Below, one piece after another: positions 1-64,000 of a stretch of DNA of 64,000 nt. Origin of the DNA: an uncultured archaeon (GTDB taxonomy: Archaea; Asgardarchaeota; Heimdallarchaeia; Heimdallarchaeales; Heimdallarchaeaceae); NCBI GenBank assembly GCA_964534625.1, contig CAZHRF010000013.1:1612-65611 (forward strand), in the 5' to 3' direction. Positions within the stretch are counted from its first letter, which is position 1. The number at the start of each line of letters is the position of its first letter. Made by a program: the position numbers and the translations under genes. The notes below the pieces were generated by a model. That model was given only the letters and a program-made list of their open reading frames with translations. It ran no database searches and was not told where the DNA came from.

Positions 1-1767
1 TACACACCACAAAGAATCGTCTCGTTGATGGTACAACGTACTCTGGCATATTACTTGAAGTTGAATGTAAGAACCGAGTCGAAAAATATCTTACCTGTCC
101 TTCTAAGAATGAAAATTCTTGATCCTTGTATCGGGACGGGGAACTATATATTGGGACTTTTGAACTATCTGAAGAAGGTAGGTAAAAAAGATAATCAATA
201 CTCAGAGTATTATAATAGTTTAACTAGTTTAAGTTCTAGTTTTCTTAAAAATAATCTTTATGGTCTAGAATTGAATAGAGAGACTCTAATCTCATTCAAA
301 AAAACAATAGGGGATTTGTATAAAACTAATATCTCGAAATGCAGGTTTTATCATGGCAATTTCATAGTGGAGGAAGATGTTTATTCATTCATAGAGAAAC
401 AAGAAGCTGATGTTCTATTACCTTTTTCATGGGAAAAAAATGGTTTACCTACTTCATATGATATAATAATTGGGAATCCTCCATATTATAATTTAAAGAA
501 AACAAAACTTATTGATGAGCAAGTTGAACAATTACGAATATATTTGTCTCAGTCCAGTAAATGGAGTGAGTATTATAGATCAGATTCAGATATATGCTAT
601 TATTTTATTATTAAATCACTTAAATTGCTCAAAAAGGGCGGTATTCTGTCATTTATCGTACCAAATTATTGGATACAAAACAAATATGCAGATAAATTGA
701 GAGCATATCTTTCGCAATATAATGTTCTTGAAATTATTAATTTTAAAGATCTAAAGCTATTTCAAGATGGCGTAAAAAAGTTGAATGTAAATAATTGTAT
801 TCTTACTGTGCAAAAAGAAGAGCCTAGCAAAAAAACAGATGTCTATGAGTATAATATCAAAAAAAACAAACAATTTGAGAGCCTTTGTCTAAACGAATAT
901 TTTGATCATTATACAATTCCTCAAACCACTTTTGGTCAATCCAAATGGAGACTTACTCCCCATCTTAATTTAATAAAAGAACTAGAGCAAAACAAACATT
1001 TGGTTCCTCTTGATACGTTGGCATATATAGCACAAGGTGTATCTCCTGGAGCAAAGGATATCTTTGTATTAACAAAAAAAGAAGTGGATCAATATCAGAT
1101 AGAACAGGCGATATTAAAACCTTTTATCACAAATAAGAACATAAATCGGTGGATTATAGAAGAGACAGACAAATTAGGTATATTTCCATATAAAAAAAAT
1201 CTATCAGACTTTCCTAATGCTAAAAAATATTTGGAAGAACATAGAACAAAACTCATACAAGGCTCAGACAGGCGTAAGTTACTAGCGAAAAACAAGATAC
1301 GTTGGTATGATTATAGCGTTTATAGAAACATTGAGTTGTTATTAGAAAACAGAAGTAAGATCCTTTGTCCTTATAGAAGTAAAAAACCTTCTTTTGGATT
1401 AGATGAAAAGAATTATCTAGGAGCAACCGATATTTACGCCATTGTACCAGAAGATAATAATCTCTTATATTATATACTCGGAATATTAAATAGCTCATCG
1501 TACTATTTTTGGTTTAGCGTAGCAGGAAAAAGAAAAGGAAACATGTTAGAATTCTTTAGTACGCCCTTAAAAAAATCTCTTATTCCATTGGCGTGTGATG
1601 AAAAAACAGCTGAAATAGTGGATATAACGAAAAGAATTATTGAAGCAAAACAAAACCAGAACTGTTCATACTATCTGGAACTTGAAGAAGAATTGAATAA
1701 AATAGTTGCACGATTGTATGAGCTCGATTTTGCGTTTGTAACTCAATATGAAAAAAGAGCCTATTAA
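1..1767 (+). CDS. N6-adenine DNA methyltransferase, Eco57I/TaqI-like; 5' end runs off the window
   Basis: Frame is open from nt 1 (YTPQRIVSLMV, FxTP-type motif). SAM-binding motif I is DPCIGTGNY and catalytic motif IV is IIGNPPYY. The C-terminal half resembles a TaqI_C-type target recognition domain (AYIAQGVSPGAKDIF). Confidence 0.8.
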   Translation, partial: YTPQRIVSLMVQRTLAYYLKLNVRTESKNILPVLLRMKILDPCIGTGNYILGLLNYLKKVGKKDNQYSEYYNSLTSLSSSFLKNNLYGLELNRETLISFKKTIGDLYKTNISKCRFYHGNFIVEEDVYSFIEKQEADVLLPFSWEKNGLPTSYDIIIGNPPYYNLKKTKLIDEQVEQLRIYLSQSSKWSEYYRSDSDICYYFIIKSLKLLKKGGILSFIVPNYWIQNKYADKLRAYLSQYNVLEIINFKDLKLFQDGVKKLNVNNCILTVQKEEPSKKTDVYEYNIKKNKQFESLCLNEYFDHYTIPQTTFGQSKWRLTPHLNLIKELEQNKHLVPLDTLAYIAQGVSPGAKDIFVLTKKEVDQYQIEQAILKPFITNKNINRWIIEETDKLGIFPYKKNLSDFPNAKKYLEEHRTKLIQGSDRRKLLAKNKIRWYDYSVYRNIELLLENRSKILCPYRSKKPSFGLDEKNYLGATDIYAIVPEDNNLLYYILGILNSSSYYFWFSVAGKRKGNMLEFFSTPLKKSLIPLACDEKTAEIVDITKRIIEAKQNQNCSYYLELEEELNKIVARLYELDFAFVTQYEKRAY

Positions 1768-1785
1768 ATCGCATTGAAGAAACAA

Positions 1786-2646
1786 TTAGAACATATTAGC
1801 ACATGTTTGACGCCATTCTTCATATCCCGCAAGATATAATTTTGTGTGGGGATAATTGAGATCATAGAGGAGGAGATACACTAGAGCAGATTGAGGAGCC
1901 TGCTCGCAATAAAGCACTATATGTTCGGATTTTTTAATACCTAGAGACACTAAATTTTTTTCTAAGACATCAAGAGGTTTCAAAATGAAATAATCTTCTT
2001 CAGTTTCGATGAATAAATCCATCCACCAAAGATGAATAGCTTTTGGTAAATACCCGCCTTGTGAATCGAGTTTCATGGCATATTCTGACCTATTATCAAC
2101 ATAAATCCAATTTCGATCTGTTGTCAAATTATAAAGAATCTGATCTTTAGTAACTAAGATATCATCATTTTTTCCGGTAAATTGAATATTTCCTCGCTTT
2201 ACTTCTGTTTTTTTACTGGTCATAGGTAGGTTTTCTACTTCCCATTTGGCTAACGCCCCATCAATAATCTTGAGTTTAGTATAATCAAAGTAATGCAAAG
2301 TCCAAGCTGCCATAGAACAGCTAAGATTGAAAACGTCATCGACAAGAATTAGTTCATCGCCATTATTGATACCTTTTGCCTGTAAGGTGGCTTCTAAATC
2401 GCTTTTTTGTATAATGGAATTATATCCTTGAGAATTTTTACTGATAAAGGCAGAAGATTCAATATGAACAGCCCCTGGGATGTGCCCCTTTTTAAATTTG
2501 GATTTATCTCGTAAATCCAATATCTTGAACGTATCCGTGTTTAAATGTTCATAAACTTGATTACATTGAACAAAAATCTTTGGGGCATTACTATTCATTA
2601 TAAATAGGAAAGACCCTATGATTAATAATAGTTTTGCAATAGTCAA
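1786..2646 (-). CDS. Rhodanese-domain sulfurtransferase (two rhodanese modules) with N-terminal hydrophobic anchor or signal
   Basis: ILDLRDKSKFKKGHIPGAVHI is typical of a rhodanese module. The second module has a candidate active-site Cys loop, LYCEQAPQS. The N-terminus is hydrophobic (LLLIIGSFLFIM). Confidence 0.7.
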   Translation of the reverse strand: MTIAKLLLIIGSFLFIMNSNAPKIFVQCNQVYEHLNTDTFKILDLRDKSKFKKGHIPGAVHIESSAFISKNSQGYNSIIQKSDLEATLQAKGINNGDELILVDDVFNLSCSMAAWTLHYFDYTKLKIIDGALAKWEVENLPMTSKKTEVKRGNIQFTGKNDDILVTKDQILYNLTTDRNWIYVDNRSEYAMKLDSQGGYLPKAIHLWWMDLFIETEEDYFILKPLDVLEKNLVSLGIKKSEHIVLYCEQAPQSALVYLLLYDLNYPHTKLYLAGYEEWRQTCANMF

Positions 2647-2692
2647 GTACTCAAGAATAAGGTAGAAAGAAGAAGGAAGGATAAGAACAATA

Positions 2693-3718
2693 TCAGTTTT
2701 TTTTATTTAAATTGTGAAGTGTTCCACTAACTATAAGCGGTAGAGCTATAGTAATATCTGAAACAACATTGACCATTTTGCTTTTAGAAGACGTTTTTCC
2801 CCAAGAGATAGATTCCTCAAGACTTGCGCCTGATAGTCCACCTGTTTCTACTCTATCCATTGTAATCTGGATAGCATAATTGAAGGATTTAGGAGACATT
2901 AAACGAGATTGAAAAATATAATTTTTAGGAACGCCTCCACCTAAAAAGAAAGTTCCAGCTTTATCAGCGTCTCGTGCAATCCTTTGTATCTCGGTTAAAT
3001 CTTCCATAATATCAATAAGAACAGTATTCATTTGAGAAAACAACCACATTTGAAGACCAGTTATACTATCACCAAATGCAGGAATAAAAACAGGGACATT
3101 ATTATCATAAGCAGCTTTAACAAAAGAGTCTTTATCAGCAATTTTAGCACCAATTAATTCCATTAATTTGTGTGTGGAAAGTATAAGTTGATTATGATTG
3201 TTTTTATGGGTATCATAAATCTCTTGAAAAATAGGTTGGATAGAATCTTCTAATATTCCAAAGGATTCGTCTGCAACAAAAGCATCATAAATACGATCAA
3301 TAGATTTTTCTCGCAATTCTGAATCTGATTGATACTGAACTTGGCGGATATGTTTCCCTCCAAAAGCTTCAATGAGGTCGTGAGTTACATTAGCACCAGT
3401 GGTTACTATAACATCAACTAAATTGTTATTTATCATGGTAACTAAAAGATCTCTCATTCCTCCCGGTACAAGTGCTCCAGCTAAACCTAAGAATATTGTT
3501 GCATTGTCTTTAACCATTTGAGTATAAATAGACGTGGCTCTTGCTATTCTACCCGGTCCAAATACGCCTGATTTAGCAAATTCTTCAAGTAAAGAAGAGA
3601 TAGTTTGATCTGCTGTAACTTTGATAGGATCAATTTTTGGATGAGAATGATTATGATTTTTACTTGATTTCATGATTATCAAATAGCTATTTTTCAAGGA
3701 GTTCTTTAGCTTTTTCAA
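2693..3718 (-). CDS. dys: Deoxyhypusine synthase
   Basis: Family motifs are present along the whole length: GLAGALVPGGMR, VDVIVTTGANVTHD, GGGVPKNY, SWGK. This enzyme is restricted to archaea and eukaryotes. Confidence 0.9.
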   Translation of the reverse strand: MKKLKNSLKNSYLIIMKSSKNHNHSHPKIDPIKVTADQTISSLLEEFAKSGVFGPGRIARATSIYTQMVKDNATIFLGLAGALVPGGMRDLLVTMINNNLVDVIVTTGANVTHDLIEAFGGKHIRQVQYQSDSELREKSIDRIYDAFVADESFGILEDSIQPIFQEIYDTHKNNHNQLILSTHKLMELIGAKIADKDSFVKAAYDNNVPVFIPAFGDSITGLQMWLFSQMNTVLIDIMEDLTEIQRIARDADKAGTFFLGGGVPKNYIFQSRLMSPKSFNYAIQITMDRVETGGLSGASLEESISWGKTSSKSKMVNVVSDITIALPLIVSGTLHNLNKKN

Positions 3719-3977
3719 TCAAGTTTTGAATCTCTTTGTGACGAAAAGGGTTTTCTTCTAGCTCAGTATGGTCAACTGGGCATAGATACTTGATTTCGTC
3801 ACCCACCTCAATTTTGCCAAGAGGTAAAGTACAAATGTAATAGGATCTACATGTTTTGCAATAAAATGAAGAACGTGTCGAACGCTCAAAAAGATCAATA
3901 TCTATATTGATGATACATTTAGGACAAGGAAATGAGCAATTAGACGGACGTAAAGACTTTTTGGGCATTTTTCTCAC
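3687..3977 (-). CDS. Small zinc-ribbon protein, function unknown
   Basis: Multiple Cys pairs (CSFPCPKC, CKTCRSYYIC, LCPVDH). It lies immediately upstream of dys and overlaps it by 32 nt on the same strand. Confidence 0.4.
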   Translation of the reverse strand: MRKMPKKSLRPSNCSFPCPKCIINIDIDLFERSTRSSFYCKTCRSYYICTLPLGKIEVGDEIKYLCPVDHTELEENPFRHKEIQNLIEKAKELLEK

Positions 3978-4094
3978 TTAAAGATAGTAATGCTTACTGT
4001 ATACTCGAAATGATATTTAAGACTATTTATTTGAAATAATATTATTATTAATAAAAAAGATGGTAAATGACTAAACTAAATTAAACCCGTTAAG

Positions 4095-4874
4095 TTATTT
4101 GTTTTCGTACCATTCTTTCAGAGGAGGAAAAGCAAAAACTTGATTGGAGCTGAGCACATATAATTCAGCATTACTAATATCGGTTTCTTGTCTTAAAATT
4201 GGTGAAAGAAAATTATCGTTTTTCGGTGTGATTGGTGTGCCAACACTATATTGGGTAAATGCAGGTATGATAATGATTTTGGCTGGATGATTCTTTAGAG
4301 GACAAACCGCAAAACATGGACCTTGAACTTTCTGCAATTTTCCTGTAACTATAGAAAATATTGGGTGTTCATGACCAATAAAAACATGAGAAACTGATTT
4401 ATCTAGATCTCCTGGAAGTTCTAGATGTCCATGTGTAAATAGATAATTATTAATTCTCATGTCTGGATCGAAAAGTTCGACATTGGAAATATCACGAGTA
4501 ACCCAAGTGATAAATTTGTCGTGATTACCTTTAATGATTTTTATGTGAGGGACATGAGATGATATTGAAGAAAGAAATTGGGTAACCTCCCTATTTTCTA
4601 TTTTAGTAGGTTCACTAAAACTATGCTTAGCATCGCCATTTATGATAAGCAAATCAGGATTGATAGAATCAAGATATTTTACTAACTTTCTGACTACCTT
4701 ATCAGTTAACGAATTAGGAGTAAATGATCCTTCTTCAGCCATGACGTGTTCAATACCTAAATGAAGATCAGCTATCACTAAGGCATTGATGGAAGACAAA
4801 AACAAAATAGGTTCACCATCCACAATAGCAATATCGCTGGAGATAGAATGGAGGTTAACCATAGTAATATACAA
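4095..4874 (-). CDS. Calcineurin-like metallophosphoesterase (COG1407/PdeM-like)
   Basis: The ordered metallophosphoesterase motifs DLHLG, GDAKH, GNHD, THGH and GHEH are all present. Confidence 0.75.
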   Translation of the reverse strand: MYITMVNLHSISSDIAIVDGEPILFLSSINALVIADLHLGIEHVMAEEGSFTPNSLTDKVVRKLVKYLDSINPDLLIINGDAKHSFSEPTKIENREVTQFLSSISSHVPHIKIIKGNHDKFITWVTRDISNVELFDPDMRINNYLFTHGHLELPGDLDKSVSHVFIGHEHPIFSIVTGKLQKVQGPCFAVCPLKNHPAKIIIIPAFTQYSVGTPITPKNDNFLSPILRQETDISNAELYVLSSNQVFAFPPLKEWYENK

Positions 4875-4892
4875 AAAGCGACCAAAAATAAA

Positions 4893-5756
4893 TTAGTTGT
4901 CATCTTGCCAAATTTTCTTTTGAAGAAATTCATGCATATATTCAACAAGTTCAGATTCGCGCCCTTCAATAAATTTATGTTCTCCACCCGTAATAAATTT
5001 GGATTCATTTAGTGGATTAGCCATAACGTATTGTTTTACAACTTCTGGGGGAGAATAAGCATCATCACTACTAGCTATCAAAAAAAGAGGATAGTTATTA
5101 TCTTGTTCTTTACCTTTTAGATTGGTTTTAGCTATGCATTCAATGGCAATTCGACGTTGAACCCATCCGTCAAGTTCATTCATACGTCTGATTGCATATT
5201 TTGTATCTTTCTGAGATTCTTTACCCCGAGTAAGAAGAAGAAAAGGAAAGACAATTAATTTTTGAAAGCCTACAATCAGCCAATCGGGTAACCAACCTAT
5301 ATAGTTAAAAAAATTGGCACCAGGAAAATGCGAACTAGCTGAAACCATTAACATAGCAGCTGGTTCAGGTTTTGTGTCTGTTAAATATGCACCATAATAT
5401 TGCATTGGTACAGTCCCTAAAGATGAGCCAAAGATAGCAAATTTATTGTCTTGAAGTTTAAAATGCTCTAGTACTTGTTTAAGTTCATACGCATAATCAT
5501 TAATTCCATAGATGCCTTTTCTATGTGGTTTTGATGAACCTCCATAGCCACGAGGTTCATAAATAATTACATTAAAGTACTTATTGAACTCTTCAATTAG
5601 TGGGATACGTTCTTCAATAGACCCTAAATACCCTGGGAAGAGTACAATCGTTTTATCAGATGTTTCATGTTCAAGAAAAACATAGCGTAATTCAATTTCA
5701 GGGTCTGTTTGGGTTTTCAAGAATTCAGCATGGATTTCTTTAGTCTTATCTGTCAT
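4893..5756 (-). CDS. Alpha/beta-fold hydrolase
   Basis: Nucleophile elbow GSSLG; the size and secondary pattern are typical of the alpha/beta hydrolase fold. Confidence 0.65.
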   Translation of the reverse strand: MTDKTKEIHAEFLKTQTDPEIELRYVFLEHETSDKTIVLFPGYLGSIEERIPLIEEFNKYFNVIIYEPRGYGGSSKPHRKGIYGINDYAYELKQVLEHFKLQDNKFAIFGSSLGTVPMQYYGAYLTDTKPEPAAMLMVSASSHFPGANFFNYIGWLPDWLIVGFQKLIVFPFLLLTRGKESQKDTKYAIRRMNELDGWVQRRIAIECIAKTNLKGKEQDNNYPLFLIASSDDAYSPPEVVKQYVMANPLNESKFITGGEHKFIEGRESELVEYMHEFLQKKIWQDDN

Positions 5757-5935
5757 TCAGTTGCATATTCAATAGGTTGTTTAAAAACAATTAGCCACTA
5801 CTCAAGAATTCTTAGTCTTAGAAAAGATGTAAGGTGAAGAGAAGAACTAGTTTAATGCAATAAAATTAAAAAATGAGCATTATAGTTGAAAAATTTGCAA
5901 AAAATTATTTATAGTATTACTACCAATGCAGTTTA

Positions 5936-6424
5936 ATGAAACGAAAAGCACTTATTTGTGGATTATTCTTTTTTGTTATACTTAGCTTGTCTGGAACTTC
6001 AAGCGTAAAAGCATATTCTACAACCTCAGTTACAAATGATCCTAGCTTATTTGTACATATAGAAACAGCCTATTACACAGATTTAGAAGGCAAAGGTATA
6101 GAAGATGATATTTACTCAGAGGTTTATATATACTATGATACGCCAGATTATTATACATATATTGATATGTATATTGATTTGGAATTACCATCAGGAAATT
6201 ATTATACTTATCTTGTACAACTAACTATAGCTGGTGGTAACTGGATACTACTGCCCATAAGATTCTATAATCATGCAACTGAAAGTGGCGATTATATACT
6301 CTTTATAGCATGTTGGTTTACCTACTCTTATTCTTATGATTCAATTCTAGCGATGTCAGAATGTATATTTGATCCACCAGGACATCATGATGAAGGAGAT
6401 CCACCTAGAATAGAAATAGGTTGA
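5936..6424 (+). CDS. Secreted or membrane-anchored hypothetical protein
   Basis: N-terminal signal-like sequence MKRKALICGLFFFVILSLSGTSSVKA, followed by a Tyr/Asp-rich body. No family recognised. Confidence 0.4.
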   Translation: MKRKALICGLFFFVILSLSGTSSVKAYSTTSVTNDPSLFVHIETAYYTDLEGKGIEDDIYSEVYIYYDTPDYYTYIDMYIDLELPSGNYYTYLVQLTIAGGNWILLPIRFYNHATESGDYILFIACWFTYSYSYDSILAMSECIFDPPGHHDEGDPPRIEIG

Positions 6425-6562
6425 TTATACAGACAAAAAAAGCAATTGCTATAAACGCAAAAAGCACACACATATAAACCCCTTTGGAAAGTATTGAATG
6501 ACACAGGTATACCATACTCTGGATTAAGCTTGTGTTAAAAGAAGATGGATAAGTGAACTTAC

Positions 6563-7696
6563 GTGTATTTAGGTTATAAAGAGTATAAAGTTTTATTGGC
6601 ATTACAACAAACGCCACTAGCAAATATATCCCAATTAGCACGTAACCTTGATCTATCATACTATGAAACAAAAAAGAGCTTACAAAATCTAGAAAAAAAT
6701 GAGGTAGTTAAAGGGTATTCTGCGACAATAGAGCCAGAATTAATGAAACTTGAAAAAAGAGCCTATTTGTACAAAATAACTAATTTTGCAAATTTAAATG
6801 AATTAGAAAAACTATTAGACGCACATAATTTTACTACTTATAGAACGAGATATACGTCAGGGGAATCAAGAGGTTTATATGCAGAATTTGCATTTCCAGA
6901 AAAAGTGGAAGAATATCAAGAAGAGCTCCATAAACTGCTGATAGAAGAAGAAAAGATTGATTTGATCCATAGATTCAATGGAGAAATAGAAAAAATAGAC
7001 ACAAATGTTGATTTAAAAAAAATAAATCAAGAAACATTGAATTGGCAATTTTCAATGGAAAATTGGAAAAATGAAGAAACAAAACAACACCAGAAAAAAA
7101 GAAAGAACAATAATAAAAAAAAGAGAGGTGAAACCGTACCTACCGATAAAATAATAGAAACAGATTTATGGCTATTAAGAGCTCTTTCGATCGATCCTAG
7201 AAAACTAAATAAGGAAATTGCGAAAACAATAGAAAAAGAAAGAAAAAAAATGCATTTGAAGCCATTAAATAAAGATCTATCAACGATCTCAAGGAGACTA
7301 AAACATGTAAAAGACAATTACATCGGTGATTGTCAAGTGTTGATAAACAAGACTTTGTTTAATCTTGATTCACAATTAATATACGAAGTGGAAATAACGA
7401 AAGAAAAGACAAGAGAAGTAAAAGAAAAACTAGTGTGTCACCCAATACCGTTTAAATCAAATTTTATTGAAACAAGAAGGGGCTTTAGATGGTATATATA
7501 TCGATGTCCACCTGAAGTAAGTTCTGCAATAAATAATTATCTTTGGGAACTTGAACCAAAAAAAATGCGGAAAATTGATTTGTTTTTACCACGCGGATTG
7601 TATTACTTTTATCCCCTAAATTATGACACAGAAGCAAATAAGTGGAAAGATGATCGAACCTATTTCTATCACCCAATAGAAAAATGGATAAATTAA
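6563..7696 (+). CDS. Winged-helix (Lrp/AsnC- or TrmB-like N-terminus) putative transcription regulator
   Basis: GTG start. The N-terminal segment YKVLLALQQTPLANISQLARNLDLSYYETKKSLQNLEKNEVV looks like an HTH. A second HTH-like segment sits after a K/E-rich linker. Confidence 0.5.
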   Translation: MYLGYKEYKVLLALQQTPLANISQLARNLDLSYYETKKSLQNLEKNEVVKGYSATIEPELMKLEKRAYLYKITNFANLNELEKLLDAHNFTTYRTRYTSGESRGLYAEFAFPEKVEEYQEELHKLLIEEEKIDLIHRFNGEIEKIDTNVDLKKINQETLNWQFSMENWKNEETKQHQKKRKNNNKKKRGETVPTDKIIETDLWLLRALSIDPRKLNKEIAKTIEKERKKMHLKPLNKDLSTISRRLKHVKDNYIGDCQVLINKTLFNLDSQLIYEVEITKEKTREVKEKLVCHPIPFKSNFIETRRGFRWYIYRCPPEVSSAINNYLWELEPKKMRKIDLFLPRGLYYFYPLNYDTEANKWKDDRTYFYHPIEKWIN

Positions 7697-7828
7697 AGAG
7701 TAAATTAAGAAACAGATACTCATCTAAATTTTTGACTTCAACAATAATGAAAGAACGCATAAAAGCTACTTCTAAGGTAGGTACTGCCATTTTTTAGTTC
7801 GTTCCTAACTAATTTGATCCCTTTATTT

Positions 7829-9625
7829 TTATTTTTGCTTTTGTTCTTCTATGCTTCTTTCCCATAGCCATTGCATTTCTTCGCATTCTCCTAATAATGT
7901 TTTTAATTTTCCTTTAGCTAAAAGTTTTCCTTCTTTTAGTACTAATATTTGATCTGCTTTTTCTAATACTATAGGTCTATGAGATACTGCAATACAGGTC
8001 ATTCTTTCTTGTTCAAACAATCGTTTCCACATTTTAGATTCTGTTTCTACGTCCAATGCACTCGACAAATCATCAAAAACTAGTAATTCGGGTTCTCTTA
8101 CAAACATTCTTGCTGCAGCCAACCTTTGTTTTTGTCCCCCTGAAAGTTTTACTCCTTTTGGGCCTACTTTAGTTTCTAAACCTTCTTCTAATGTTTGAGT
8201 ATCTTTTTCAAATACAGCTAAATATAATGATTTTTCTATTTGAGCTGATTGTTCTGGTAATCCACTTAAAATATTATCTTTTATACTTTCACTGAATAAC
8301 GCAGGTATTTGAGGTGTATATGCTGAATGTGGTGGTGCAAAGAAATCGGTTAAATTCTTTATCTCTTTTTCATTCCATGTAATTTTCCCTTCTTGTTTTT
8401 CTAACAAACCCAAAAATGTACGTAAGAGGGTGGTTTTCCCCGCACCTATTCTCCCTGTTATTACCGTTAATGATCCTCTAGGTATGGAAAAAGAAATATT
8501 TTCTATCCCCTTTCCATTTTTTGAATATTTACAAGTTAATTTTTCTATATTTATATTTTTTAATTTCATACTTGATGCAATTTGTTTACGATTCATCTGT
8601 GGATATATTTGTTTCAAATATGTTGGTTGTTTCTTTATTAATACGTTTTTCAGATCTTTCTTTGTATCTCCTTCTATCATTTCGAAAATTCTCTGCCACG
8701 AAACTTTTGTTCTAAAGTAGACAGGAGTAAAATCAGCCAGAATATATACGAACCACCCAAACCAAGCAAAAATGGTATAGAAGAATGTAAAGTCTCCTAT
8801 TGAGAATCCTCCAGTAGTCATTAACTGACCTACTACAAGCAACACAATTCCTATCGCTATTCTAACTGTCATATAGCGTATACCTAACATTGCAGAATTT
8901 AACATTTCATCTTTCAAAACTTTCTTTTTTCGCTCTGTATTTATTTTTTCAAAATTTTCTTGGACATTTGCTTCTGCTATATTCACTTTTATTGCTTGGA
9001 TCGACTTAAAAATCTCATTTATAACTGATGTAACTTTTCCAGTAGCTCTTCTCCTTTGTTCTCTATATTCTTGTACTTTTGTTCGTAAGAAAAACATCAC
9101 TCCTAATAAGGCTACAAAAGGTATAAACGCATATAGGGTTACCATTCTATTGATACTAGCCATTAATACTATGGATATAACTGCAAATGAGAAATAAGCT
9201 AATCTATATACCACTACTATCGCAAATGCTATGGCTGCGTTTACATCTCCCCTAAACCTTGATACTGCCTCTCCTGTAGAATGGGGTAATGCTTCTAGTG
9301 CAGGTTTACTATATAGTTCTTCTAAGATGTTTTTCCTCAATATAATCCTTGTTGGATAGGTGTATAGTATCCATATGTGATTTTGGCATATCTCAAAAAA
9401 TATTTGGAATACATACATTATAGGTATTAAACCTATCAATAACCAGATATTTGCAAACGCAGGTAAGCCTTCCAATGAATTAAATACTTCCCGGATGAGC
9501 AAGGATACCCCAATTGGTGTTAGAAGGAACAGAAATTCCACAATATATAATAGTAATAGTACAGGAGATAATTTAATTAATTGCCAACTGAGGAGAATGG
9601 GGTTTACTTTTGTTTTTTGCTTCAT
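7829..9625 (-). CDS. ABC transporter, fused permease/ATPase (exporter half-transporter)
   Basis: Six N-terminal TM helices. Walker A GRIGAGKTT, signature LSGGQKQR, Walker B LLVFDDLSSALD. Its start overlaps the upstream partner gene by 4 nt. Confidence 0.85.
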   Translation of the reverse strand: MKQKTKVNPILLSWQLIKLSPVLLLLYIVEFLFLLTPIGVSLLIREVFNSLEGLPAFANIWLLIGLIPIMYVFQIFFEICQNHIWILYTYPTRIILRKNILEELYSKPALEALPHSTGEAVSRFRGDVNAAIAFAIVVVYRLAYFSFAVISIVLMASINRMVTLYAFIPFVALLGVMFFLRTKVQEYREQRRRATGKVTSVINEIFKSIQAIKVNIAEANVQENFEKINTERKKKVLKDEMLNSAMLGIRYMTVRIAIGIVLLVVGQLMTTGGFSIGDFTFFYTIFAWFGWFVYILADFTPVYFRTKVSWQRIFEMIEGDTKKDLKNVLIKKQPTYLKQIYPQMNRKQIASSMKLKNINIEKLTCKYSKNGKGIENISFSIPRGSLTVITGRIGAGKTTLLRTFLGLLEKQEGKITWNEKEIKNLTDFFAPPHSAYTPQIPALFSESIKDNILSGLPEQSAQIEKSLYLAVFEKDTQTLEEGLETKVGPKGVKLSGGQKQRLAAARMFVREPELLVFDDLSSALDVETESKMWKRLFEQERMTCIAVSHRPIVLEKADQILVLKEGKLLAKGKLKTLLGECEEMQWLWERSIEEQKQK

Positions 9626-11376
9626 TTTAAAACCTCCAGTATGGATTTTGTTCTCATTAATTCGCTATACTTTGAAGTTTCATCTTTTTGCAAAGCCTTT
9701 CTTGAACCATATTCAATTACTGAACCCCTTTCCAATATTAATATATGATCTACTTTTTTCAACGTATCTAATCTATGTGCAATAATGATTCCTATTTTGT
9801 TTTCTAGTAATTTTTCTACAGTTTTACTAAGTAGTTTTTCTGTTGCAGGATCTATCCTTGATGATGCTTCATCTAATACAACTATTTTAGGTTCTTTTAG
9901 AAAAGCTCGCGTTAAAGCTAATAATTGTGCCTCTCCTGCTGACAGTCCTGTTTCTTCAGAGACAATCTTTGTATCTAATCCATTTGGTAATTGTTCAAAC
10001 CATTCTTGTAAGCCTATACTTTCTATGACCCTAAACAAATCTTCATCTGGGATATTTTTATTGAAAAAAGTTATATTTTCTCTCAGATTGCCTTCAAATA
10101 ATTCTACATCTTGTGTTACATAGGCAATTGAACTACGCAATTCATTTAATTTGTAATTACGTATGTCCTCTTCATTGATTTTAATTGACCCTTCATCTAT
10201 TTCATATAAACGAAATAATAAACGAGAGAGAGTGGTTTTTCCAGAACCTGTCCTTCCTATCAACCCTAATACGTTTCCTCTAGTTAAATTAAAAGAAATG
10301 TTTTTTAGAACTTCTTCTTCCGGAGTATATGAAAAAGATAAATTTTCAAAAGTTAAGGAATTGATCTCTTTTGGCATTTCTTCCGGTTTTTTGGCTGTTT
10401 TTATCACTGATTCTGTTTCAAACAGCTCTTCTATTCTTTGTATTGATGCATTAGCAGCTTGAAAGTCTTGGATCTGTCTTAAAGCAACGGATATCGGATT
10501 TAAGATCATTCCAGTATAAATATGAATTAAGAAGATTGTTCCAATAGATATGATACCAGCATTGTATAGTGGTACGCTGATCAAAAATACAATGAATGTT
10601 GAAATACCTCGTAATAATCTCCAGGTTATTGTATAAGTAAGTGATTTCAGTATGGCAGATTTAGATGTTTCATATTCGGATTTGGAAGCATCATAAAATT
10701 TCTTGTAAATATACTCTACAAACCCATTTGCTTTTGTATCTTCTATTGCAGCAATACTTTCTTCAATTTGACCATATAATATCATAGATTTGCCTCTGGC
10801 TTCTTTCCAATTCTTTACAGATATGTCGCGGAGAAGATACATTAGAATAATTGATATAATTGTATATACTAAGAAAACTATTCCCAATAAAGTATTCTCA
10901 ACAAAAACAACTGTGACTGTACCTATTAGAATTAAGAGTACAGATAGTATTCTCAAAACAAACTGTGAGAAAAAGTTAGAAAGTGTTCCTACATCGCCGT
11001 CTATTCTTTCTATCATCTCTCCTGGTTTGTATTGATTATGAAAACTCATATCTAACCCGATACAATGTTTGATCAAATCACTCCTCAAGTCATTGGTACT
11101 TGTCCAACTTAAATCTTGGATAAGGTACGATTGTAGCATATCTATAAATGATTTTATGATAGAAAAAATCAAATAAAGCAAACCAGCAAAAATTAACCTG
11201 TTAATGATTTGGCTTGTCTGGACGACATCAATATAATAACGAATAACTTGGGGTAATAACAAATCTAAACTAGTGAAAATTAAAAGTGAGATAGCCAAAG
11301 CAAGAATTTTAAGTTTATATGGACCAACATATTGCAATTGTAGATCCCAATATTTTTTAACAGATAAGGTGGGCAT
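9622..11376 (-). CDS. ABC transporter, fused permease/ATPase (partner half-transporter)
   Basis: TM domain plus Walker A GRTGSGKTT, a degenerate signature LSAGEAQ, and Walker B IVVLDEASSRID. This suggests a heterodimeric exporter with one degenerate site. Confidence 0.85.
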   Translation of the reverse strand: MPTLSVKKYWDLQLQYVGPYKLKILALAISLLIFTSLDLLLPQVIRYYIDVVQTSQIINRLIFAGLLYLIFSIIKSFIDMLQSYLIQDLSWTSTNDLRSDLIKHCIGLDMSFHNQYKPGEMIERIDGDVGTLSNFFSQFVLRILSVLLILIGTVTVVFVENTLLGIVFLVYTIISIILMYLLRDISVKNWKEARGKSMILYGQIEESIAAIEDTKANGFVEYIYKKFYDASKSEYETSKSAILKSLTYTITWRLLRGISTFIVFLISVPLYNAGIISIGTIFLIHIYTGMILNPISVALRQIQDFQAANASIQRIEELFETESVIKTAKKPEEMPKEINSLTFENLSFSYTPEEEVLKNISFNLTRGNVLGLIGRTGSGKTTLSRLLFRLYEIDEGSIKINEEDIRNYKLNELRSSIAYVTQDVELFEGNLRENITFFNKNIPDEDLFRVIESIGLQEWFEQLPNGLDTKIVSEETGLSAGEAQLLALTRAFLKEPKIVVLDEASSRIDPATEKLLSKTVEKLLENKIGIIIAHRLDTLKKVDHILILERGSVIEYGSRKALQKDETSKYSELMRTKSILEVLK

Positions 11377-11492
11377 TAGAGTTCAACCTATAAGTAATAT
11401 GATTAAAACTATATTAACTCCTTATATTAACCTACTGAGTTTAACTCAAAAGTGTAAAAAACAGCTTAATTTTTATAATATATAATCTTATT

Positions 11493-12182
11493 TTATTGAT
11501 TTGTTGTATGGTTTTCTATTGGTCCCAGATGCTTCTCTTTTGAAAAAAGTTCTATTTCTTTTTCTTTACTCTTGGACACATATTTATTATTTATCAGAAA
11601 ATATCTTAACTTCCAATCTGTAGCTTTTGATATGCCTATTCTGGTTGATACACCTATTCTTTCTTCTATCTCCAATCTCTTTAACGAGTTTGCACGTATT
11701 GTTAAATCACTAGTTATAAATGAATGTTTATTGAAATCTGTATTAATTTGTAATGCTTGGCATAATTTGCTTGGCCCATTGGTTAATTCTTTTCCTTTTT
11801 TTCCTTTCCTATTTTGCATCATTTTTTCTTTTCTTTGTATTGGTTCTATAGCCCTAAATAGTACACACCCTTTTCTATCCCCATCTTCGGTTATAGCATT
11901 TAAGCAGTAATAAATACCATAAATTAGATATACATAAATAGTAGACGGCCCTTCAAGAAACACAGCATTTCTTTTGGTTCTGTTGCCATAAAAATGGCAG
12001 GCGGGATCCTTACTCCCCAAATAAGCTTCAGTTTCAACAATTTTTCCTACAAGATAATCGCCATTTTCTGCGTTTCTTACAAGATTTTTTCCCAATAAAT
12101 CCACTGCAACTTCTCTGCAATCTCTACAATAAAACGATAATGGAAGAATTTTTTCTTTTTCTAATGAAAAGGAATTAGTCAT
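11493..12182 (-). CDS. mpg: DNA-3-methyladenine glycosylase (AAG/Mpg family)
   Basis: FYCRDCREVAVDLLGKNLVR and GKIVETEAYLGSKDPACHFYGNRTKRNAVF, followed by IYVYLIYGIYYCLN, are characteristic of the Mpg/AAG family. Confidence 0.85.
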   Translation of the reverse strand: MTNSFSLEKEKILPLSFYCRDCREVAVDLLGKNLVRNAENGDYLVGKIVETEAYLGSKDPACHFYGNRTKRNAVFLEGPSTIYVYLIYGIYYCLNAITEDGDRKGCVLFRAIEPIQRKEKMMQNRKGKKGKELTNGPSKLCQALQINTDFNKHSFITSDLTIRANSLKRLEIEERIGVSTRIGISKATDWKLRYFLINNKYVSKSKEKEIELFSKEKHLGPIENHTTNQ

Positions 12183-12188
12183 CTTTTA

Positions 12189-12374
12189 TCATGTTAGATT
12201 CAAGATTAATATTTCTTTTCCAATCAAGCAGAAATATATTATGACGACAAGAAGAATAAAAGCAATTTTTAAAAAGTTGTGACTCATGAAAGTACCAACC
12301 CATACGACCTCTTTAGCGATAACAGAAGAGGAATTAGTGAAAAAAGGATAGCTGGATCCATATTTTTTTGACAT
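12189..12374 (-). CDS. Small hydrophobic protein, hypothetical
   Basis: 61-aa ORF with one clear TM segment (IAFILLVVIIYFCLIG), ending 6 nt upstream of mpg on the same strand. Confidence 0.25.
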   Translation of the reverse strand: MSKKYGSSYPFFTNSSSVIAKEVVWVGTFMSHNFLKIAFILLVVIIYFCLIGKEILILNLT

Positions 12375-12740
12375 AAAACCAATTCAATATATTAAATTAA
12401 AATAAAATAAAATAAAAAAATCAGTAACCTATCAAGTGGAATTTGGCTACTAATGTTAACTCTTTCGATCTTGAATGCTTTTCAACTGGTTTTTCTTGGA
12501 AATATTTTCCTTGGGGTTTTTTTTGTACTTTTTCTGCCATTTTGTTTCACCAAGTAATAAGACTCAGTCATATATAATAAGGAGTTTTAAAATTTAGTCT
12601 TTAAACATCTAAAAATTCCCTTTTATTCGATTGTTTGGGTGGTTGAAAGTTTGTTATTTCTATTTTAGCTAATAATTGCAAAAGTTAAACGTTTTAACCA
12701 AACAGTTTAATCTGCTTTTTTCGTTTAGTAGGGGCATGAC

Positions 12741-13355
12741 TTGGCATATTCAAGTCAAATGAATCAAAATATCTGTTTTTCCAAAAAGTATAAAATGGGA
12801 AACATAAAAGTGGTAATAGTGATACAATTGGAAAATAAAACGCTTATAGCATATGATACCCGATATGGTGCCACAGAGGAAGTTGCTGCTGTTATACAGA
12901 AAGTATTAGAAAAGAAATTTAATATGGATGTTGAAATTTTTAGATTAAAGGAAGGTAGAGTAAGACCTGATCTTAACAAATTTAATAACGTAGTGATCGG
13001 TAGTGGAATCAAGTATGGAAAATGGTGTCCTGAAGTACTAGAATACTTGAAGAATGACTTTTCAGATAAAAAATTAGCCGTATATATCTGTTCTGGTTAT
13101 GCTGGCGAGGAAGATCTTTATGATCAAGCATATAATAACTTTCTAAAAGCTGTAGTTGATGAAAATAACTTAGAACCAGTGAAGATGGAAGCTTTTGGTG
13201 GTCGAGTACCCATGACACAAATTCCTGGGCTTTATATCATGCGTATTCTACGTAGATTACCTGAATTTCAAAAAGATGGCAGAGATTGGGACAAAATTGA
13301 AAAATGGGCTGAAAACTTAGGTCAAGAATTTATTGAAGAAAAAGAAGAACAGTAA
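12741..13355 (+). CDS. Flavodoxin-like fold protein (HemG/Flavodoxin_5-like)
   Basis: KTLIAYDTRYGATEEVAAVI is a flavodoxin-type N-terminal phosphate-binding pattern, followed by VVIGSGIKYGKW. The true start is probably the internal Met at MGNIKVV. Confidence 0.55.
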   Translation: MAYSSQMNQNICFSKKYKMGNIKVVIVIQLENKTLIAYDTRYGATEEVAAVIQKVLEKKFNMDVEIFRLKEGRVRPDLNKFNNVVIGSGIKYGKWCPEVLEYLKNDFSDKKLAVYICSGYAGEEDLYDQAYNNFLKAVVDENNLEPVKMEAFGGRVPMTQIPGLYIMRILRRLPEFQKDGRDWDKIEKWAENLGQEFIEEKEEQ

Positions 13356-13444
13356 GTTATTTTATTTCTCTTTAACTCTTTTTTAGAAAGAAAAGAAAAG
13401 GAAGCAATTGATTAAATGATAGAATTACCTTTTTATCGTTGTTT

Positions 13445-13756
13445 TTAAACCAGAAGAACAATTAAAGCAGTTGCAACAAGAGAAATAAAAGCTAAGACGG
13501 CCTCAAAATCTATGGAGCTGTTTTTTATCTTTGATTCTTTTTCCTTAAATATTTCTTCTGAAGGTCTATGATCAATAATATATTTAGTCTCTGTAACGTT
13601 TTTAGTTTCAGTAACGTTTTTAGTTTCAGTAACGTTTTTAGTTGCCATTAAAATAAGAAAAATTGAGGCACTTATATATGTTATTTTGTAACGTTTTTCT
13701 CTATCTGTACTGATTTTTATTGATATTGGGATCATTTGGTAAGATGATACGGGCAC
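13445..13756 (-). CDS. Small tail-anchored protein with TKNVTE x3 repeat; start uncertain (alternative Met at 13648)
   Basis: C-terminal TM segment VLAFISLVATALIVLLV. The internal hexapeptide repeat is encoded by an 18-bp tandem repeat. Confidence 0.3.
   Translation of the reverse strand: MPVSSYQMIPISIKISTDREKRYKITYISASIFLILMATKNVTETKNVTETKNVTETKYIIDHRPSEEIFKEKESKIKNSSIDFEAVLAFISLVATALIVLLV
13593..13646. repeat. 18-bp tandem repeat, about 3 copies (gtaacgtttttagtttca)
   Basis: Direct reading: unit at 13593-13610 and 13611-13628, and a slightly diverged third unit at 13629-13646. Confidence 0.9.
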
Positions 13757-13856
13757 AATACAGAGGCGAGAAGTTTTTGTTTTATATATTTTCTTTAATT
13801 ATTAGTTAACCAATTCTTTTTTATATGTTAAATGATAAATATATTATTTAGAGAGG

Positions 13857-14507
13857 ATGCATATGCTTCGAAAAAGAAAAAAGGTTAATGAAATCACCAA
13901 ATCTCTTTGGAATTCAGCTATTATAATAGTTGGTACTATCGAACAGATGATTGAATTATTTAAGGATTCATTATTATTTGAACCTGGCATTGAGGGGAGG
14001 AATAACAAGATTCAGTTAATGAGAGATAACATTGTAGTTTTCATTGAACAAATAGAACAGCTTCTCGTTGAAAGAGATGAAGAAATCAAAGAGAAGGGTA
14101 TAGCTTTAATCTATTCGAGTATTTTTAATGATTTGCGCCTGATAGCAGAATTTATTCGAGATACTAGTGGAATTGTCAGTTCTGAATTTAAAGAATTACA
14201 AATTGGGCTTATAGATGAACTGGTTTCACTACAAACGCATACGACCAATGCAATTCATGTGCTTAGTAGGCTTTTACATAGTTTCCATTTGAAAAAAGAA
14301 TTACCCGTCAAATATCAGATAGATGAACTTGAATATGCAGCGTATGAGCACAATAAAATGATCATTACCAAATTACATAATGAAGCTGAAGACTGGAAAA
14401 CAGCTCTATTTGTTAAGATAATTGCAGAACAAATGCTAAGAATAATTTATCTAAGTTTAGATTCAGCAAGTAAAATCGTAATGGTTAAAAAAATTACCAG
14501 TAAATGA
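13857..14507 (+). CDS. Hypothetical all-helical protein
   Basis: 216-aa ORF with a helical heptad-like composition. No family recognised. Confidence 0.35.
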   Translation: MHMLRKRKKVNEITKSLWNSAIIIVGTIEQMIELFKDSLLFEPGIEGRNNKIQLMRDNIVVFIEQIEQLLVERDEEIKEKGIALIYSSIFNDLRLIAEFIRDTSGIVSSEFKELQIGLIDELVSLQTHTTNAIHVLSRLLHSFHLKKELPVKYQIDELEYAAYEHNKMIITKLHNEAEDWKTALFVKIIAEQMLRIIYLSLDSASKIVMVKKITSK

Positions 14508-14705
14508 AAATTACTGTCTCATCCTTTATTCTGCCATTTTGAGATAATGGGTCGATTTTTTCTCTTAACTAAGAGTGTAAATCAGAGATTAAAAATTAAA
14601 TGAATATCTGTAGAAAAACGAATTGTTGTTAAATTTGTTTTTAAAATCTCAAGATAATAAACAGCAATAAAATAAAAAAAAGAAGGAAGGTTAAAGATCT
14701 ATAGA

Positions 14706-16898
14706 TCAATTCAAATAGAAGTAACTTCCAGTGTTTCCATCATATTGTTCGGGTGTGTCTCCTCCAGAATACGGATAAGCGTTCAGAGCGTATGAAAAAA
14801 CATCCTCTAAAGCTACATTGGAAGAACCACCATAATGATCAATCCACGCATATTCTAGGAAGTAATGAGTCCATGCACCGTTTTCTGCTGAGGGGTAATC
14901 ATATCCATAGCCGTTATCGCTACATGTCGTTGTAAGATAGACTTTATCACTATTTGACATACCCATTAATTCTGGTCCAAATCCTCCAGAATAACAGTGA
15001 TCAATGAAAACAAAGATCTTTTCTGCAACAGATTGTTCAAGAATTGCTTGTAACTCCGTATCGTAAAGATTACCATCTTCACCACTTTCTCCAGAATTAC
15101 TATCCCAAGCACATAGGAAACTTGAACCATATCCGTCCCCGCTACCATGTCCCGATGTTGTGAAAGTTATCACATCATCTTCATCTGCAGTATTTACCAA
15201 CCAATTTAGGTAATATTTCATATTGTATTCGGTTGCTTTAGCATCGTATTTAGGATAATTAGTTGTATGACCATCACCTAGAACCTTAACATTGGAACTA
15301 CTCCAACCAAGATTATTAGTGAAATGATGATACCAATCGGTAGCATCTTCATCGCAGTAAGATAAATCGCTAATGGCTTTATAGTCAGAAATACCAACTA
15401 TTACAGCATAATAATTAGTGATACCATCGCCACCACTGCTACCACCGCCACCATCATCAGGTGTAACAGTAACAGTGATTGAATAAGAACCGCTACCAGA
15501 ATAAGCGAAACTACCTACATACCATGTACCAAATACAGCAGGGGGTTCAACAGTCATTGTTTCAGGACTAGTTGAATATCCAGAATACTGTGCATTGGCT
15601 ATCTCGTCGCTGGTTGACGATTCAGTTGACGTCCAACCACCAGTTCGAGCACCATTTGAATCCCAAACAGACAAATCATAATCTGCACCAGAAGGCATGC
15701 TCATTGATACTTCAATTAATGCCGTATCAGAAGGTACGTCAAACGCATGTTGGGTGCTTTGTTCTTTTTCAGCTAAAGAGTCTGAAAATGTATATGTGAC
15801 AGGTTCATCTGCAGTACTGGTATCAATAGTAAATGAAACGGAATCAGTAGCTGAATTACCCGCGTTATCATAAGCACGGACAGTAACACTATGACTTCCA
15901 TCAGCTAAACCAGTATAAGAATGACTTGTACTTGTGCCTTTGTTGACCCATGAACCAGAGTTCAATTGGATTTCATAATAGTCAATACCGCTATCTGCGT
16001 CAGATCCCGACCATTCAATAGTTACATCTCCGGTTGTAAAACTAGCACCATCAGAAGGTGAAGTTATGCTTATTGTTGGAGGTGTCGTGTCAGGGTCAGT
16101 CGTGCTTCCTTCATCGGGTGTAACAGTAACAGTGATTGAATAAGAACCGCTACCAGAATAAGCGAAACAACCTACATACCATGTACCAAATACAGCAGGG
16201 GGTTCAACAGTCATTGTCTCAGGACTAGTTGAATATCCAGAATACTGTGCATTGGCTATCTCGTCGCTGGTTGACGATTCAGTTGACGTCCAACCACCAG
16301 TTCGAGCACCATTTGAATCCCAAACAGACAAATCATAATCTGCACCAGAAGGCATGCTCATTGATACTTCAATTAATGCCGTATCAGAAGGTACGTCAAA
16401 CGCATGTTGGGTGCTTTGTTCTTTTTCAGCTAAAGAGTCTGAAAATGTATATGTGACAGGTTCATCGCTTCCCCCACCACTTCCACCTTCATACTCTATA
16501 TAATCGATGGCAAAACCCCATTCGGTGACAGAATAATCGGTTTGCAAACGGACACTAATTGTATCGCCATAACTCCATGCAGTCCATCCACCACTTGAAT
16601 ATGTACCAGTGAGTTTATGCAGTTGTGAACCACTATAATCATAGACATATAAGAAGTCATAATCTTTTTCTACTTCTATTTTACTGAAATGTACACGTAT
16701 TTGTGTAGCGTCAGTTTTTTGAATATGCCACGTATAGTCGAAATCATTTTCATACGGATGAGCACTTTCAAGAGAATAGGGTTCTTGAGTTGATCTTGCT
16801 ACCATTCCTTCTTTTGCATTGGCAAAAGGTACCATTGCTAGAAATAGTAGGACAATCGCTAGTCCTACAAATATTTTTTTGGTTTTCATATTAATCAA
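14706..16898 (-). CDS. Secreted multidomain protein: signal peptide, CUB-like domain, two duplicated beta-sandwich (PPC-like) domains flanking an Ig-like domain, and a C-terminal caspase-like (C14-type) domain
   Basis: Signal peptide KKIFVGLAIVLLFLAMVPFANA. The CUB-like segment runs from HPYENDFDYTWHIQ to VRLQTDYSVTEWGFAIDYIEY. The caspase-like block contains YAVIVGISDY, TTSGHGSG (catalytic His) and FIDHCYSGGFG (catalytic Cys). Confidence 0.7.
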   Translation of the reverse strand: MINMKTKKIFVGLAIVLLFLAMVPFANAKEGMVARSTQEPYSLESAHPYENDFDYTWHIQKTDATQIRVHFSKIEVEKDYDFLYVYDYSGSQLHKLTGTYSSGGWTAWSYGDTISVRLQTDYSVTEWGFAIDYIEYEGGSGGGSDEPVTYTFSDSLAEKEQSTQHAFDVPSDTALIEVSMSMPSGADYDLSVWDSNGARTGGWTSTESSTSDEIANAQYSGYSTSPETMTVEPPAVFGTWYVGCFAYSGSGSYSITVTVTPDEGSTTDPDTTPPTISITSPSDGASFTTGDVTIEWSGSDADSGIDYYEIQLNSGSWVNKGTSTSHSYTGLADGSHSVTVRAYDNAGNSATDSVSFTIDTSTADEPVTYTFSDSLAEKEQSTQHAFDVPSDTALIEVSMSMPSGADYDLSVWDSNGARTGGWTSTESSTSDEIANAQYSGYSTSPETMTVEPPAVFGTWYVGSFAYSGSGSYSITVTVTPDDGGGGSSGGDGITNYYAVIVGISDYKAISDLSYCDEDATDWYHHFTNNLGWSSSNVKVLGDGHTTNYPKYDAKATEYNMKYYLNWLVNTADEDDVITFTTSGHGSGDGYGSSFLCAWDSNSGESGEDGNLYDTELQAILEQSVAEKIFVFIDHCYSGGFGPELMGMSNSDKVYLTTTCSDNGYGYDYPSAENGAWTHYFLEYAWIDHYGGSSNVALEDVFSYALNAYPYSGGDTPEQYDGNTGSYFYLN
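15454..15809. repeat. Copy 2 of a 356-bp intragenic direct repeat (period 657 bp)
   Basis: Manual alignment to 16111-16466 shows 3 mismatches in 356 bp. It encodes DEPVTYTFSDSLAEKEQ...SITVTVTPD. Confidence 0.95.
16111..16466. repeat. Copy 1 of a 356-bp intragenic direct repeat
   Basis: See 15454-15809. The identical 75-aa shadow ORFs at 15572-15799 and 16229-16456 in the ORF track are a by-product of this repeat. Confidence 0.95.
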
Positions 16899-17149
16899 AT
16901 TGTTATTTTTTATGTGGAGATGTTAGACACCATCCACACACGCATAAATTCAAAATAATATATTTAAGTGTTTGTAAAAAATTGCAAAATTGAAGACTCA
17001 CTCGATGAAAGGGGGGTACACTAAAACTTCAGAAACTCCTTTCTGCCTTACATGAACCTACGTTAAAACATTTTTTAGAACAGCTGAAAGTAGTTTGCAT
17101 GTTGTTAATCAAAATCAATAGTCTTAATGTGTAGTAACAGGAAAAATGT

Positions 17150-18754
17150 TTATCCAAATAATTGCTTAAAGCAGTTATCAAAATCTGATGAAGTTATATC
17201 AGTGTAACAAGCAAGCAAGTTGGATCTTAAATCATTTATATCCATTTCTTTAGTCAGCTTAGTTATATCTAATTTTTCTAAGAGACTTTTGGTAATAGGT
17301 CGTTTGTTATCCCAAAAAATGAAACTTTTGTAAAATTCATTGGCAATAGAACTATTAAGACAGTGGGATAAAATCAAGCCTTCTAATTTAGTTTTAACAG
17401 GGATGAAATAGACTGTATCGTCTACCATAACAGGTTTGGTATCACAAGGACTCACTAATTCGAAGTTAAGGAAATTATACATAGCAGCAATAGCAACTTT
17501 GTAAGGTGTAAAACTATATGAACCAATACCAAAAATAGAAAAAAGAGGTTTGTTAAAATAGATAGAACTTTTACGAGAATCAAGGTGATTTTTGTACCTA
17601 GTGAGATAATCCCACGTAAGAGGAGCTTGTTCTTTAATAAGTGAAGTATCTTGACCAATGAATTGCTGAGTGACAATAACATACCTAGAAGGAGAATCAG
17701 TTCGACCATTGGCAATATCGGAACTTTTTAACAGTGGATAAAGAAATGTATCTTCTAATTGAAAAATATCGTGAAAACCATTCTTGTAGAAGTGATCTTT
17801 GACCTTAGTTAATACCATGACTTTTGTAGCATCATGTTTAAGACCAGAACGCCACTCAAAATGGTTTTTTCCTTGTAAATGTTTCCATTTGTAATAAAAA
17901 GAACTATTGGCAATTAATTGCCCATCAGAATAAATGAGTTCATTTATTGGTGAAGGATTTGCAAGATTAGCATAAACCAAACATTTAGATGAAGAATCAT
18001 CAAGGATAGATCCTGCAGAAGGAAATGAAGCATAAAATAAACAAGCATCAACAGTGACATCAAAATATTTTTTGGCGTCAATTGGAAAAATCTTAGAAAT
18101 AGAAGAAATGTGCTGAAAATGCAAATAGTCAAAAACTTTTCGGGCAACACTCGATTTACAAAGAAAAGCAAGTGTACTTTGGTGCATGTACATAGAATCA
18201 ATAAGAGAAATAAGCATAGATTCAGAAATATCAAAATTACCTTGACCTGTGGTTACGTCTATTCCTCTCAAGTTACGAAAATTAGACTTAACAGGAAGGT
18301 TGGAGCCTTCAATAGCACTAAGAGTAGAGGAAGTGACCCAAGGGAGATTACCAATAACTAAAAAAGGCTGATCGATTGAGGTAAAAAAATTTATCCAATC
18401 AAAAGAAAAGAAGTCGTGGATGGAAAAATGGACATTTGGATGAGCAAAAAACCGTTCTTTGGTAGTTTTAATATATTGGGCATTGATATCCATGGCATAT
18501 ATAGAAGAATCAGGAAAAAAGGTAACCGCTGCATCAATGAACGAGCCCAAACCACAAGTAGGCTCAATTATTGTTTCAGGGGGAGAAATTAAAGAACTAT
18601 GTAAGAACTCTAGAACTCTTTCAGCTAAATCTAAAGGTGTCTGGAAGTCTCCATATTCTTTTTTTCTTTTATTCATTGTGATCCCCATTGGATTATGTTG
18701 TGTGAAATAATTTTTTGCTGAATATGTATGTTTCGATAACTCGCGAAGATTCAA
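17150..18754 (-). CDS. SAM-dependent N6-adenine-type DNA methyltransferase, no adjacent nuclease (orphan)
   Basis: GDFQTPLDLAERVLEFL (FxTP motif), EPTCGLGSFI (motif I) and VIGNLPWV (NPPY-variant motif IV), with a long C-terminal target-recognition-like region. Confidence 0.65.
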   Translation of the reverse strand: MNLRELSKHTYSAKNYFTQHNPMGITMNKRKKEYGDFQTPLDLAERVLEFLHSSLISPPETIIEPTCGLGSFIDAAVTFFPDSSIYAMDINAQYIKTTKERFFAHPNVHFSIHDFFSFDWINFFTSIDQPFLVIGNLPWVTSSTLSAIEGSNLPVKSNFRNLRGIDVTTGQGNFDISESMLISLIDSMYMHQSTLAFLCKSSVARKVFDYLHFQHISSISKIFPIDAKKYFDVTVDACLFYASFPSAGSILDDSSSKCLVYANLANPSPINELIYSDGQLIANSSFYYKWKHLQGKNHFEWRSGLKHDATKVMVLTKVKDHFYKNGFHDIFQLEDTFLYPLLKSSDIANGRTDSPSRYVIVTQQFIGQDTSLIKEQAPLTWDYLTRYKNHLDSRKSSIYFNKPLFSIFGIGSYSFTPYKVAIAAMYNFLNFELVSPCDTKPVMVDDTVYFIPVKTKLEGLILSHCLNSSIANEFYKSFIFWDNKRPITKSLLEKLDITKLTKEMDINDLRSNLLACYTDITSSDFDNCFKQLFG

Positions 18755-18864
18755 TTAATAATTACACGTGCAGAATAAAAGGTATACTGCAGACAAAAAT
18801 CGCGTTGTAAATGAGATATAATGTAACCACTATTTTTATTAATTGATTAGAAGAAAGGGATTTA

Positions 18865-20073
18865 ATGGCAGTTTTTGATGCTGAAAAGAAACCATTAGGA
18901 ACGGTAATCTTTCTGGGCTATTTGTCACTATTAACAGTAACATCAACAGCTATATTGTATGCCAATGAGAAAGAGTTTGTGTTTGATAGATTTGATATAA
19001 GTTCGTTTGAGCTTTCACTTTATGACACGACACTATATGTGGCGTATTTCATAGCAGGAATAATAATAGCAATATTATCAGATAAATTGGCTAAAAGAAA
19101 ACTATTCGTGATAATTGGGAGTATGGGGGCATCGATAATGTTTACAGTAATGACAGTAACAGAAAATTATCTGATGTTGTTATTATTGCGTTTTATTCAA
19201 GGCTGTTTTTCGATAATGGTTTGGCAACTGCTGGTAACTATAGTATTGGATGTATCAGATAGTCAAACACGGGGAAGAAATATGGGGATATATGGTGTTC
19301 TTCTCGCTATAGGTATGGGTTTGGGGCCAATGATGGGCGGTTTTCTAGCAGAAAGAGGCGTATTTGTTCCTTATTATATGGCTACAGGATTAATGTTATC
19401 TGTTCTAATGTTGATTTTGCTTCTAAAAGAACCATTAACAATAAAACAAAGATCAACTGTTAAAGAAAGTTTGATGATCCTTGAAGAACACCCTAAGTTG
19501 ATACTACCATGTATTTTCAATTTCATAGATAGATTGCATATGGGATTTTTATTGTTCGCTCTTCCTTTGCTGATAGGATTGGATGAAGGATTGGGACTTG
19601 ATACAAAATATAGAGGGATAGCATTTGGGATATTTGCATTGCCATTTATATTGTTTCAATATCCATTTGGGGTGCTATCGGATAAAATAGGGCGGTACTC
19701 ACTATTAATAGCAGGTAGTTGCTGTTATGGAATAATATTAAGTATAATGGGGTATCATAGTACAAAATCTTTTGGCATATTGCTGATATTTTTAGTATTA
19801 TTGGGATTTTTTTCGAGTGTAACAGCACCAACATCAATGGCATTAGTGGGAGATAATATACATAGCCAAAAAAAACATGGCGCGGGAATGGGTGTATTTA
19901 CGCTATTTGGGAATATAGGAATAACTATTGGACCACCTATTGCAGGAATAGCACTGAGTTATGGATTTGGGGTAGCATTTTTAATAGCAGGATTAATAGA
20001 ATTGGGAAGTCTAGGTATAAATGTATTAATACTTCGAGTGAAGTTTAAAGAAAGATTATTGAGTATTTCTTGA
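18865..20073 (+). CDS. MFS transporter
   Basis: About 12 TM helices. MFS motif-A-like loops occur in both halves (LSDKLAKRKLFVIIG and LSDKIGRYSLLIAG). Confidence 0.8.
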   Translation: MAVFDAEKKPLGTVIFLGYLSLLTVTSTAILYANEKEFVFDRFDISSFELSLYDTTLYVAYFIAGIIIAILSDKLAKRKLFVIIGSMGASIMFTVMTVTENYLMLLLLRFIQGCFSIMVWQLLVTIVLDVSDSQTRGRNMGIYGVLLAIGMGLGPMMGGFLAERGVFVPYYMATGLMLSVLMLILLLKEPLTIKQRSTVKESLMILEEHPKLILPCIFNFIDRLHMGFLLFALPLLIGLDEGLGLDTKYRGIAFGIFALPFILFQYPFGVLSDKIGRYSLLIAGSCCYGIILSIMGYHSTKSFGILLIFLVLLGFFSSVTAPTSMALVGDNIHSQKKHGAGMGVFTLFGNIGITIGPPIAGIALSYGFGVAFLIAGLIELGSLGINVLILRVKFKERLLSIS

Positions 20074-20787
20074 ATTAGATTGAATATATTCAATAATTTC
20101 TCTTGTTTCAGTATTTTGAGCCAGTTCTATTATTGTTTGATTTTTTGCATTTCTGATTTTTAACACTGGTTCTGTTATTGGAAATAATTTTATTGCATCC
20201 ATATGGTGATTAATTATTGCATAGGCTAAAGGAATGTTTCCCCTATCGTCTTGAAGATGTGGATTTGCTCCTTTAGAGAGTAAATAGGAAATTGGTTGAG
20301 TGTAACCATTAAATGCAGCAAAATGTAATGGAGTACGGAATCCTTTATCCGTAATATTTACATTTGCACCATTTTCAAGGAGTAATCTGCAGCTTTCTGT
20401 TTGATTATCATATGCTGCTAAATGTAAAGGAGTTAAACCATCATTTGTTTGAGGTTCAATTGGAAGATTTTGACTAAATAAGTAAGTGACTATTTCGCAA
20501 TGACCATGGCAAGCTGCATAATGAAGAGGTACTTTATGATCTGCATTGGGGGTAGAAAGATTCCATCCTGCTTTTATTAAAACCCATGCAATCTCCGAAG
20601 ATGGAAGAAAGAGAGAGAGATGCAATGCAGTATTCCCAAGATCATCAGTACAAGTCTTATCTAATTGATTTTCCTGATCTTTATCTTGAAGAATTTGTAG
20701 AACTTTTACAATTTCGTTCTGTCTCACAAAATCCAAGAATTGGTGATTAATCTGGTTCTTCATATCCACAATTATTTGTAAATTCAT
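20056..20787 (-). CDS. Ankyrin-repeat protein
   Basis: At least four ANK repeats (GNTALHLS, VPLHYAACHGHCEIVTYL, GLTPLHLAAYDNQTESCRLLLENGANVN, RTPLHFAAFNGYTQPISYLLSKGANP). Confidence 0.85.
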   Translation of the reverse strand: MNLQIIVDMKNQINHQFLDFVRQNEIVKVLQILQDKDQENQLDKTCTDDLGNTALHLSLFLPSSEIAWVLIKAGWNLSTPNADHKVPLHYAACHGHCEIVTYLFSQNLPIEPQTNDGLTPLHLAAYDNQTESCRLLLENGANVNITDKGFRTPLHFAAFNGYTQPISYLLSKGANPHLQDDRGNIPLAYAIINHHMDAIKLFPITEPVLKIRNAKNQTIIELAQNTETREIIEYIQSNSRNTQ

Positions 20788-21073
20788 CAGATTTATAAAT
20801 TCATCTCAAAGAAAAGGGAATTAACCTTCTATTACCAAAATAACAAACAATAAGAAAGGAATGAATAAGGATACAAAGATTTGAATGTTTTTTATAATAC
20901 CTTGTATGATGCAAAAATTGATTAGATAAAAAATTTTAGTTTTTTCGTTTAATTCTGTAAAGATTGAAGTGGTTCAATTGATTAGAATCCAGGAAATTAT
21001 TAAAGAAATATTTAAAGGAGAGAGAAAAAGATGTACACATTAAAAAGAAGAGATTGGATTGGATTGAATTATC

Positions 21074-21871
21074 TTGAATATCAAACCTATAGATTATGAA
21101 AACCTTGTTTCTGTATCTTTGTGCTGTCTAAATGACAAACTTTTACAGAATCCGTTAATTCAAAAAGGAGTAGAATTAAAGCAAAACTGGATAAAAACGC
21201 AATTAGATAGATTTGGAGAAATAGGTTATGTAGCAACAACCAATGAAAAAGAAGAAACAATAGGGTTCATACAATTTCTACCTGATCCAACAAAACAACT
21301 GCTTTTTATTCAGTGTATCTTCATACCTGATGAAAAATATAGGGGAAAAGGAGTAGGAAAAAGGCTCGTACAGCGACTAATTGAGGATAGTAAAAAGGAA
21401 AAAACTTATTTTGATAATAATATACCAAATGCACTAGTTACCTATGCGTTCGAAGTACCTGAATTTTATCCTCAAGATAAATTTTTTAGAAAAATGGAGT
21501 TTATAGAGTTTGATAGGAAAGATCCATATTGGCTCTATTATCCAATTAAAGAGAAATTCCGGGTGAAAGCGTCAGATTATCAATTTTTTCCCCAACATGA
21601 AGATAAAAGCAAGGCACTAGTTCTTTTTGATACTTCTTGCCCGTTTTGTGTGGCATTTAAAGAGAAATATGAGGAACTGTTAAAAACAGTTCATAAAGAA
21701 TTAGACATAAAAATATTAGATGTGTTGAAAGAACCACACGAAATCGCTCTAAGAGGAAAAGTACCTCTCTGTAGTGTATATGGAGAAGAGGTTAAAGCAT
21801 TTGTCTTGGAAGAAGAAACATTCAAAGACGAAGTGAAAAAAATCCTTAACAGAAAAAATAGTAGTAGATGA
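21074..21871 (+). CDS. GNAT-family N-acetyltransferase fused to a thioredoxin-fold (CPFC) C-terminal domain
   Basis: GNAT motif A is YRGKGVGKRLVQRLIE. The C-terminal ALVLFDTSCPFCVAFKEKYEELL is a CxxC redox-fold pattern. Confidence 0.55.
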   Translation: MNIKPIDYENLVSVSLCCLNDKLLQNPLIQKGVELKQNWIKTQLDRFGEIGYVATTNEKEETIGFIQFLPDPTKQLLFIQCIFIPDEKYRGKGVGKRLVQRLIEDSKKEKTYFDNNIPNALVTYAFEVPEFYPQDKFFRKMEFIEFDRKDPYWLYYPIKEKFRVKASDYQFFPQHEDKSKALVLFDTSCPFCVAFKEKYEELLKTVHKELDIKILDVLKEPHEIALRGKVPLCSVYGEEVKAFVLEEETFKDEVKKILNRKNSSR

Positions 21872-22579
21872 TAAGAGAGTAATACAGCGTAAATATAAAC
21901 ATCTTTTAAAAATAGAACAAAACTAATTAAAATGGCAGAAAAAATAAAAGATTATAGTATAGTTTTTTATCGAGAATAACTTGAGCTATAGCGCCCGCAA
22001 CTACAAGAAATATTGCAAGTATTAACAAAAATGAAACACTCGAAAGAGCTATATCTAAAATAAAAAACAATAATACGAACAATAAAAACAATACTAATCA
22101 AACAATGATCATATAATGAGGAATAGTTCGTGGGGGAAAAATATTAATTCTGATTTCTTCACTCATAAGAGCTCTGAAATTAGATGTATTATAAATGTAT
22201 CTAATGGAATAGTACTTCCAAATTAAGGAAAAATATGGTTAAAACATAGTAGATGATGTTATAGTCTTCTTTTTATTGAACTAGAAGAATATAACTGCTA
22301 TTTCGGAAGTACTAATAGATGTGTTTCAGTTAAACGCTTTTATCGACTTGGATGTGTTGAAACATAGGCTATTCATACTATCATCGTCTGGATTTCAATC
22401 CGCAATTTATCAGTCAAATCGGAAGTACCACTATTGATACTTGTTTACTGATACGAAAAGAAAAAGATGTTTGAAGATAACAAATATCAGTTATATATTT
22501 TAACAAGAAAAAATCCTAGGAAAAACTATTATATTTAAATATGGAAAACGTTTTTAAAATATAAGAAGGTGATTTATGT

Positions 22580-22981
22580 TTGTCTCACTTCACGAAAATT
22601 AAAACAGTACTTAAAGATAAAGAATGTCTATTAGAATCTCTCAAGAACCTAGATTATAAAGTGGAAGTTAACACATCAATAAAAGGCTATCAAGGTAAAA
22701 CAACACATGGTGATATAGTAATTAAAACTAACTCTAGTTATGATGTGGGATTTGTAAAAAATGCTACTGACACTTATGATATTGTAGCTGATTGGTATGG
22801 GGCTAGAAGAGCTATAGGTAAAAGCAAAAAAGTTTTCACCGAAGAAGTTCAAAAAGAATATACAATTAATAAGACGATAAAGACGGTAAGAAAAAAAGGT
22901 TACAGGATTCAATCAAGAAAAAATATAGCTGAAACTGAAGAAGTAAAATTGATTGTAGTAAAAAGAGGATGGCAAAGATGA
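22580..22981 (+). CDS. DUF1257 (Ycf35-like) protein, first gene of a six-gene operon
   Basis: TTG start 7 nt after SD aggtga (22567-22572). The MSHFTKIKTVLKDKECLLESLKNLDY N-terminus is typical of DUF1257. Confidence 0.6.
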   Translation: MSHFTKIKTVLKDKECLLESLKNLDYKVEVNTSIKGYQGKTTHGDIVIKTNSSYDVGFVKNATDTYDIVADWYGARRAIGKSKKVFTEEVQKEYTINKTIKTVRKKGYRIQSRKNIAETEEVKLIVVKRGWQR

Positions 22982-23184
22982 GTGTAAAGGATATTAGTTT
23001 AGAAATAACGATTGATAAAGAAGGAAACATCTCTTACAAGGTTATAGGTGTAAAAGGTAAGGATTGTGTTAAAGAAACAAAGTTTTTAGATGACGCATTG
23101 GGAGTAGTTGAAGAACGAAAATTTACTCGGGATTATTATCAACAAGGAGTGAAGAGTAATAGAAGAGTGACAACGAGGAGATAA
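22978..23184 (+). CDS. DUF2997-like small protein (preferred start 22978; the ORF track gives 22969)
   Basis: ATGA start/stop overlap with the upstream gene at 22978-22981, with SD agagga 8 nt upstream. The pattern ITIDKEGNISYKVIGVKGKDCVKETKFLDDALG matches the DUF2997 style. Confidence 0.55.
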   Translation: MSVKDISLEITIDKEGNISYKVIGVKGKDCVKETKFLDDALGVVEERKFTRDYYQQGVKSNRRVTTRR

Positions 23185-23186
23185 AG

Positions 23187-24719
23187 GTGAGAAAAGATAG
23201 TTCTGAATTAAGAGAAGAAATAAATATTTTAATCAAAGCAAGATATCCGATTCTTTATCTTGTGACACATGAAGAAGAAAGAGTAAGTCTGATGATTAAT
23301 AATATTGCGTCAGAAGCAGAAAAAAAAATAATTATCTGGACAACAACAGAGGGATTCAAAGATTTTAATGGTCAAGTAATAGATTCAGAAACAGTTGACC
23401 CTTTTGCGGCATTAAATTTTATAATAGATTACTCAAGACCTGCACTATTTCTTTTAAAGGACTTTCATCCATTTATGAAGGATGCCCTGATTATTAGAAG
23501 ATTGAGAGATCTAAAACCATATTTGAATAAATATAGAAAAACTTGCATAATTGTTTCTCCAATATTAATCATACCACCAGAATTAGAAAAAATGATAACA
23601 GTAGTAGATGTTGATTATCCAGAACTGGAGTTGCTGGGTGCGGTTCTAGAAGGGATAATTGAGCCACTAAAAGATAATCCAAAAGTGGATGTAACGCTAT
23701 CTGAAGAAGAGAGAGAACATGTGTTGAAATCAGCTTTGGGTTTAACAATAGAAGAAACAGAAAATGTTTTTGCAAAAAGTTTAGTTAAGGCAAAAAAATT
23801 CGACCCTAAAGTGATAATCAAAGAAAAAGAACATATTATTAGAAAAAGTGGTATCTTGGAATATTATCAATCAATAGAACAAATGGAAAATATAGGCGGC
23901 TTGGAAAATTTAAAACTGTGGTTGAAAAAAAGAACAAAAGGATTTACTGAGAAAGCTCAAAAATTTGGACTTCCTTTTCCTAAAGGATTAATGTTAATTG
24001 GTATAGCGGGATGTGGGAAAAGCCTTACAGCAAAGGCAGTTGCATCATTGTGGAATTTACCTTTGCTCAGATTGGATGTAGGGTCATTGTTTGGAGGTAT
24101 AGTGGGAGAATCAGAGAGAAATATCAGACAAGCAATTAAGTTAGCAGAATCGGTAAGTCCATCTATTTTGTGGATTGATGAAATAGAAAAAGGCTTTAGT
24201 GGGGTTCAATCAAGTAGCCAATTGGACGCAGGTACAACTGCAAGAGTTTTTGGCACTTTGATAACATGGTTACAAGAAAAAGAAGACCCTGTATTTGTCA
24301 TTGCCACAGCTAATAACATTAGTCAATTGCCACCAGAATTGCTTAGGAAAGGAAGATTCGATGAAATATTTTTCGTAGATTTACCTTCATCAAAAGAAAG
24401 AAAAGAAATCTTCAAGATTCACTTGAAAACAAGGGATAGAGATCCAAAAATATTTGATGTGCAAAAACTGGTGAGATTATCAAAAGGTCTATCAGGAGCT
24501 GAAATAGAACAAGCAATTATAGAGGGGATGTTTGAAGCATTTGCTGATGGGCGTGATGTGGAAACAACAGACATTATTGAAGCAATAGATAGTACTGTAC
24601 CATTATCGACATTGATGAAAAATGAAATAGCAGAACTGAGATCTTGGGCACAATCAAGAGCGAGACACGCATCAGTGGCAGAAGTAGAAGAAACAACAGA
24701 GTTGGACATAGAATTATAG
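23187..24719 (+). CDS. Classical-clade AAA+ ATPase, Ycf46-like, single AAA module with N-terminal domain
   Basis: GTG start 6 nt after SD gaggag (23175-23180). Walker [16 protein letters not shown], Walker [10 protein letters not shown], sensor-1/second region of homology [22 protein letters not shown]. Confidence 0.85.
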
Positions 24720-24748
24720 ACACATGTAAAAACGTAATTGTGTGAAAG

Positions 24749-25996
24749 TTGAGAGGAATGAATAGACAAGAACTACATTTTTGTCATATCTCCGATTCTC
24801 ACCTCGGAAATAGACAATATGGGTTAGTAGATAGATTTGATGACTTTGCAAAAGCATTAATGCATTCAGTAAATGAATGTATAAAAAGAAAACCAGATTT
24901 TGTTATCTATACTGGTGATCTGTTTGAAATATCAAAACCAAGAGCACCTGAATTGAGACAAGCTGTAAGAATAATAAAAAAATTACAGAAAGCAGAGATA
25001 CCATTGCTAATGTCTCAAGGGAATCATGACGTTTCGTATTCAAGATTTAGAAAATATGGCGGAGATATACTGTCTTTCTTAAGCGATTTAGATATCGGAG
25101 CAACATATATACAAGATGAATTATATACAATAGAAAAAGAGACAAAACACCCAGTAAAGATTCTTGCTGTAAACTATTATGGGAAGAGAACAAATTCAAT
25201 TTTAAGACAATTAATAGAAAAATACAAAGAAGAACTGGATGCCTTTAAAGAGCCAAAGATTCTCATGTTACATGCGTTTGTACAAGGGATGCCAGGAACA
25301 GTAGATGTGAAAACGGAAACAATAAACAAAGGAAATTTTGATTATGTTGGAGTGGGACATCTGCATGAAAGATGGGAAGATACTGAAAATAGGATTTACT
25401 GCCCAGGATCAACCGAACACACATCGGTGTCAGAATGGAACCAAGCAGAAAGAGGATTTTATGATGTCTACATGAAATTAATAAATGGCAAATGGAGACC
25501 ACAAGTAGAATATATTACTATACCAGTAAGAAAAAAACATCTAGTAGAACATGCATTTGAAAGTATTAGTGTCATAGATATTAGAGAAGAAGCGGAAATA
25601 ATATTAAATAAGAATGATATTGAAGATGCTGTAGTGATGTGTAAGTTCTATGGAGGATATGAAGGAAAAGAACATCCGTTCATAAATCTAGAGAAGTTTA
25701 GGTTAATTCCAAAAAAAGCTTTACATTGCATAATAAGAACACAATTTCTAGAAGCACATAAAGAAGAAGAAAGAAAACCAATTCTGACAGAGAGAGAAGC
25801 GTATGAAGGGATTTTAAAGCAATTATTTAAGATCCCAGAAACAGAAGTGGATGAATATATCTCGTTAATAGAAGAATCACTAAAAATAGTAGATGGGGAT
25901 TATACGATTTCAGAGCAAGAAGAAATTTTGCAAAAAAACTTTTCAACATTTGCAAAAAGAATGATAAAAGATAGTTCAGAGGGAGTTGTAGAATAA
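24749..25996 (+). CDS. mre11: Mre11/SbcD-type nuclease (the ATG at 24758 is an alternative start)
   Basis: Phosphoesterase motifs are present in order: HISDSHLG, TGDLFE, GNHD, MLHAFVQG, GVGHLHE. Confidence 0.85.
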   Translation: MRGMNRQELHFCHISDSHLGNRQYGLVDRFDDFAKALMHSVNECIKRKPDFVIYTGDLFEISKPRAPELRQAVRIIKKLQKAEIPLLMSQGNHDVSYSRFRKYGGDILSFLSDLDIGATYIQDELYTIEKETKHPVKILAVNYYGKRTNSILRQLIEKYKEELDAFKEPKILMLHAFVQGMPGTVDVKTETINKGNFDYVGVGHLHERWEDTENRIYCPGSTEHTSVSEWNQAERGFYDVYMKLINGKWRPQVEYITIPVRKKHLVEHAFESISVIDIREEAEIILNKNDIEDAVVMCKFYGGYEGKEHPFINLEKFRLIPKKALHCIIRTQFLEAHKEEERKPILTEREAYEGILKQLFKIPETEVDEYISLIEESLKIVDGDYTISEQEEILQKNFSTFAKRMIKDSSEGVVE

Positions 25997-28834
25997 ATGG
26001 TACTATTATTAAAGAAATTAATCCTAAAAAATTTTAAGACCTATGAAAGAGGAGAATTTAATTTCACAAAAGGGCATAATGTAGTTATAGGAGAAAATGG
26101 TGCAGGTAAATCTTCAATATTTGAAGCTATATCATATTGCCTATTTGGAAGTGTACCTGGAAAAACTAGCTATAGTTTGATACAACATGGAAAAAGAAAA
26201 ATGGAGTTAAGTTTAGATTTCAGTATAAACGATGAAAACTTGAGAGTAGAATGTTCAGCAACACAGAGTACATCTAATTTCATCTTGATGAAAGATGGAG
26301 AAATAATTGCAGAAAAAATAACTATAGTAAGAGAAATCATTCAACAAAAAATGGGATTGGGGAAACGAGTTTTCAATAATGCTATTTACATTCAACAAGG
26401 GCAAATAGCAGCAATAGCATCAGAAAGACCATCAGAAAGAAGAGATCTGTTTGATAGGATTTTAGGATACCATTTATACAGAAAGACAAATACAAGACTG
26501 AGAACGATAGAAAAACTAACAAGAGAAAAAAATGAGAGTACAAAAAAAAGACTACAAGATTATGAATATGATGTAAAAAAGAAGAGTGAAATAGAAAAAC
26601 AGTTAAAAGAGTTTAAAGAAAAAAAAGTTGAGCTAGAAAAGGAACTAAAAGCATTGTTGCCTGAATTAAAAGCAAAAGAAGAAAAATATAATAATATGAA
26701 TGAAAAACGAGAGAAAATAAACCAGATAGAAGAACGAATAAAAACACAAAAGATAGAAATAGAGAAGAGAGAAAAAGAAATAGATGAAATAAAATATGAA
26801 CTTCAAACAAGATTTGAAGAAGAGATAACGAGTACTAAACCAGAGAAAATTATAGAAATACAAGATAAACTAAAAAAACAACTTTTAGAATTGGAAAGAA
26901 ACTTAAAAGAAATAGAAAAAAAAGAAAATAGGGGAAGGGAAATTGAGAATAATATAAAATCTCTAGATAAACAAACAAGGAATATTGAAAATCAAATTAC
27001 AAAATTGTCTAAAAAAATAGAACAAGAAGAGATAGAATTAGAAAATATTGATCAAATTATTGCTGAGATTGATAAGAAAAAAGAAAAAAAAGAACAAACA
27101 AAACACAGAGAAACAGAACAGCTCCAAGAATTGATTGAAAAAGACAAACAACATAGTATTCTTACAGAAAACATAAAGCAAAAAAAAGTAGAACTAAAAA
27201 AATTGCAGAAAAAAGCAAAAAATATAATGAAAAAGTTGGAAGATAACTTTCCTGATTGGAAAACTATACTTGAAAGAGAATTGGAAAGAGACATTACCGA
27301 AGATAAAAAAGACTATTCTAAAAAATTGGTAAGGGAAAGAAATGAACTTACTAGAATAGAAAGAAGGATTTCTAGTTTAGAAACACTAATTGAAGAAGAA
27401 GAAAAGATAATAAAACTAGTAAAAGATAAAAAAGAAGAAGGAAAGTGTCCGCGGTGTGAATCACCGTTAACAGAAACACATGCAAAAAAAATAGTCAAAG
27501 AAAGCAAAGAAGTAATAAAGAAAAATGATGTGAAAAAGGAAACACTCGCAAAAAAAAGAGAGAATATAAAGAATAATATTAATGAATTGGAAAAAAGAAT
27601 AGTAATATTATATGAAGAAGAGAAGAAAACGATTTATCTGAAGAATTTGGTTGCTGAAAAAAAGAATACAAAGACCCAACTTAAAAAGGTTAAAGAAGAA
27701 ATAGTAAATAATCAAGAAGAACTAAAAAATGTAGGGGACACTGAAAAACAGCTAAATGAGAAAAGAGTAAAAATAAAAAAATTGGATGAGAATATTAGTG
27801 ATCTCAATGATGAATTAAAAAAAATAGAAAGTGTGAAAATATATGGAGCACAACTTTATTCTTTGAATGATCAACTTGACAAACTAAAAGAAGAAAGGAT
27901 TTCAAGCACTAAAGAACCAGAGTACAAAAAACTGGCTGAAAATACTAAAAAATTAACAAAAAAGAAGGAAGATCAGCGAATGTATATCGCAATTATTCCT
28001 AAAGTAGAGTCGCTGATAAAGAATATGCAAAGCCTAGAAGAGAATAGGAAAAAGAGGGAAGAAGAAACAGACGAATTGAAATGTTTAAAGCAAGCCTATG
28101 ATGAAAAACTTTTTTCTGAATACCAAGCTCAAGTCGACAAGATAAAAGCAAAAAAAGTAAAGTATGAAACCCAATTGAATAGCTATTCAAAAGATTTAAT
28201 CCCGGATAAGCAAAAACAGTATGAAGATGTATTAGAAAAAGAAAAAAAATTAATCGAAATTCAAAAAGAGTTGCAAGTGGATGAAAAAAAACTTTCAAGT
28301 ATTACGTTAGTGAGAGATTTCTTAATACAAACTATACCAATACTAAGAAGACAACATGTTAGGGCCATATCAGAATACTCAACAGAGATATTCTTACACC
28401 TGATCAATAGTGATGAATATAATGGGATAGAAATAACAGAAAATTATGACTTGAAAATAATTCAGTCGGGAAGAAAACATGATTTAATAATACTTTCAGG
28501 AGGCGAACAAGTAATTACTTGTTTGGCTATAAGACTGGCGATTGCAAAGTTATTAGCTAACCATGATATATTATTGCTGGATGAGCCAACTGTTATGTTA
28601 GATACACAAAGAAGAAGGGAATTGGTTGAAGTGTTTGATAAAACGAAACCCGTACAACAAACAATAATAGTTACACATGATTATGAGTTTGAAAGAATAG
28701 CAGATACAACATTTACAATTATAAAAAAAGCTGGAAAAGCAAACGTGCTAGCAGAAGAAATTGACAGTATAGTAATTAAACAGAAAGAATACAGAATGCT
28801 GACACAAGAAAGATTTGAGAAATTAGAAATATAG
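25997..28834 (+). CDS. rad50: Rad50/SbcC-type SMC-like ATPase with zinc hook
   Basis: Walker A GENGAGKSS, a long K/E-rich coiled coil with central hook CPRC (GKCPRCESPL), signature LSGGEQ, Walker B LLLDEPT, H-loop VTHD. Its ATG abuts the mre11 stop. Confidence 0.9.
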   Translation: MVLLLKKLILKNFKTYERGEFNFTKGHNVVIGENGAGKSSIFEAISYCLFGSVPGKTSYSLIQHGKRKMELSLDFSINDENLRVECSATQSTSNFILMKDGEIIAEKITIVREIIQQKMGLGKRVFNNAIYIQQGQIAAIASERPSERRDLFDRILGYHLYRKTNTRLRTIEKLTREKNESTKKRLQDYEYDVKKKSEIEKQLKEFKEKKVELEKELKALLPELKAKEEKYNNMNEKREKINQIEERIKTQKIEIEKREKEIDEIKYELQTRFEEEITSTKPEKIIEIQDKLKKQLLELERNLKEIEKKENRGREIENNIKSLDKQTRNIENQITKLSKKIEQEEIELENIDQIIAEIDKKKEKKEQTKHRETEQLQELIEKDKQHSILTENIKQKKVELKKLQKKAKNIMKKLEDNFPDWKTILERELERDITEDKKDYSKKLVRERNELTRIERRISSLETLIEEEEKIIKLVKDKKEEGKCPRCESPLTETHAKKIVKESKEVIKKNDVKKETLAKKRENIKNNINELEKRIVILYEEEKKTIYLKNLVAEKKNTKTQLKKVKEEIVNNQEELKNVGDTEKQLNEKRVKIKKLDENISDLNDELKKIESVKIYGAQLYSLNDQLDKLKEERISSTKEPEYKKLAENTKKLTKKKEDQRMYIAIIPKVESLIKNMQSLEENRKKREEETDELKCLKQAYDEKLFSEYQAQVDKIKAKKVKYETQLNSYSKDLIPDKQKQYEDVLEKEKKLIEIQKELQVDEKKLSSITLVRDFLIQTIPILRRQHVRAISEYSTEIFLHLINSDEYNGIEITENYDLKIIQSGRKHDLIILSGGEQVITCLAIRLAIAKLLANHDILLLDEPTVMLDTQRRRELVEVFDKTKPVQQTIIVTHDYEFERIADTTFTIIKKAGKANVLAEEIDSIVIKQKEYRMLTQERFEKLEI

Positions 28835-28846
28835 AAGGAGAAAAAA

Positions 28847-29419
28847 ATGAGTGTAAAACTGGCAAAAATAATAAAAAACTCAGAATCAAATGGACCAGGC
28901 ATACATTATACAATATGGTTTCAAGGGTGTAATTTAAACTGTCCAGAATGCTTTAATCCCCATACACATAATAGAAAGGGGGGTTTCAGAAAAAGAATAA
29001 ATCAGATAGTAAAGGAGATTAAACACGAAAAAGAAGTAAATAAAATAAAAGGAGTTACATTAACGGGAGGAGAACCCTTACAACAACTAGAGGGTGTTTT
29101 TAAGTTGGTAAAAGAAATAAAAACAAAAGTATCAGATATTGGTATAATTATCCTTACTGGATACGAACCTGAAGAATTGGAAAAAATGGAAATGTTCAAA
29201 CGAATAAGTACATATGTGGATGTGTTTATTGCGGGTAGGTATAGAAAAGAAAGGAAAATACAAAAGGGAATAAGAGGATCAGATAATAAAAAATACCTTT
29301 TTCTTACAGAATACTATGCAAGAAGAGATTTTGATAAAGTACCACAGCTAGAAGTAATAGTGGGAAAAACAGGTTCGATAGTGCTATCGGGAATAGAACC
29401 TGAAATAATGAATGATTAA
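28847..29419 (+). CDS. NrdG-like radical-SAM activase (anaerobic RNR-activating-enzyme family), no NrdD partner in the window
   Basis: SD aaggag (28835-28840) lies 6 nt before the ATG. ESNGPGIHYTIWFQGCNLNCPECFNPHTH (CxxxCxxC cluster) and GVTLTGGEPL are present. Confidence 0.7.
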   Translation: MSVKLAKIIKNSESNGPGIHYTIWFQGCNLNCPECFNPHTHNRKGGFRKRINQIVKEIKHEKEVNKIKGVTLTGGEPLQQLEGVFKLVKEIKTKVSDIGIIILTGYEPEELEKMEMFKRISTYVDVFIAGRYRKERKIQKGIRGSDNKKYLFLTEYYARRDFDKVPQLEVIVGKTGSIVLSGIEPEIMND

Positions 29420-29514
29420 GAAATTAAGAGATATTTAATCAAAAAAGAAAAGTGACATGAAAATAACGGGGTTTCAAACATTGATTAGTTTAAATTGGAG
29501 TTCCATTGTGAGTA

Positions 29515-30003
29515 TTAATTCTGTATGTTATCATCTTCTCTTATAATTCTCTTAGTATTTTTTCCTCGCTTTAGTGTATTGATTATTGCAACAATATAAA
29601 AGACGAGCCCAGCTATAAGTTGAATGAAAACAGTTCCATCATAGATAAAAGAATCTATAAATTCATCAGATGGACGGAAAAACGTGAAAAACCAATAAAC
29701 ACCGCTAGCAAGAAAAGGCATAATAGAAAAGATTAATACGGCTTTAAACTCGACGCGCCCTTCTAATTGTTCTAATATTGTTGGATTATCAGAATTGTTG
29801 TTTTTAGAATAATATAGTAAGGGAAATATTATAATACACAAATGGGCTAAAAGGAGGAAAATCAAAAAGGAAAAAGAAAGAAATTGTAAGAATAAGAAAA
29901 ATAAAAGTATAATCAAAATAATAGCATCTTCAAATTTTGAAGGGGAAAATGTATGTTGCCACACATTCTTTCTTCCCAGTAAATAATGAGAACCAATATA
30001 CAA
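29515..30003 (-). CDS. Integral membrane protein, hypothetical
   Basis: About 4 hydrophobic helices. No family recognised. Confidence 0.4.
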   Translation of the reverse strand: MYIGSHYLLGRKNVWQHTFSPSKFEDAIILIILLFFLFLQFLSFSFLIFLLLAHLCIIIFPLLYYSKNNNSDNPTILEQLEGRVEFKAVLIFSIMPFLASGVYWFFTFFRPSDEFIDSFIYDGTVFIQLIAGLVFYIVAIINTLKRGKNTKRIIREDDNIQN

Positions 30004-30045
30004 AGTAATAAGGAAAAGGGAAAGGAAAAAGAATTCGTGAACTGG

Positions 30046-30582
30046 TCATTGACCGACTTTAAAAGCATCTTGAAAGTCAGGATCATTTATTTGACGAGGT
30101 GTCCAATAAATAATTGACCACACACCCCAAAAAAGACCAATGAAGATGGATGAAAGCCAAAGTTTACCATATTCGCGCTTTATTAACCATTTACGATGGA
30201 AGTACCAACCCATTATGACGGAAAGAAGTATATGCCAACCGATAAAGTAGGAAAGCATAACAAGAAAAGTGATGTCAGCTACAACAATACCTGTAAAAAA
30301 ACCTTCAACATAAAGAGGGTAGATTACAGCAGCTAAAAGAAAAGGCCAAAAATCAGTAATATGGAAAAAGTCAACCAAACGGAACAGGAGATAAACACCA
30401 ACAATATATACCAAAAGAAGTATAAACAGACTATAGCCTTGGATATACCAGTAAACTTTTTCAGAATAAAACACAACTATTACTGTACATAGAATTAAAA
30501 ACAACCAACGATAGAGAAAGGACATGATTTTACCTTGGTTTTCTTTTTCTGAAGAAATAGGTTCATCAAGATCAGCTAGCAT
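30046..30582 (-). CDS. Integral membrane protein, hypothetical
   Basis: About 5 hydrophobic, Trp/Tyr-rich helices. No family recognised. Confidence 0.45.
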   Translation of the reverse strand: MLADLDEPISSEKENQGKIMSFLYRWLFLILCTVIVVFYSEKVYWYIQGYSLFILLLVYIVGVYLLFRLVDFFHITDFWPFLLAAVIYPLYVEGFFTGIVVADITFLVMLSYFIGWHILLSVIMGWYFHRKWLIKREYGKLWLSSIFIGLFWGVWSIIYWTPRQINDPDFQDAFKVGQ

Positions 30583-30641
30583 ATGGAAAGGTCGGAAATT
30601 GAATATAAAAAAGTAGCTAAAAATAGTTATTATTGGACTAT

Positions 30642-30694
30642 TAGTTGCACGATCGTATGAGCTCGATTTTGTGTTTGTAACTCAATATGAAAAG
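30642..30694 (+). repeat. Detached copy of the 3' end of the methyltransferase gene at 1703-1755
   Basis: tagttgcacgatcgtatgagctcgattttgtgtttgtaactcaatatgaaaa compared with 1703-1754 shows 2 mismatches in 52 nt, in the same orientation. Confidence 0.9.
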
Positions 30695-30741
30695 AAGAAG
30701 ATATATAGTGGAATAGTTTTTAAGGAATAGGCGACAAAGAA

Positions 30742-31623
30742 ATGGTTGGAATTAGAACAAGAATGGCTTTCTGGCTTTTGAAAGTACTTAAACCACTGAG
30801 TAAAGATAATCTTACTGTTGAACAGCAGAGAGAAGAAATGGAAAAGGCAATGGAGCGATTTAAAGTCGCTGAAGGAATGGCAGTGGAGAAAATAATTATG
30901 GGAAATAGACCAGCAGAAAAGATTGAGTGCCAAAAAAGTGAAACAAAAAAAATTCTGTTTTATCTTCATGGAGGAGCATACAATAAAGGATCACCAAAAA
31001 CCCATCGAGCATTTGTATCTCAGATATGTAATAAAGCAAAAATTTCAGCGTATGTCTTAGATTATCGACTGGCTCCAGAAGATCCTTTTCCTGCAGCGTT
31101 AGATGATTCAATAATGGGTTATCAATACTTGTTGAATAAAGGAATAAACCCTAAAAACATTATAATTGCCGGTGATTCAGCAGGAGGAGGGTTAACAGTA
31201 GCCACATTACTAAAATTAAGAGAGTTAGATCTAAACATGCCCAGAAAAGCAATACTTATCTCACCCTGGGTGGATTTAACAACTTCAACAAGTTCTTATG
31301 AAAAAAACAAAAAGAAAGATTTTATGCTGGATATAGAAGATTTAAAGCAAGCAGCAAAACAATATGCGGATAAAAACGAATTAAGTCATCCTCTAATATC
31401 GCCAGTATACGCGGATTTGAAAGGATTACCACCACTATTTATTCAAGTAGGAACACATGAACAATTATATGATGAAGCAATAAAATTGAAAGAAAAGGCA
31501 GAAGAAAAACAAGTAGAGGTGCATTTAGATGAATATGAGAAGATGATTCATGCATTTCAGTTAATGGATAAATTGATACCAGAAAGTAAAAAAGCAGTAG
31601 AAAAAATCAGTCAATTTATTTAG
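30742..31623 (+). CDS. Esterase/lipase, hormone-sensitive-lipase (alpha/beta hydrolase fold-3) family
   Basis: Oxyanion-hole motif LHGGAY, nucleophile motif GDSAGG, and a late His in IHAF. Confidence 0.8.
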   Translation: MVGIRTRMAFWLLKVLKPLSKDNLTVEQQREEMEKAMERFKVAEGMAVEKIIMGNRPAEKIECQKSETKKILFYLHGGAYNKGSPKTHRAFVSQICNKAKISAYVLDYRLAPEDPFPAALDDSIMGYQYLLNKGINPKNIIIAGDSAGGGLTVATLLKLRELDLNMPRKAILISPWVDLTTSTSSYEKNKKKDFMLDIEDLKQAAKQYADKNELSHPLISPVYADLKGLPPLFIQVGTHEQLYDEAIKLKEKAEEKQVEVHLDEYEKMIHAFQLMDKLIPESKKAVEKISQFI

Positions 31624-31749
31624 ACCAATTCTCAATTTTGAGTTGTGTAACGTGATGGAAATGTTTGACATTTCGAGTAATACGAACCTCTTTTCTATTC
31701 AAAACAATACTTGAAATAAGTTCAGATTTGACCGATATGAAAAAAGAAT

Positions 31750-32064
31750 CTATTGTACTATGTGTTTTTGGCATTCTTTAACCAAATCCATTAAACGTTC
31801 TTTTTTGATATAAAATTTTTGTAAGAAATCATACTCGCCCGCCCAAATCATGAAATCTTTAGTATCACCTAAATCACCAGGGGTATATTTCTGATTAAAT
31901 TCCTCACTAGACATGTGATATTCTTGTTCATACTTTTTGATCTTGTTTTCAATTTTTTGGATTTCCCACTCAAGTAATTCCTTTTCTCTTCTAATAGCAG
32001 AGATAATAAGCTCCAAATCCTCTTGACTATTTAATGCCAAGTCAATAGTTGCCATTTTCTTCAC
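31750..32064 (-). CDS. Helical antitoxin-like protein, paralog of the 34345-34617 product; no cognate toxin downstream
   Basis: Shares a coiled N-terminus and an acidic/aromatic C-terminus (EEF..Y...W..Y) with the 90-aa protein. Its upstream region (32066-32130) is repeated at 34689-34755. Confidence 0.4.
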   Translation of the reverse strand: MKKMATIDLALNSQEDLELIISAIRREKELLEWEIQKIENKIKKYEQEYHMSSEEFNQKYTPGDLGDTKDFMIWAGEYDFLQKFYIKKERLMDLVKECQKHIVQ

Positions 32065-32175
32065 TTATCAAGTATGAATTCCTATAGATGAATAAAAAGG
32101 TTATTACTACTAATAGAATTCAATTAGAGAATGAATCAAGAGTGGATTTTAGAATTAAATTAATGTGTATGAGGT

Positions 32176-32362
32176 TTAAGTAATTTTAATGTCTTTTGCA
32201 TTTTCTAACTCATCCATTTTCTTTTCTAGGGTAGACTTTTTTTCTCTATAGGCTTTCCATTCGATATAATCATCCCATTCTTCAAAATGTTCTTCTGTGG
32301 TATGTTGCAAATGTTGTTCGAACTCTTCAAATGTACAATTATAGAGTTGCTCAAAAAGATCC
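32176..32362 (-). pseudogene. 5'-truncated copy of the 34345-34617 gene
   Basis: The 187 bp align to 34345-34531 with 9 mismatches by eye. It encodes DLFEQLYNCTFEEFEQ...ENAKDIKIT-stop and has no in-frame start. Homology ends abruptly at 32362. Confidence 0.7.
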
Positions 32363-32598
32363 CTCGGCCCTTTTTTGCTTCTCCTGTCCTTAGCTCACCA
32401 GTACAACTTTGCCTAAGGTTTCTTGCCTCAGTTGTCCATGGTTGAGGCGATACCAAAAGATTCTTCAAAATTCTTTGAGAAAATTCAAAAAACAAAAAAT
32501 GAAGAAACTTTGGGATAATGATGAAAATGAGGATAACAAATATACCACAAAAAGAATTATTTTGAACTTTATTATAAAGATCAAGATAAATTTTCAGG

Positions 32599-32799
32599 TT
32601 ATGTGTTCCTTTCTTTTTCAATCTCTTCTACGATGTCATCAATTTCCATATTGTCTAACCATTTTTGTCTTTCTTTAGTATAATCTCCTTCACCAGTAGC
32701 ATATTGCTCAAGAAATTTCACCATACCACTGGGGCCTAAGGCCTTAAAAAGAGCTTCAAGACCCTTTTTTCTAATTTCTTCGGGACTCATACTTGTCAT
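32599..32799 (-). CDS. Small helical protein coupled to the PIN gene (putative antitoxin)
   Basis: Its start codon directly abuts the PIN stop. It is 66 aa, acidic and helical. Confidence 0.45.
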   Translation of the reverse strand: MTSMSPEEIRKKGLEALFKALGPSGMVKFLEQYATGEGDYTKERQKWLDNMEIDDIVEEIEKERNT

Positions 32800-33240
32800 T
32801 TAAATCACCTCATCTATCCAATCTAATGGATTGGAAACAAGAATATTAAATTTTTCAATATGTTTTTTATACAAATATATAATATCTCTATCTGTCGTTA
32901 AAAATACATTAGCTCTTGCTTCTATAGCACACGAAATATGTAAAGCATCAAAATTTTTTACTCCAAATGAATGAAATATCTTTGCCTTTTGAATAATTGC
33001 ATCATTAAGATGGATTTTCTCGTCAAAAAACCTACTTAATGTTTTAACTTTCCTTTTTCGATAAAAATCAGGTATCTTGTCTATTTCAAAATCAATTACA
33101 TCACTACTAATTAATACCCAATCGGTAGTTTCTATCTTTTCAAGGATGATTTTAATAGATTCTGTTTCAAGATGAATCCTGTTATCTAATTGGTTATCGA
33201 AAGGACGATTAAGACAACAAACATCCATATAAATACGCAT
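32800..33240 (-). CDS. PIN-domain ribonuclease (VapC-like toxin)
   Basis: The acidic PIN residues are in the expected spacing: YMDVCCLNRPFD, then E in HLETES, then FDALHISCA, then FLTTDRD. Confidence 0.75.
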   Translation of the reverse strand: MRIYMDVCCLNRPFDNQLDNRIHLETESIKIILEKIETTDWVLISSDVIDFEIDKIPDFYRKRKVKTLSRFFDEKIHLNDAIIQKAKIFHSFGVKNFDALHISCAIEARANVFLTTDRDIIYLYKKHIEKFNILVSNPLDWIDEVI

Positions 33241-33450
33241 TAACCTTCATAAGATAATTGTAGAGTATCTAATTAAATTTTTGTATCCATTTCATAACTT
33301 TGCAAGTAGTTGACGATTTTATTCTTTGTTATTCTGATTTTCCACTCAAACAATTCATTTTCTCTTCTCCACATTAAAAATTTAAAATAAGTTTGAACAC
33401 TTTGACTAGTTTACTTTGACTAGTTTTGAACATTAATCATAACAGATAAG

Positions 33451-33778
33451 TTAAAAACGAAAATCTTTGTCTTTCAATTTTTCTTCTTTGATCAAATCGC
33501 ATAATATAACCATATCTTCTAAAGGCTTCCCAGTCATAGGACTTTCAAATCCATTTTTAGAAAATCTTGGGTGAAAATGGTGGGTCTGTGTTTCAACATT
33601 CCAATTTATCCATAGAATCAAATCGTATCCTGTCTAAAGGTAAATATGAAAAAATAAGTTGATAAGAATATTCTTCATAGTTATTATAATAGATATAAAG
33701 AACAGAGTCATCTGCGAATATAATCTTTGATCGTCCAAGGTCTATGTCAATTTCAAGGTCTAAAATATGTTCATTCAA
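33451..33778 (-). pseudogene. Frameshifted DUF6516/TumE-like toxin gene remnant
   Basis: ORF 33593-33778 ends at ...RIRFDSMDKLEC-stop. The neighbouring frame continues WNVETQTHHFHPRFSKNGF... to a stop at 33451. Together they mimic the RWDNAPHH...HKH core of the intact paralog at 33966-34370. Confidence 0.45.
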
Positions 33779-33965
33779 TCAATGTAGGATCTGTTTGGAT
33801 ACAATTCTCAATTTTGAATATATATGTGGCATAAAATCAATTCTCATAGAACCATATACTAATTGTTGATTTTTTCCAGTACTTCATCAAGTTCCTTAAC
33901 CTTATCAAGAAGATTGGTTAATGCAATTGCATCATTTTCAGCTTCAGGTAGTTTACCTTCTCTTG

Positions 33966-34370
33966 TCAGTTCAAGCATTCGACCTGCTGTTGGTTGATTC
34001 CATCTGTCCAATATCTCTTGAATTTTATTAAATAGTAGTCTCTTTTTTCTATAGCTCTTAAAACTTCTTCTAATGAAACTTCCTTTGATTCTTCTAGATC
34101 TGGGGAATGTTTATGATATGGAAAAGTTTTAAGTTTTTTATGATGAGGAGCATTATCCCATCGAATAATTAGGTTTCCTTGCGTATTTTGCCAATGATAG
34201 GAATAGTGTCTATCATCTTCCGAAATAAATTCTCTGATATGAAGTTCTGTGTCATTTAAAAGAAAAATTGTAGTTTTTAAAAAATAAAAGTTTTCACCAG
34301 ATTGATAATCATTTATATCATAGGGTCTTATAATGGGATGTGATTTAAGTAATTCTAATGTCTTTTGCAT
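33966..34370 (-). CDS. DUF6516/TumE-like toxin-antitoxin system protein
   Basis: The core YSYHWQNTQGNLIIRWDNAPHHKKLKTFPYHKH is present. The gene overlaps its upstream partner by 26 nt. Confidence 0.55.
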   Translation of the reverse strand: MQKTLELLKSHPIIRPYDINDYQSGENFYFLKTTIFLLNDTELHIREFISEDDRHYSYHWQNTQGNLIIRWDNAPHHKKLKTFPYHKHSPDLEESKEVSLEEVLRAIEKRDYYLIKFKRYWTDGINQQQVECLN

Positions 34371-34617
34371 TTTTCAACTCATCCATTTTCTTTTCTAGGG
34401 TAGTCTTTTTTTCTCTATACGCTTTCCATTCGATATAATCATCCCATTCTTCAAAATGTTCCTCTGTGGTATGTTGAAAATGTTGTTCGAACTCTTCAAA
34501 TGTACAATTATAGAGCTTCTCAAAAAGATCCAATTTGACCTTGACCAAAGATAATTCAGAGATGAGTTTGAGTTTTTCATATTGCTTAATCTCATCAAAC
34601 GATGATGATATTGACAT
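34345..34617 (-). CDS. Helical partner (putative antitoxin) of the TumE-like gene
   Basis: 90 aa, located upstream of and overlapping the toxin-like gene. A truncated copy lies at 32176-32362. Confidence 0.5.
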   Translation of the reverse strand: MSISSSFDEIKQYEKLKLISELSLVKVKLDLFEKLYNCTFEEFEQHFQHTTEEHFEEWDDYIEWKAYREKKTTLEKKMDELKNAKDIRIT

Positions 34618-34890
34618 TTTATCCTCTATCTAGTAGTATATATTACAGAATATAAATACTCTCCCGTAGATTGCTTTTCAAGAAATGAATATAAATTCAT
34701 CAAGTATAAATTATTACATATGAATAAAAGTAATTATCACTAATAATAGAATTCAACCTGATAGGTTTTTTTCATCATCAAGCAAACTCTAAATAAACAA
34801 ACAATGCCTATAGATACCTTCTTGAAGAGATTTAATGGGTGGTAAAAGGTGACTAACTTAAGGTATCTGGATATTTGATATCTAAAAATT

Positions 34891-35100
34891 TCAGCGCATG
34901 TTTTTTGAAATCTCCTCTAATTCAGCTTCAAAACCCGTTTCTTCTAATGCGTCCAATAATAATTCAACCCTTTTTTCGACATTTTTTTGGATAAGAGAGT
35001 TGATTACTTCATCAAAGGTTCTGTAACCCTTTAATCGGATGAGATTATCATAAATTTCATCGGATATAGTTATAGTTTTCATATATACTATAGAATACAT
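34891..35100 (-). CDS. VapB-type archaeal antitoxin (PF02697-like), orphan; likely start at the MKTITISDE Met (35082)
   Basis: MKTITISDEIYDNLIRLKGYRTFDEVINSLI matches the common archaeal putative-antitoxin N-terminus. There is no PIN gene downstream. Confidence 0.5.
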   Translation of the reverse strand: MYSIVYMKTITISDEIYDNLIRLKGYRTFDEVINSLIQKNVEKRVELLLDALEETGFEAELEEISKNMR

Positions 35101-35299
35101 GAAATTGCAAATAAATAGTTCTTAGATAGTCTTAGACTCTTGACTTATGTTATTGTTAAAAAATGGATTGTAATAATAGATCTGCTGTAAATACAAACAT
35201 ATTACTTCTAATAGCTGCATTATACCATAATCTTCTAATAAGGTATGTATTTTGTGTTTCTACGGCTTTTCCTCATATTTTTTGAAGAGAGTATCTTAT

Positions 35300-35395
35300 T
35301 AGACGTTACCGTCTCGAACCCATTGCTTGATAGGGTTTTGACAATAAGGTAGGTTGTTGTAACGACCAAGAAATGAGAAAAGGGGATATGAAAAC
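35300..35395 (+). mobile_element. Relic 3' half of an older MITE copy, interrupted by insertion of copy A
   Basis: cccattgcttgat...aagaaatgagaaaaggggatatgaaaac resembles the element body and right end (cccttgcttctg...ctaaatgaggggatgaaacac). The remainder, ctatac, follows the downstream target-site duplication at 35559-35564. Confidence 0.4.
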
Positions 35396-35550
35396 GTACG
35401 TTTTTCACCTCTATGAAACAATTGAAGGTTGACTGTTGGAGTGGTGTTCCATGAAATCTTTGTTTTTTTCTGAAATTACATTTTTCTTGTAAACACCCTT
35501 GCTTCTGTTTCTTTACTAGTTTAACCTAAATGAGGGGATGAAACACTTAC
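35396..35550 (+). mobile_element. MITE-like non-autonomous element, copy A (155 bp)
   Basis: Starts gtacgtttttcacc and ends ggggatgaaacacttac. The termini are imperfect inverted repeats. It is flanked by the identical 8-bp direct repeat atgaaaac at 35388-35395 and 35551-35558. Confidence 0.75.
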
Positions 35551-35608
35551 ATGAAAACCTATACTTATTTTGACAAAAAATCTTGAAAAAGAAAAGAAAG
35601 AGTTTTAT

Positions 35609-35929
35609 CTATCCTAGGCAAGGGAAGTATCTTTCTCTTTCAAACCTGTCTCCCAAAACTTCATTACGTATGAACATATAAATCTTATCTAAGTTTCCAT
35701 CTTTTTGTTCAATGAAATTCTTGGTGGAGGTATACTCACTTTGTGGTTCTTCGGCATATTGTTTAACTGCTTTAGGAATTAAGCTTGCCAATGATGCCAT
35801 CCATAACGATATTTCTTTGAGTTTAGGATGATTAGTGGGGTTTGTATTATTTACCAAGTCATCCGTCATTAGGTTTTGATCTTCATTTATTAGTCCTTTT
35901 ACTTCGTTAAGACTATTTTGCATAACCAT
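35609..35929 (-). CDS. Hypothetical protein downstream of the AIPR gene
   Basis: 106-aa ORF lying 33 nt after the AIPR stop on the same strand. No family recognised. Confidence 0.35.
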   Translation of the reverse strand: MVMQNSLNEVKGLINEDQNLMTDDLVNNTNPTNHPKLKEISLWMASLASLIPKAVKQYAEEPQSEYTSTKNFIEQKDGNLDKIYMFIRNEVLGDRFERERYFPCLG

Positions 35930-35962
35930 ATTAACAAGGTCTTCATCTGTAAAGTCGAATAT

Positions 35963-37660
35963 TTAGGTAAATATCTCCCTAACATTGCATGTTTTGTTAT
36001 AATGATTACAATATGCATCTATAATTTTCTTAATTAGGGCGATTAAAATATAATTCCAATATCTTACAGAATCTTTGTATTCAACAAATATGGATCTTGC
36101 TCTTTTATATTCATCAATCGTTCTATATTCTGAATTTTCATTGCGTATCGCTTCTTTTATATCATAATCTTTTTTTGTATAAAAGGATTTTACGACTTCT
36201 GCTATGCTTTTAATAGCTTTGGCAAATAGTATTGATTCAATCCATGAAATAGTGTTTCCTCTTATTTCCACATTCATCTTATTTATGTCAAATGCATCTT
36301 CATATAGTTCATCTTTATCAAATATGTCTTTGGTGTATGATCTTGCAATATTTTGTTTTCCTTGAAAAGCCATACTTAATTGTCCAAATTCCTTCATAGT
36401 CAGAATACGATAATTTTTTGGCAGACCTTTAAATTTTTCCACAGATCCAGACCTTGACTTTGTAGAATCCCAACCTCCTCTTTTATGTTCATAAAATATT
36501 GATATCGAATGATCCCCAAGCATGTTTTTAATTGGAAGATGTATGTACTCATCAGCCGATCTCATATCTAGTTTGTTAATAGGGTTTTGTGTGTTTGTAG
36601 CTTGGGCAATTTTCTGTTTCTGTTTTTCATCTTCTATAGGGATGATTTTTGCCCAAACGTTTATTCCCTCTTGTTTAATATCATTTAAAGCCATTTTGTT
36701 TTCTCTCATAAAATCTCTTACAGCATCGTGAATTGCCCAACAAGTTTGACATCCATTAACTATTTGTGGTTTTACTAATATAAATTCGCCATTAAATACT
36801 TCTTGCTCTTCAATAATAACTAGGTCACAAATGATGTTCAATCCATTGTTCAGTGTTTCTAGTTCGTAATTAATGTCACCATTAGCTTTATCTAATAATT
36901 CTTTAACTTCATCTTTAATCATTTTTCCAATTTTCGACCCTCTACTAGGTGGTAATCTGAATCTTAAATTTTTGAGAAATAGTGCATCATTATGGGACTT
37001 AAGTAAATCATATATTTGAGTGACATTAATTGGACTTAATACCAGTTTTATTTCCTCTTCATTGTTTTTTCTAAGTATCAGCGCCTCTTTTTCCGATTTT
37101 ATCTTAATCTCATCTGGTGGTTGTAAAAAATATGATTCTTGATACCTTATGATTTCTATTATATCCTCTTTATCGTAAATTTCGACATCATTTTGTTTTG
37201 CATTTAATATTGCATCATCATTTAATCTTCCAGTAACACATACGACTTTACGAATAAGTTTTAGGTCTTTTAACCTTTTATAATCGCCCCTTAAATCTCT
37301 AAAATCATTGTTGAGAACATCTTCATCACTCTCTAGCATTCTTATTCCATTTAGGAGTTGATCTATAGGTTCATTGTCAAATGTTGTGTCTGACGAGAGA
37401 TCAGAGTATTTGCATTGTACTAGTAAAATTGTGTCTTTTTCATCATCGATTACTCCAATATCTATTCCATGATCACCTGTTTGACCAAAAAAAATCCTTT
37501 CATTAGGGTCAATGCCAAATATGTTTTTTGTGGCCCATTTTTCAAAAATAAATCCTTTTTTCTCATTTGATAGGATTTCTTCATTGGGATAATACTCTTT
37601 ACCTAAATTATTAATAGATTCTTCAAAATCTTGTATTATTTGTTCATTAAAATTACTCAT
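35963..37660 (-). CDS. AIPR-family abortive-infection protein with N-terminal PD-(D/E)XK (Mrr-like) nuclease domain
   Basis: The N-terminus has GDHGIDIGVIDDEKDTILLVQCKY (D...QxK nuclease core). The central PQIVNGCQT is the AIPR hallmark. Confidence 0.7.
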   Translation of the reverse strand: MSNFNEQIIQDFEESINNLGKEYYPNEEILSNEKKGFIFEKWATKNIFGIDPNERIFFGQTGDHGIDIGVIDDEKDTILLVQCKYSDLSSDTTFDNEPIDQLLNGIRMLESDEDVLNNDFRDLRGDYKRLKDLKLIRKVVCVTGRLNDDAILNAKQNDVEIYDKEDIIEIIRYQESYFLQPPDEIKIKSEKEALILRKNNEEEIKLVLSPINVTQIYDLLKSHNDALFLKNLRFRLPPSRGSKIGKMIKDEVKELLDKANGDINYELETLNNGLNIICDLVIIEEQEVFNGEFILVKPQIVNGCQTCWAIHDAVRDFMRENKMALNDIKQEGINVWAKIIPIEDEKQKQKIAQATNTQNPINKLDMRSADEYIHLPIKNMLGDHSISIFYEHKRGGWDSTKSRSGSVEKFKGLPKNYRILTMKEFGQLSMAFQGKQNIARSYTKDIFDKDELYEDAFDINKMNVEIRGNTISWIESILFAKAIKSIAEVVKSFYTKKDYDIKEAIRNENSEYRTIDEYKRARSIFVEYKDSVRYWNYILIALIKKIIDAYCNHYNKTCNVREIFT

Positions 37661-37707
37661 TTGTCTGTTAGTTATTATTATATATATAAGTATTTTGTAT
37701 TAAACAT

Positions 37708-37771
37708 GTGCTACGTTTATTCCCTCTCCCTACTGTCTTTCAAGTCCTTTGAGCGGGGATGAAACACTTAC
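37708..37771 (+). mobile_element. Short or internally deleted MITE copy B (about 64 bp)
   Basis: gtgctacgtttattccctc...gagcggggatgaaacacttac keeps both end motifs of copies A and C. No clear target-site duplication. Confidence 0.5.
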
Positions 37772-37865
37772 CTTATTTGATGCATTGAAATATGTTCGTG
37801 ATTTTGCTTTTATTATTATTACTATTATCGTATAAATAAATACGAAAATGAAGATGAGGTTTGCC

Positions 37866-38780
37866 TTAATTTTTCTTGTTTTCTTTTCTAAATATCAAGC
37901 AATACTGGTGATGTCTATTACCAACCCAAGCATTGTAAATTCCTAAAGGTAGTAAACTTTTATCATCTTGGCACCAGATTTTCTCATCTTTAAGTACCCA
38001 TTTACATTTATCAGTTCTAGATAGTGAGATTGCTGTATCATAAGCTAGGGGATAGACTTCACCATTATAAAAAACATTATTAGTTATAACAACCAAGTAT
38101 CCTTTATTTTTCATAACTTTCCATACTTGATCAAATATTTTCTTTTGTTCTTCTATAAACTCAAGATAATCATCAATATTTCCAATGTCATCCTCATTAT
38201 CTTCTGAGTAAATTGTATCAAGATTCTTCTCTTTTCTTTCTTTTTGTCTGATGTGGTTTCTTTTTAGTTGATTCCAATAAGGTGGACTGGTAATACAGAA
38301 ATCAACTTCTTCGATACCTTCTTTCTCAAGTAATGATACTAAATTCCGGGAATCTCCTGTGATTATTTTGTGTTCTGAAGTCATAATTTTTTCTTCAGAT
38401 ACTGAAACTTTATTCAAAATTTGTGATAATTCAGGTTGATCTTTTAGTCTTTCTTTAGCAATTTTGGAGTATTTTTTGTTAATCTCTATACCTACCCCAT
38501 TACGAATTAATTCTCTGCAAGCTACTAATGTGCTACCTGTGCCTAGAAAAGGATCTATTACCCACTCTCCTTTTTTAGTAAAAAAAGCTATAAATTCACT
38601 TACAAGGGATTCGGGATAACTAGCGGGATGCATTACCTTTTTATCCCCTCTCGATTTTGGTCTGTGAATAAACCATGATTTTGTAAATTTAATCCATTCC
38701 TTGCCTGAAAGTTCGTTTAATCGGTTTTCTGGTTTTTTTCTTTTGTTTTTTGTCAAGTAAATCAAGCCTTTTTCTGTCAA
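37866..38780 (-). CDS. SAM-dependent DNA methyltransferase (N6A/N4C type)
   Basis: Motif I is VIDPFLGTGSTLVA and catalytic motif IV is CITSPPYWN. The size is typical of a type II methyltransferase. Confidence 0.8.
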   Translation of the reverse strand: MTEKGLIYLTKNKRKKPENRLNELSGKEWIKFTKSWFIHRPKSRGDKKVMHPASYPESLVSEFIAFFTKKGEWVIDPFLGTGSTLVACRELIRNGVGIEINKKYSKIAKERLKDQPELSQILNKVSVSEEKIMTSEHKIITGDSRNLVSLLEKEGIEEVDFCITSPPYWNQLKRNHIRQKERKEKNLDTIYSEDNEDDIGNIDDYLEFIEEQKKIFDQVWKVMKNKGYLVVITNNVFYNGEVYPLAYDTAISLSRTDKCKWVLKDEKIWCQDDKSLLPLGIYNAWVGNRHHQYCLIFRKENKKN

Positions 38781-38998
38781 ATGAAATAGTGTTATTTTAT
38801 GGGTTTAAAGAACCTTTTATTACAGATATTTCAGTACTATTATATTTTTTATCATATACTATCTTCAACGAAAGTATTTGAAGACAACAATTTTGTTAAA
38901 AATAACTTTAAGAATTATAGTAATACCTAATTATTTTTAAAAGAAAAATAAGCGGATAGGGTGATTTTAGGAGTATACTAAAACTATAAAATAGACTT

Positions 38999-40024
38999 TT
39001 AGTCTTGTGGTGGCCAAGGATCATATGGTTTTATAAGGGCAATTTTTCTTATAGTAACCCTCTTGATAATACCTAGATCATCCATTAAACCTATGTAATT
39101 TGATATTCTCTGATGATTGTTCAAGAAACGTATACCTAAGAAGTTGCTTTCGTCAAATCCTTCTTCTATATATACTTCTTTGATTTTTTCTACTATGTCC
39201 TTGTTGGAAATAACTTGATCATCACAAGGATTGAGATTCTTATCTAAGCAATGTTTGAAAATTGCTCTCCAGATAATTTCTATAGGTTTTTTGAATATTT
39301 CATAGATAGTTTTCTTCATTCCCCACATATTTTGTTCATGTTTTAAAGCTAGGATTCTTTTAGAGAGATTTGTAAGTCTATTTTCAAAATCGATGAAACC
39401 ATATTGATATAAAGTTAAAAGAAAATTAACTCTTATGTGTTTTTCATTAAATTTAGTTCCATCATCCTTAAGCACCCCATTTTGAATACGTTCCGTTATA
39501 TAATGTGTTTCTAGTTCTTCTTCAGATTTTTCAAACTCTTCTTCCTTAATTACTTCTAAAATCTCTAATAATCTATCAATAGAGTTAATACCTTCATTAA
39601 AGAACACCCCTTGAACCATTATTTCTTTTTCTTCTTCTAAATTTTTAAGTTCCTTTTTTGCATCTTCTAGCGTTAATTCTCCGCCTTTCTTGTCTAGATA
39701 GAATATGTCTATTTCATCTGGTAAAGCTAACTTTGTTAAAGATACTAAACTATCTTGTGGTATTAAAAACACTACCTTTCCCTTTTTCAATTTGTCATTC
39801 TTATTTCTAAGGTGTTGATATTGATAACATTGTCCGATACCCCGAACAATATCAGTAAGACCAACTGAACCTTTGCACTCAATAAGAAAATCTGCTTGAT
39901 CATTTTTAAAGGCAACAACATCAATTATTGGACCTTGATATATGACAGGATATTCTTCATGAATATCATAGCCTTTTTTCTTATAATATTTTATGGCGGC
40001 ATTTTTTACGGTTTTTTCAATCAT
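38999..40024 (-). CDS. PD-(D/E)XK nuclease-like N-terminal domain fused to a helical/wHTH-like C-terminal region (candidate restriction or reader component)
   Basis: GPIIDVVAFKNDQADFLIECKG provides the D...ExK core. The gene lies between the DpdA-like genes and the methyltransferase on the same strand. Confidence 0.45.
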   Translation of the reverse strand: MIEKTVKNAAIKYYKKKGYDIHEEYPVIYQGPIIDVVAFKNDQADFLIECKGSVGLTDIVRGIGQCYQYQHLRNKNDKLKKGKVVFLIPQDSLVSLTKLALPDEIDIFYLDKKGGELTLEDAKKELKNLEEEKEIMVQGVFFNEGINSIDRLLEILEVIKEEEFEKSEEELETHYITERIQNGVLKDDGTKFNEKHIRVNFLLTLYQYGFIDFENRLTNLSKRILALKHEQNMWGMKKTIYEIFKKPIEIIWRAIFKHCLDKNLNPCDDQVISNKDIVEKIKEVYIEEGFDESNFLGIRFLNNHQRISNYIGLMDDLGIIKRVTIRKIALIKPYDPWPPQD

Positions 40025-40077
40025 AAGAAGAATGGTGTGAAAATTTATTAAAATATTATGGCAATAAAATATACCAT

Positions 40078-41256
40078 TTATAAATATTGTAATATTTTAC
40101 TCTGTCTAAACTTCCTTTTTCGTTGTCCATATTTAAATAAAGAAAAGTATTGACTGTTCTTTAGATTTATTTCCAAGAATTCTGCATACTGTTTATTGGC
40201 TATTTTATTTAATGCCCGATGATTTTCTTTCATGAATACATAAGCATTATGTATTGCTCTTAACTTAAAGCTGTCATTTATTTTTTTTAAAGAATTATTT
40301 TCATGAATGCCACAATTACATTTCTTGAATTGTTCTATTTCCAATTTTGATAATTTTGGTCTATTTTTTCTTGCAGGACTAGGTAGAATAAATCTGTCTC
40401 CAGTCTTTGGCAACTGTATTGCACCAAATGCTGCTTTTAATCTCCAGCCCATGGAATCAATTGAATCGACTCCCAAGGCAAACATCAGATGCATCGTTGA
40501 GGAGCTTCCAATTCCAAAAACATGGAGAAATTTATCAGGAAATCTTTTTCGAACATATTTGATTGAATCTATGATAAATTGTTGAGTAGTATATTCATTG
40601 GATATTGCAAAACCGCTTTCAATTCCTATTTTTTTCGTTTTTTTTGCTGATCTTATTAGAGGTACTAAACTTCCTATACCTATAACAGGTGTGTCATAAC
40701 AAGCTAAACAATCACAAAAATGTTTTATTTCTTCCTTTGTATAACCATGGATAATGGGCATTATATTATTAAATTCTTGACTCATTAATCCCCAATTGTC
40801 CAATGATTTTTTGATATTAAACTTTCTTTGAGTTTTATTTTGATTCGGACCTAATGGTAAATCTAAACTAGCTAGTAAATCTGGTGAGGTTTTCTTATAG
40901 ATTTCTACAACTTCTTCCAAATTGATTTCAAAGTCTTGATTTTTCTGGATCAAATACCCACCAGAATCCATAAATACAATTCCATCAAAATTTAAAAAAG
41001 CATGAATATTTGAATCAAAGATTTTTTGTTTATGCTTTATTGATTTAATTATTTCATAAGCATTAATCATTAAACCTTGGATGTTTTTTTCTTTACCTTG
41101 TTCTCTAAAATAAACCCAAGGTTCAGGTTTTCCATTAAGTATTGTACCATGGAACATGATGGGAGTTTTTACTATTTTTGATCCAATTTTGAGTTTGCCT
41201 GTTCTAGCTTCTGTTTTTTTATCCTCATTATTTACAGTAAAACTAATTTTTGTCAA
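40078..41256 (-). CDS. TGT-family transglycosylase without PUA/tRNA-binding domains (DpdA-like), paralog 1; TTG start
   Basis: Collinear with the ArcTGT catalytic core: GKLKIGSKIVKTPIMF, GIVFMDSGGYLI, IIHGYT, GIGSLVPL, LHVFGIGSSSTMHLMFALGVDSIDS, and zinc site CNCGIH...IHNAY. Confidence 0.75.
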   Translation of the reverse strand: MTKISFTVNNEDKKTEARTGKLKIGSKIVKTPIMFHGTILNGKPEPWVYFREQGKEKNIQGLMINAYEIIKSIKHKQKIFDSNIHAFLNFDGIVFMDSGGYLIQKNQDFEINLEEVVEIYKKTSPDLLASLDLPLGPNQNKTQRKFNIKKSLDNWGLMSQEFNNIMPIIHGYTKEEIKHFCDCLACYDTPVIGIGSLVPLIRSAKKTKKIGIESGFAISNEYTTQQFIIDSIKYVRKRFPDKFLHVFGIGSSSTMHLMFALGVDSIDSMGWRLKAAFGAIQLPKTGDRFILPSPARKNRPKLSKLEIEQFKKCNCGIHENNSLKKINDSFKLRAIHNAYVFMKENHRALNKIANKQYAEFLEINLKNSQYFSLFKYGQRKRKFRQSKILQYL

Positions 41257-41322
41257 TATTCTTTCCTAGCTACATAAAAGATATTAATAAAGCAAAAAGA
41301 AAAAATGTGCAAAAATAGTTTG

Positions 41323-42492
41323 TTAGACATAGCTTATAAGTTTAGTCTGTTTTTGAGATTGATTTAGACTATATTTAAAGAGTTTTTTGTAAATAGTTCG
41401 TTCCAATCTTTTATTAACAAAACTTTTGTAGTTTTCGTTAGTAATTGCTTCTATTGCTTTGATGTTTTCCTGTAGAAATATATATGCATTATGTATTGCC
41501 TTAGGTTCAAAAGTTACATCAATATAATCATAATCATATTCTTGATGAATGCCACAATTACAATCATTGAACCTTCTTTTTTGTTCATTAGAGAATATGG
41601 GCCTATTACCTCTTTTCCCATCTAAGTCGGAAAGAAACCTGTCAGCTGTAAAAGGGAGCTGTACTGCGCCATAAGCTGCTTTTAATCTCCAGCCCATGGA
41701 ATCGATGGAATCTACTCCCAAAGCAAACATCAAATGCATTGTTGAAGCACTCCCAATACCAAAAACGTGAAGCATCCGTTCAGGAAATCTCTTCCTTACA
41801 TAATTAATAGAATCAACGACAAAATGTTTACTTTTATACCACTTCTCATCTGAAAATCCACTATTCTTACCAATATGTTTTGTACCATTGGTTGATCTCA
41901 TTAGAGGAACAAGACTTCCTATCCCTATAACAGGACATTCATAAGATTCTAAGATGTCACAAGCATTTTTTAATTGTTTTTTAGTATAGCCATGAACGAC
42001 AGGAACTATGTTTGGAAAAATTTCGTGCATTTCTTCATAATTTTTCATGGTATTTTTCCAATTTTTTTGGTTCTCTTGATAACTTTTTTCAGGAGAAAAT
42101 GGATGATCCAAGGAAACAAAAAGATCTGGATCTGACTTTCTATAAACCTCTAAAACATCTTCGACTTCAATCTCAAAATCTTGTTTTTTTTGGATTAAAT
42201 ATCCACCTGAGTCCATAAATACAATTCCATCAAAATTTAGAAAATCATGTATATTGTTTTCAAAAATAGTTTTTTTATGCTTAACAGATTTGATTATTTC
42301 ATATGCATTTAACATTAAACCGCGTATATTTTGCTTTTTACCGTGTTTTTTGAAATATATCCATGGTTCGGGTTTTCCATTAAGTATTGTGCCATGGAAC
42401 ATGATTGGGGTTTGAATTCTTTTATTACCAATTTTTAAAGTTCCCTTTCTAGCAGCAGTATCGTCGCATTCTTTATCAATCTTGAAAGACAT
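41323..42492 (-). CDS. TGT-family transglycosylase without PUA/tRNA-binding domains (DpdA-like), paralog 2
   Basis: Has the same motif set as paralog 1 (GTLKIGNKRIQTPIMF, FMDSGGYLI, VVHGYT, LHVFGIGSASTMHLMFALGVDSIDS, CNCGIH...IHNAY). Confidence 0.75.
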   Translation of the reverse strand: MSFKIDKECDDTAARKGTLKIGNKRIQTPIMFHGTILNGKPEPWIYFKKHGKKQNIRGLMLNAYEIIKSVKHKKTIFENNIHDFLNFDGIVFMDSGGYLIQKKQDFEIEVEDVLEVYRKSDPDLFVSLDHPFSPEKSYQENQKNWKNTMKNYEEMHEIFPNIVPVVHGYTKKQLKNACDILESYECPVIGIGSLVPLMRSTNGTKHIGKNSGFSDEKWYKSKHFVVDSINYVRKRFPERMLHVFGIGSASTMHLMFALGVDSIDSMGWRLKAAYGAVQLPFTADRFLSDLDGKRGNRPIFSNEQKRRFNDCNCGIHQEYDYDYIDVTFEPKAIHNAYIFLQENIKAIEAITNENYKSFVNKRLERTIYKKLFKYSLNQSQKQTKLISYV

Positions 42493-42578
42493 TGAATATC
42501 TTTTCCTCTTTTCAAGAGAATATAATTTATCCCATATATAAGGATAACATTTATTTTGTTAAAAATTATTAAAAAATC
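42493..42578. promoter_or_regulatory. Divergent promoter spacer between the DpdA-like and PLD genes
   Basis: 86-bp AT-rich spacer. TATA-like tataatttat (42521-42530) and catatataagg (42533-42543) each lie about 30-40 nt from the respective start codon. A small palindrome ctctt-ttc-aagag sits at 42506-42518. Confidence 0.35.
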
Positions 42579-43925
42579 ATGCATCCAATCATTTTGTTTA
42601 ATAACATACATAATGAATATAACTTAAATGAGAAAACTAAAGATTTGAAAGATACTTTATCAAGGAAAATTAAGGAAGGAGCGAAGGAGGATGGAAGTGA
42701 GTTACTTTTTGGAGTTGCATATATTAAAAATTCAGGCATAAATCCCTATCTAAACAATTTTGAACAAATATTAAGTCAGAATGGAAGAATCAAAATATTA
42801 ACTTGTTTTGATTTTGGATTAACCGATCCACTTGCATTGAAAAAACTTATCCAATTGAAAAAATTTGGGGATATCGAAGTTCATTTCTATCAAAATACAA
42901 AAGGTAATTATCATCCTAAATTTTACTTATTTAATACAAATAATAAAAGAGGGGGTATAATAGGTTCAAATAATTTTACATATTCTGCTCTCAATGATAA
43001 TATAGAATTAGCTGTTTTAATTAATGACCAAGAAAGTATTAAAAATTTGGAGAGTTATTTTTATTCACTATGGCAAAAATCAGTTAATATCAATGCTGAA
43101 ATTATTGATGAGTATTCAACAAAATATAACAAGCTACAAATAGAACGAGAAAAAACAGAGAAAGAAATGAAACAATTAGCTGAAAGTTTTGAAGAAAGAG
43201 TAATAAGTGACCCCATAGATGAAGAAGAAATAGAAACCATAATATCACAAATCAAAGCTTATTTTAATATTCCCTCTGGCTTGCTTTTTTGGAGAGATGT
43301 GGCTCCTGATGAAGTAGGTACATTATTGTATTATTCTTCAAAAGAAGAAGATTTTGATGCAAGAGAATTTGTAATAGATTTGATAAGAAATGACTGTCTT
43401 CATTATAAAAGTGAGTCATCAATTGGAGCATGGTTAAATTATCGCTTATTTATGGAAACCATAGGTTATTGGGATGATTATGGACTAACAAAATGGGGAA
43501 AAATTGCTCTTGATGAATATAGAAAATCAGGACAAGGTTTTTTAGCATTTTTGCAATTCAGCATATTAGTTTCGGGTGAAATTTACAGATTAATTAGTGT
43601 ATTAAATCAAGCAAACAGTGAAATTAAGCACATAATTAATTCTGAAAGTAGATTATTAAAGGGTGAATGGATTGATCTTGTTTATCCAATAATATGTGAA
43701 AAACTGGCAAAATATGGTGCGGATTATGAATTGGGAGAGGAAAGTTTCAAACGATATCTTCCAAGTCTATTTAATAAATTTGGACTGGGGTCATATATCT
43801 ATACAATAATACCAACTGTCTACGAAATCAAAATACATGAAATCTCTCACCAAATTCTCAATTATGGTCAGAAATTCAAATTGAAATCATCGGAAACGCA
43901 AAATGATTTTATTGGCGATCTCTGA
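42579..43925 (+). CDS. PLD-superfamily (single HKD-like motif) nuclease-like protein with a large uncharacterised C-terminal domain
   Basis: NYHPKFYLFNTNNKRGGIIGSNNFTYSAL is an HxK...GSxN motif. The C-terminal ~280 aa are unassigned. Confidence 0.65.
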   Translation: MHPIILFNNIHNEYNLNEKTKDLKDTLSRKIKEGAKEDGSELLFGVAYIKNSGINPYLNNFEQILSQNGRIKILTCFDFGLTDPLALKKLIQLKKFGDIEVHFYQNTKGNYHPKFYLFNTNNKRGGIIGSNNFTYSALNDNIELAVLINDQESIKNLESYFYSLWQKSVNINAEIIDEYSTKYNKLQIEREKTEKEMKQLAESFEERVISDPIDEEEIETIISQIKAYFNIPSGLLFWRDVAPDEVGTLLYYSSKEEDFDAREFVIDLIRNDCLHYKSESSIGAWLNYRLFMETIGYWDDYGLTKWGKIALDEYRKSGQGFLAFLQFSILVSGEIYRLISVLNQANSEIKHIINSESRLLKGEWIDLVYPIICEKLAKYGADYELGEESFKRYLPSLFNKFGLGSYIYTIIPTVYEIKIHEISHQILNYGQKFKLKSSETQNDFIGDL

Positions 43926-44552
43926 GTCACTCAAGTCCTCAATAATGTCATTAATATCGGATAAAGTAATATTCTGACCTTTTTGTGTCTTTGTATAATA
44001 TAAATTTACAAATCTTGATATTGCATCAGAATCGCTGATATTTTCAATATCTATTTGATTATTTTGCATCTGCTCAATGTGTTCATCAAACTGATTTTGA
44101 TATGTTTCTGCATCCAAATTTCTGCTTATTCTAGAATTTGTTAATTTCTTAATTTCCTTGTAAATTCCTTTTAAATTTTTAGCTTTTTTGGTTTTTTCTT
44201 TATCTATTTTGATTTGAATTAAGAAATCTAAGAAAGCTATTTTGTCATCTATAGCTTTAATTATCTCAAACTTAAATGAATTCATTAATCCTTCGGCGTT
44301 TTTAAAGAGATCTTCTACATTTGTAATAAGATCGTCATGTTCTATTTTTTGATGGGATTTCAATGACTCATAATTTTCATATAAATTCTTGAGACTTGTT
44401 TTTTTCCCTATTGCAATTAAAAATTTGGAGTAACATAGACATTTCACTAAAGATTCGTTTAAATCTTGAAATTTTTCTTCTATCTCTCTGGTTTTCTCTC
44501 TATTTAATGACTTTTCAAGTGCTTTAACTAATGACATCATGTATCTCTCCAA
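43887..44552 (-). CDS. Hypothetical helical protein, last gene of the helicase operon
   Basis: Overlaps the upstream gene by 29 nt. Its 3' end overlaps the convergent PLD gene by 39 nt. Confidence 0.4.
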   Translation of the reverse strand: MERYMMSLVKALEKSLNREKTREIEEKFQDLNESLVKCLCYSKFLIAIGKKTSLKNLYENYESLKSHQKIEHDDLITNVEDLFKNAEGLMNSFKFEIIKAIDDKIAFLDFLIQIKIDKEKTKKAKNLKGIYKEIKKLTNSRISRNLDAETYQNQFDEHIEQMQNNQIDIENISDSDAISRFVNLYYTKTQKGQNITLSDINDIIEDLSDSEIANKIILRFR

Positions 44553-47481
44553 TCATTTGTAAGATGTTTTTAGCTTGATTTTGAAGGTTGTCTGATAAAT
44601 CTTCAAAATTTCTATTTATTAGATTAATAATCTCTTTTTTCTCTTCCAGGTTTGTAAACCATTTCCAGAAAATGTAATATTCCATTTCTAAATTGTCTAT
44701 AGAAATTGATACATCTTCTTCAAAATCGTTAAATCCTAAATATTTAAGGTTAGTCTTTAGGTTTTTGAGTTTATTTCTTATCTCTGAAATATTGTCATTT
44801 TTTAAGAATTGTCCGATTTTTACTATTCTTCTGCGAATATCATAGTCCAAGTTCTCTACTAAATTCTTATTTTTGTTATAAATTTCAAGATATTGATTTA
44901 TTTCACCCGGTTCAAGATTTTGGATAATAATATTCATATCTTTAAAATTAAACTTATTTACTTTTTTCATCCTCTCTAATTCAAGATGTAAATCTTTTAT
45001 TGTAAGTAAAAATTCACTTAGAGGTCGATCTGCAAATCGCACTTTATTATCTAAGTTATTTATATTATTTTTTGTAATATCGTAACCAATATTGATTTTA
45101 TTTTGTGCTTGTTCTCTTATATAAGAAAAATCTTCTTCTGATAGTATATTTGCATCGGAAGAAATCTGCTCTAGATAAAGATTAAGTAGAGATTGTACAT
45201 CATCTTTAATGTTATTTCGTAGACTCTTTTTTACTCCTACTATTTTACAGTTTTTAGTTAAATTATTGATGAAATCTTCTTTTTGTTCATCTTCTACAAG
45301 AATAGAGTAAATATCCATGTCTTCAATTTCTTTATGTGGGTAGCTGATTTTAAGAAGAAGATTTAGAAATAAAGATAATGCTTTGTTAATAATATTTGTT
45401 TCCTTTTTATTGGATCTTTTCAAAATGCTAGAAAATTGTTTGTAGTAATAATCTATAAAATCTTGCCGCCAGAATTGGGCATAGGAAAGAAATAAAGGAA
45501 TACCCTCTTCACAAAGTTGCAACTTTTCTTCAAAACTTATAGAACTTTTATCGTCAATTGCACAACCAATAAGGATTATCTTTCTCAGTAAACTCATGGG
45601 GAGAGATTTTTGATCTATAGTGATTTGTAATAAGTCCTTATCTGATTTCTTGTCATTTTCGTGAATTATAGGATATTCATTTTTTCCATATCGATAAGTG
45701 AGAGAGGGTAAGTTTTTTAGTGAATATCCATTAGTAAAAATACCCATGATTTCTTTCATGCCTATTTTAAAATAAGAATTGATGTCTTGATATTTTGTCT
45801 TTAGTTCATTTTGTGTGCTCTCAGACCAAGGAGATATCAATTCAAGAACGTTAACATATTTCTTCTCTAGTTTTTCGATATTGGTTAACTCTTCTTCAAT
45901 TGTTGAAAAATCTGTCTTTTCAGTTCTCTGAGTTATAGTGTCTGATTTGTATCTTGTCTTACCTTTTTCTGGAATTAGTACTTGGTGATCTCTTCTCTTA
46001 AATTCTTCAATGGATTCTAGATCTAAATTAAAGAAATTGAAATAGTCTTTTTCCAAGGAGAAAAATGTGTTCCCGTTGATGTTATTTTTAGTATAATAGA
46101 AAGAAATGAATCTGCGTAATTTTTCATCATATATTGGTTTTTGAAATTCTAAATAATCCATTTTTAGATTTCTAACTTCCGAAGATTCTGTTGGGGGTTC
46201 TTCAAATTCTAGATAATGTAAAATTGATCTATATATATTCTGTATGAATGTTCTGGGCTTTTTCTCGTCCATCTTGTCAAATAATCTTTTTATAAATGCT
46301 TCATTAGCTGGAAAAAGAACTTTAAATTTATCTGAGGGGCACTTCTGACAATTTTTACAAATATTACCAAACATATCTTGAATGAATTCAAAATATTTTT
46401 TAGCAAAATTAAAGGATGTGTCAGAATTCAAAAATAGAACATTTGTATTTTCTTGTTCATTTGTTCTGAAGAAATGAAACCTATCTCTTCTTGTTGCTTC
46501 TTCTTTAACAATACTAATTATATCTGTAGTACCTGCAATTAAAAAATCCCATCTGTCATCAGGGACATCTCTTTCCATATATTTGAGCAATCTATTCAAA
46601 TCTAATGTTGCAATTTTAAGATCTTCCATAATCATGGCAACTCTTTTATCGATTGAGTTCATATGCTCACTTATTGCATTCATGATTTCCTCAAAACTAG
46701 GAGCACCAAAATGTTCATTTAGATTACTCCACAAATTACTATTAATTTCCTTCAGATATTCTTCATCATTCATCCAATTTTTTGTAGTATGATTATCTTT
46801 CAAAATTTGAATTACTGATTTTAAACTGTTAAACTGATTAATGTCTGAGGATGTGAAAAAATTAGCTTCATAATCAGTAATATAAAGACTACTATCTGTC
46901 CTTATGATATTTCCGATTTTAGTTCCAAATGCTTTTTCAAAAGCATCTATTATTCCTTGTTTGTTTTCGTTTATATCTTCGAGAAAAACATATTCTTCAA
47001 AAAACCTACCAACTATTTGTTTTGCAATGGCGTGTCGTTTATTTGTTTTTTTAAGCTCCTTTTGCAATTTTAAGGCATTGTCACTTTTAGGAAAGCTTGT
47101 TCCAGTTTTTTCTTTATAAAACTCTAGAAGGTGTATTTTCATAGTAGTTAAATCCATATTTTTAGGAATATGAACAACTTCCCATCCCCTGTCTTCTAAA
47201 TCATACACTAATTTAACGCACAACTCAGATTTTCCAGTTCCTGTTTCTCCCTCTATAACAATACATTGATTCCCGGGATGATTATAATTAAAAATGCTAG
47301 CTATCTCGTCTTCGGATACTTTATTCATGTTGTTATCATAAACATATACTTTTGTATGGGTCTTTTCAAACATTTCTCGCAGTTTAGATCGGTTCCCTGC
47401 TGCAACATTGAAAATAGAAACCAAGCTATATTTATTATGTTTTTTCGCTTCTAATAATTTTGGACATTTGAAATTACTCAT
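44524..47481 (-). CDS. Large P-loop NTPase, family unassigned
   Basis: Walker A VIEGETGTGKSELCVKL lies near residue 80 and the remaining ~900 aa are helical. The gene overlaps the upstream gene by 8 nt. Confidence 0.55.
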   Translation of the reverse strand: MSNFKCPKLLEAKKHNKYSLVSIFNVAAGNRSKLREMFEKTHTKVYVYDNNMNKVSEDEIASIFNYNHPGNQCIVIEGETGTGKSELCVKLVYDLEDRGWEVVHIPKNMDLTTMKIHLLEFYKEKTGTSFPKSDNALKLQKELKKTNKRHAIAKQIVGRFFEEYVFLEDINENKQGIIDAFEKAFGTKIGNIIRTDSSLYITDYEANFFTSSDINQFNSLKSVIQILKDNHTTKNWMNDEEYLKEINSNLWSNLNEHFGAPSFEEIMNAISEHMNSIDKRVAMIMEDLKIATLDLNRLLKYMERDVPDDRWDFLIAGTTDIISIVKEEATRRDRFHFFRTNEQENTNVLFLNSDTSFNFAKKYFEFIQDMFGNICKNCQKCPSDKFKVLFPANEAFIKRLFDKMDEKKPRTFIQNIYRSILHYLEFEEPPTESSEVRNLKMDYLEFQKPIYDEKLRRFISFYYTKNNINGNTFFSLEKDYFNFFNLDLESIEEFKRRDHQVLIPEKGKTRYKSDTITQRTEKTDFSTIEEELTNIEKLEKKYVNVLELISPWSESTQNELKTKYQDINSYFKIGMKEIMGIFTNGYSLKNLPSLTYRYGKNEYPIIHENDKKSDKDLLQITIDQKSLPMSLLRKIILIGCAIDDKSSISFEEKLQLCEEGIPLFLSYAQFWRQDFIDYYYKQFSSILKRSNKKETNIINKALSLFLNLLLKISYPHKEIEDMDIYSILVEDEQKEDFINNLTKNCKIVGVKKSLRNNIKDDVQSLLNLYLEQISSDANILSEEDFSYIREQAQNKINIGYDITKNNINNLDNKVRFADRPLSEFLLTIKDLHLELERMKKVNKFNFKDMNIIIQNLEPGEINQYLEIYNKNKNLVENLDYDIRRRIVKIGQFLKNDNISEIRNKLKNLKTNLKYLGFNDFEEDVSISIDNLEMEYYIFWKWFTNLEEKKEIINLINRNFEDLSDNLQNQAKNILQMIGEIHDVIS

Positions 47482-48454
47482 TTTTATCGCCTCGATTTAT
47501 TATCTCAATCCAGTTAACTTTATCGCCAAATTTTGCTTTGATGAATGTAGGTTTCGGTGATACAATAGGGAAATCACCTCTGTTTAACAAATTAATATGA
47601 TCTCTCGAATATAGTAGCCAAAGGGCACTACCCATTGATTTTGTGATAAATGCTTGATATTTATCATCTTGTTGTGTTATTGGAAGAAATTTCTTAGCTA
47701 TTGTATCAATTAAGTTCTTTAGGGGCATTCCTTTGGTTTCTGTTTTGGAATATTTTGAAATTAATGGTCTTAATAAGTACATTATATAGTAAGGATTGAG
47801 TTTTGAAAAGTAATATTTATCCCTTCCATGTTTTACTTCCTCACATAACTCCAGATCTTTTAATATTTCTAATGCATTCCTTAGTTTGTTGTCATTCATT
47901 TCTATTAGTTTCCCTCGACTAGACTCAGGCTTATAACCAATATTATTAAAATATGTGTTAACATCATTAACTGTTTTTTGACTTCTTTTTAAGCCATACT
48001 TTGTATCTTGACTAATTTCCATAAAACTGTAAACTAAAAGAATTGCAGCTTGTTTGTAAAATACATATTTGGAAGTCGGTTCCATTTTAAAAGATATATT
48101 GGCTAAATTTTTAATAATTTCAAAATTTAGTTTATAATCAATATAGCGTTGTAAAGTATCTGTATCCAGTTTTCCCCTTTTTTTTTCTATGATTGTATAA
48201 ATGTCGGAAACTGTTTTTAAAAGATCTTTAGCTAAGCATATTTTGTCATGTTTTTTTTCTGTCATACCCAGTACTCTTAAAAATTCGAGTTTTTCATCAA
48301 TATTTCTTTCTTTATTAGAATGAAACTTTTCTAGAATGCTAGTATGCTCAAAACCGTTTGATTCTCTTCCAAGGAGCATAATAACTTTCCTTATTCCGCT
48401 TACATTGTTTACTTGGTTTAAGAGATATGGTTGATCAAATTCTTCCATGGACAT
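47474..48454 (-). CDS. Hypothetical protein (possible wHTH repeats), helicase operon
   Basis: 326-aa ORF with overlapping ends on both sides. No family recognised. Confidence 0.45.
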   Translation of the reverse strand: MSMEEFDQPYLLNQVNNVSGIRKVIMLLGRESNGFEHTSILEKFHSNKERNIDEKLEFLRVLGMTEKKHDKICLAKDLLKTVSDIYTIIEKKRGKLDTDTLQRYIDYKLNFEIIKNLANISFKMEPTSKYVFYKQAAILLVYSFMEISQDTKYGLKRSQKTVNDVNTYFNNIGYKPESSRGKLIEMNDNKLRNALEILKDLELCEEVKHGRDKYYFSKLNPYYIMYLLRPLISKYSKTETKGMPLKNLIDTIAKKFLPITQQDDKYQAFITKSMGSALWLLYSRDHINLLNRGDFPIVSPKPTFIKAKFGDKVNWIEIINRGDKNE

Positions 48455-49353
48455 ATTAAATTCTTCCTTATTTTTTCTGGTAAAACATTAAAAATTCTCA
48501 CTATTTCATCTACTATGGATTTCTTATTTGGATGTTTATATTCCCAATATATACTTTCGAAATCATTATCTTGATACTTTCTGAGAATTAAATTTGTTAT
48601 TTCTTTATTCTCTTCATTATTTAACTCAAATTGATATTTGAAATTTCTAGCTATTGCAGTTATGATATTTCCCTTGTTTTTTACTTTTTCTCTATCTAAA
48701 CTATTAATATATTCCATAATATTGTAGAAAATTGGATTCATTTCCTCTTTAATAGCATATATTATCAATTCTTTAACTGTATCGAACTTTTTATTGTCAA
48801 TTTCATTAAAAATATATGCCAGATTATTCAAGAATAAATTTTGTGTTTGAGTGAAATCTAATTTCCAGTTGTAATTTTCTTTAAGCGTTTTAACTATTCT
48901 CTGATACATTTCAGTGTAATAAGTAAAGTAATTTTCATGAAATAACTCTGTTTCTTTCACTGGTCGTACAAATCCCGATAAGGTTTTTTTACACGCATCT
49001 TGTTCATTCAGAACAAATAGGTAATCATGTTTTGCTGATATTAAGATTTTATGTATTGCATAATCAAAAGAATAATCGCCATATCTTGATTTTGAAATCA
49101 TACAATATTTCTGTTCTGATCCTTTATTTTCTTCCAGAATTTGATCAATATGAACAAATTCGTGTGGAATTGGAGTGAACTGTTTGTATTTCTTAGAAAT
49201 TTTTCTCCATCCTATAGGATAGGTGAAATCTTTAACTCCGAGTAGTTGTAAGATGGGTATTGATCTTAGAAGAGATCCAATGTTTTCTTCAATTATTAGA
49301 ATATATTTATTTGACTTAATCTTGTTTGTGTAATAATCAATGAAATCAGTCAT
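48418..49353 (-). CDS. Hypothetical protein, helicase operon
   Basis: 311-aa ORF that overlaps the helicase gene by 8 nt. No family recognised. Confidence 0.45.
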   Translation of the reverse strand: MTDFIDYYTNKIKSNKYILIIEENIGSLLRSIPILQLLGVKDFTYPIGWRKISKKYKQFTPIPHEFVHIDQILEENKGSEQKYCMISKSRYGDYSFDYAIHKILISAKHDYLFVLNEQDACKKTLSGFVRPVKETELFHENYFTYYTEMYQRIVKTLKENYNWKLDFTQTQNLFLNNLAYIFNEIDNKKFDTVKELIIYAIKEEMNPIFYNIMEYINSLDREKVKNKGNIITAIARNFKYQFELNNEENKEITNLILRKYQDNDFESIYWEYKHPNKKSIVDEIVRIFNVLPEKIRKNLICPWKNLINHIS

Positions 49354-52300
49354 AATATGTTTTCTCCAATACTCTTTTGACTACTTTACGATCTAACAAG
49401 TCATTTTTTATTATAGAAACAGGTGTTCTCTCTATTAAGACACACCTTTTGCAAAACTTATCACAATTATCACAATTAACAACAGAATTAACATTAGCTA
49501 GAATTTCATCAATATTCTTATTAACAGAATCCGCTATCCCATTCCCACCTTCACAATTGTCAACTATAGAGAGTCTGATAGATTTCTTTGTGTGTGTGGA
49601 AACAATAGTAAAATCATTGAGATCACAACCAAGGATAACTGAGATTGATTTCTTTAAAGCTTGTTCAAATGTAGATTCAAATATAGCTAATTTTCTTTTA
49701 TCTGTTGCATCTCTCTCTTCTTTTGGCTTATTGATGATTTCATTTATTGGAAAATCGAAAGTAAACGATTTGGTATATACATTGGTTCCTACTGGAACAT
49801 ATGTTCTTTTTAGTTGTTTGGTTCCACCTTCAAGAGCTTCTAACAAATTATCTAAATCTTCTTCTGGTTCAAGTTCTTCTTCTAATGTTTCAGAGGCTAT
49901 ATCTTCATGTATTTCGGCTTGGGAAGGTGAATCTGTCCAATCACTAGAAGCTCTGAATCTATAAGAAAACGATGGTACAAATGTAACCAGATTAGCAGTG
50001 GAAACAAATTTTGAAGAACTTATGTTGTTGCCAATCTTTAGCTCCTCTTTTTGAGGTTTCTCATAACTAATGTCTTCTATTATGAAAGGTGAAGATTTGT
50101 AGCCGAGATTCGATGGTAATCTTTTAATTTCAATACTTTCAGGTGCGTAAACATTTAATTCTGTGAGTTCATTATCACATAGTACACACTTATCAAGATG
50201 TTTTTCAGCTTTCAATTGATAAAAGTCACATTCTTTATTATCGCATATTTTTGTTTGAAGAATCTTTTTAGATGCGTATACTTTATTTGTAATATATGGA
50301 GTCATAGAAATGAGTTGAGAACCACCACTATACCGTCTCCCCGTTTTTTCGTAATTGTTATTCATATAACCAGGATAATTTTCTTTAATAGCATCCAGTA
50401 TTGATTTTTCATCAAATATCTCATTTTTCATTTTTATTGGTATATTTTGTACAAATCCTCTATAATTGGCTAAATAGCCTATTTTATTTAATATATTACT
50501 GAAAAACCTATAGTCTTCTGCTAATTTGTTTTGAGAGCTTTTAGAAAGTCCTCTCATCTTTGCATAATAAGAGAAGAAATTGTTTGTTCGTTTTAGAATT
50601 GAATAATCATTGTTTTTGTCAAGTATTCTTAGAAGAAGATTTTTAGCTGTATCTCCAAAACATTCAGAAATAGTTTGCTCGATTTCCTTCATCTTTTTAT
50701 CTTCGATTAATTTAGTGAATGCTTTGACCCTGATTTGGTTTTGACTTATAAATTTCCTCAGAGAAACATTGGCAAAAGGAGTATCCCATATTTTTTTGTA
50801 GATGTCTTTAAGATCATAATTTCTTGCTAAGTAGGTAGCTATTAAGGTAATTATATGGGAAGCATAAACTACCTCTACATCCTCTTTTTCTGGGATTCCA
50901 ATTTTTGGTATAGAGTCAAAATATCTTTCTTCTAATCTATCAAAATAATAATCATCGATGGCATTACCAGCCTTAATAAATGTTACAATAATTGATGATT
51001 TTCCTCCACTTCTTCCTGCTCTACCAGCTCTTTGAATATAATTTGCAATACCTGGTGGAAGTCCCACTAAAAAGATTGTATCTAAGTCCCCAATATCAAT
51101 TCCCAGCTCAAATGTAGTTGTTGCGGATATGGCGTTCACATCAGGTTTTGTACTTTTGAAATTATCTTCTATTACACTTCTAAGTTCCAAAGGTATACCC
51201 GCTCTGTGCACATTAATAGCCAAAGTATTTTCAGCCTCTGTGGTGGCATTGATTTGCTTCGCCCAATAGTCATTAACAACATTTGCTGGTGTTTTCTGGC
51301 CTAAAAATCCCCCATTTTTGGATCGATTTCCAGAAATGAATTCACCTTTACACAAAGGACAAATCTTGGTTAAAAAATTTATGGCGGGAAAAGCTTTCTT
51401 GCAAACTTCACAAAGATTAACTTTAGAAACTTTCTTCAAGGTGAAATCGTGTTTTTTTGCCTTAATTTTTCCCTCTCCTTTGTATCTCGTTGTAATTATA
51501 CCATAACAATCCTTAGGGATTTGAAATTCTATGGGGTCAAACAATTCTTGTAAACTTTTAGTTTGAATCTCAAAATAATCCTTTAGTGGGGCTCTGTCTT
51601 TTTCATGGGCATTAGACTCTATATTTGTGTTTATAATAGTCCTCTTGATAAAGGTTATAACATTATTTTCATAAAGGTATTTGATTACATATGGGAGTTC
51701 TTTATCAAGTATGTGACGCTTAATTTTTAGATTAAATTCTCTTATTTTTTCTAAAGTAAAGCCATCAAATTTGACTTTATGTCTGCTGAATTTACCCCCT
51801 TTTAATAACCTTTTCAGTATAGTATGACCAATTATAGCTTGGATATCATTTTCACTTTCTGTTAAAATACATTCTGCTGTGATTAGACTGCCATCAAACA
51901 ATATGGTAGCCGAATTTAAATTTGGAAGATGTTTTAACTCCGACTCTCTAAATTCTTTCCATTGCTTTCTACTAGCATAATCTCTTAAGGAATCCAAAAT
52001 TGGTTTATAGTATTTTTTATCAACAAATTGGATTGCTTTACCCCATAGATCATATGATAATAAAGGTTCTTCTAGGAGCTCAACCATTTTCCTTTGTGTT
52101 GAAATTTGATAGTCATTAGAAACAAAATCATGTCCAATTCTTTCAGCTAAATTTCTACTGTCTGCGAATATTAAAACTTTCTTTGAAGGAACTTTTCTTC
52201 CATAGACGGACAAGAATTGACTTAATAACTGGGGATGATATATTGTACCATCCTTTGTTTGATAAAATCTATTTAGACCACTTCCACATCGAGGACAATC

Positions 52301-54091
52301 TTTACTTACGGGTTCATCAGTTTTGAAATCATATCTAAGAGATGTATCTGTTTCCTCTTCTAGAAAGAAGTGTGAAGTGTAGAAAATATTATGACAAGTT
52401 GAACAAAAAACCAATTGTTTATCTATGTTATTGTTACATTTTGGGCAAATTTTCTTACTTGTTATACTTTTACAATTATCACAATAATATATTCCATCAT
52501 TTCCTCTTATGAAATAATGAAGCCTGTCTTGCAGTAAGCCTGCAATGCGTCCTATTGTTAATAAGGACAATAAAAGAGTTGTTTTATCTTCAAGAGAGAA
52601 AGAAGAAGGAAAACCAATTTGTTTATCAAATTGTTTTATTAGATCATCTAACAGTGTAAATTTGATTGGTTTTTCATCATAAGAAGATAAAATATCCCTT
52701 AAGTTAATTATTACTGGAATATTCATCTCAACATTTTTTCTAAAAAGATTTTTTAACCAAGGTGAACTCATAAACTCTTCATACGAAAGATCTGGAGCAT
52801 TTTTGTTTATATTAAGGATAATTTTTTGTTTATCGGTGTTAAAATTGCATAAGGAAAGAATTTCTAATAGTGAAAATTTATTCTTGTTCTTCTGAATGAA
52901 ATTAACATCTGTAATTCTTTCTTTCTTTTCTGTTACTAATTTATGATAAAATTTCAAAGCTTCTTCAGGTTTAATTATTGGAAATCTATCGATATTGACT
53001 TCTTTTGAACCTCTATATTCGATTTTTTCTGGTTCAAAGCTAATTGAGATGTTTTTTCTTTGAGTAATTTTCTCTCCAAATGAAGCAGGTTCTTTTAAAG
53101 TTGCAGATACGATAAAAGTTTTCATATCTCGACCAAAAAAATACCTTAATCTTTGACAAAGTAAACTTATTGCTGTACCTGAAGCTCCTGTCCAGTAATG
53201 AGCTTCATCAAAAACAACATATTTTACATTATCATTCAACATTTCTTTGCCTATAATCTTCTTTTTGTATTCTATAGGATCTATAGTTAGATAGTCAAAA
53301 GCTTCAGGATTTGTTAGAAGTATATTAACTCCAGTAGTTATGGCTTTTCTAGTTGCTTTAATCCAGAGAGAAACAAAATCACATTCAGAGCAGTATATTT
53401 GTTCCCCGAAAGAAATTCTTAGTTTGGATCCACATTCGGGACATTTAATACCTCTAATTATACTATCCGCTTTAATAGTATTTCTATCTTCATTGGACCC
53501 TACTTTATATTTTGTGTCCCCATCCCATATACCTATAGTGATGGGGTTTTGAGGGAGTTCGTTGTTTATTTCGTTAACGTAACGTATGATTCTGTTAAAC
53601 TGATCTACTGCTAATGTTTTAGTTGGATAAAAAATAAGGGACTTCAAATCTTTATTGTCTGCTTTAACACATTCATCCAAAATAGGTAACAAAAAAGCTT
53701 CTGTTTTACCTGAGGCAGTAGGTACAGATAAAGTGAAATCGCAATTATTATTCTTGAAAACCTCTTCAACAAATCCACTCTGGTGTTTATATAGACGTCT
53801 GTTTCTTATTCCTTTAAATAATGTTCGTTCATATGCTTTTTTAACTGAAGTATGAATATCCTGTTTTTCGCAAAAAATATCAAAATCATCTTTACACAAG
53901 GCGGATTTTGCAACATATTCTATATATGGACCTTTAATCTCAAAAAGCTCTTCTTTTAGAAAATCCCTTGCATTTGTTATATCTTCTCCACCTAATCTGG
54001 ATAAGGCTCGGTTCCAAATAAAAATCTCCCTAAGTTCATCCAATGAATTGTTGAATACTTCTATTGTTGAATAATTTCCCATTTTAGTCAA
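49346..54091 (-). CDS. Giant SF2 DEAD/DEAH-box helicase with multiple inserted zinc ribbons and a C-terminal DUF1998/MZB-type domain (DruE/DrmAB/MrfA-like)
   Basis: Motif I VPTASGKTEAF, motif II VVFDEAHYW, motifs V-VI ATTTFELGIDIGDLD...QRAGRAGRSG. CxxC ribbons include CPECGSKL...CSECDF, CDNCKS...CPKCNN, CPRCGS and CEVC...CPLCKG. The C-terminus reads VDNCEGGNGIADS...CDNCDKFCKRC. Confidence 0.8.
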   Translation of the reverse strand: MTKMGNYSTIEVFNNSLDELREIFIWNRALSRLGGEDITNARDFLKEELFEIKGPYIEYVAKSALCKDDFDIFCEKQDIHTSVKKAYERTLFKGIRNRRLYKHQSGFVEEVFKNNNCDFTLSVPTASGKTEAFLLPILDECVKADNKDLKSLIFYPTKTLAVDQFNRIIRYVNEINNELPQNPITIGIWDGDTKYKVGSNEDRNTIKADSIIRGIKCPECGSKLRISFGEQIYCSECDFVSLWIKATRKAITTGVNILLTNPEAFDYLTIDPIEYKKKIIGKEMLNDNVKYVVFDEAHYWTGASGTAISLLCQRLRYFFGRDMKTFIVSATLKEPASFGEKITQRKNISISFEPEKIEYRGSKEVNIDRFPIIKPEEALKFYHKLVTEKKERITDVNFIQKNKNKFSLLEILSLCNFNTDKQKIILNINKNAPDLSYEEFMSSPWLKNLFRKNVEMNIPVIINLRDILSSYDEKPIKFTLLDDLIKQFDKQIGFPSSFSLEDKTTLLLSLLTIGRIAGLLQDRLHYFIRGNDGIYYCDNCKSITSKKICPKCNNNIDKQLVFCSTCHNIFYTSHFFLEEETDTSLRYDFKTDEPVSKDCPRCGSGLNRFYQTKDGTIYHPQLLSQFLSVYGRKVPSKKVLIFADSRNLAERIGHDFVSNDYQISTQRKMVELLEEPLLSYDLWGKAIQFVDKKYYKPILDSLRDYASRKQWKEFRESELKHLPNLNSATILFDGSLITAECILTESENDIQAIIGHTILKRLLKGGKFSRHKVKFDGFTLEKIREFNLKIKRHILDKELPYVIKYLYENNVITFIKRTIINTNIESNAHEKDRAPLKDYFEIQTKSLQELFDPIEFQIPKDCYGIITTRYKGEGKIKAKKHDFTLKKVSKVNLCEVCKKAFPAINFLTKICPLCKGEFISGNRSKNGGFLGQKTPANVVNDYWAKQINATTEAENTLAINVHRAGIPLELRSVIEDNFKSTKPDVNAISATTTFELGIDIGDLDTIFLVGLPPGIANYIQRAGRAGRSGGKSSIIVTFIKAGNAIDDYYFDRLEERYFDSIPKIGIPEKEDVEVVYASHIITLIATYLARNYDLKDIYKKIWDTPFANVSLRKFISQNQIRVKAFTKLIEDKKMKEIEQTISECFGDTAKNLLLRILDKNNDYSILKRTNNFFSYYAKMRGLSKSSQNKLAEDYRFFSNILNKIGYLANYRGFVQNIPIKMKNEIFDEKSILDAIKENYPGYMNNNYEKTGRRYSGGSQLISMTPYITNKVYASKKILQTKICDNKECDFYQLKAEKHLDKCVLCDNELTELNVYAPESIEIKRLPSNLGYKSSPFIIEDISYEKPQKEELKIGNNISSSKFVSTANLVTFVPSFSYRFRASSDWTDSPSQAEIHEDIASETLEEELEPEEDLDNLLEALEGGTKQLKRTYVPVGTNVYTKSFTFDFPINEIINKPKEERDATDKRKLAIFESTFEQALKKSISVILGCDLNDFTIVSTHTKKSIRLSIVDNCEGGNGIADSVNKNIDEILANVNSVVNCDNCDKFCKRCVLIERTPVSIIKNDLLDRKVVKRVLEKTYYD

Positions 54092-54578
54092 TCTCTGGAT
54101 TCTATTAATTTTTTAATATTGTATTATTAAAAGATTTCTCAAGCTGTATATATCTTTAAAATAATTATTTCAACTATTGAAGAAACTCTATCGGTATCTT
54201 GTTATAATAAAATTAATGCATCAATAAAAATTTAAGTTAACAAATGTTATTATTTAATGGAATGGACTTATGACTAATAGTTTTAAATTGCATAAAATAA
54301 AGATTGGTTCATACTTTCCCTTCTTCAATCTTCGATTTATTTATAATAATTACCAATAATAAAAAGGGGTTTATACGATTTATAAATCTCATCTTTTTTT
54401 TAATGATTTTTATCTTCTGTAGTATTTTGATAACTTATTATCCTCTAATTAAATACAATATATTTGCTTTTATTCTGCTCTGTGGAATAATTTTATGGTC
54501 TTTTGTTTTTTACTTTTTAGAGGGGGCGATTTCTGTTTTGTTTTATCCTTTATTCTTTCTAACATCTCAAATAGGGGA

Positions 54579-55193
54579 TTAAATGAAAACCTCTTTACCT
54601 GTTTTTTCTTTTCTAAGTGTATAGAACTTATCCTTGAGTGTTTGATTTTTCGTTGGATTTTTAATGCATTTCTGTTCTTCTTCCAAGTCCTCTTTTACTT
54701 TTGATAAAATATTTTTGATTTGGAACCCTTTATCCTTGAGATCTTTGAAAATTTCTTCCATCAACATGATATTTTCCCATTCGTCTTTTTCTAAGTTATC
54801 CATGGTGGCTTTGGGTGGTGGAACTAATAAAACGAGCCGTGCATTAAATTTATCAGCTAACTTAAATTCTTTTTTTTCATCTTCAATATATTGTCTAATA
54901 ATTTTTTCAAATTTGTTTTTTTTATTCCATAGAGCTATTAATGCATCATTGAACGAATGTTTTTTTAGACCATAATCCTGTGTTTTAACTTCATAGACTG
55001 CCACTACTTTGTCATCCCTTACAACACCAAAATCCAAATAATTTCCTCCTTGTTTGAGATGTTTTTGGGGAACAACTTCTTCTATTATAAAATAACCTTT
55101 CTCCTTTGGATATTTTTGTTCTAACCAATATTCAACTATTCTTTCTCCTAAATAACCTCTAATTCCTATACTTCTTCTAACCATATTATTCAC
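54579..55193 (-). CDS. PD-(D/E)XK-like nuclease, hypothetical
   Basis: GYLGERIVEYWL followed by YLDFGVVRDDKVVAVYEVKTQ (D...EVK core). The gene starts 5 nt after the upstream ORF. Confidence 0.45.
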   Translation of the reverse strand: MNNMVRRSIGIRGYLGERIVEYWLEQKYPKEKGYFIIEEVVPQKHLKQGGNYLDFGVVRDDKVVAVYEVKTQDYGLKKHSFNDALIALWNKKNKFEKIIRQYIEDEKKEFKLADKFNARLVLLVPPPKATMDNLEKDEWENIMLMEEIFKDLKDKGFQIKNILSKVKEDLEEEQKCIKNPTKNQTLKDKFYTLRKEKTGKEVFI

Positions 55194-55198
55194 CTATT

Positions 55199-55600
55199 CT
55201 ATATCTCTTTTGAATCTCTTCTTTCTATAAGTTCTAGCACTGAATCTATTATTTCTTCTAGCACTGACGGATCTATAGTTACCAGTCCTGCTTCCCAACT
55301 TTGTCCTGAAGACGAGCTAGGGATAAAATTCATGGACGATACAATAGCTAATGCTCGGTCTATAACTATTATTTTTGCATCAATATAATTATTTTGGTAG
55401 ATTTTAATCCCTTCTTCTCTTAGGTAATTATGATACGCAGTATCATCCTTATTGTCTGGTGGTCTCATAACTAAAATTACCGAAGCACCGTTTGTTACTG
55501 CATCTCCTAACGTTTCACTTAAATCTATTTTTCTAATCCAAGGGTTGGCAACGATCCCTTGAGCTTTTGCATTTGCTATAACTTCTAATAACTAAATGGA
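55199..55600 (-). pseudogene. PLD/Nuc-like nuclease remnant (the intact ATG ORF is only 55199-55468)
   Basis: The in-frame extension upstream of the Met reads LLEVIANAKAQGIVANPW...GASVILVMRPPD. The HKD position reads IDAKIIVID...SSMNF (His replaced by Asp). Stop codons precede LLEV, so no N-terminus or start is present. Confidence 0.4.
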
Positions 55601-55674
55601 TTAGAATACGATGTATAGTACCTAATTGAAGTATGAACAATATTTTCGATAGTCTTTAAAAGTTAAAATTTAGA

Positions 55675-58600
55675 TTAGAGTTTACTCAAAATTTCCTCTC
55701 TTATATCTTCTAGTTTTGGTTTACATCTAATATTGTTTAGTAAATTACTATCAAAATTTACAGCTTTTACAATAGAAGAAACACAATCGTCTTTTCTTTC
55801 TGCCTCCATTTCTATAACTCCTTTAAAAAACCAAGCTATACCACTTTTTGGATATCTCTCTGTAACTTGATCAATCATTTTTAATGATTTAGACATATTT
55901 TTCGATACCTCTGTTATTGCTTTAGCAATAAGTGCATTTTCATTTTCAGGATCCATTTCTAATATCTTATCTAGAAAAGGCTTTATTTCTGATTTATTTT
56001 CAGATGTAATGATTAAACCATAATAGATCTCTGTATCTTGTAACTCAAAATAGAGATTTACTGCATCATCTATTTGACCCAGACCAATATAGCAGAGTAT
56101 TCGAGGAACAAGAATCAAAGGAAATTCATTTGCTATATCAGATTTTTTTCTATTAAGAAATTTCAGACATTGTTTATCTTTCTCTATCCTTGTCAAAGCT
56201 ATTGCCTTATGATAGAAAGATCTGTAATTCTGAGGATCTTCTTTCATAATCTCATTGAATAATTTCACGGCTTTTTTAGTATTATTCTTATCTTTCTTAT
56301 ACAAAGCTACTCCCTTTTGGCCTTTAAGAAAAAGAATTTCACTCTCATTATATTCATATTTTTTTTCAAGTATATCGATCAATTCCAAAGCTTCAGTATA
56401 TTTACACAAGTTAACATAATTTGCTACTTTTTGAAGCTCTATATCCTTATGAGTCTTAAACAAGTTTTCATACAATTCACATACTTTCATTGAATCTTCA
56501 ATTTGAAAAGATCCACCTAATGCTTTAGCTTTTAATCTATAAGCTGGTTCATAACTAGGATCAAGTTCTAGCATTTTTGTTGTTAAATTTATTAACTCTT
56601 CATATTGTTTAGATTTTAGTAGCTCTAATGCATTCTTTATTAGATGTACTTCCTCTTCTTCAATTATTCTGAACCCAAAAATTTCCATTTTTCGTAATAA
56701 ATCTTTGAAAGAACTTAACCAATTATTTAGTCTCTCTTCATTTTTGAAAACATATTTTAAACTAAAACCACTTCTAAATTTATTTATTTTGATTCTAAAT
56801 CTTTTAAATAAGGGATTATCAAAATAGAACCCCTCATTTATGTTGAAAGTATATGTCTTAATTTTTTCTTCTGGGGTTAAAATAACTGTAGGCATTAGTG
56901 AACTATAAGTTGATATGGGTTTACCATTTGCAAAGAAATTAAATTTTATATCGACTTTTTCATATCCCTTTCCTTCAAAGAAATCTAAAATCGTGTCACT
57001 AATCCACGTTAAATGATTAAGTTTTAGTTCATTCTCATATTCCGATTTAGAAATTATTAAATTATTAAATTCCTTTGTTTTCTGTTTTTCAAAAGGTTGA
57101 AGAATAAATCTACTAGGTTCAAATTGAAAAGAGTTTCTATTTAGTGATTTATTTAGAAACGAAATTGTAATAGATAACTCTTTGATAGAGATTCTTTTCA
57201 CATTATCTAGCCCTATTTCTGAAAAAATCTTTCTAATAAACTCTTCATTCTTGATTTTTAATTTCTCTATCTGATCTATAGGATTCTTTAGTAAATGTCT
57301 GAAATTATAAAAATCTAAGAATTTTTCGAGGGGAAGTTCATGTAAAGTTATTATGGCGTCAATTAGATCGTAACTTATTTCATCCTTAATAAACATCTCA
57401 ACTATGGTAGATTCTAATACTAATTCATTGTCTTTTAATGCTGATTTAAGATAGTATTCAAAGTTATTTTTGTTTTTGGCAGAAAGATTTTTCAATAATT
57501 GATTTAATGGTGCAATTTGCTTTGATTGGATTTTGAAAATTCTTTGAAATTTGTTAATATCACTGAAGATAATATTAACTATTAATCTTTCTTGATCTTC
57601 ATTCAAATTGGGGATTAAAGCTTGCAATTCAATTATTGCGGTTGCCCAAATATATTCGCTTTTAGATTCAAGAGCGGAAATCAGAAATTTTTTACATCTA
57701 GTTACTTGTTCTTCATTTACACTACTTTTTTGTGCAATTCTTCTTAACAAATAGTTATTTGGAGTTTTTAATTTTTCTAAGATGTTTAAAAGTAAAATTG
57801 TATACTCGTTTGCCATCTTTCTGGATATTTCATCTAGAGATTCAACAATTAGATGACAAATCTCCCACCAGTGATTCTTATTAACTTTTTCTTGTATTAA
57901 GCACTCAAACTTCTGTTTATTTTCAAGATACAGCCTTCTCATGTATAAAGTTGCATAATAATCTAAAAACGATTGATGCCAGAAAACAAAATTTTCTCCA
58001 CTGGGTACTAAAATCAAAGGTCGTTTAATAAATTCTTCAAAAATTTCCTTTGCTTTATTCAAAGCCTGCAGTTTTTCATAATTAAATTCTCTCTCATAAA
58101 AATTTTTTATAGTTTTAATAAGATAATTTCTGTTAAAGAATGTAGGTTTTTGAGAATTATCTATCATAACAAGCATATTGAAAGCTATTTCAGACAATAT
58201 CTGTTCTAAATACTCAAAAGGTATAATAGATGAAATCTCTTTTACTTCTTCTCTAGTAACTGCTAAAGTCTTTGACAAATTAGTATATAGGTCAAATTTT
58301 TGAGATGGGATAGCTGCTCCTACTTCCAATGTTAGACACAAAAGAGTTAGAATTAACGGATTTGATGCTAGCTGCAAGAGTGTTATATTTTCACTAATTT
58401 TTGTAGAAAGATATTTGGTTTTTTCTTCTCTTACGCTTTTATCTAATTCAGTAAGTAAAAACCATTTTTTAATAAAATCTTTAATAAAATGTGGTTTTAA
58501 AGGTGAAATATATGCATGAATGAATTCATCATCAGGAAAAGAATAGAGGTTATAATCCAAAGTTCTGGATGTAATTAGAAATCTTGCATTACGGTTTTCC

Positions 58601-59781
58601 GCTGAAAAAGATTGAATTATTGAAACAAGTTCTTTCTGAAGAGATACAATAGAAATTTCATCCAATGCATCTATCAAAATTAAAGCTTCTCCAGTAAAAA
58701 GTAATACTTCAATTTGCTTTCTTAATTGACTTTTACTAATATTAAAAGAAAAACTATTTCGAAGCTCATAAACTAGATAATCTAGAAGAGAATAGGAGTT
58801 ACCATCTCTCTTTTTAGTTTCTATGTAACTAGCATATTTTTTAGCTTCAATATAGAATGGTACCAGTTCCAATTTTACATCAAACAAAACTTTATTTTTA
58901 GATGAGAAATATTGCGAAATAAAACTCATTAAAGTACTTTTTCCAGCTCCTGGAAAACCTAAGACAACTAATTTTTGATATGATCTTAGAAGATAACCAA
59001 TATATTTAAATTGCAGATCAATATCACTAAATTCATAAATTTCTCTAGATAGTTGTTGCATATTTGTTTTAGAAAAATCTTCAATAAATGGAAATATATT
59101 ACTTATATATTTTAAAAAAGCATCGTTTTGGTTTTGTATTTCATAATCTTTGTTTAAAACTAGAGGAATAGGAATAAAAATATCTGATATAGATAATGAA
59201 CTGGTTTGGGCTAGGATTTCAATAGGGAAACCGTAGAAATGTATTTTTGAGTGTTTATTTTTGAGTTTTAATAAATAATCTTCTCTGAAACTCTCTATTT
59301 TGTTAGAGAAGTTTTCAGGATGATTTTTCTTCCATTCTGCTATTTCCAACTCGCTTAAAAGATGATTAGATGAATCTCCTTGTCTTATGAAGAAACGACC
59401 TTTTGATAAGTACCATGTATCTTCTTTTCTTGAGAACTTATACACTACTATAACCTTGTTTTCCATTTCAGGAATATCAATAATGTCTGCTTGAATATTT
59501 ATTTGGGGGCGGATACTATCTTTTAATTGTTGATTGATATATGAAATTTCCTTTCTTTCAATTCCAGTTATTTCTGTTGGGAATTCATTCTCTTCTTTTA
59601 CTCCAAGTACTAAGTGTCCTCCAATAGTGTTTAAAAAGGAAGAGGCGATTTTTGGAAGATCTTTAGAAACTTGTTGTTTGTAATCAATTTTATCATCTTC
59701 ACTAATCTTATTTGAAATCAAGCTCTGAACATTTTCAAAAGTATTTTTCTCTTTCATTAACAAATGATATTGATATCTCAT
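55675..59781 (-). CDS. STAND NTPase: N-terminal AlbA_2/Schlafen-like domain, NACHT module, C-terminal TPR-like repeats (NLR/Avs-like)
   Basis: The AlbA_2-like segment is IDYKQQVSKDLPKIASSFLNTIGGHLVLGVKEE. The NACHT module has Walker A VVLGFPGAGKSTL and Walker B ALILIDALDE. The C-terminal ~400 aa are TPR-like helical repeats. Confidence 0.75.
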   Translation of the reverse strand: MRYQYHLLMKEKNTFENVQSLISNKISEDDKIDYKQQVSKDLPKIASSFLNTIGGHLVLGVKEENEFPTEITGIERKEISYINQQLKDSIRPQINIQADIIDIPEMENKVIVVYKFSRKEDTWYLSKGRFFIRQGDSSNHLLSELEIAEWKKNHPENFSNKIESFREDYLLKLKNKHSKIHFYGFPIEILAQTSSLSISDIFIPIPLVLNKDYEIQNQNDAFLKYISNIFPFIEDFSKTNMQQLSREIYEFSDIDLQFKYIGYLLRSYQKLVVLGFPGAGKSTLMSFISQYFSSKNKVLFDVKLELVPFYIEAKKYASYIETKKRDGNSYSLLDYLVYELRNSFSFNISKSQLRKQIEVLLFTGEALILIDALDEISIVSLQKELVSIIQSFSAENRNARFLITSRTLDYNLYSFPDDEFIHAYISPLKPHFIKDFIKKWFLLTELDKSVREEKTKYLSTKISENITLLQLASNPLILTLLCLTLEVGAAIPSQKFDLYTNLSKTLAVTREEVKEISSIIPFEYLEQILSEIAFNMLVMIDNSQKPTFFNRNYLIKTIKNFYEREFNYEKLQALNKAKEIFEEFIKRPLILVPSGENFVFWHQSFLDYYATLYMRRLYLENKQKFECLIQEKVNKNHWWEICHLIVESLDEISRKMANEYTILLLNILEKLKTPNNYLLRRIAQKSSVNEEQVTRCKKFLISALESKSEYIWATAIIELQALIPNLNEDQERLIVNIIFSDINKFQRIFKIQSKQIAPLNQLLKNLSAKNKNNFEYYLKSALKDNELVLESTIVEMFIKDEISYDLIDAIITLHELPLEKFLDFYNFRHLLKNPIDQIEKLKIKNEEFIRKIFSEIGLDNVKRISIKELSITISFLNKSLNRNSFQFEPSRFILQPFEKQKTKEFNNLIISKSEYENELKLNHLTWISDTILDFFEGKGYEKVDIKFNFFANGKPISTYSSLMPTVILTPEEKIKTYTFNINEGFYFDNPLFKRFRIKINKFRSGFSLKYVFKNEERLNNWLSSFKDLLRKMEIFGFRIIEEEEVHLIKNALELLKSKQYEELINLTTKMLELDPSYEPAYRLKAKALGGSFQIEDSMKVCELYENLFKTHKDIELQKVANYVNLCKYTEALELIDILEKKYEYNESEILFLKGQKGVALYKKDKNNTKKAVKLFNEIMKEDPQNYRSFYHKAIALTRIEKDKQCLKFLNRKKSDIANEFPLILVPRILCYIGLGQIDDAVNLYFELQDTEIYYGLIITSENKSEIKPFLDKILEMDPENENALIAKAITEVSKNMSKSLKMIDQVTERYPKSGIAWFFKGVIEMEAERKDDCVSSIVKAVNFDSNLLNNIRCKPKLEDIREEILSKL

Positions 59782-59842
59782 AATCCCTCAGGAGAATATA
59801 CATTTATCTCTTAAATATTTATTGCCAAGTTATTTAAAAAAT

Positions 59843-59995
59843 GTACGTTTTTCACCCCCCTAAGAAACAGATGAAGGGGCACTGTAGTGTGGTGTTTCAG
59901 AAAACTTGATTTTGTTTATTCTTGCTTATTATCCGTACATAACCGTGTCTCGGTTTCATTCCTAGTCTCATCTAAGTAGGGGATGAAACACTTAC
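59843..59995 (+). mobile_element. MITE-like non-autonomous element, copy C (153 bp)
   Basis: Same ends as copy A, with 14 of 18 terminal positions inverted-complementary. It is flanked by the identical 8-bp direct repeat taaaaaat at 59835-59842 and 59996-60003, and lies 61 nt upstream of the NACHT start. Confidence 0.8.
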
Positions 59996-60079
59996 TAAAA
60001 AATCAAGATAAATCATTTGTTATTTCTTCTTTCAAATGTAAATTTGTATGAAGAAGACAGGATAATGATGAATCTTGGG

Positions 60080-60100
60080 AGGGGATTGAATCTTTATTTA
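60080..60100 (+). mobile_element. Possible solo MITE end relic
   Basis: cttgggaggggattgaatc resembles the right end ctaagtaggggatgaaac (about 14 of 19 positions on the complementary reading). Confidence 0.25.
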
Positions 60101-60132
60101 TAAATACATAGAAATCAATAAAGGATCTCTTA

Positions 60133-61230
60133 TCAAAGAATTTTATCCTTTTTTGAAAATTTAGAGAAAATCTCTATGATTTCCTTTTTACGATTTTTCT
60201 TTTCGCTATTTTTACTATACTCTTTTAATAAATTATCTATGAGATTGGGGATGTCATCTGGTTGACTGAACTTCAGTACTTGTGACATTTCATCATATTT
60301 TCCCAATTTCGGTTCTTTTCTTAAAACAAAGTTCAAAGCTTCTTCTGTATCTTCTTGTTTTAATTCAGTTAATTCTGATAATCTTGGTAAAAACACAGGA
60401 AATTCGGGATCCATTTGATTAAGAACTTTTAAGGTCTTTTCAGCATTTCCAGTTATTTTTCCATATTTTATTACTTTTGTATTTAAGTCAGTAATCTGTG
60501 ATACGACATCATAGACTGGTTTTACTATCTCCTCTATTTTTATTGTTGCTGTACTTCCTTGTGTATTTGTATTTCTAAGGCTATACTTAAAATATCCTTC
60601 ATTAGCTCTGTACATATTCAAGCTAAAAGGGAATCGTGATCTTTTCTGGGGGTCACAGTAAAAATACACTTCTGCTAATATCTTACCCATTTCAATGTAG
60701 TGAGACTCTATTTCTTTTATTTCTCCTGGTGTGGTTCTATTCAGAAATTTTTCTATTTCTTCTTTTTTTACACTTAGCTTTCTTGCTTTCTCTTTCATTT
60801 TTTGCTTGAGTTCATTTTCAATCTTTTTGTTTATATCATCCATTTCTTCTTTTACTTTCAATACCATGTCTGCTGTTTTTTTGCTATTCTTCAATATTTT
60901 ATCCTTTAACTGTAAAAATGGATCTTTTTCATCAAATTCTTGTTGTAATAAATATTCTAGTATTTCTGTAAAACTTTGGAAAGTTGTCCATTTATCCCCT
61001 AGTGTCGTTCTAAGTATTTTATTTCCTTTTTCCATCCCATCCATAATTAAGCTTTTAAGGGATTTTTCATATTTTGGAAATTCTCTGATCGTTTCAAATA
61101 GATTGAAATATTCAAGAATTTTTACTTGAATATTTTTTTCCGTATTCTTAACAATATTATAGCTTCTCTGTATTCTATTATAGTAATATTCTAATGTTTC
61201 ATCAAATACCTTTAATTCTTCCATGAGCAT
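60133..61230 (-). CDS. Hypothetical helical protein
   Basis: 365-aa ORF, K/E-rich and helical. No family recognised. Confidence 0.4.
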   Translation of the reverse strand: MLMEELKVFDETLEYYYNRIQRSYNIVKNTEKNIQVKILEYFNLFETIREFPKYEKSLKSLIMDGMEKGNKILRTTLGDKWTTFQSFTEILEYLLQQEFDEKDPFLQLKDKILKNSKKTADMVLKVKEEMDDINKKIENELKQKMKEKARKLSVKKEEIEKFLNRTTPGEIKEIESHYIEMGKILAEVYFYCDPQKRSRFPFSLNMYRANEGYFKYSLRNTNTQGSTATIKIEEIVKPVYDVVSQITDLNTKVIKYGKITGNAEKTLKVLNQMDPEFPVFLPRLSELTELKQEDTEEALNFVLRKEPKLGKYDEMSQVLKFSQPDDIPNLIDNLLKEYSKNSEKKNRKKEIIEIFSKFSKKDKIL

Positions 61231-61547
61231 TATTGTGTTTTAACATTTAAATAGTTTCTTCAATCAATTTTACATTTGTTTTATAACATTTCATCTTTAG
61301 CAACTCTTTAATACTTGTTTTATCAATTTACTCTGTGCCTTATTATGTATGTAGCTTTTTTATGTCCTCTTAAATATTTAGTACCTAGGTTAACGAATTA
61401 ATATTGAATGACTATCATATCATATTGTTGGAAAATATGCTATGATCTTTCTCAAAGATATTTCTTTATACTGTTTTAATTATTCCTTTTTTTGAGACAT
61501 ATTCAATTTTTGAATAAGGTTGAAATAGTGTAATCAATATTTTATTT

Positions 61548-62201
61548 TCAATTAAAGATGTTTTGTATTTGCTTTTTTATGTCTTCATATTCTTTCATTT
61601 TATCCTTAATCAAAGCAAAATTTGACACTTTTAGTGTTTCTGTAAACTTTTTTAATTTTTTATCTATTTTTGGTGTCATTAGATGAACAAACATCTCTTT
61701 ATCCGATCGATGATTAATAAATGCAGAATCTGACTTTCGGTATTTTCTCCATGTTTCTGTCCAATTTTCTTCATCAATTATTTGCATAGACTTTAGTTCA
61801 ATTTTTGGGTCTTTAAGCCAGATCTTGAAAGCTACTTCACTAATTTGTGAACGGAATGCATAATACACATCATCCCATTCTACTTCTGGTGCATATGTAA
61901 GACAAAATAGTTGTATTTCAATGCCTGATTTTTCAAATTCTACCAATTTTATAGGATTGGGAAAATGAATAGTCCTTCCTTGATCGTCAAATGTAAAATC
62001 AAATATATTATCAAATAAAAGTAAAGAAATACCCTTTGGAGATTTTTGTGATGTATCATCTTTGATTGTGTCATTCATTCTTATGGTTTGTTTTTCTTGA
62101 AAAGGATATGTTACAGTATCTTCTAATTCCGTTTCTATTTCAGCCATTTTTTGTTTAAATATAATGAAACTATTGTTTTTGTCCATACTAAATCTAAACA
62201 A
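61548..62201 (-). CDS. Hypothetical protein
   Basis: 217-aa ORF. No family recognised. Confidence 0.4.
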   Translation of the reverse strand: MFRFSMDKNNSFIIFKQKMAEIETELEDTVTYPFQEKQTIRMNDTIKDDTSQKSPKGISLLLFDNIFDFTFDDQGRTIHFPNPIKLVEFEKSGIEIQLFCLTYAPEVEWDDVYYAFRSQISEVAFKIWLKDPKIELKSMQIIDEENWTETWRKYRKSDSAFINHRSDKEMFVHLMTPKIDKKLKKFTETLKVSNFALIKDKMKEYEDIKKQIQNIFN

Positions 62202-62293
62202 TATTTGCTTATAAATTTTTTAGTCTTTATAGCCAGTCTATTAATTCAGTATGTTTGGAAAAATTAAAATATCATTGAATAATCGATAAAACT

Positions 62294-62539
62294 ATGAAAA
62301 TATTGGTTTCAAATAAAAATGAAAAACGGATATTAAAGGAAATGCTTAATCTCTTTGATACTTGGCCTGATTTTATGGACTTTTTATACATGAATGAAGA
62401 AATGAATAGCGTTTTTTCAGATCTTATAAAGAAGAAAAAGATAGATGTTGATGACGATATAAATGAAGTTATAGAGGATATCGCCTATCAGTTGCTAAAA
62501 GCTGAAATAGTTGTAAAGCAGGTTGGCGATAACAAATAA
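62294..62539 (+). CDS. Small acidic hypothetical protein
   Basis: 81-aa ORF. No family recognised. Confidence 0.3.
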   Translation: MKILVSNKNEKRILKEMLNLFDTWPDFMDFLYMNEEMNSVFSDLIKKKKIDVDDDINEVIEDIAYQLLKAEIVVKQVGDNK

Positions 62540-62693
62540 GACAAGTCAAGGAAAGTTTACTTTTTTGTCCCATTTAATATTAATCCTCTCATTTCATTAA
62601 ATGATGTTTTATATTTCCTAAATAATGTGTATCTTTGCAATACTTTATTTCTTATGAAACTATCAACTGTATTTTTTTCTAAATTTTGGATCA

Positions 62694-62825
62694 ATGGGTA
62701 AAAAATCCAAAATGACTAAAGAAGACGCTAGACGTATTCAAAGCCATGTTGATAAAACAGGTAAGAACCAAGATTTTAAGGCAAGAGCGATGAGTGCAGC
62801 AGATAAGAATGAAGAAAAGGATTAA
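62694..62825 (+). CDS. 43-aa basic protein (MGKKSKMTKEDARRIQSHVDKTGKNQDFKARAMSAADKNEEKD), below the ORF-track size cut-off
   Basis: Translated by hand. The duplicated motif (ARRIQS / ARAMSAA) recalls small stress-protein-like peptides. No SD is evident. Confidence 0.3.
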   Translation: MGKKSKMTKEDARRIQSHVDKTGKNQDFKARAMSAADKNEEKD

Positions 62826-62845
62826 TTATAATCCTCATCTTTTTG

Positions 62846-62992
62846 TTATTTTCCTAAGTTACTTTTTTCCCATTTAGCGAAAGAATCGAGCAAAAGGTCA
62901 ATATGATCTGATATATTTACACCATGATCAAATTCTACTTCATTTTTAGTTATCGTAAAGTTAAATTCATCTGATAAATCAAACAACCACAT
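62846..62992 (-). CDS. 48-aa ORF following the nucleotidyltransferase gene
   Basis: Hand translation gives MWLFDLSDEFNFTITKNEVEFDHGVNISDHIDLLLDSFAKWEKSNLGK. Its ATG begins 1 nt after the upstream TGA (tgatatg). Confidence 0.3.
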   Translation of the reverse strand: MWLFDLSDEFNFTITKNEVEFDHGVNISDHIDLLLDSFAKWEKSNLGK

Positions 62993-62993
62993 A

Positions 62994-63827
62994 TCAAGCT
63001 TTTTTACCGAATCTTTCTCCCACTATTTTCTTCCACTCTAATATTGCCTCTTGAGGGTTTTTGATCTTATTGACATTCTTAATTCTCTCATTTAGAATTC
63101 TTATTCGTTCTTTTAACTTGGTGTTTATGGTGTCATATACTTCTAAATCTGGTCCTACTCCTGCTGGCTCTTTAAGTGGTTTATCAATATATTTGGGTAA
63201 TTTTTGAGAGATTTTAGCAAATATTTGCTCCCATGTCTTTTTGTATAAATTTTGGTCTTCATTAAAGCAATCCATTACTATTGCTTCAACATGAAAAGAC
63301 TTGAATCTTGTCTTTTTATCTTGATAATTCCAGTATTTGAAAAGACGTATAAAAGGAGTAACTTTACTTTTGTTTGCTTTATTAGCTTCTTTTAAGACTT
63401 CTATATTTTTTTTGGGGTTCGTAGTCTCCCATTTGTTTCTCTTATAATTAGCAATATACCAATGATCTTGTCTTTTTCCATAAGCAAAAACGAGATCAAC
63501 ATGAATAGTACTATATTCAAATTTAATAGCACGAACTTGCTTTGATACATTTTGGGCTGCTTTAGCTACTTTTTTCCAATTATTTTCGTATGTTTCTTTT
63601 GCTGACCCAGGCTTTCTTTGATTTACAAGAACAAGAACATCAATGTCTGATTCAAAGGGAACGCGGGTTTTTCTACGGTAAGAACCGCTAGGGAAGATCT
63701 CATCCTTTTTGATGCTGAGATTAGAATCAAGAAAGTTGACTACACTTTGATATTTCTCTTTATTATAGTCTTGAAACTTTGCAATGTAATTATTTAGCTC
63801 GTGAAAAGCATTGTTGACAGAGTTCAT
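62994..63827 (-). CDS. SMODS/CD-NTase-like nucleotidyltransferase
   Basis: Pol-beta NTase core FPSGSYRRKTRVPFESDIDVLVLV (GS...DxD), a third acidic residue in IHVDLV, and the downstream FIRLFKYWN...FKSFHVEAIV pattern typical of cGAS/DncV-like and SMODS enzymes. Confidence 0.6.
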   Translation of the reverse strand: MNSVNNAFHELNNYIAKFQDYNKEKYQSVVNFLDSNLSIKKDEIFPSGSYRRKTRVPFESDIDVLVLVNQRKPGSAKETYENNWKKVAKAAQNVSKQVRAIKFEYSTIHVDLVFAYGKRQDHWYIANYKRNKWETTNPKKNIEVLKEANKANKSKVTPFIRLFKYWNYQDKKTRFKSFHVEAIVMDCFNEDQNLYKKTWEQIFAKISQKLPKYIDKPLKEPAGVGPDLEVYDTINTKLKERIRILNERIKNVNKIKNPQEAILEWKKIVGERFGKKA

Positions 63828-64000
63828 TCTTATCTCACACGTTATTATGTTATCTAAAGCATATTGAAAAACTCTTAGGTGCTTTTCAAATTCATATTTA
63901 AGTAGAGAAGAAATTTATAATGGAAGAAATACCTGATAAAACGTTTGCATTTTTGAATCGGTAGGCGTTTCTATAGAGGTGCAAATCCTATTTAATGTAG

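Follow-up and report, generated by a model that had tools for sequence, protein, structure and literature searches.

Gene organization of the locus

The window analysed here, a 64-kb (64,000-nucleotide) stretch of archaeal DNA with a GC content of 29-30%, is a dense defence island that includes CBASS, a STAND NTPase, AIPR and toxins. Positions 43887-54091 are occupied by five minus-strand open reading frames (ORFs), of 1581, 311, 326, 985 and 221 aa, that encode a large helicase and four partner proteins, denoted p2 to p5 (Table 1). Under the longest-ORF definition, consecutive genes overlap by 8, 37, 8 and 29 nt. With first-ATG starts, which are those called on an identical contig, the helicase comes to 1578 aa (its likely start is the ATG at 54082), p3 to 324 aa and p5 to 216 aa, and the overlaps to 8, 31, 8 and 14 nt. 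Because the junctions are again tight or overlapping in the approximately 25 related loci that were checked, the coupling of the five genes is a conserved trait rather than a product of chance, and the overlaps among p2-p5 suggest tightly co-ordinated expression. The first-pass annotation of this DNA had described the same ORFs, with every junction overlapping, as one co-expressed operon headed by a zinc-rich DUF1998/MZB helicase; the coordinates are exact, the overlaps were recomputed, and the reading as one operon holds. The system boundary that it had drawn at 43887, however, does not hold: genes for a PLD-family nuclease, two TGT paralogues and a DNA methyltransferase adjoin the operon and are conserved alongside it, and the best explanation is a system that extends over about 37866-54091.

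Table 1. Features of the locus (window coordinates)
Feature	Length (aa)	Position	Strand	Basis
N6/N4 DNA methyltransferase	304	37866..38780	-	Pfam N6_N4_Mtase 6.5e-29
Orphan between TGT paralogue 2 and methyltransferase	341	38999..40024	-	no family match
TGT paralogue 2	392	40078..41256	-	56% identical to paralogue 1
TGT paralogue 1	389	41323..42492	-	Pfam TGT 7e-23
PLD-family (HxK) nuclease	448	42579..43925	+	Pfam, PADLOC, structure match by sequence
p5, charged protein, DpdI position	221	43887..44552	-	position
p4, predicted DpdH-like P-loop ATPase	985	44524..47481	-	PADLOC and hhalign
p3, predicted DpdG homologue	326	47474..48454	-	hhalign and gene order
p2, orphan partner	311	48418..49353	-	AF2 model/Foldseek; no family match
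Helicase	1581	49346..54091	-	Pfam and PADLOC
ORF with D...EVK motif	201/204	within 54579..55468	-	frame reading and motifs
Degenerate PLD fragment	89	55199-55468	-	Pfam PLDc_2; DAK instead of HxK

The 341-aa orphan has no homologue in any related locus, and its membership in the system is uncertain. The same uncertainty applies to the two ORFs in the 54579..55468 region, just upstream of the operon promoter region; these may be nuclease remnants or accessory genes, and the 204-aa ORF has no family match in Pfam, NCBIfam, PADLOC or PHROGs.

The helicase and its four partners

Judged by its sequence, the helicase is a member of the YprA/MrfA family of SF2 helicases. It contains the Pfam domains DEAD (residues 102-176), Helicase_C (956-1029) and MZB (1475-1551) and terminates at the MZB/DUF1998 domain, without a fused nuclease. 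Motif II is DEAH, near residue 296, and the distance from the end of RecA1 to the RecA2 motifs is about 600 residues, with a long Zn-rich insert between the lobes. The CxxC pairs (217/234, 537/549, 563/599, 894/911 and 1540/1547), together with an additional Cys cluster that ends in CVLC at 1302, make about six Cys-pair modules altogether; this map and the Pfam matches agree with the earlier description of at least five CxxC ribbons, a very long insert between motif II and motifs V-VI and a terminal DUF1998/MZB module. The best PADLOC match is DruE1 (2e-54), in agreement with the placement of the helicase in the ARMADA/BRIGADE/Druantia branch of the YprA helicases. DruE, which carries five Zn motifs and depends on its MZB domain, unwinds DNA 3'-5', and by analogy the window helicase likely shares this polarity. 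PADLOC also reports DpdJ (9e-24). The window helicase is not an orthologue of DpdJ, however (80 bits against a cut-off of 800 bits), and belongs to the other YprA branch. Over its full length, it is 50% identical to helicases from low-GC loci and 26-29% identical to those from BRIGADE-type loci of haloarchaea.

The 985-aa protein p4 can be assigned as a DpdH-like (BrxC-like) P-loop ATPase. Its family aligns with DpdH over 455 columns (hhalign, 99.5%, E = 1.4e-22), and 10 of 15 family members match the PADLOC DpdH model (best 2e-10); Pfam yields weak STAND/AAA matches. The N-terminal Walker A motif GETGTGKS, already reported in the first-pass annotation, is invariant in 25/25 relatives. Also invariant is the acidic pair E286-D287, which may correspond to the Walker B region; a CxxCxxC motif is conserved, and the C-terminal half is long and helical. 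Directly upstream of this DpdH homologue, in the same position as dpdG, lies p3, the family of which matches a five-sequence DpdG profile (hhalign, 91.7%, E = 7.7e-7, 217 collinear columns), identifying p3 as a predicted DpdG homologue and probably a multi-winged-helix DNA-binding protein. Its AF2 model is weak (pLDDT 65), with only local wHTH/MarR/SelB matches. By placement after the DpdH homologue, p5 holds the DpdI position; the comparison with DpdI is not significant (hhalign, P = 0.077), and p5 homologues show only weak matches to the ZorA-tail, MukB-like JetC and LmuB models in PADLOC. In most of the related loci (several of which are labelled below as L006, L007, L010, L013, L037 and L038), p4 is followed by an ORF of about 220-250 aa; in L007 and L013 this ORF is cut down to about 100-120 aa. 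In order and size, p3-p4-p5 mirror dpdG-dpdH-dpdI of an annotated Enterobacter dpd cluster.

The remaining partner, p2, accompanies the five-gene block in 26/26 loci and has no match to any Dpd protein by hhalign. The AF2 model (pLDDT 81, pTM 0.85) consists of an alpha/beta domain and helical domains, reminiscent of AAA+ proteins and the clamp-loader delta subunit, and the highest-ranking Foldseek matches in both PDB and BFVD, all of them weak (E 2e-3 to 5e-2, TM 0.2-0.34), are to AAA+ clamp loaders, ORC and STAND proteins. Given that GK[ST] is missing in 24/25 members, p2, as modelled, looks like an AAA+ fold without the Walker A motif. The 311-, 326- and 221-aa proteins had been described as devoid of recognizable motifs, which stands for Pfam, NCBIfam, PADLOC and PHROGs, where none has a family match, but not for profile-profile comparison. 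Likewise, of the four partners previously considered unassignable, the 985-aa and 326-aa proteins now appear to be DpdH-like and DpdG-like, so that the proteins encoded in the operon are largely assignable to a described system, the exceptions being the 311- and 221-aa proteins.

Neighbouring genes and distribution of the block

The PLD nuclease is the probable effector. Its gene runs convergently to that of p5, the two sharing 39 nt at the 3' end of p5. The protein matches PLDc_2 (3e-13) and the NgoFVII N-terminal PLD domain (1e-11) in Pfam and DrmC in PADLOC, carries a C-terminal extension of about 270 aa and, among solved structures, is closest by sequence to the restriction endonuclease BfiI. 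Orthologues occupy the equivalent convergent position in L006 and L037/L038.

The two TGT paralogues are tandem duplicates. Paralogue 1 comprises only the catalytic TIM barrel, with the PUA and C-terminal tRNA-binding domains missing, and its best PDB match is to residues 9-275 of the 582-aa ArcTGT. Both paralogues are without tRNA-binding domains and keep the equivalents of the Asp, Asp, Asp and His active-site residues (for the catalytic roles, see PMC10164549). L006 and L010 have orthologues of paralogue 1 (61-67% identical) next to the block, and L037 likewise encodes a TGT. By analogy, paralogue 1 is a candidate DNA-guanine transglycosylase equivalent to DpdA. The scores are far under the NCBIfam TgtA and DpdA cut-offs (30.6 against 200 bits for DpdA) and the proteins are nearer to archaeosine TGT, and therefore they may have a tRNA role. 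The methyltransferase is a small beta-class N6/N4 enzyme that is kept beside the block in low-GC loci: L006 and L010 carry orthologues with 64-75% identity, and L037 encodes an N6_N4_Mtase protein. Across the low-GC loci it is more conserved than the helicase, and it may supply a second self-mark.

About 27 distinct loci, with helicase identity from 26 to 51%, contain the five-gene block in complete or almost complete form; they are found in haloarchaea, Ca. Heimdallarchaeum endolithica (the nearest relative in a named genome) and low-GC metagenome contigs. A TGT and/or QueC, QueD or QueE is encoded within 10 kb of the block in 19 of the 26 tabulated loci (about 70%; about 18 of 25 once a duplicate Halorubrum tibetense locus is removed); the other seven, some of them short contigs, have no 7-deazaguanine gene within that distance. 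In the H. tibetense locus, a gene of the Vut_1 family, annotated as queuosine salvage, lies beside QueC/D/E, and L006 carries a DUF328 gene, the family of DpdC (PMC12839542). Further genes in several haloarchaeal or metagenome loci encode a second, DpdJ-like helicase (9.5e-55), a small PLD protein resembling DpdK (2.5e-11) and a DNA2-like protein. An arrangement of the five genes, a convergent PLD nuclease (about 430-450 aa), the N6/N4 methyltransferase and a short TGT is common to the window, L006 and L037/L038; L010 shares all of these save the PLD nuclease, which was not found there.

Proposed function and comparison with known systems

From homology and gene context, we consider it probable that the operon forms the restriction/surveillance core of a defence system that is Dpd-like and of BRIGADE type. 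The DpdH- and DpdG-like partners and the PLD, TGT and methyltransferase neighbours point to this architecture and therefore not to a Druantia variant. All steps of the mechanism proposed here are likewise drawn from homology and context. The two short TGTs would act as DNA-guanine transglycosylases, by analogy with DpdA, the activity of which has been demonstrated in Salmonella, and replace guanines of the host DNA with preQ0, a 7-deazaguanine base supplied by genes outside the window, presumably those of the host pathway; a second mark may come from the adjacent N6/N4 methyltransferase. p4, p3, p2 and p5 would together form a BrxC-centred scaffold that reads the modification status. The helicase would then load onto unmarked DNA and translocate 3' to 5', a polarity taken from its relative DruE, and the BfiI-like PLD nuclease would cleave this DNA.

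Several observations count against the BRIGADE-type reading: the TGTs are far below the DpdA cut-off and closer to archaeosine TGT; the 64-kb window encodes no QueC, QueD, DpdB or DpdC (its sole QueE-like ORF, for a radical-SAM protein of 190 aa, lies 14 kb away) and a single YprA helicase; p2 and p5 lack a sequence-level assignment and the p2 fold matches are weak; and 7/26 loci have no 7-deazaguanine gene within 10 kb.

An autonomous helicase defence of the Druantia/ARMADA kind, sensing and clearing invader ssDNA or replication intermediates without a self-mark, with the TGT, methyltransferase and PLD genes as separate tenants of the island, would fit the DruE1 match, the sequence-independent action of DruE-type helicases on ssDNA-containing intermediates and the L007 block, which has no TGT in reach; because the window is a dense defence island, the neighbours could be coincidental. 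We nevertheless regard this explanation as unlikely: DruA-D, F, G, H and M have no match in the window or among homologues, two partners are apparent Dpd proteins, 7-deazaguanine genes accompany the block in two deep clades, when by our own rough estimate the chance of a few housekeeping genes lying within 10 kb is a few per cent, and the PLD gene, which overlaps p5 at its 3' end, keeps its position in three low-GC loci. Still less probable is a BREX-like epigenetic system in which N6/N4 methylation is the true self-mark, p2-p5 are a BrxB/BrxA/BrxC-like core and the TGTs are accessory or serve tRNA. The equation of DpdH/I with BrxC in the literature, the resemblance of p2 to BrxB (inactive AAA+-like) and of p3 to BrxA (multi-wHTH-like) in fold matches, and the conservation of the methyltransferase across low-GC loci, above that of the helicase, are compatible with it. 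However, the fold matches are weak, with no solved BREX protein among the top 50 Foldseek PDB matches of p2 or p3; PglZ and a PglX-type methyltransferase are missing; and the tabulated haloarchaeal loci have no orthologue of the methyltransferase, yet retain TGT or QueCDE. The MZB domain was originally defined in the repair helicase MrfA, which could indicate a housekeeping DNA-repair module of the MrfA/YprA type; this is very improbable given the insert architecture typical of the defence branch, the absence of an MrfB-type exonuclease, the location in defence islands and on plasmids, and the rare, patchy distribution of the family (16 matches to the 985-aa protein among 5.8 billion clusters and 15 to p2 and p3 among 1.8 billion representatives).

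Like BREX, the locus combines a large P-loop ATPase with a multi-wHTH protein and a small, Walker-less AAA+-like protein, the p2-BrxB and p3-BrxA resemblance coming from weak fold matches alone, but it lacks PglZ, PglX and BrxL. The Druantia-like composition proposed in the first pass is upheld for the giant helicase, with its Zn-rich insert, MZB domain and DruE1 match. It does not extend to the partners, which, as had been noted, are not DruA-D or DruH; neither these nor DruM/F/G occur here, a C-terminal Vsr or PLD domain is missing from the helicase, and the gene order and neighbours are Dpd-like.

Bacterial Dpd (dpdA-K; Thiaville et al. 2016; Gedara et al. 2023, PMC10164549), the restriction half of which is supported by genetics, has the same DpdG-DpdH-(DpdI) order, a YprA-family helicase, a PLD nuclease, a TGT-family enzyme and the same logic, namely a 7-deazaguanine mark and restriction of unmarked DNA. 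The window differs in lacking DpdB, DpdC, DpdD, DpdE and DpdF, in its helicase, which is of the other YprA branch, in its archaeal-type TGTs, which score under the DpdA cut-off, and in p2, which has no Dpd counterpart.

The closest parallel is BRIGADE (Bell et al., bioRxiv 10.1101/2025.09.15.676423, Sept 2025), a predicted class reported only from halophilic archaea and usually with two YprA helicases; as published, type I includes a DpdJ-like second helicase, a small PLD protein and a DNA2-like protein. Unlike these, the window is of 29-30% GC and has Ca. Heimdallarchaeum endolithica as its nearest relative in a named genome, encodes one YprA helicase, has the 448-aa BfiI-like nuclease in place of the small DpdK-like PLD, adds a tandem pair of short TGTs and a conserved N6/N4 methyltransferase, and has no QueC/D/E cluster nearby. 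In common are a helicase of the ARMADA/Druantia-like branch without the fused nuclease of ARMADA and Druantia, a DpdG homologue, a DpdH(/I)/BrxC-like ATPase, a nearby PLD nuclease and the link to 7-deazaguanine genes, and haloarchaeal loci that conform to the type I description contain the identical five-gene block. This copy appears to be a low-GC, reduced one-helicase BRIGADE variant outside haloarchaea, in a class whose members probably label host DNA with a 7-deazaguanine base and degrade DNA that lacks the mark.

The overlapping operon and its helicase

An ORF listing reproduced the five overlapping minus-strand reading frames described in the first-pass annotation: a helicase gene followed by the genes for four partner proteins, here denoted p2 to p5. 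Defined as the longest ORFs, these genes overlap by 8, 37, 8 and 29 nt at the consecutive junctions; the first-ATG starts, which are also those called on the identical public contig, give overlaps of 8, 31, 8 and 14 nt. The junctions overlap or abut again in the approximately 25 related loci checked, indicating that the coupling is conserved and not due to chance.

Features of the operon and of the genes on its 3' side
Feature	Coordinates	Strand or orientation	Length	Description
Helicase	49346-54091	-	1581 aa (longest ORF); 1578 aa (first ATG)	
p2	48418-49353	-	311 aa (both calls)	
p3	47474-48454	-	326 aa (longest ORF); 324 aa (first ATG)	
p4	44524-47481	-	985 aa (both calls)	Walker A motif
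p5	43887-44552	-	221 aa (longest ORF); 216 aa (first ATG)	
PLD nuclease	42579-43925	convergent on operon	448 aa	HxK; PLDc_2, NgoFVII-type
TGT1	41323-42492	-		TGT family, in tandem with TGT2
TGT2	40078-41256	-		TGT family; 56% identical to TGT1
Orphan	38999-40024	-	341 aa	between TGT2 and the methyltransferase gene

The helicase contains the Pfam domains DEAD, Helicase_C and MZB, with the chain ending approximately 30 aa past MZB. The RecA lobes are approximately 600 residues apart, and CxxC pairs are present in the insert between them; cysteine pairs map to positions 217/234, 537/549, 563/599, 894/911 and 1540/1547, and an additional Cys cluster ends at 1302. The domains and the cysteine map agree with the initial description of a zinc-rich helicase with a long inter-lobe insert and an MZB/DUF1998 end. 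The zinc-rich insert and the MZB domain are traits of the family: in DruE, experiments have demonstrated unwinding in the 3'-5' direction, the presence of five Zn motifs and the need for MZB. Among the PADLOC models, DruE1 is the top match (2e-54; a partial alignment in four stretches), followed by other DruE models, SngC, BrxH, DpdJ and DrmA, and NCBIfam yields only sub-threshold helicase matches (DpdJ, 80 bits against a cut-off of 800). The protein aligns collinearly, over its full length, with the helicases of haloarchaeal loci of the BRIGADE type, a predicted archaeal defense class discussed below, and its identity to the helicases of the related loci ranges from 26% to 51%. The PADLOC ranking and the alignment place it, with probable membership in the YprA family, in the ARMADA/Druantia-like branch, without a fused nuclease.

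Partner proteins and their Dpd counterparts

Direct scans of p2, p3 and p5 against Pfam, NCBIfam, PADLOC and PHROGs, as well as PADLOC scans of five p2, five p3 and four p5 homologs, produced nothing usable, and the library scans of p4 yielded only weak P-loop/STAND matches around the Walker A motif, the presence of which had been correctly noted at first pass. The matches of p3 to DUF6035 or NDT_II-A and of p2 to a PHROG tail protein are below threshold and were judged uninformative; those of p5 homologs to ZorA/JetC/LmuB are also below threshold and look compositional. The claim that the partners lack recognizable motifs, apart from Walker A in p4, thus stands for these libraries and falls for p3 and p4 in profile-profile comparison.

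For this comparison with hhalign, profiles were taken from the annotated plasmid dpd clusters (bacterial 7-deazaguanine DNA systems) of Enterobacter, Nostoc, Agrobacterium and Deinococcus, and from further, unannotated or partly annotated clusters of Shinella and Paenibacillus. The p4 family matches DpdH at 99.5% (E 1.4e-22, 455 columns), and 10 of 15 family members directly match the PADLOC DpdH model; against PDB, the p4 family profile gave nothing meaningful. The p3 family matches DpdG over 217 collinear columns (91.7%, E 7.7e-7); the first such comparison, with profiles of two or three sequences, gave 13.7% only, and the score rose once the Agrobacterium, Deinococcus and Shinella sequences were added. 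The matches of p2 and p5 to DpdB, D, E, F, G, H, I and J (for p5 and DpdI, P 0.077), to a possible DpdC and to several neighboring orphans are all non-significant, and DpdK, included in the first, smaller run, gave no result with either protein. In the canonical cluster, dpdG (291 aa) precedes dpdH (1068 aa), which is followed, in the dpdI position, by an unnamed gene (282 aa); p3, p4 and p5 display the same arrangement and sizes, p5 being a DpdI equivalent by position only.

Structure prediction, the other route proposed at first pass for classifying the partners, added weak AAA+ matches for p2 and local winged-helix matches for p3. One of the five AlphaFold2 models of p2 is good (pLDDT 81, pTM 0.85), and its Foldseek matches in PDB and BFVD are almost all AAA+ proteins, including clamp-loader subunits, pol III delta, ORC/Cdc6 and STAND proteins, with weak scores (E 2e-3 to 5e-2, TM 0.2-0.34). 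Walker A is absent from 24 of 25 p2 relatives, and we tentatively consider p2 a putative inactive AAA+-like protein. The model of p3, which is of poor quality (pLDDT 65), contains winged-helix-like units, with Foldseek matches that are local only. Both proteins are extremely rare, with 15 phmmer matches in total to the p2-p3 concatenate among 1.84 billion representatives; a word-indexed protein search with p3 alone returned only p3 itself, and one with the concatenated p2, p3 and p5 alignment returned nothing.

Genomic neighborhood and related loci

The PLD nuclease gene, the closest solved relative of which by sequence is BfiI, overlaps the p5 gene by 39 nt at its 3' end. The two TGT paralogs that follow retain the active-site set defined for DpdA, three catalytic aspartates and a histidine, and score 30.6 and 21.4 bits against the NCBIfam DpdA model NF041059 (cut-off 200). 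The archaeosine TGT (TgtA) is a better match, also below its own cut-off, and the alignment covers the catalytic domain only, which indicates that the tRNA-binding C-terminal domains are missing. The tandem arrangement of the two paralogs is reminiscent of heterodimeric TGTs. The TGTs of low-GC loci (the two in the window and the one at 14938-16137 of the related locus L006) read CxCGxH where a TGT of the haloarchaeal plasmid locus L031 has CxCxxC, which we take to be the TGT zinc site, so that CxCGxH may represent a variant metal site. The orphan protein downstream of the TGTs has no family match and, in the related loci, no homolog; it may be unrelated to the modification module or serve it as a lineage-specific accessory. 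The 3'-side neighbors of the block also include an N6/N4 DNA methyltransferase gene.

The archaeosine pathway is found in many archaea. The window contains no genes for QueC and QueD, so preQ0 would come from genes outside it, such as those of this pathway. The segment 23187-29419 (+) contains consecutive genes for an AAA ATPase, an Mre11-like phosphoesterase and a 945-aa SMC ATPase resembling Rad50, and the Rad50-like gene is followed by that for a 190-aa radical-SAM/Fer4_12 protein with a weak tblastn match to QueE (1e-4), 14 kb off; this protein may be of either the QueE or the activase type.

The AIPR, TumE, PIN, STAND and CBASS genes around the block mark the window as a defense island. 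The segment 32800-37660 (-) encompasses a gene for an AIPR abortive-infection protein (35963-37660), one for a TumE toxin (33966-34370) and an ORF with a weak PIN domain (32800-33240); in the related locus L007, too, the five genes are followed by an AIPR gene. Just upstream of the operon (54579-55468, -) are two small ORFs, namely an 89-aa PLD-domain fragment with DAK in place of HxK, the upstream part of which lacks a start codon, and, in another frame, a 201/204-aa ORF with a D...EVK motif resembling a PD-(D/E)xK nuclease; the pair may represent the decayed remnant of a small (DpdK-like) nuclease and an alternative nuclease. The adjoining 1368-aa protein (55675-59781, -), which combines SLFN/AlbA_2, NACHT/NPHP3 P-loop and TPR regions and weakly matches NCBIfam EruA, is a candidate STAND-type (Avs-like) defense protein. 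Farther on, a CBASS-type oligonucleotide cyclase (62994-63827, -; SMODS, NCBIfam CBASS_cyclase_b 1.5e-36) is adjoined by two orphans without family matches (60133-61230 and 61548-62201) that could be effector or accessory genes. At the start of the window (25-1767, +) lies another restriction-modification component, an Eco57I/TaqI-type N6 DNA methyltransferase; a similar Eco57I-type enzyme is encoded near the block of Halorubrum tibetense (L003). No tRNA genes were detected in the window.

The set of related loci was built from contigs encoding relatives of p4, itself a very rare family (16 matches among 5.8 billion protein clusters), and from a scan of one genome per species. It comprises approximately 27 distinct loci with the block, in eighteen haloarchaeal genomes, one Haladaptatus plasmid, one complete genome of Ca. 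Heimdallarchaeum endolithica and metagenome or read-archive contigs, several of which are low-GC. In every locus, a helicase of approximately 1580 aa is followed by proteins of approximately 300, 280, 980 and 225 aa, except for two loci with a truncated last gene and one with a split p4. TGT and/or QueC/QueD/QueE genes are located within 10 kb of the block in 19 of the 26 tabulated loci (approximately 18 of 25 after removal of a duplicate H. tibetense locus). Beside QueC/D/E, the H. tibetense locus carries a gene of the Vut_1 family, a member of which is annotated as queuosine salvage in a Paenibacillus record, and a DUF328 (DpdC family) gene is present in one locus, L006. Several haloarchaeal and metagenome loci also encode a second helicase matching DpdJ (9.5e-55), a small PLD matching DpdK (2.5e-11) and a DNA2-like protein. 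A full version of the system is plasmid-borne in L031 (Haladaptatus sp. YSMS36 plasmid NZ_CP119784.1, 6739-36554). Besides the five-gene block, all partners of which are annotated as hypothetical, this locus has a divergent DpdJ-like helicase accompanied by a small PLD, three TGT genes, an 'ATP-binding protein', a DUF6884 protein and a 1493-aa protein with an AAA domain.

The closest relatives of the window are three to four low-GC loci, including that of Ca. Heimdallarchaeum endolithica. A distinct layout is common to the window, L006 and L037/L038, with one YprA helicase, a large convergent PLD of approximately 430-450 aa, a short TGT (two copies in the window) and the N6/N4 methyltransferase, which is 64-75% identical in L006 and L010. 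The L010 locus contains the five genes, a TGT and the methyltransferase; the PLD was not found there.

Proposed mode of action and comparison with known systems

We propose that the TGTs would write preQ0 or a derivative into the host DNA, to which the methyltransferase may add a second mark. The partners p2, DpdG-like p3, DpdH-like p4 and p5, presumably co-produced from their overlapping genes, would form an ATPase-centered, BREX-like reader of the modification status; the helicase would then thread unmarked DNA in the 3' to 5' direction, and the PLD nuclease would cut it. Experimental demonstration exists in relatives only, for the chemistry of DpdA/B/C in Salmonella (PMC10164549) and for the biochemistry of the DruE helicase. 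The main rival of this scheme is a modification-independent, Druantia-like mode of action, with the TGT genes being unrelated neighbors in the island. We consider it unlikely, given that 7-deazaguanine genes accompany the block in two deep clades and that there is a physical overlap between the PLD gene and the end of the operon.

Druantia itself had been suggested by the initial reading of the locus composition. The window helicase has DruE1 as its top, partial match and lacks the C-terminal nuclease-like domains that DruE carries in Druantia. PADLOC detected none of the partners DruA-D, DruM/F/G and DruH, either in the window (E <= 0.01) or in five p2, five p3 and four p5 homologs (E <= 1). 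The initial statement that the partners are not DruA-D or DruH is thereby borne out, and with no Druantia partner detected in the window or in these homologs, the system is not Druantia. Overall, the first-pass observation is confirmed, and its interpretation is partly supported.

A canonical Dpd system was rejected as well. The DpdA and DpdJ matches are below the respective cut-offs, DpdJ being an equivalog in canonical Dpd; DpdB (ParB-like ATPase) and DpdC (DUF328) were not found among the neighboring window ORFs scanned, with a DUF328 query retrieving nothing in the window; DpdD, DpdE and DpdF, all present in canonical Dpd, are absent from the window, and in place of DpdK, the only small PLD is the degenerate fragment. 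DISARM combines DrmA and DrmB, split from each other, with the PLD DrmC, DrmD or DrmE and a methyltransferase (DrmMI or DrmMII), whereas here the helicase and MZB are fused in one protein; this system was dismissed given also the weak, partial DrmA matches, PLD matches to DrmC models at 1e-9 only and the failure to find the SNF2 protein DrmD. BREX was discarded because none of the eight proteins scanned with PADLOC matches the PglZ, PglX or BrxC models, and the MrfAB repair module was considered and rejected.

The closest counterpart is BRIGADE (Bell et al., bioRxiv 10.1101/2025.09.15.676423, September 2025), which is built around an ARMADA/Druantia-like YprA helicase and further includes DpdG, DpdHI/BrxC, a cluster of 7-deazaguanine genes, in most cases a second YprA helicase, and a PLD or, occasionally, PD-(D/E)xK nuclease, with the criterion that a Cas11-like four-helix bundle is lacking. 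Type I pairs an ARMADA-like helicase with a Dpd-like one and has a small PLD and, in many cases, a DNA2-like protein; type II has two ARMADA-like helicases. The class is stated to be exclusive to halophilic archaea; Table S1 of the preprint lists an 'ARMADA Type I helicase' from Ca. Lokiarchaeum ossiferum (UYP44196.1), so that Asgard YprA helicases are within its data set. Like BRIGADE, the window encodes a YprA helicase with a Zn-motif insert and MZB and without a fused nuclease, a DpdG homolog (p3), a DpdH/I (BrxC-like) ATPase (p4) and a PLD nuclease nearby. Of 7-deazaguanine genes, the window has the two adjacent TGTs and the weak, distant QueE-like match, and related loci carry QueC/D/E or DUF328. 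It differs from BRIGADE in that the whole 64 kb, and likewise L006, L010 and L037, contain one YprA helicase instead of the usual two, and in its GC content of 27-36% throughout, compared to the reported halophilic host range.

The low-GC loci could represent a third, reduced BRIGADE type in Asgard-affiliated archaea, a possibility that we advance tentatively and rate below even. Such a system would comprise, as the writer, a PUA-less archaeosine-type TGT pair acting without DpdB, possibly as a heterodimer, with preQ0 made elsewhere in the genome; as the sensor core, p2 as a Walker-less AAA+ protein, DpdG as a wHTH protein, the ATPase DpdH and p5; and for killing, a single YprA helicase together with a PLD endonuclease resembling BfiI. 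The locus also suggests that DpdG/H(/I) proteins and p2 may form a BREX-like sensing core. If real, this type would give the archaeal lineage closest to eukaryotes its first 7-deazaguanine restriction-modification system and provide a minimal model for the restriction half of Dpd, and DNA modification by a TGT pair without DpdB would add to the known routes by which deazaguanines are written into genomes. To our knowledge, DpdA, DpdB and DpdC, all modification enzymes, are the only characterized Dpd proteins. The helicase, p2, the DpdG-like and DpdH-like proteins and p5 are the constant parts across haloarchaea and Asgard-like archaea, and the present locus is a compact version, in which a single helicase and a single nuclease are accompanied by four small partners and one or two TGTs.

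The haloarchaeal and metagenome loci fit the published description of BRIGADE and the window block is orthologous to theirs, so this is not a new kind of system; the class itself, a bioinformatic prediction, is known to specialists through the 2025 preprint. The locus extends this class beyond its reported host range and offers a smaller gene set for reconstitution. Judging by homology and gene order, the window appears to encode a Dpd-like system of the BRIGADE type, found in a new host group and reduced and distinct in its layout.

Follow-up and report, generated by a model that had tools for sequence, protein, structure and literature searches.

A MITE family with 15 full-length copies, two of which lie in the DNA analysed here, occurs in the genome of an uncultured archaeon of the family Heimdallarchaeaceae, and is best explained, with a probability that we put at about 85%, as a deletion derivative of an IS66-family parent that was moved in trans and is now probably orphaned. 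The DNA in question, referred to below as the window, is a stretch of 64,000 nucleotides corresponding to positions 1612-65611 of contig C13 in a 3.37-Mb assembly of 120 contigs, with 32% G+C and an estimated completeness of about 90% (89.8%); the sample behind the assembly is a microbial mat metagenome from 2018. The top match of the SSU rRNA of this genome is the archaeal Rfam model (1333 bits), and genes for archaeal RFC and for ribosomal protein S8e occur in its relatives. Contig numbers given alone refer to this assembly (G000), those of other genomes carry a genome number, and coordinates given without a contig are positions in the window.

The two copies in the window, termed A and C, were first described in an initial annotation made from the letters alone, and the features on which it relied can be read directly in the DNA. 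Copy C is 153 bp long (59843-59995, plus strand) and copy A 155 bp (35396-35550, plus strand), the two being collinear from end to end, approximately 68-72% identical overall and near-identical over the first 12 and last 20 nt. The left terminal inverted repeat of copy C (GTACGTTTTTCACCCCCC, 59843-59860, plus strand) agrees at 14 of 18 positions with the reverse complement (GTAAGTGTTTCATCCCCT) of the right one (AGGGGATGAAACACTTAC, 59978-59995, plus strand), and the probability of at least 14 such matches by chance is about 1.7e-5 at this base composition. The right repeat matches the transposase-proximal end (IRL) of the insertion sequence (IS) remnants described below, and the left repeat probably represents the transposase-distal end (IRR) of the parent IS. 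Both flanks of copy C read taaaaaat, with the left target-site duplication at 59835-59842 and the right one at 59996-60003 (TAAAAAAT in each), and both flanks of copy A read atgaaaac, at 35388-35395 and 35551-35558 (ATGAAAAC in each). Copy C belongs to subfamily 1 of the family, and copy A to the divergent subfamily 4, in which it is 82% identical to the copy at C71:303-457. The copies mark two places in the defence island of the window as recently disturbed, and several copies lie in variable, defence-rich regions.

The initial annotation had further stated that the window holds no transposase. This stands for genes, of which there is none, but the minus strand carries at 37687-37771 an 85-nt truncated remnant of the transposase-proximal end of the parent IS (nhmmer with an IS 5'-end profile, E=2.3e-15), which runs from the IRL GTAAGTGTTTCATCCCC into the 5' UTR as far as a CGTAGCACAT block. 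The start codon of a 565-aa gene (35963-37660, minus strand) follows 27 nt downstream of the remnant. The product of this gene looks like an AIPR-like protein of the abortive-infection type, an impression gained by look alone; copy A is situated approximately 2.2 kb away on the other side, such that the gene is bracketed by relics of one element family.

Searches of the genome with BLASTN and an nhmmer profile bear out the claim of a new MITE-like family, returning 15 full-length copies, 152-155 bp in length and spread over 13 contigs, together with three truncated copies (C15:57778-57845, C4:121130-121199 and C61:5720-5770) that bring the contigs to 15 in total. The full-length copies are 61-100% identical to one another and fall into four subfamilies and one singleton, with the members of subfamily 1 being 96-100% identical. 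Between subfamilies the termini are 94-96% identical, compared with 69% in the interior, which is the pattern expected if only elements with intact transposase-binding ends amplify. All 15 full-length copies are intergenic and have no coding capacity, with stops in all six frames and no open stretch as long as 40 codons, in agreement with the earlier view of the element as non-autonomous. The MITE right end reaches approximately 12 times genome depth in the source metagenome. No copy was found in 60 relatives, among which there is no genome of the same genus, in JGI metagenome contigs or in the contigs of GTDB species genomes, so that as far as public data go the family is confined to one species-level lineage. 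A solitary left end on C61 was considered as a possible 3' end of the parent IS and rejected, being one of the truncated MITEs, located beside a nucleotidyltransferase/HEPN pair.

Transposition has left its record in the target-site duplications. A perfect 8-bp direct repeat stands directly outside the ends of 11 of the 15 full-length copies, with a different 8-mer at each copy, and when the right-hand 8-mer was shifted outward by 1-11 nt as an offset control none of the 15 gave a perfect match; the probability of a perfect match by chance is about 4e-5 per copy. The remaining four copies have no clean duplication. A and T make up 80% of the duplicated 8-mers, compared with 68% of the genome, and the form CAAAAKNG recurs in several of them. 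A spread of the copies through duplication of larger segments is contradicted by their unique flanks. One copy (C4:120973-121126) has been inserted across the tip of an older, truncated copy and has duplicated CTTACATA, which consists of the last five bases of the older element and three bases of its flank. Copy C is 100% identical over its 153 bp to a copy at C44:155-307, which has different flanks and a duplication of its own (CAAAAGAG), and because two identical copies occupy different sites the latest transposition must have been recent. Both sets of flanks of this identical pair are present in contigs of the source metagenome, where they occur as loose ends. The empty sites for which the initial annotation had proposed to search were not found: in Logan contigs of four runs, no joint skipping the element was seen for either copy C or its identical twin, a negative that weighs little because such contigs drop rare variants.

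The same duplications bear on whether the copies are products of transposition at all, or are instead structured small RNA genes or a regulatory repeat kept by the host, a reading that we regard as barely credible; the initial annotation had likewise set aside a structural RNA gene. The inverted repeats would let either strand form a long hairpin, but the folding z-scores (-0.57 and -1.58) are no different from those of shuffles. The consensus fold is made up of inverted-repeat pairs that do not vary; its covariation term is positive, and just one pair is compensatory. The suggestion that an internal ggtgtttca might pair with the 3' end to give a structured transcript was thus not upheld; this motif falls in the segment derived from transposase-coding sequence. 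Several copies lie 24-90 nt from the starts or ends of genes, as a regulatory repeat might, yet their orientation shows no bias relative to the neighbouring genes. The much better conservation of the termini than of the interior could also be read in favour of an RNA or regulatory function, but Rfam returned no match at the gathering score or at E<=1 for the window and three loci, and the copy-specific 8-bp duplications would be left unexplained.

Evidence on the parent of the family comes from solitary matches to the MITE right end, which led to a remnant of an IS at C26:34296-35083 (minus strand). At its tip this remnant has GTAAGTGTTTCACCCCC, followed by a leader of 91 nt and then a reading frame opening with ATG GGG GAG. 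This frame is interrupted by a stop and a frameshift and is cut short beyond them, with the result that only the N-terminal part of a transposase is left. The residual protein has a long coiled coil, rich in heptads, along with the motif KLKFYESPYHPLSK, the basic patch KRGG-KKGK and the first CxxC. The MITE end GTAAGTGTTTCAYCCCC is shared by the remnants on C26 and C47 and by that in the window at 37687-37771, and the end plus leader, with a CGTAGCACATA-ATTTATGGGGGA block, is present four times: C26 has two in tandem, and the others are at C47:103-227 and in the window. The outer of the two on C26 (C26:34953-35083) repeats the IS 5' end over 131 nt, at 78% identity to the first. No 3' remnant of the IS exists in the assembly for comparison with the MITE left end.

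The assignment of the C26 remnant to the IS66 family is transitive, running through its relatives, because the fragment itself has no direct match to an IS66 model in Pfam. Among 83 genomes of the class, relatives of the fragment were found in three. The closest (G002:C196), from the same family as the window's genome, is 36% identical by BLASTP (3e-21), including the part outside the coiled coil, and its gene starts 79 nt after GTAAGTATTCCACCCC, a near-identical terminus. A second (G040:C111) matches the fragment with E=3.8e-7, and in turn matches the NCBIfam 'IS66 family transposase' model NF033517 (2.6e-20), as do proteins on G045:C298 (1.8e-18) and G041:C286 (8.2e-58). The last of these is a full-length protein of 457 aa that scores 196 bits on NF033517, for which the cut-off is 180, and 1.9e-33 on PF03050; its gene is the sole ORF of a 1572-bp element (G041:C286:2389-3960) with perfect 18-bp inverted repeats (GTATACATTTACCCCCCT), at the ends of which contigs break. 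The C26 fragment is 27-38% identical to its nearest relatives and its coiled coil is unusually long. IS66 inverted repeats begin with GTAA (the 'GTAA' rule of the ISfinder family table); the MITE right end and the IS remnants begin with GTAAG, and the MITE left end with GTACG. As the start codon on C26 comes 91 nt after the end of the element, there is no room for the accessory genes tnpA and tnpB of classical IS66 elements, and the layout of the parent is, to judge from its sequence, of the single-ORF ISBst12 type of the IS66 family.

Several other candidates were met with in the course of these comparisons. DNA matches to the remnant in G002 and G003 proved to be lysine-rich, low-complexity sequence and not homologues. 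Two IS66-like proteins encoded by relatives of the same order, one of 421 aa (L044; G040:C150, 1354-2619) and one of 329 aa (L047; G045:C298, 1063-2052), match NF033517 over the N-terminal half only, have lost their catalytic motifs (for example VDET to IYHT), and no inverted repeats can be seen around them. Such proteins are transposases that have either decayed or been domesticated, and the one of 421 aa was rejected as a model of the parent on these grounds.

The relationship between MITE and remnant extends beyond a common end. The last ~55 nt of the MITE align with the first ~55 nt of the IS remnants, and MITE positions 42-105 are collinear with the transposase coding region on C26; in copy C this core (element positions 42-104) occupies 59884-59946 on the plus strand and is homologous to C26:34535-34598, or IS nt 355-418. 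In a search of the whole genome, the MITE profile matches C26:34528-34605 (nhmmer E=3.8e-6), inside the transposase frame and with order and orientation conserved. The core is approximately 75% identical to the remnant, and its local alignment with the C26 coding region scores 28.5, compared with a mean of 11.2 and an sd of 1.6 for shuffles; subfamilies 1-3 score 22.5-30 against the same region, with shuffle means of 11-12 and sd of 1.5-1.8. In the coordinates of the IS, two pieces are retained in the MITE: nt 1 to ~55 and the stretch nt 355-419, which encodes RRLWKENKQLQAKLKFYESP.

It is on this homology that the choice of parent family turns. IS66 had been named in the initial annotation within a list of families that give 8-bp duplications, and it is the one picked out by the remnants. 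That the MITE derives from another such family (IS256, ISL3, IS6, IS1595 or ISAs1), with its likeness to IS66 confined to a short common end, is very improbable because of the collinear homology to an IS66-like remnant. The likeness exceeds the 17-nt end, the subterminal ~55 nt also aligning, and the core aligns with the coding region of the remnant's transposase in the right order and orientation. While the C26 fragment lacks a direct match to IS66 in Pfam, and no intact parent was found, the remnant protein is homologous to proteins that match NF033517 and PF03050, and in a related genus GTAAGTATTCCACCCC stands 79 nt upstream of such a gene.

On the preferred reading of an IS66-derived MITE, a single-ORF element of the ISBst12 type underwent two internal deletions to give the MITE, which was amplified afterwards. 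The product is composed of ~41 nt of the transposase-distal end, ~64 nt of the 5' coding region and ~50 nt of the transposase-proximal end. An IS66-type DDE transposase would move such copies in trans by recognising the terminal inverted repeats GTACGTTTTTCACCCC and GTAAGTGTTTCATCCCC, and an 8-bp staggered cut at insertion would give rise to the 8-bp target-site duplications. At least four subfamilies were amplified at different times, with the latest event very recent. Of the parent IS the assembly retains only decayed 5' remnants, and the MITE family is therefore probably an orphan and immobile now, unless DNA that is not assembled supplies the transposase.

The initial annotation had proposed a search for an autonomous IS with the same ends, and the outcome was partial: decayed, IS66-like remnants do share the end, but no intact element was found. 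A profile search with PF03050 detected no IS66 catalytic domain in the approximately 90% complete assembly, and tblastn with three related transposases recovered only the C26 fragment; a weak match on C113 was rejected, as it is not a transposase. In four deep runs from the source mat, which cover the genome at 17-145x, the C26 remnant occurs in one contig at genome depth, and no second transposase 5' region was found at >=80% identity, a filter that the true parent might escape, given that the MITE core itself is only approximately 75% identical to C26. For subfamily 1, the unitig depths at the terminal 38-mers amount to 2-3 copies, which is the number assembled. The IS-end pattern has no match in JGI metagenome contigs, the informative N-terminal region of the C26 fragment has no close homologue in a set of 5.8 billion proteins by a word-based search, and nothing was found among related loci in GTDB genomes beyond the loci described above. 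It follows from these searches that the MITE's parent has been lost, or else has not been sampled.

These results also bear on whether the family might still be mobile, with a working transposase located in the unassembled ~10% of the genome, on an extrachromosomal element or virus, or in co-resident cells. Two copies that are 100% identical over 153 bp at different sites, and the 96-100% identity within subfamily 1, are what such a reading would lead one to expect, and an assembly in 120 contigs at 89.8% completeness leaves space for a missing element, particularly as multi-copy ISs are often lost from binned assemblies. We nevertheless consider present mobility unlikely: the assembly has no IS66 DDE domain, the four source-mat runs have no second transposase 5' region, the depths of the terminal 38-mers in subfamily 1 equal the assembled MITE copies and so exclude a further element bounded by those ends, and the contigs show no polymorphism between empty and filled sites. 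A further view, for which we see a slim chance, is that the MITE is being moved by a transposase that is not recognisably of the IS66 family or that resides on an unsampled virus or plasmid, or that its strongly conserved termini (95%, against 69% for the interior) are now kept for a host function in the variable, defence-rich parts of the genome that hold several copies. Its context is a combination of recent jumps with the lack of a cognate IS66 catalytic domain in the genome, the source community and public proteins. An orphaned derivative of an IS66-family parent remains our preferred account.

A number of unusual end structures and other repeats were noticed alongside the MITE family. At C15:57728-57794, GTAAGTGTTTCATACCCTAT is repeated three times with a period of 25 nt ahead of a truncated MITE, forming tandem transposase-proximal ends, and at C51:320-339 the 10-nt GTAAGTGTTT stands directly ahead of a MITE. 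Both C26:35077-35100 and C51:308-329 read TTAC-ATTTTAA-GTAAGTGTTT, in which two element ends meet head to head across a 7-nt spacer, an arrangement that recalls the junction between inverted repeats in a transposition intermediate, circular or dimeric, after its fixation in the chromosome. Two different MITE copies, on contigs C107 and C31, have both flanks in common: C31:1-108 matches C107:3339-3446 at 94% identity, and the 61 nt to the right of the C107 MITE correspond to C31:2082-2141 (98%). The two copies are 72% alike with an offset of 12 nt, C31 holds 1.8 kb more between the common flanks, and the C107 copy has no target duplication (comparison of C107:3339-3677 with C31:1-2141). These common flanks could reflect strain variants or a rearrangement between copies. 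Neither they nor the tandem ends and head-to-head junctions affect the verdict on the MITE.

A second and unrelated dispersed repeat, of at least 170 nt, is present in at least 13 copies that are 80-90% identical and end in ...CTGCCTAAAAAAACTCAT. It is found at C26:35090-35270, C1:14999-15170 and C38:28130-28299, three times on C27, and at the contig ends of C113, C94, C116, C104 and C34; its summed depth in the source metagenome is approximately 20 times that of the genome, and the C26 copy has no match in Rfam. Because several contigs break inside it, this repeat may be the end of another mobile element. On C4 a gene at 23726-24475, located 257 nt to the left of the MITE copy at C4:24733, begins MHVNVVVYVRVSTGDQ... 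and has the look of a serine recombinase or resolvase, and C4:22708 weakly resembles an element end (GTAAGTATTTCATCCCG); this part of C4 may be another mobile region.

The closest known systems are found in the ISBst12 group of the IS66 family, to which ISBst12 of Geobacillus stearothermophilus belongs. With this group the elements described here share imperfect repeats that begin with GTA or GTG and an 8-bp duplication, and their parent probably had the single-ORF IS66-type DDE transposase of ~450 aa as well, but they are themselves non-coding deletion derivatives of 153 bp, and their parental transposase is represented only by a broken N-terminal fragment. The element on G041:C286 shows the same repeat pattern, GTA..(A/T)TT.CACCCCC (GTATACATTTACCCCCCT compared with GTAAGTGTTTCACCCCC), a single transposase of 457 aa and a short 5' UTR, while its transposase is only ~30% identical to the C26 fragment and the sequence of its inverted repeats differs; no MITE derivative was seen in the G041 genome. 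An active member of the ISBst12 group, ISDge4 of Deinococcus geothermalis, has been studied experimentally and has a single transposase of 449 aa, imperfect inverted repeats (GTGACT/GTAACT) and an 8-bp direct repeat (PMC12898284).

MITEs as a class are well known from bacteria and archaea, and among the latter have been described in Sulfolobus (the SM elements), Halobacterium, Haloquadratum and Desulfurococcus (PMC10969869). Like the family presented here, these are short elements without coding capacity, present in multiple copies between genes and bounded by terminal inverted repeats and target duplications; they are mobilised by resident ISs (PMC10969869), and differ from the present family in host lineage and parent family. 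In a full-text search of the literature on Asgard mobile elements and archaeal ISs, which is not proof of absence, MITEs were mentioned only generically, with none reported for Asgard and no MITE derived from IS66. Both MITEs and IS66/ISBst12 elements with 8-bp duplications are thus known kinds, and it is the MITE family itself that is new.

The general understanding of transposition is unchanged by this family. For the assembly, the 15 copies account for several contig breaks and for a number of intergenic look-alikes, and the copies can be used as markers for telling strains apart. With the precise termini of the MITE (GTAAGTGTTTCAYCCCC and GGGGTGAAAAACGTAC), long-read genomes still to come can be searched for the autonomous IS66-type element that is missing here. 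For the organism and its relatives, the finding adds a MITE family, together with an identified parent IS lineage, to archaea for which ISs, viruses and integrated elements have already been published.
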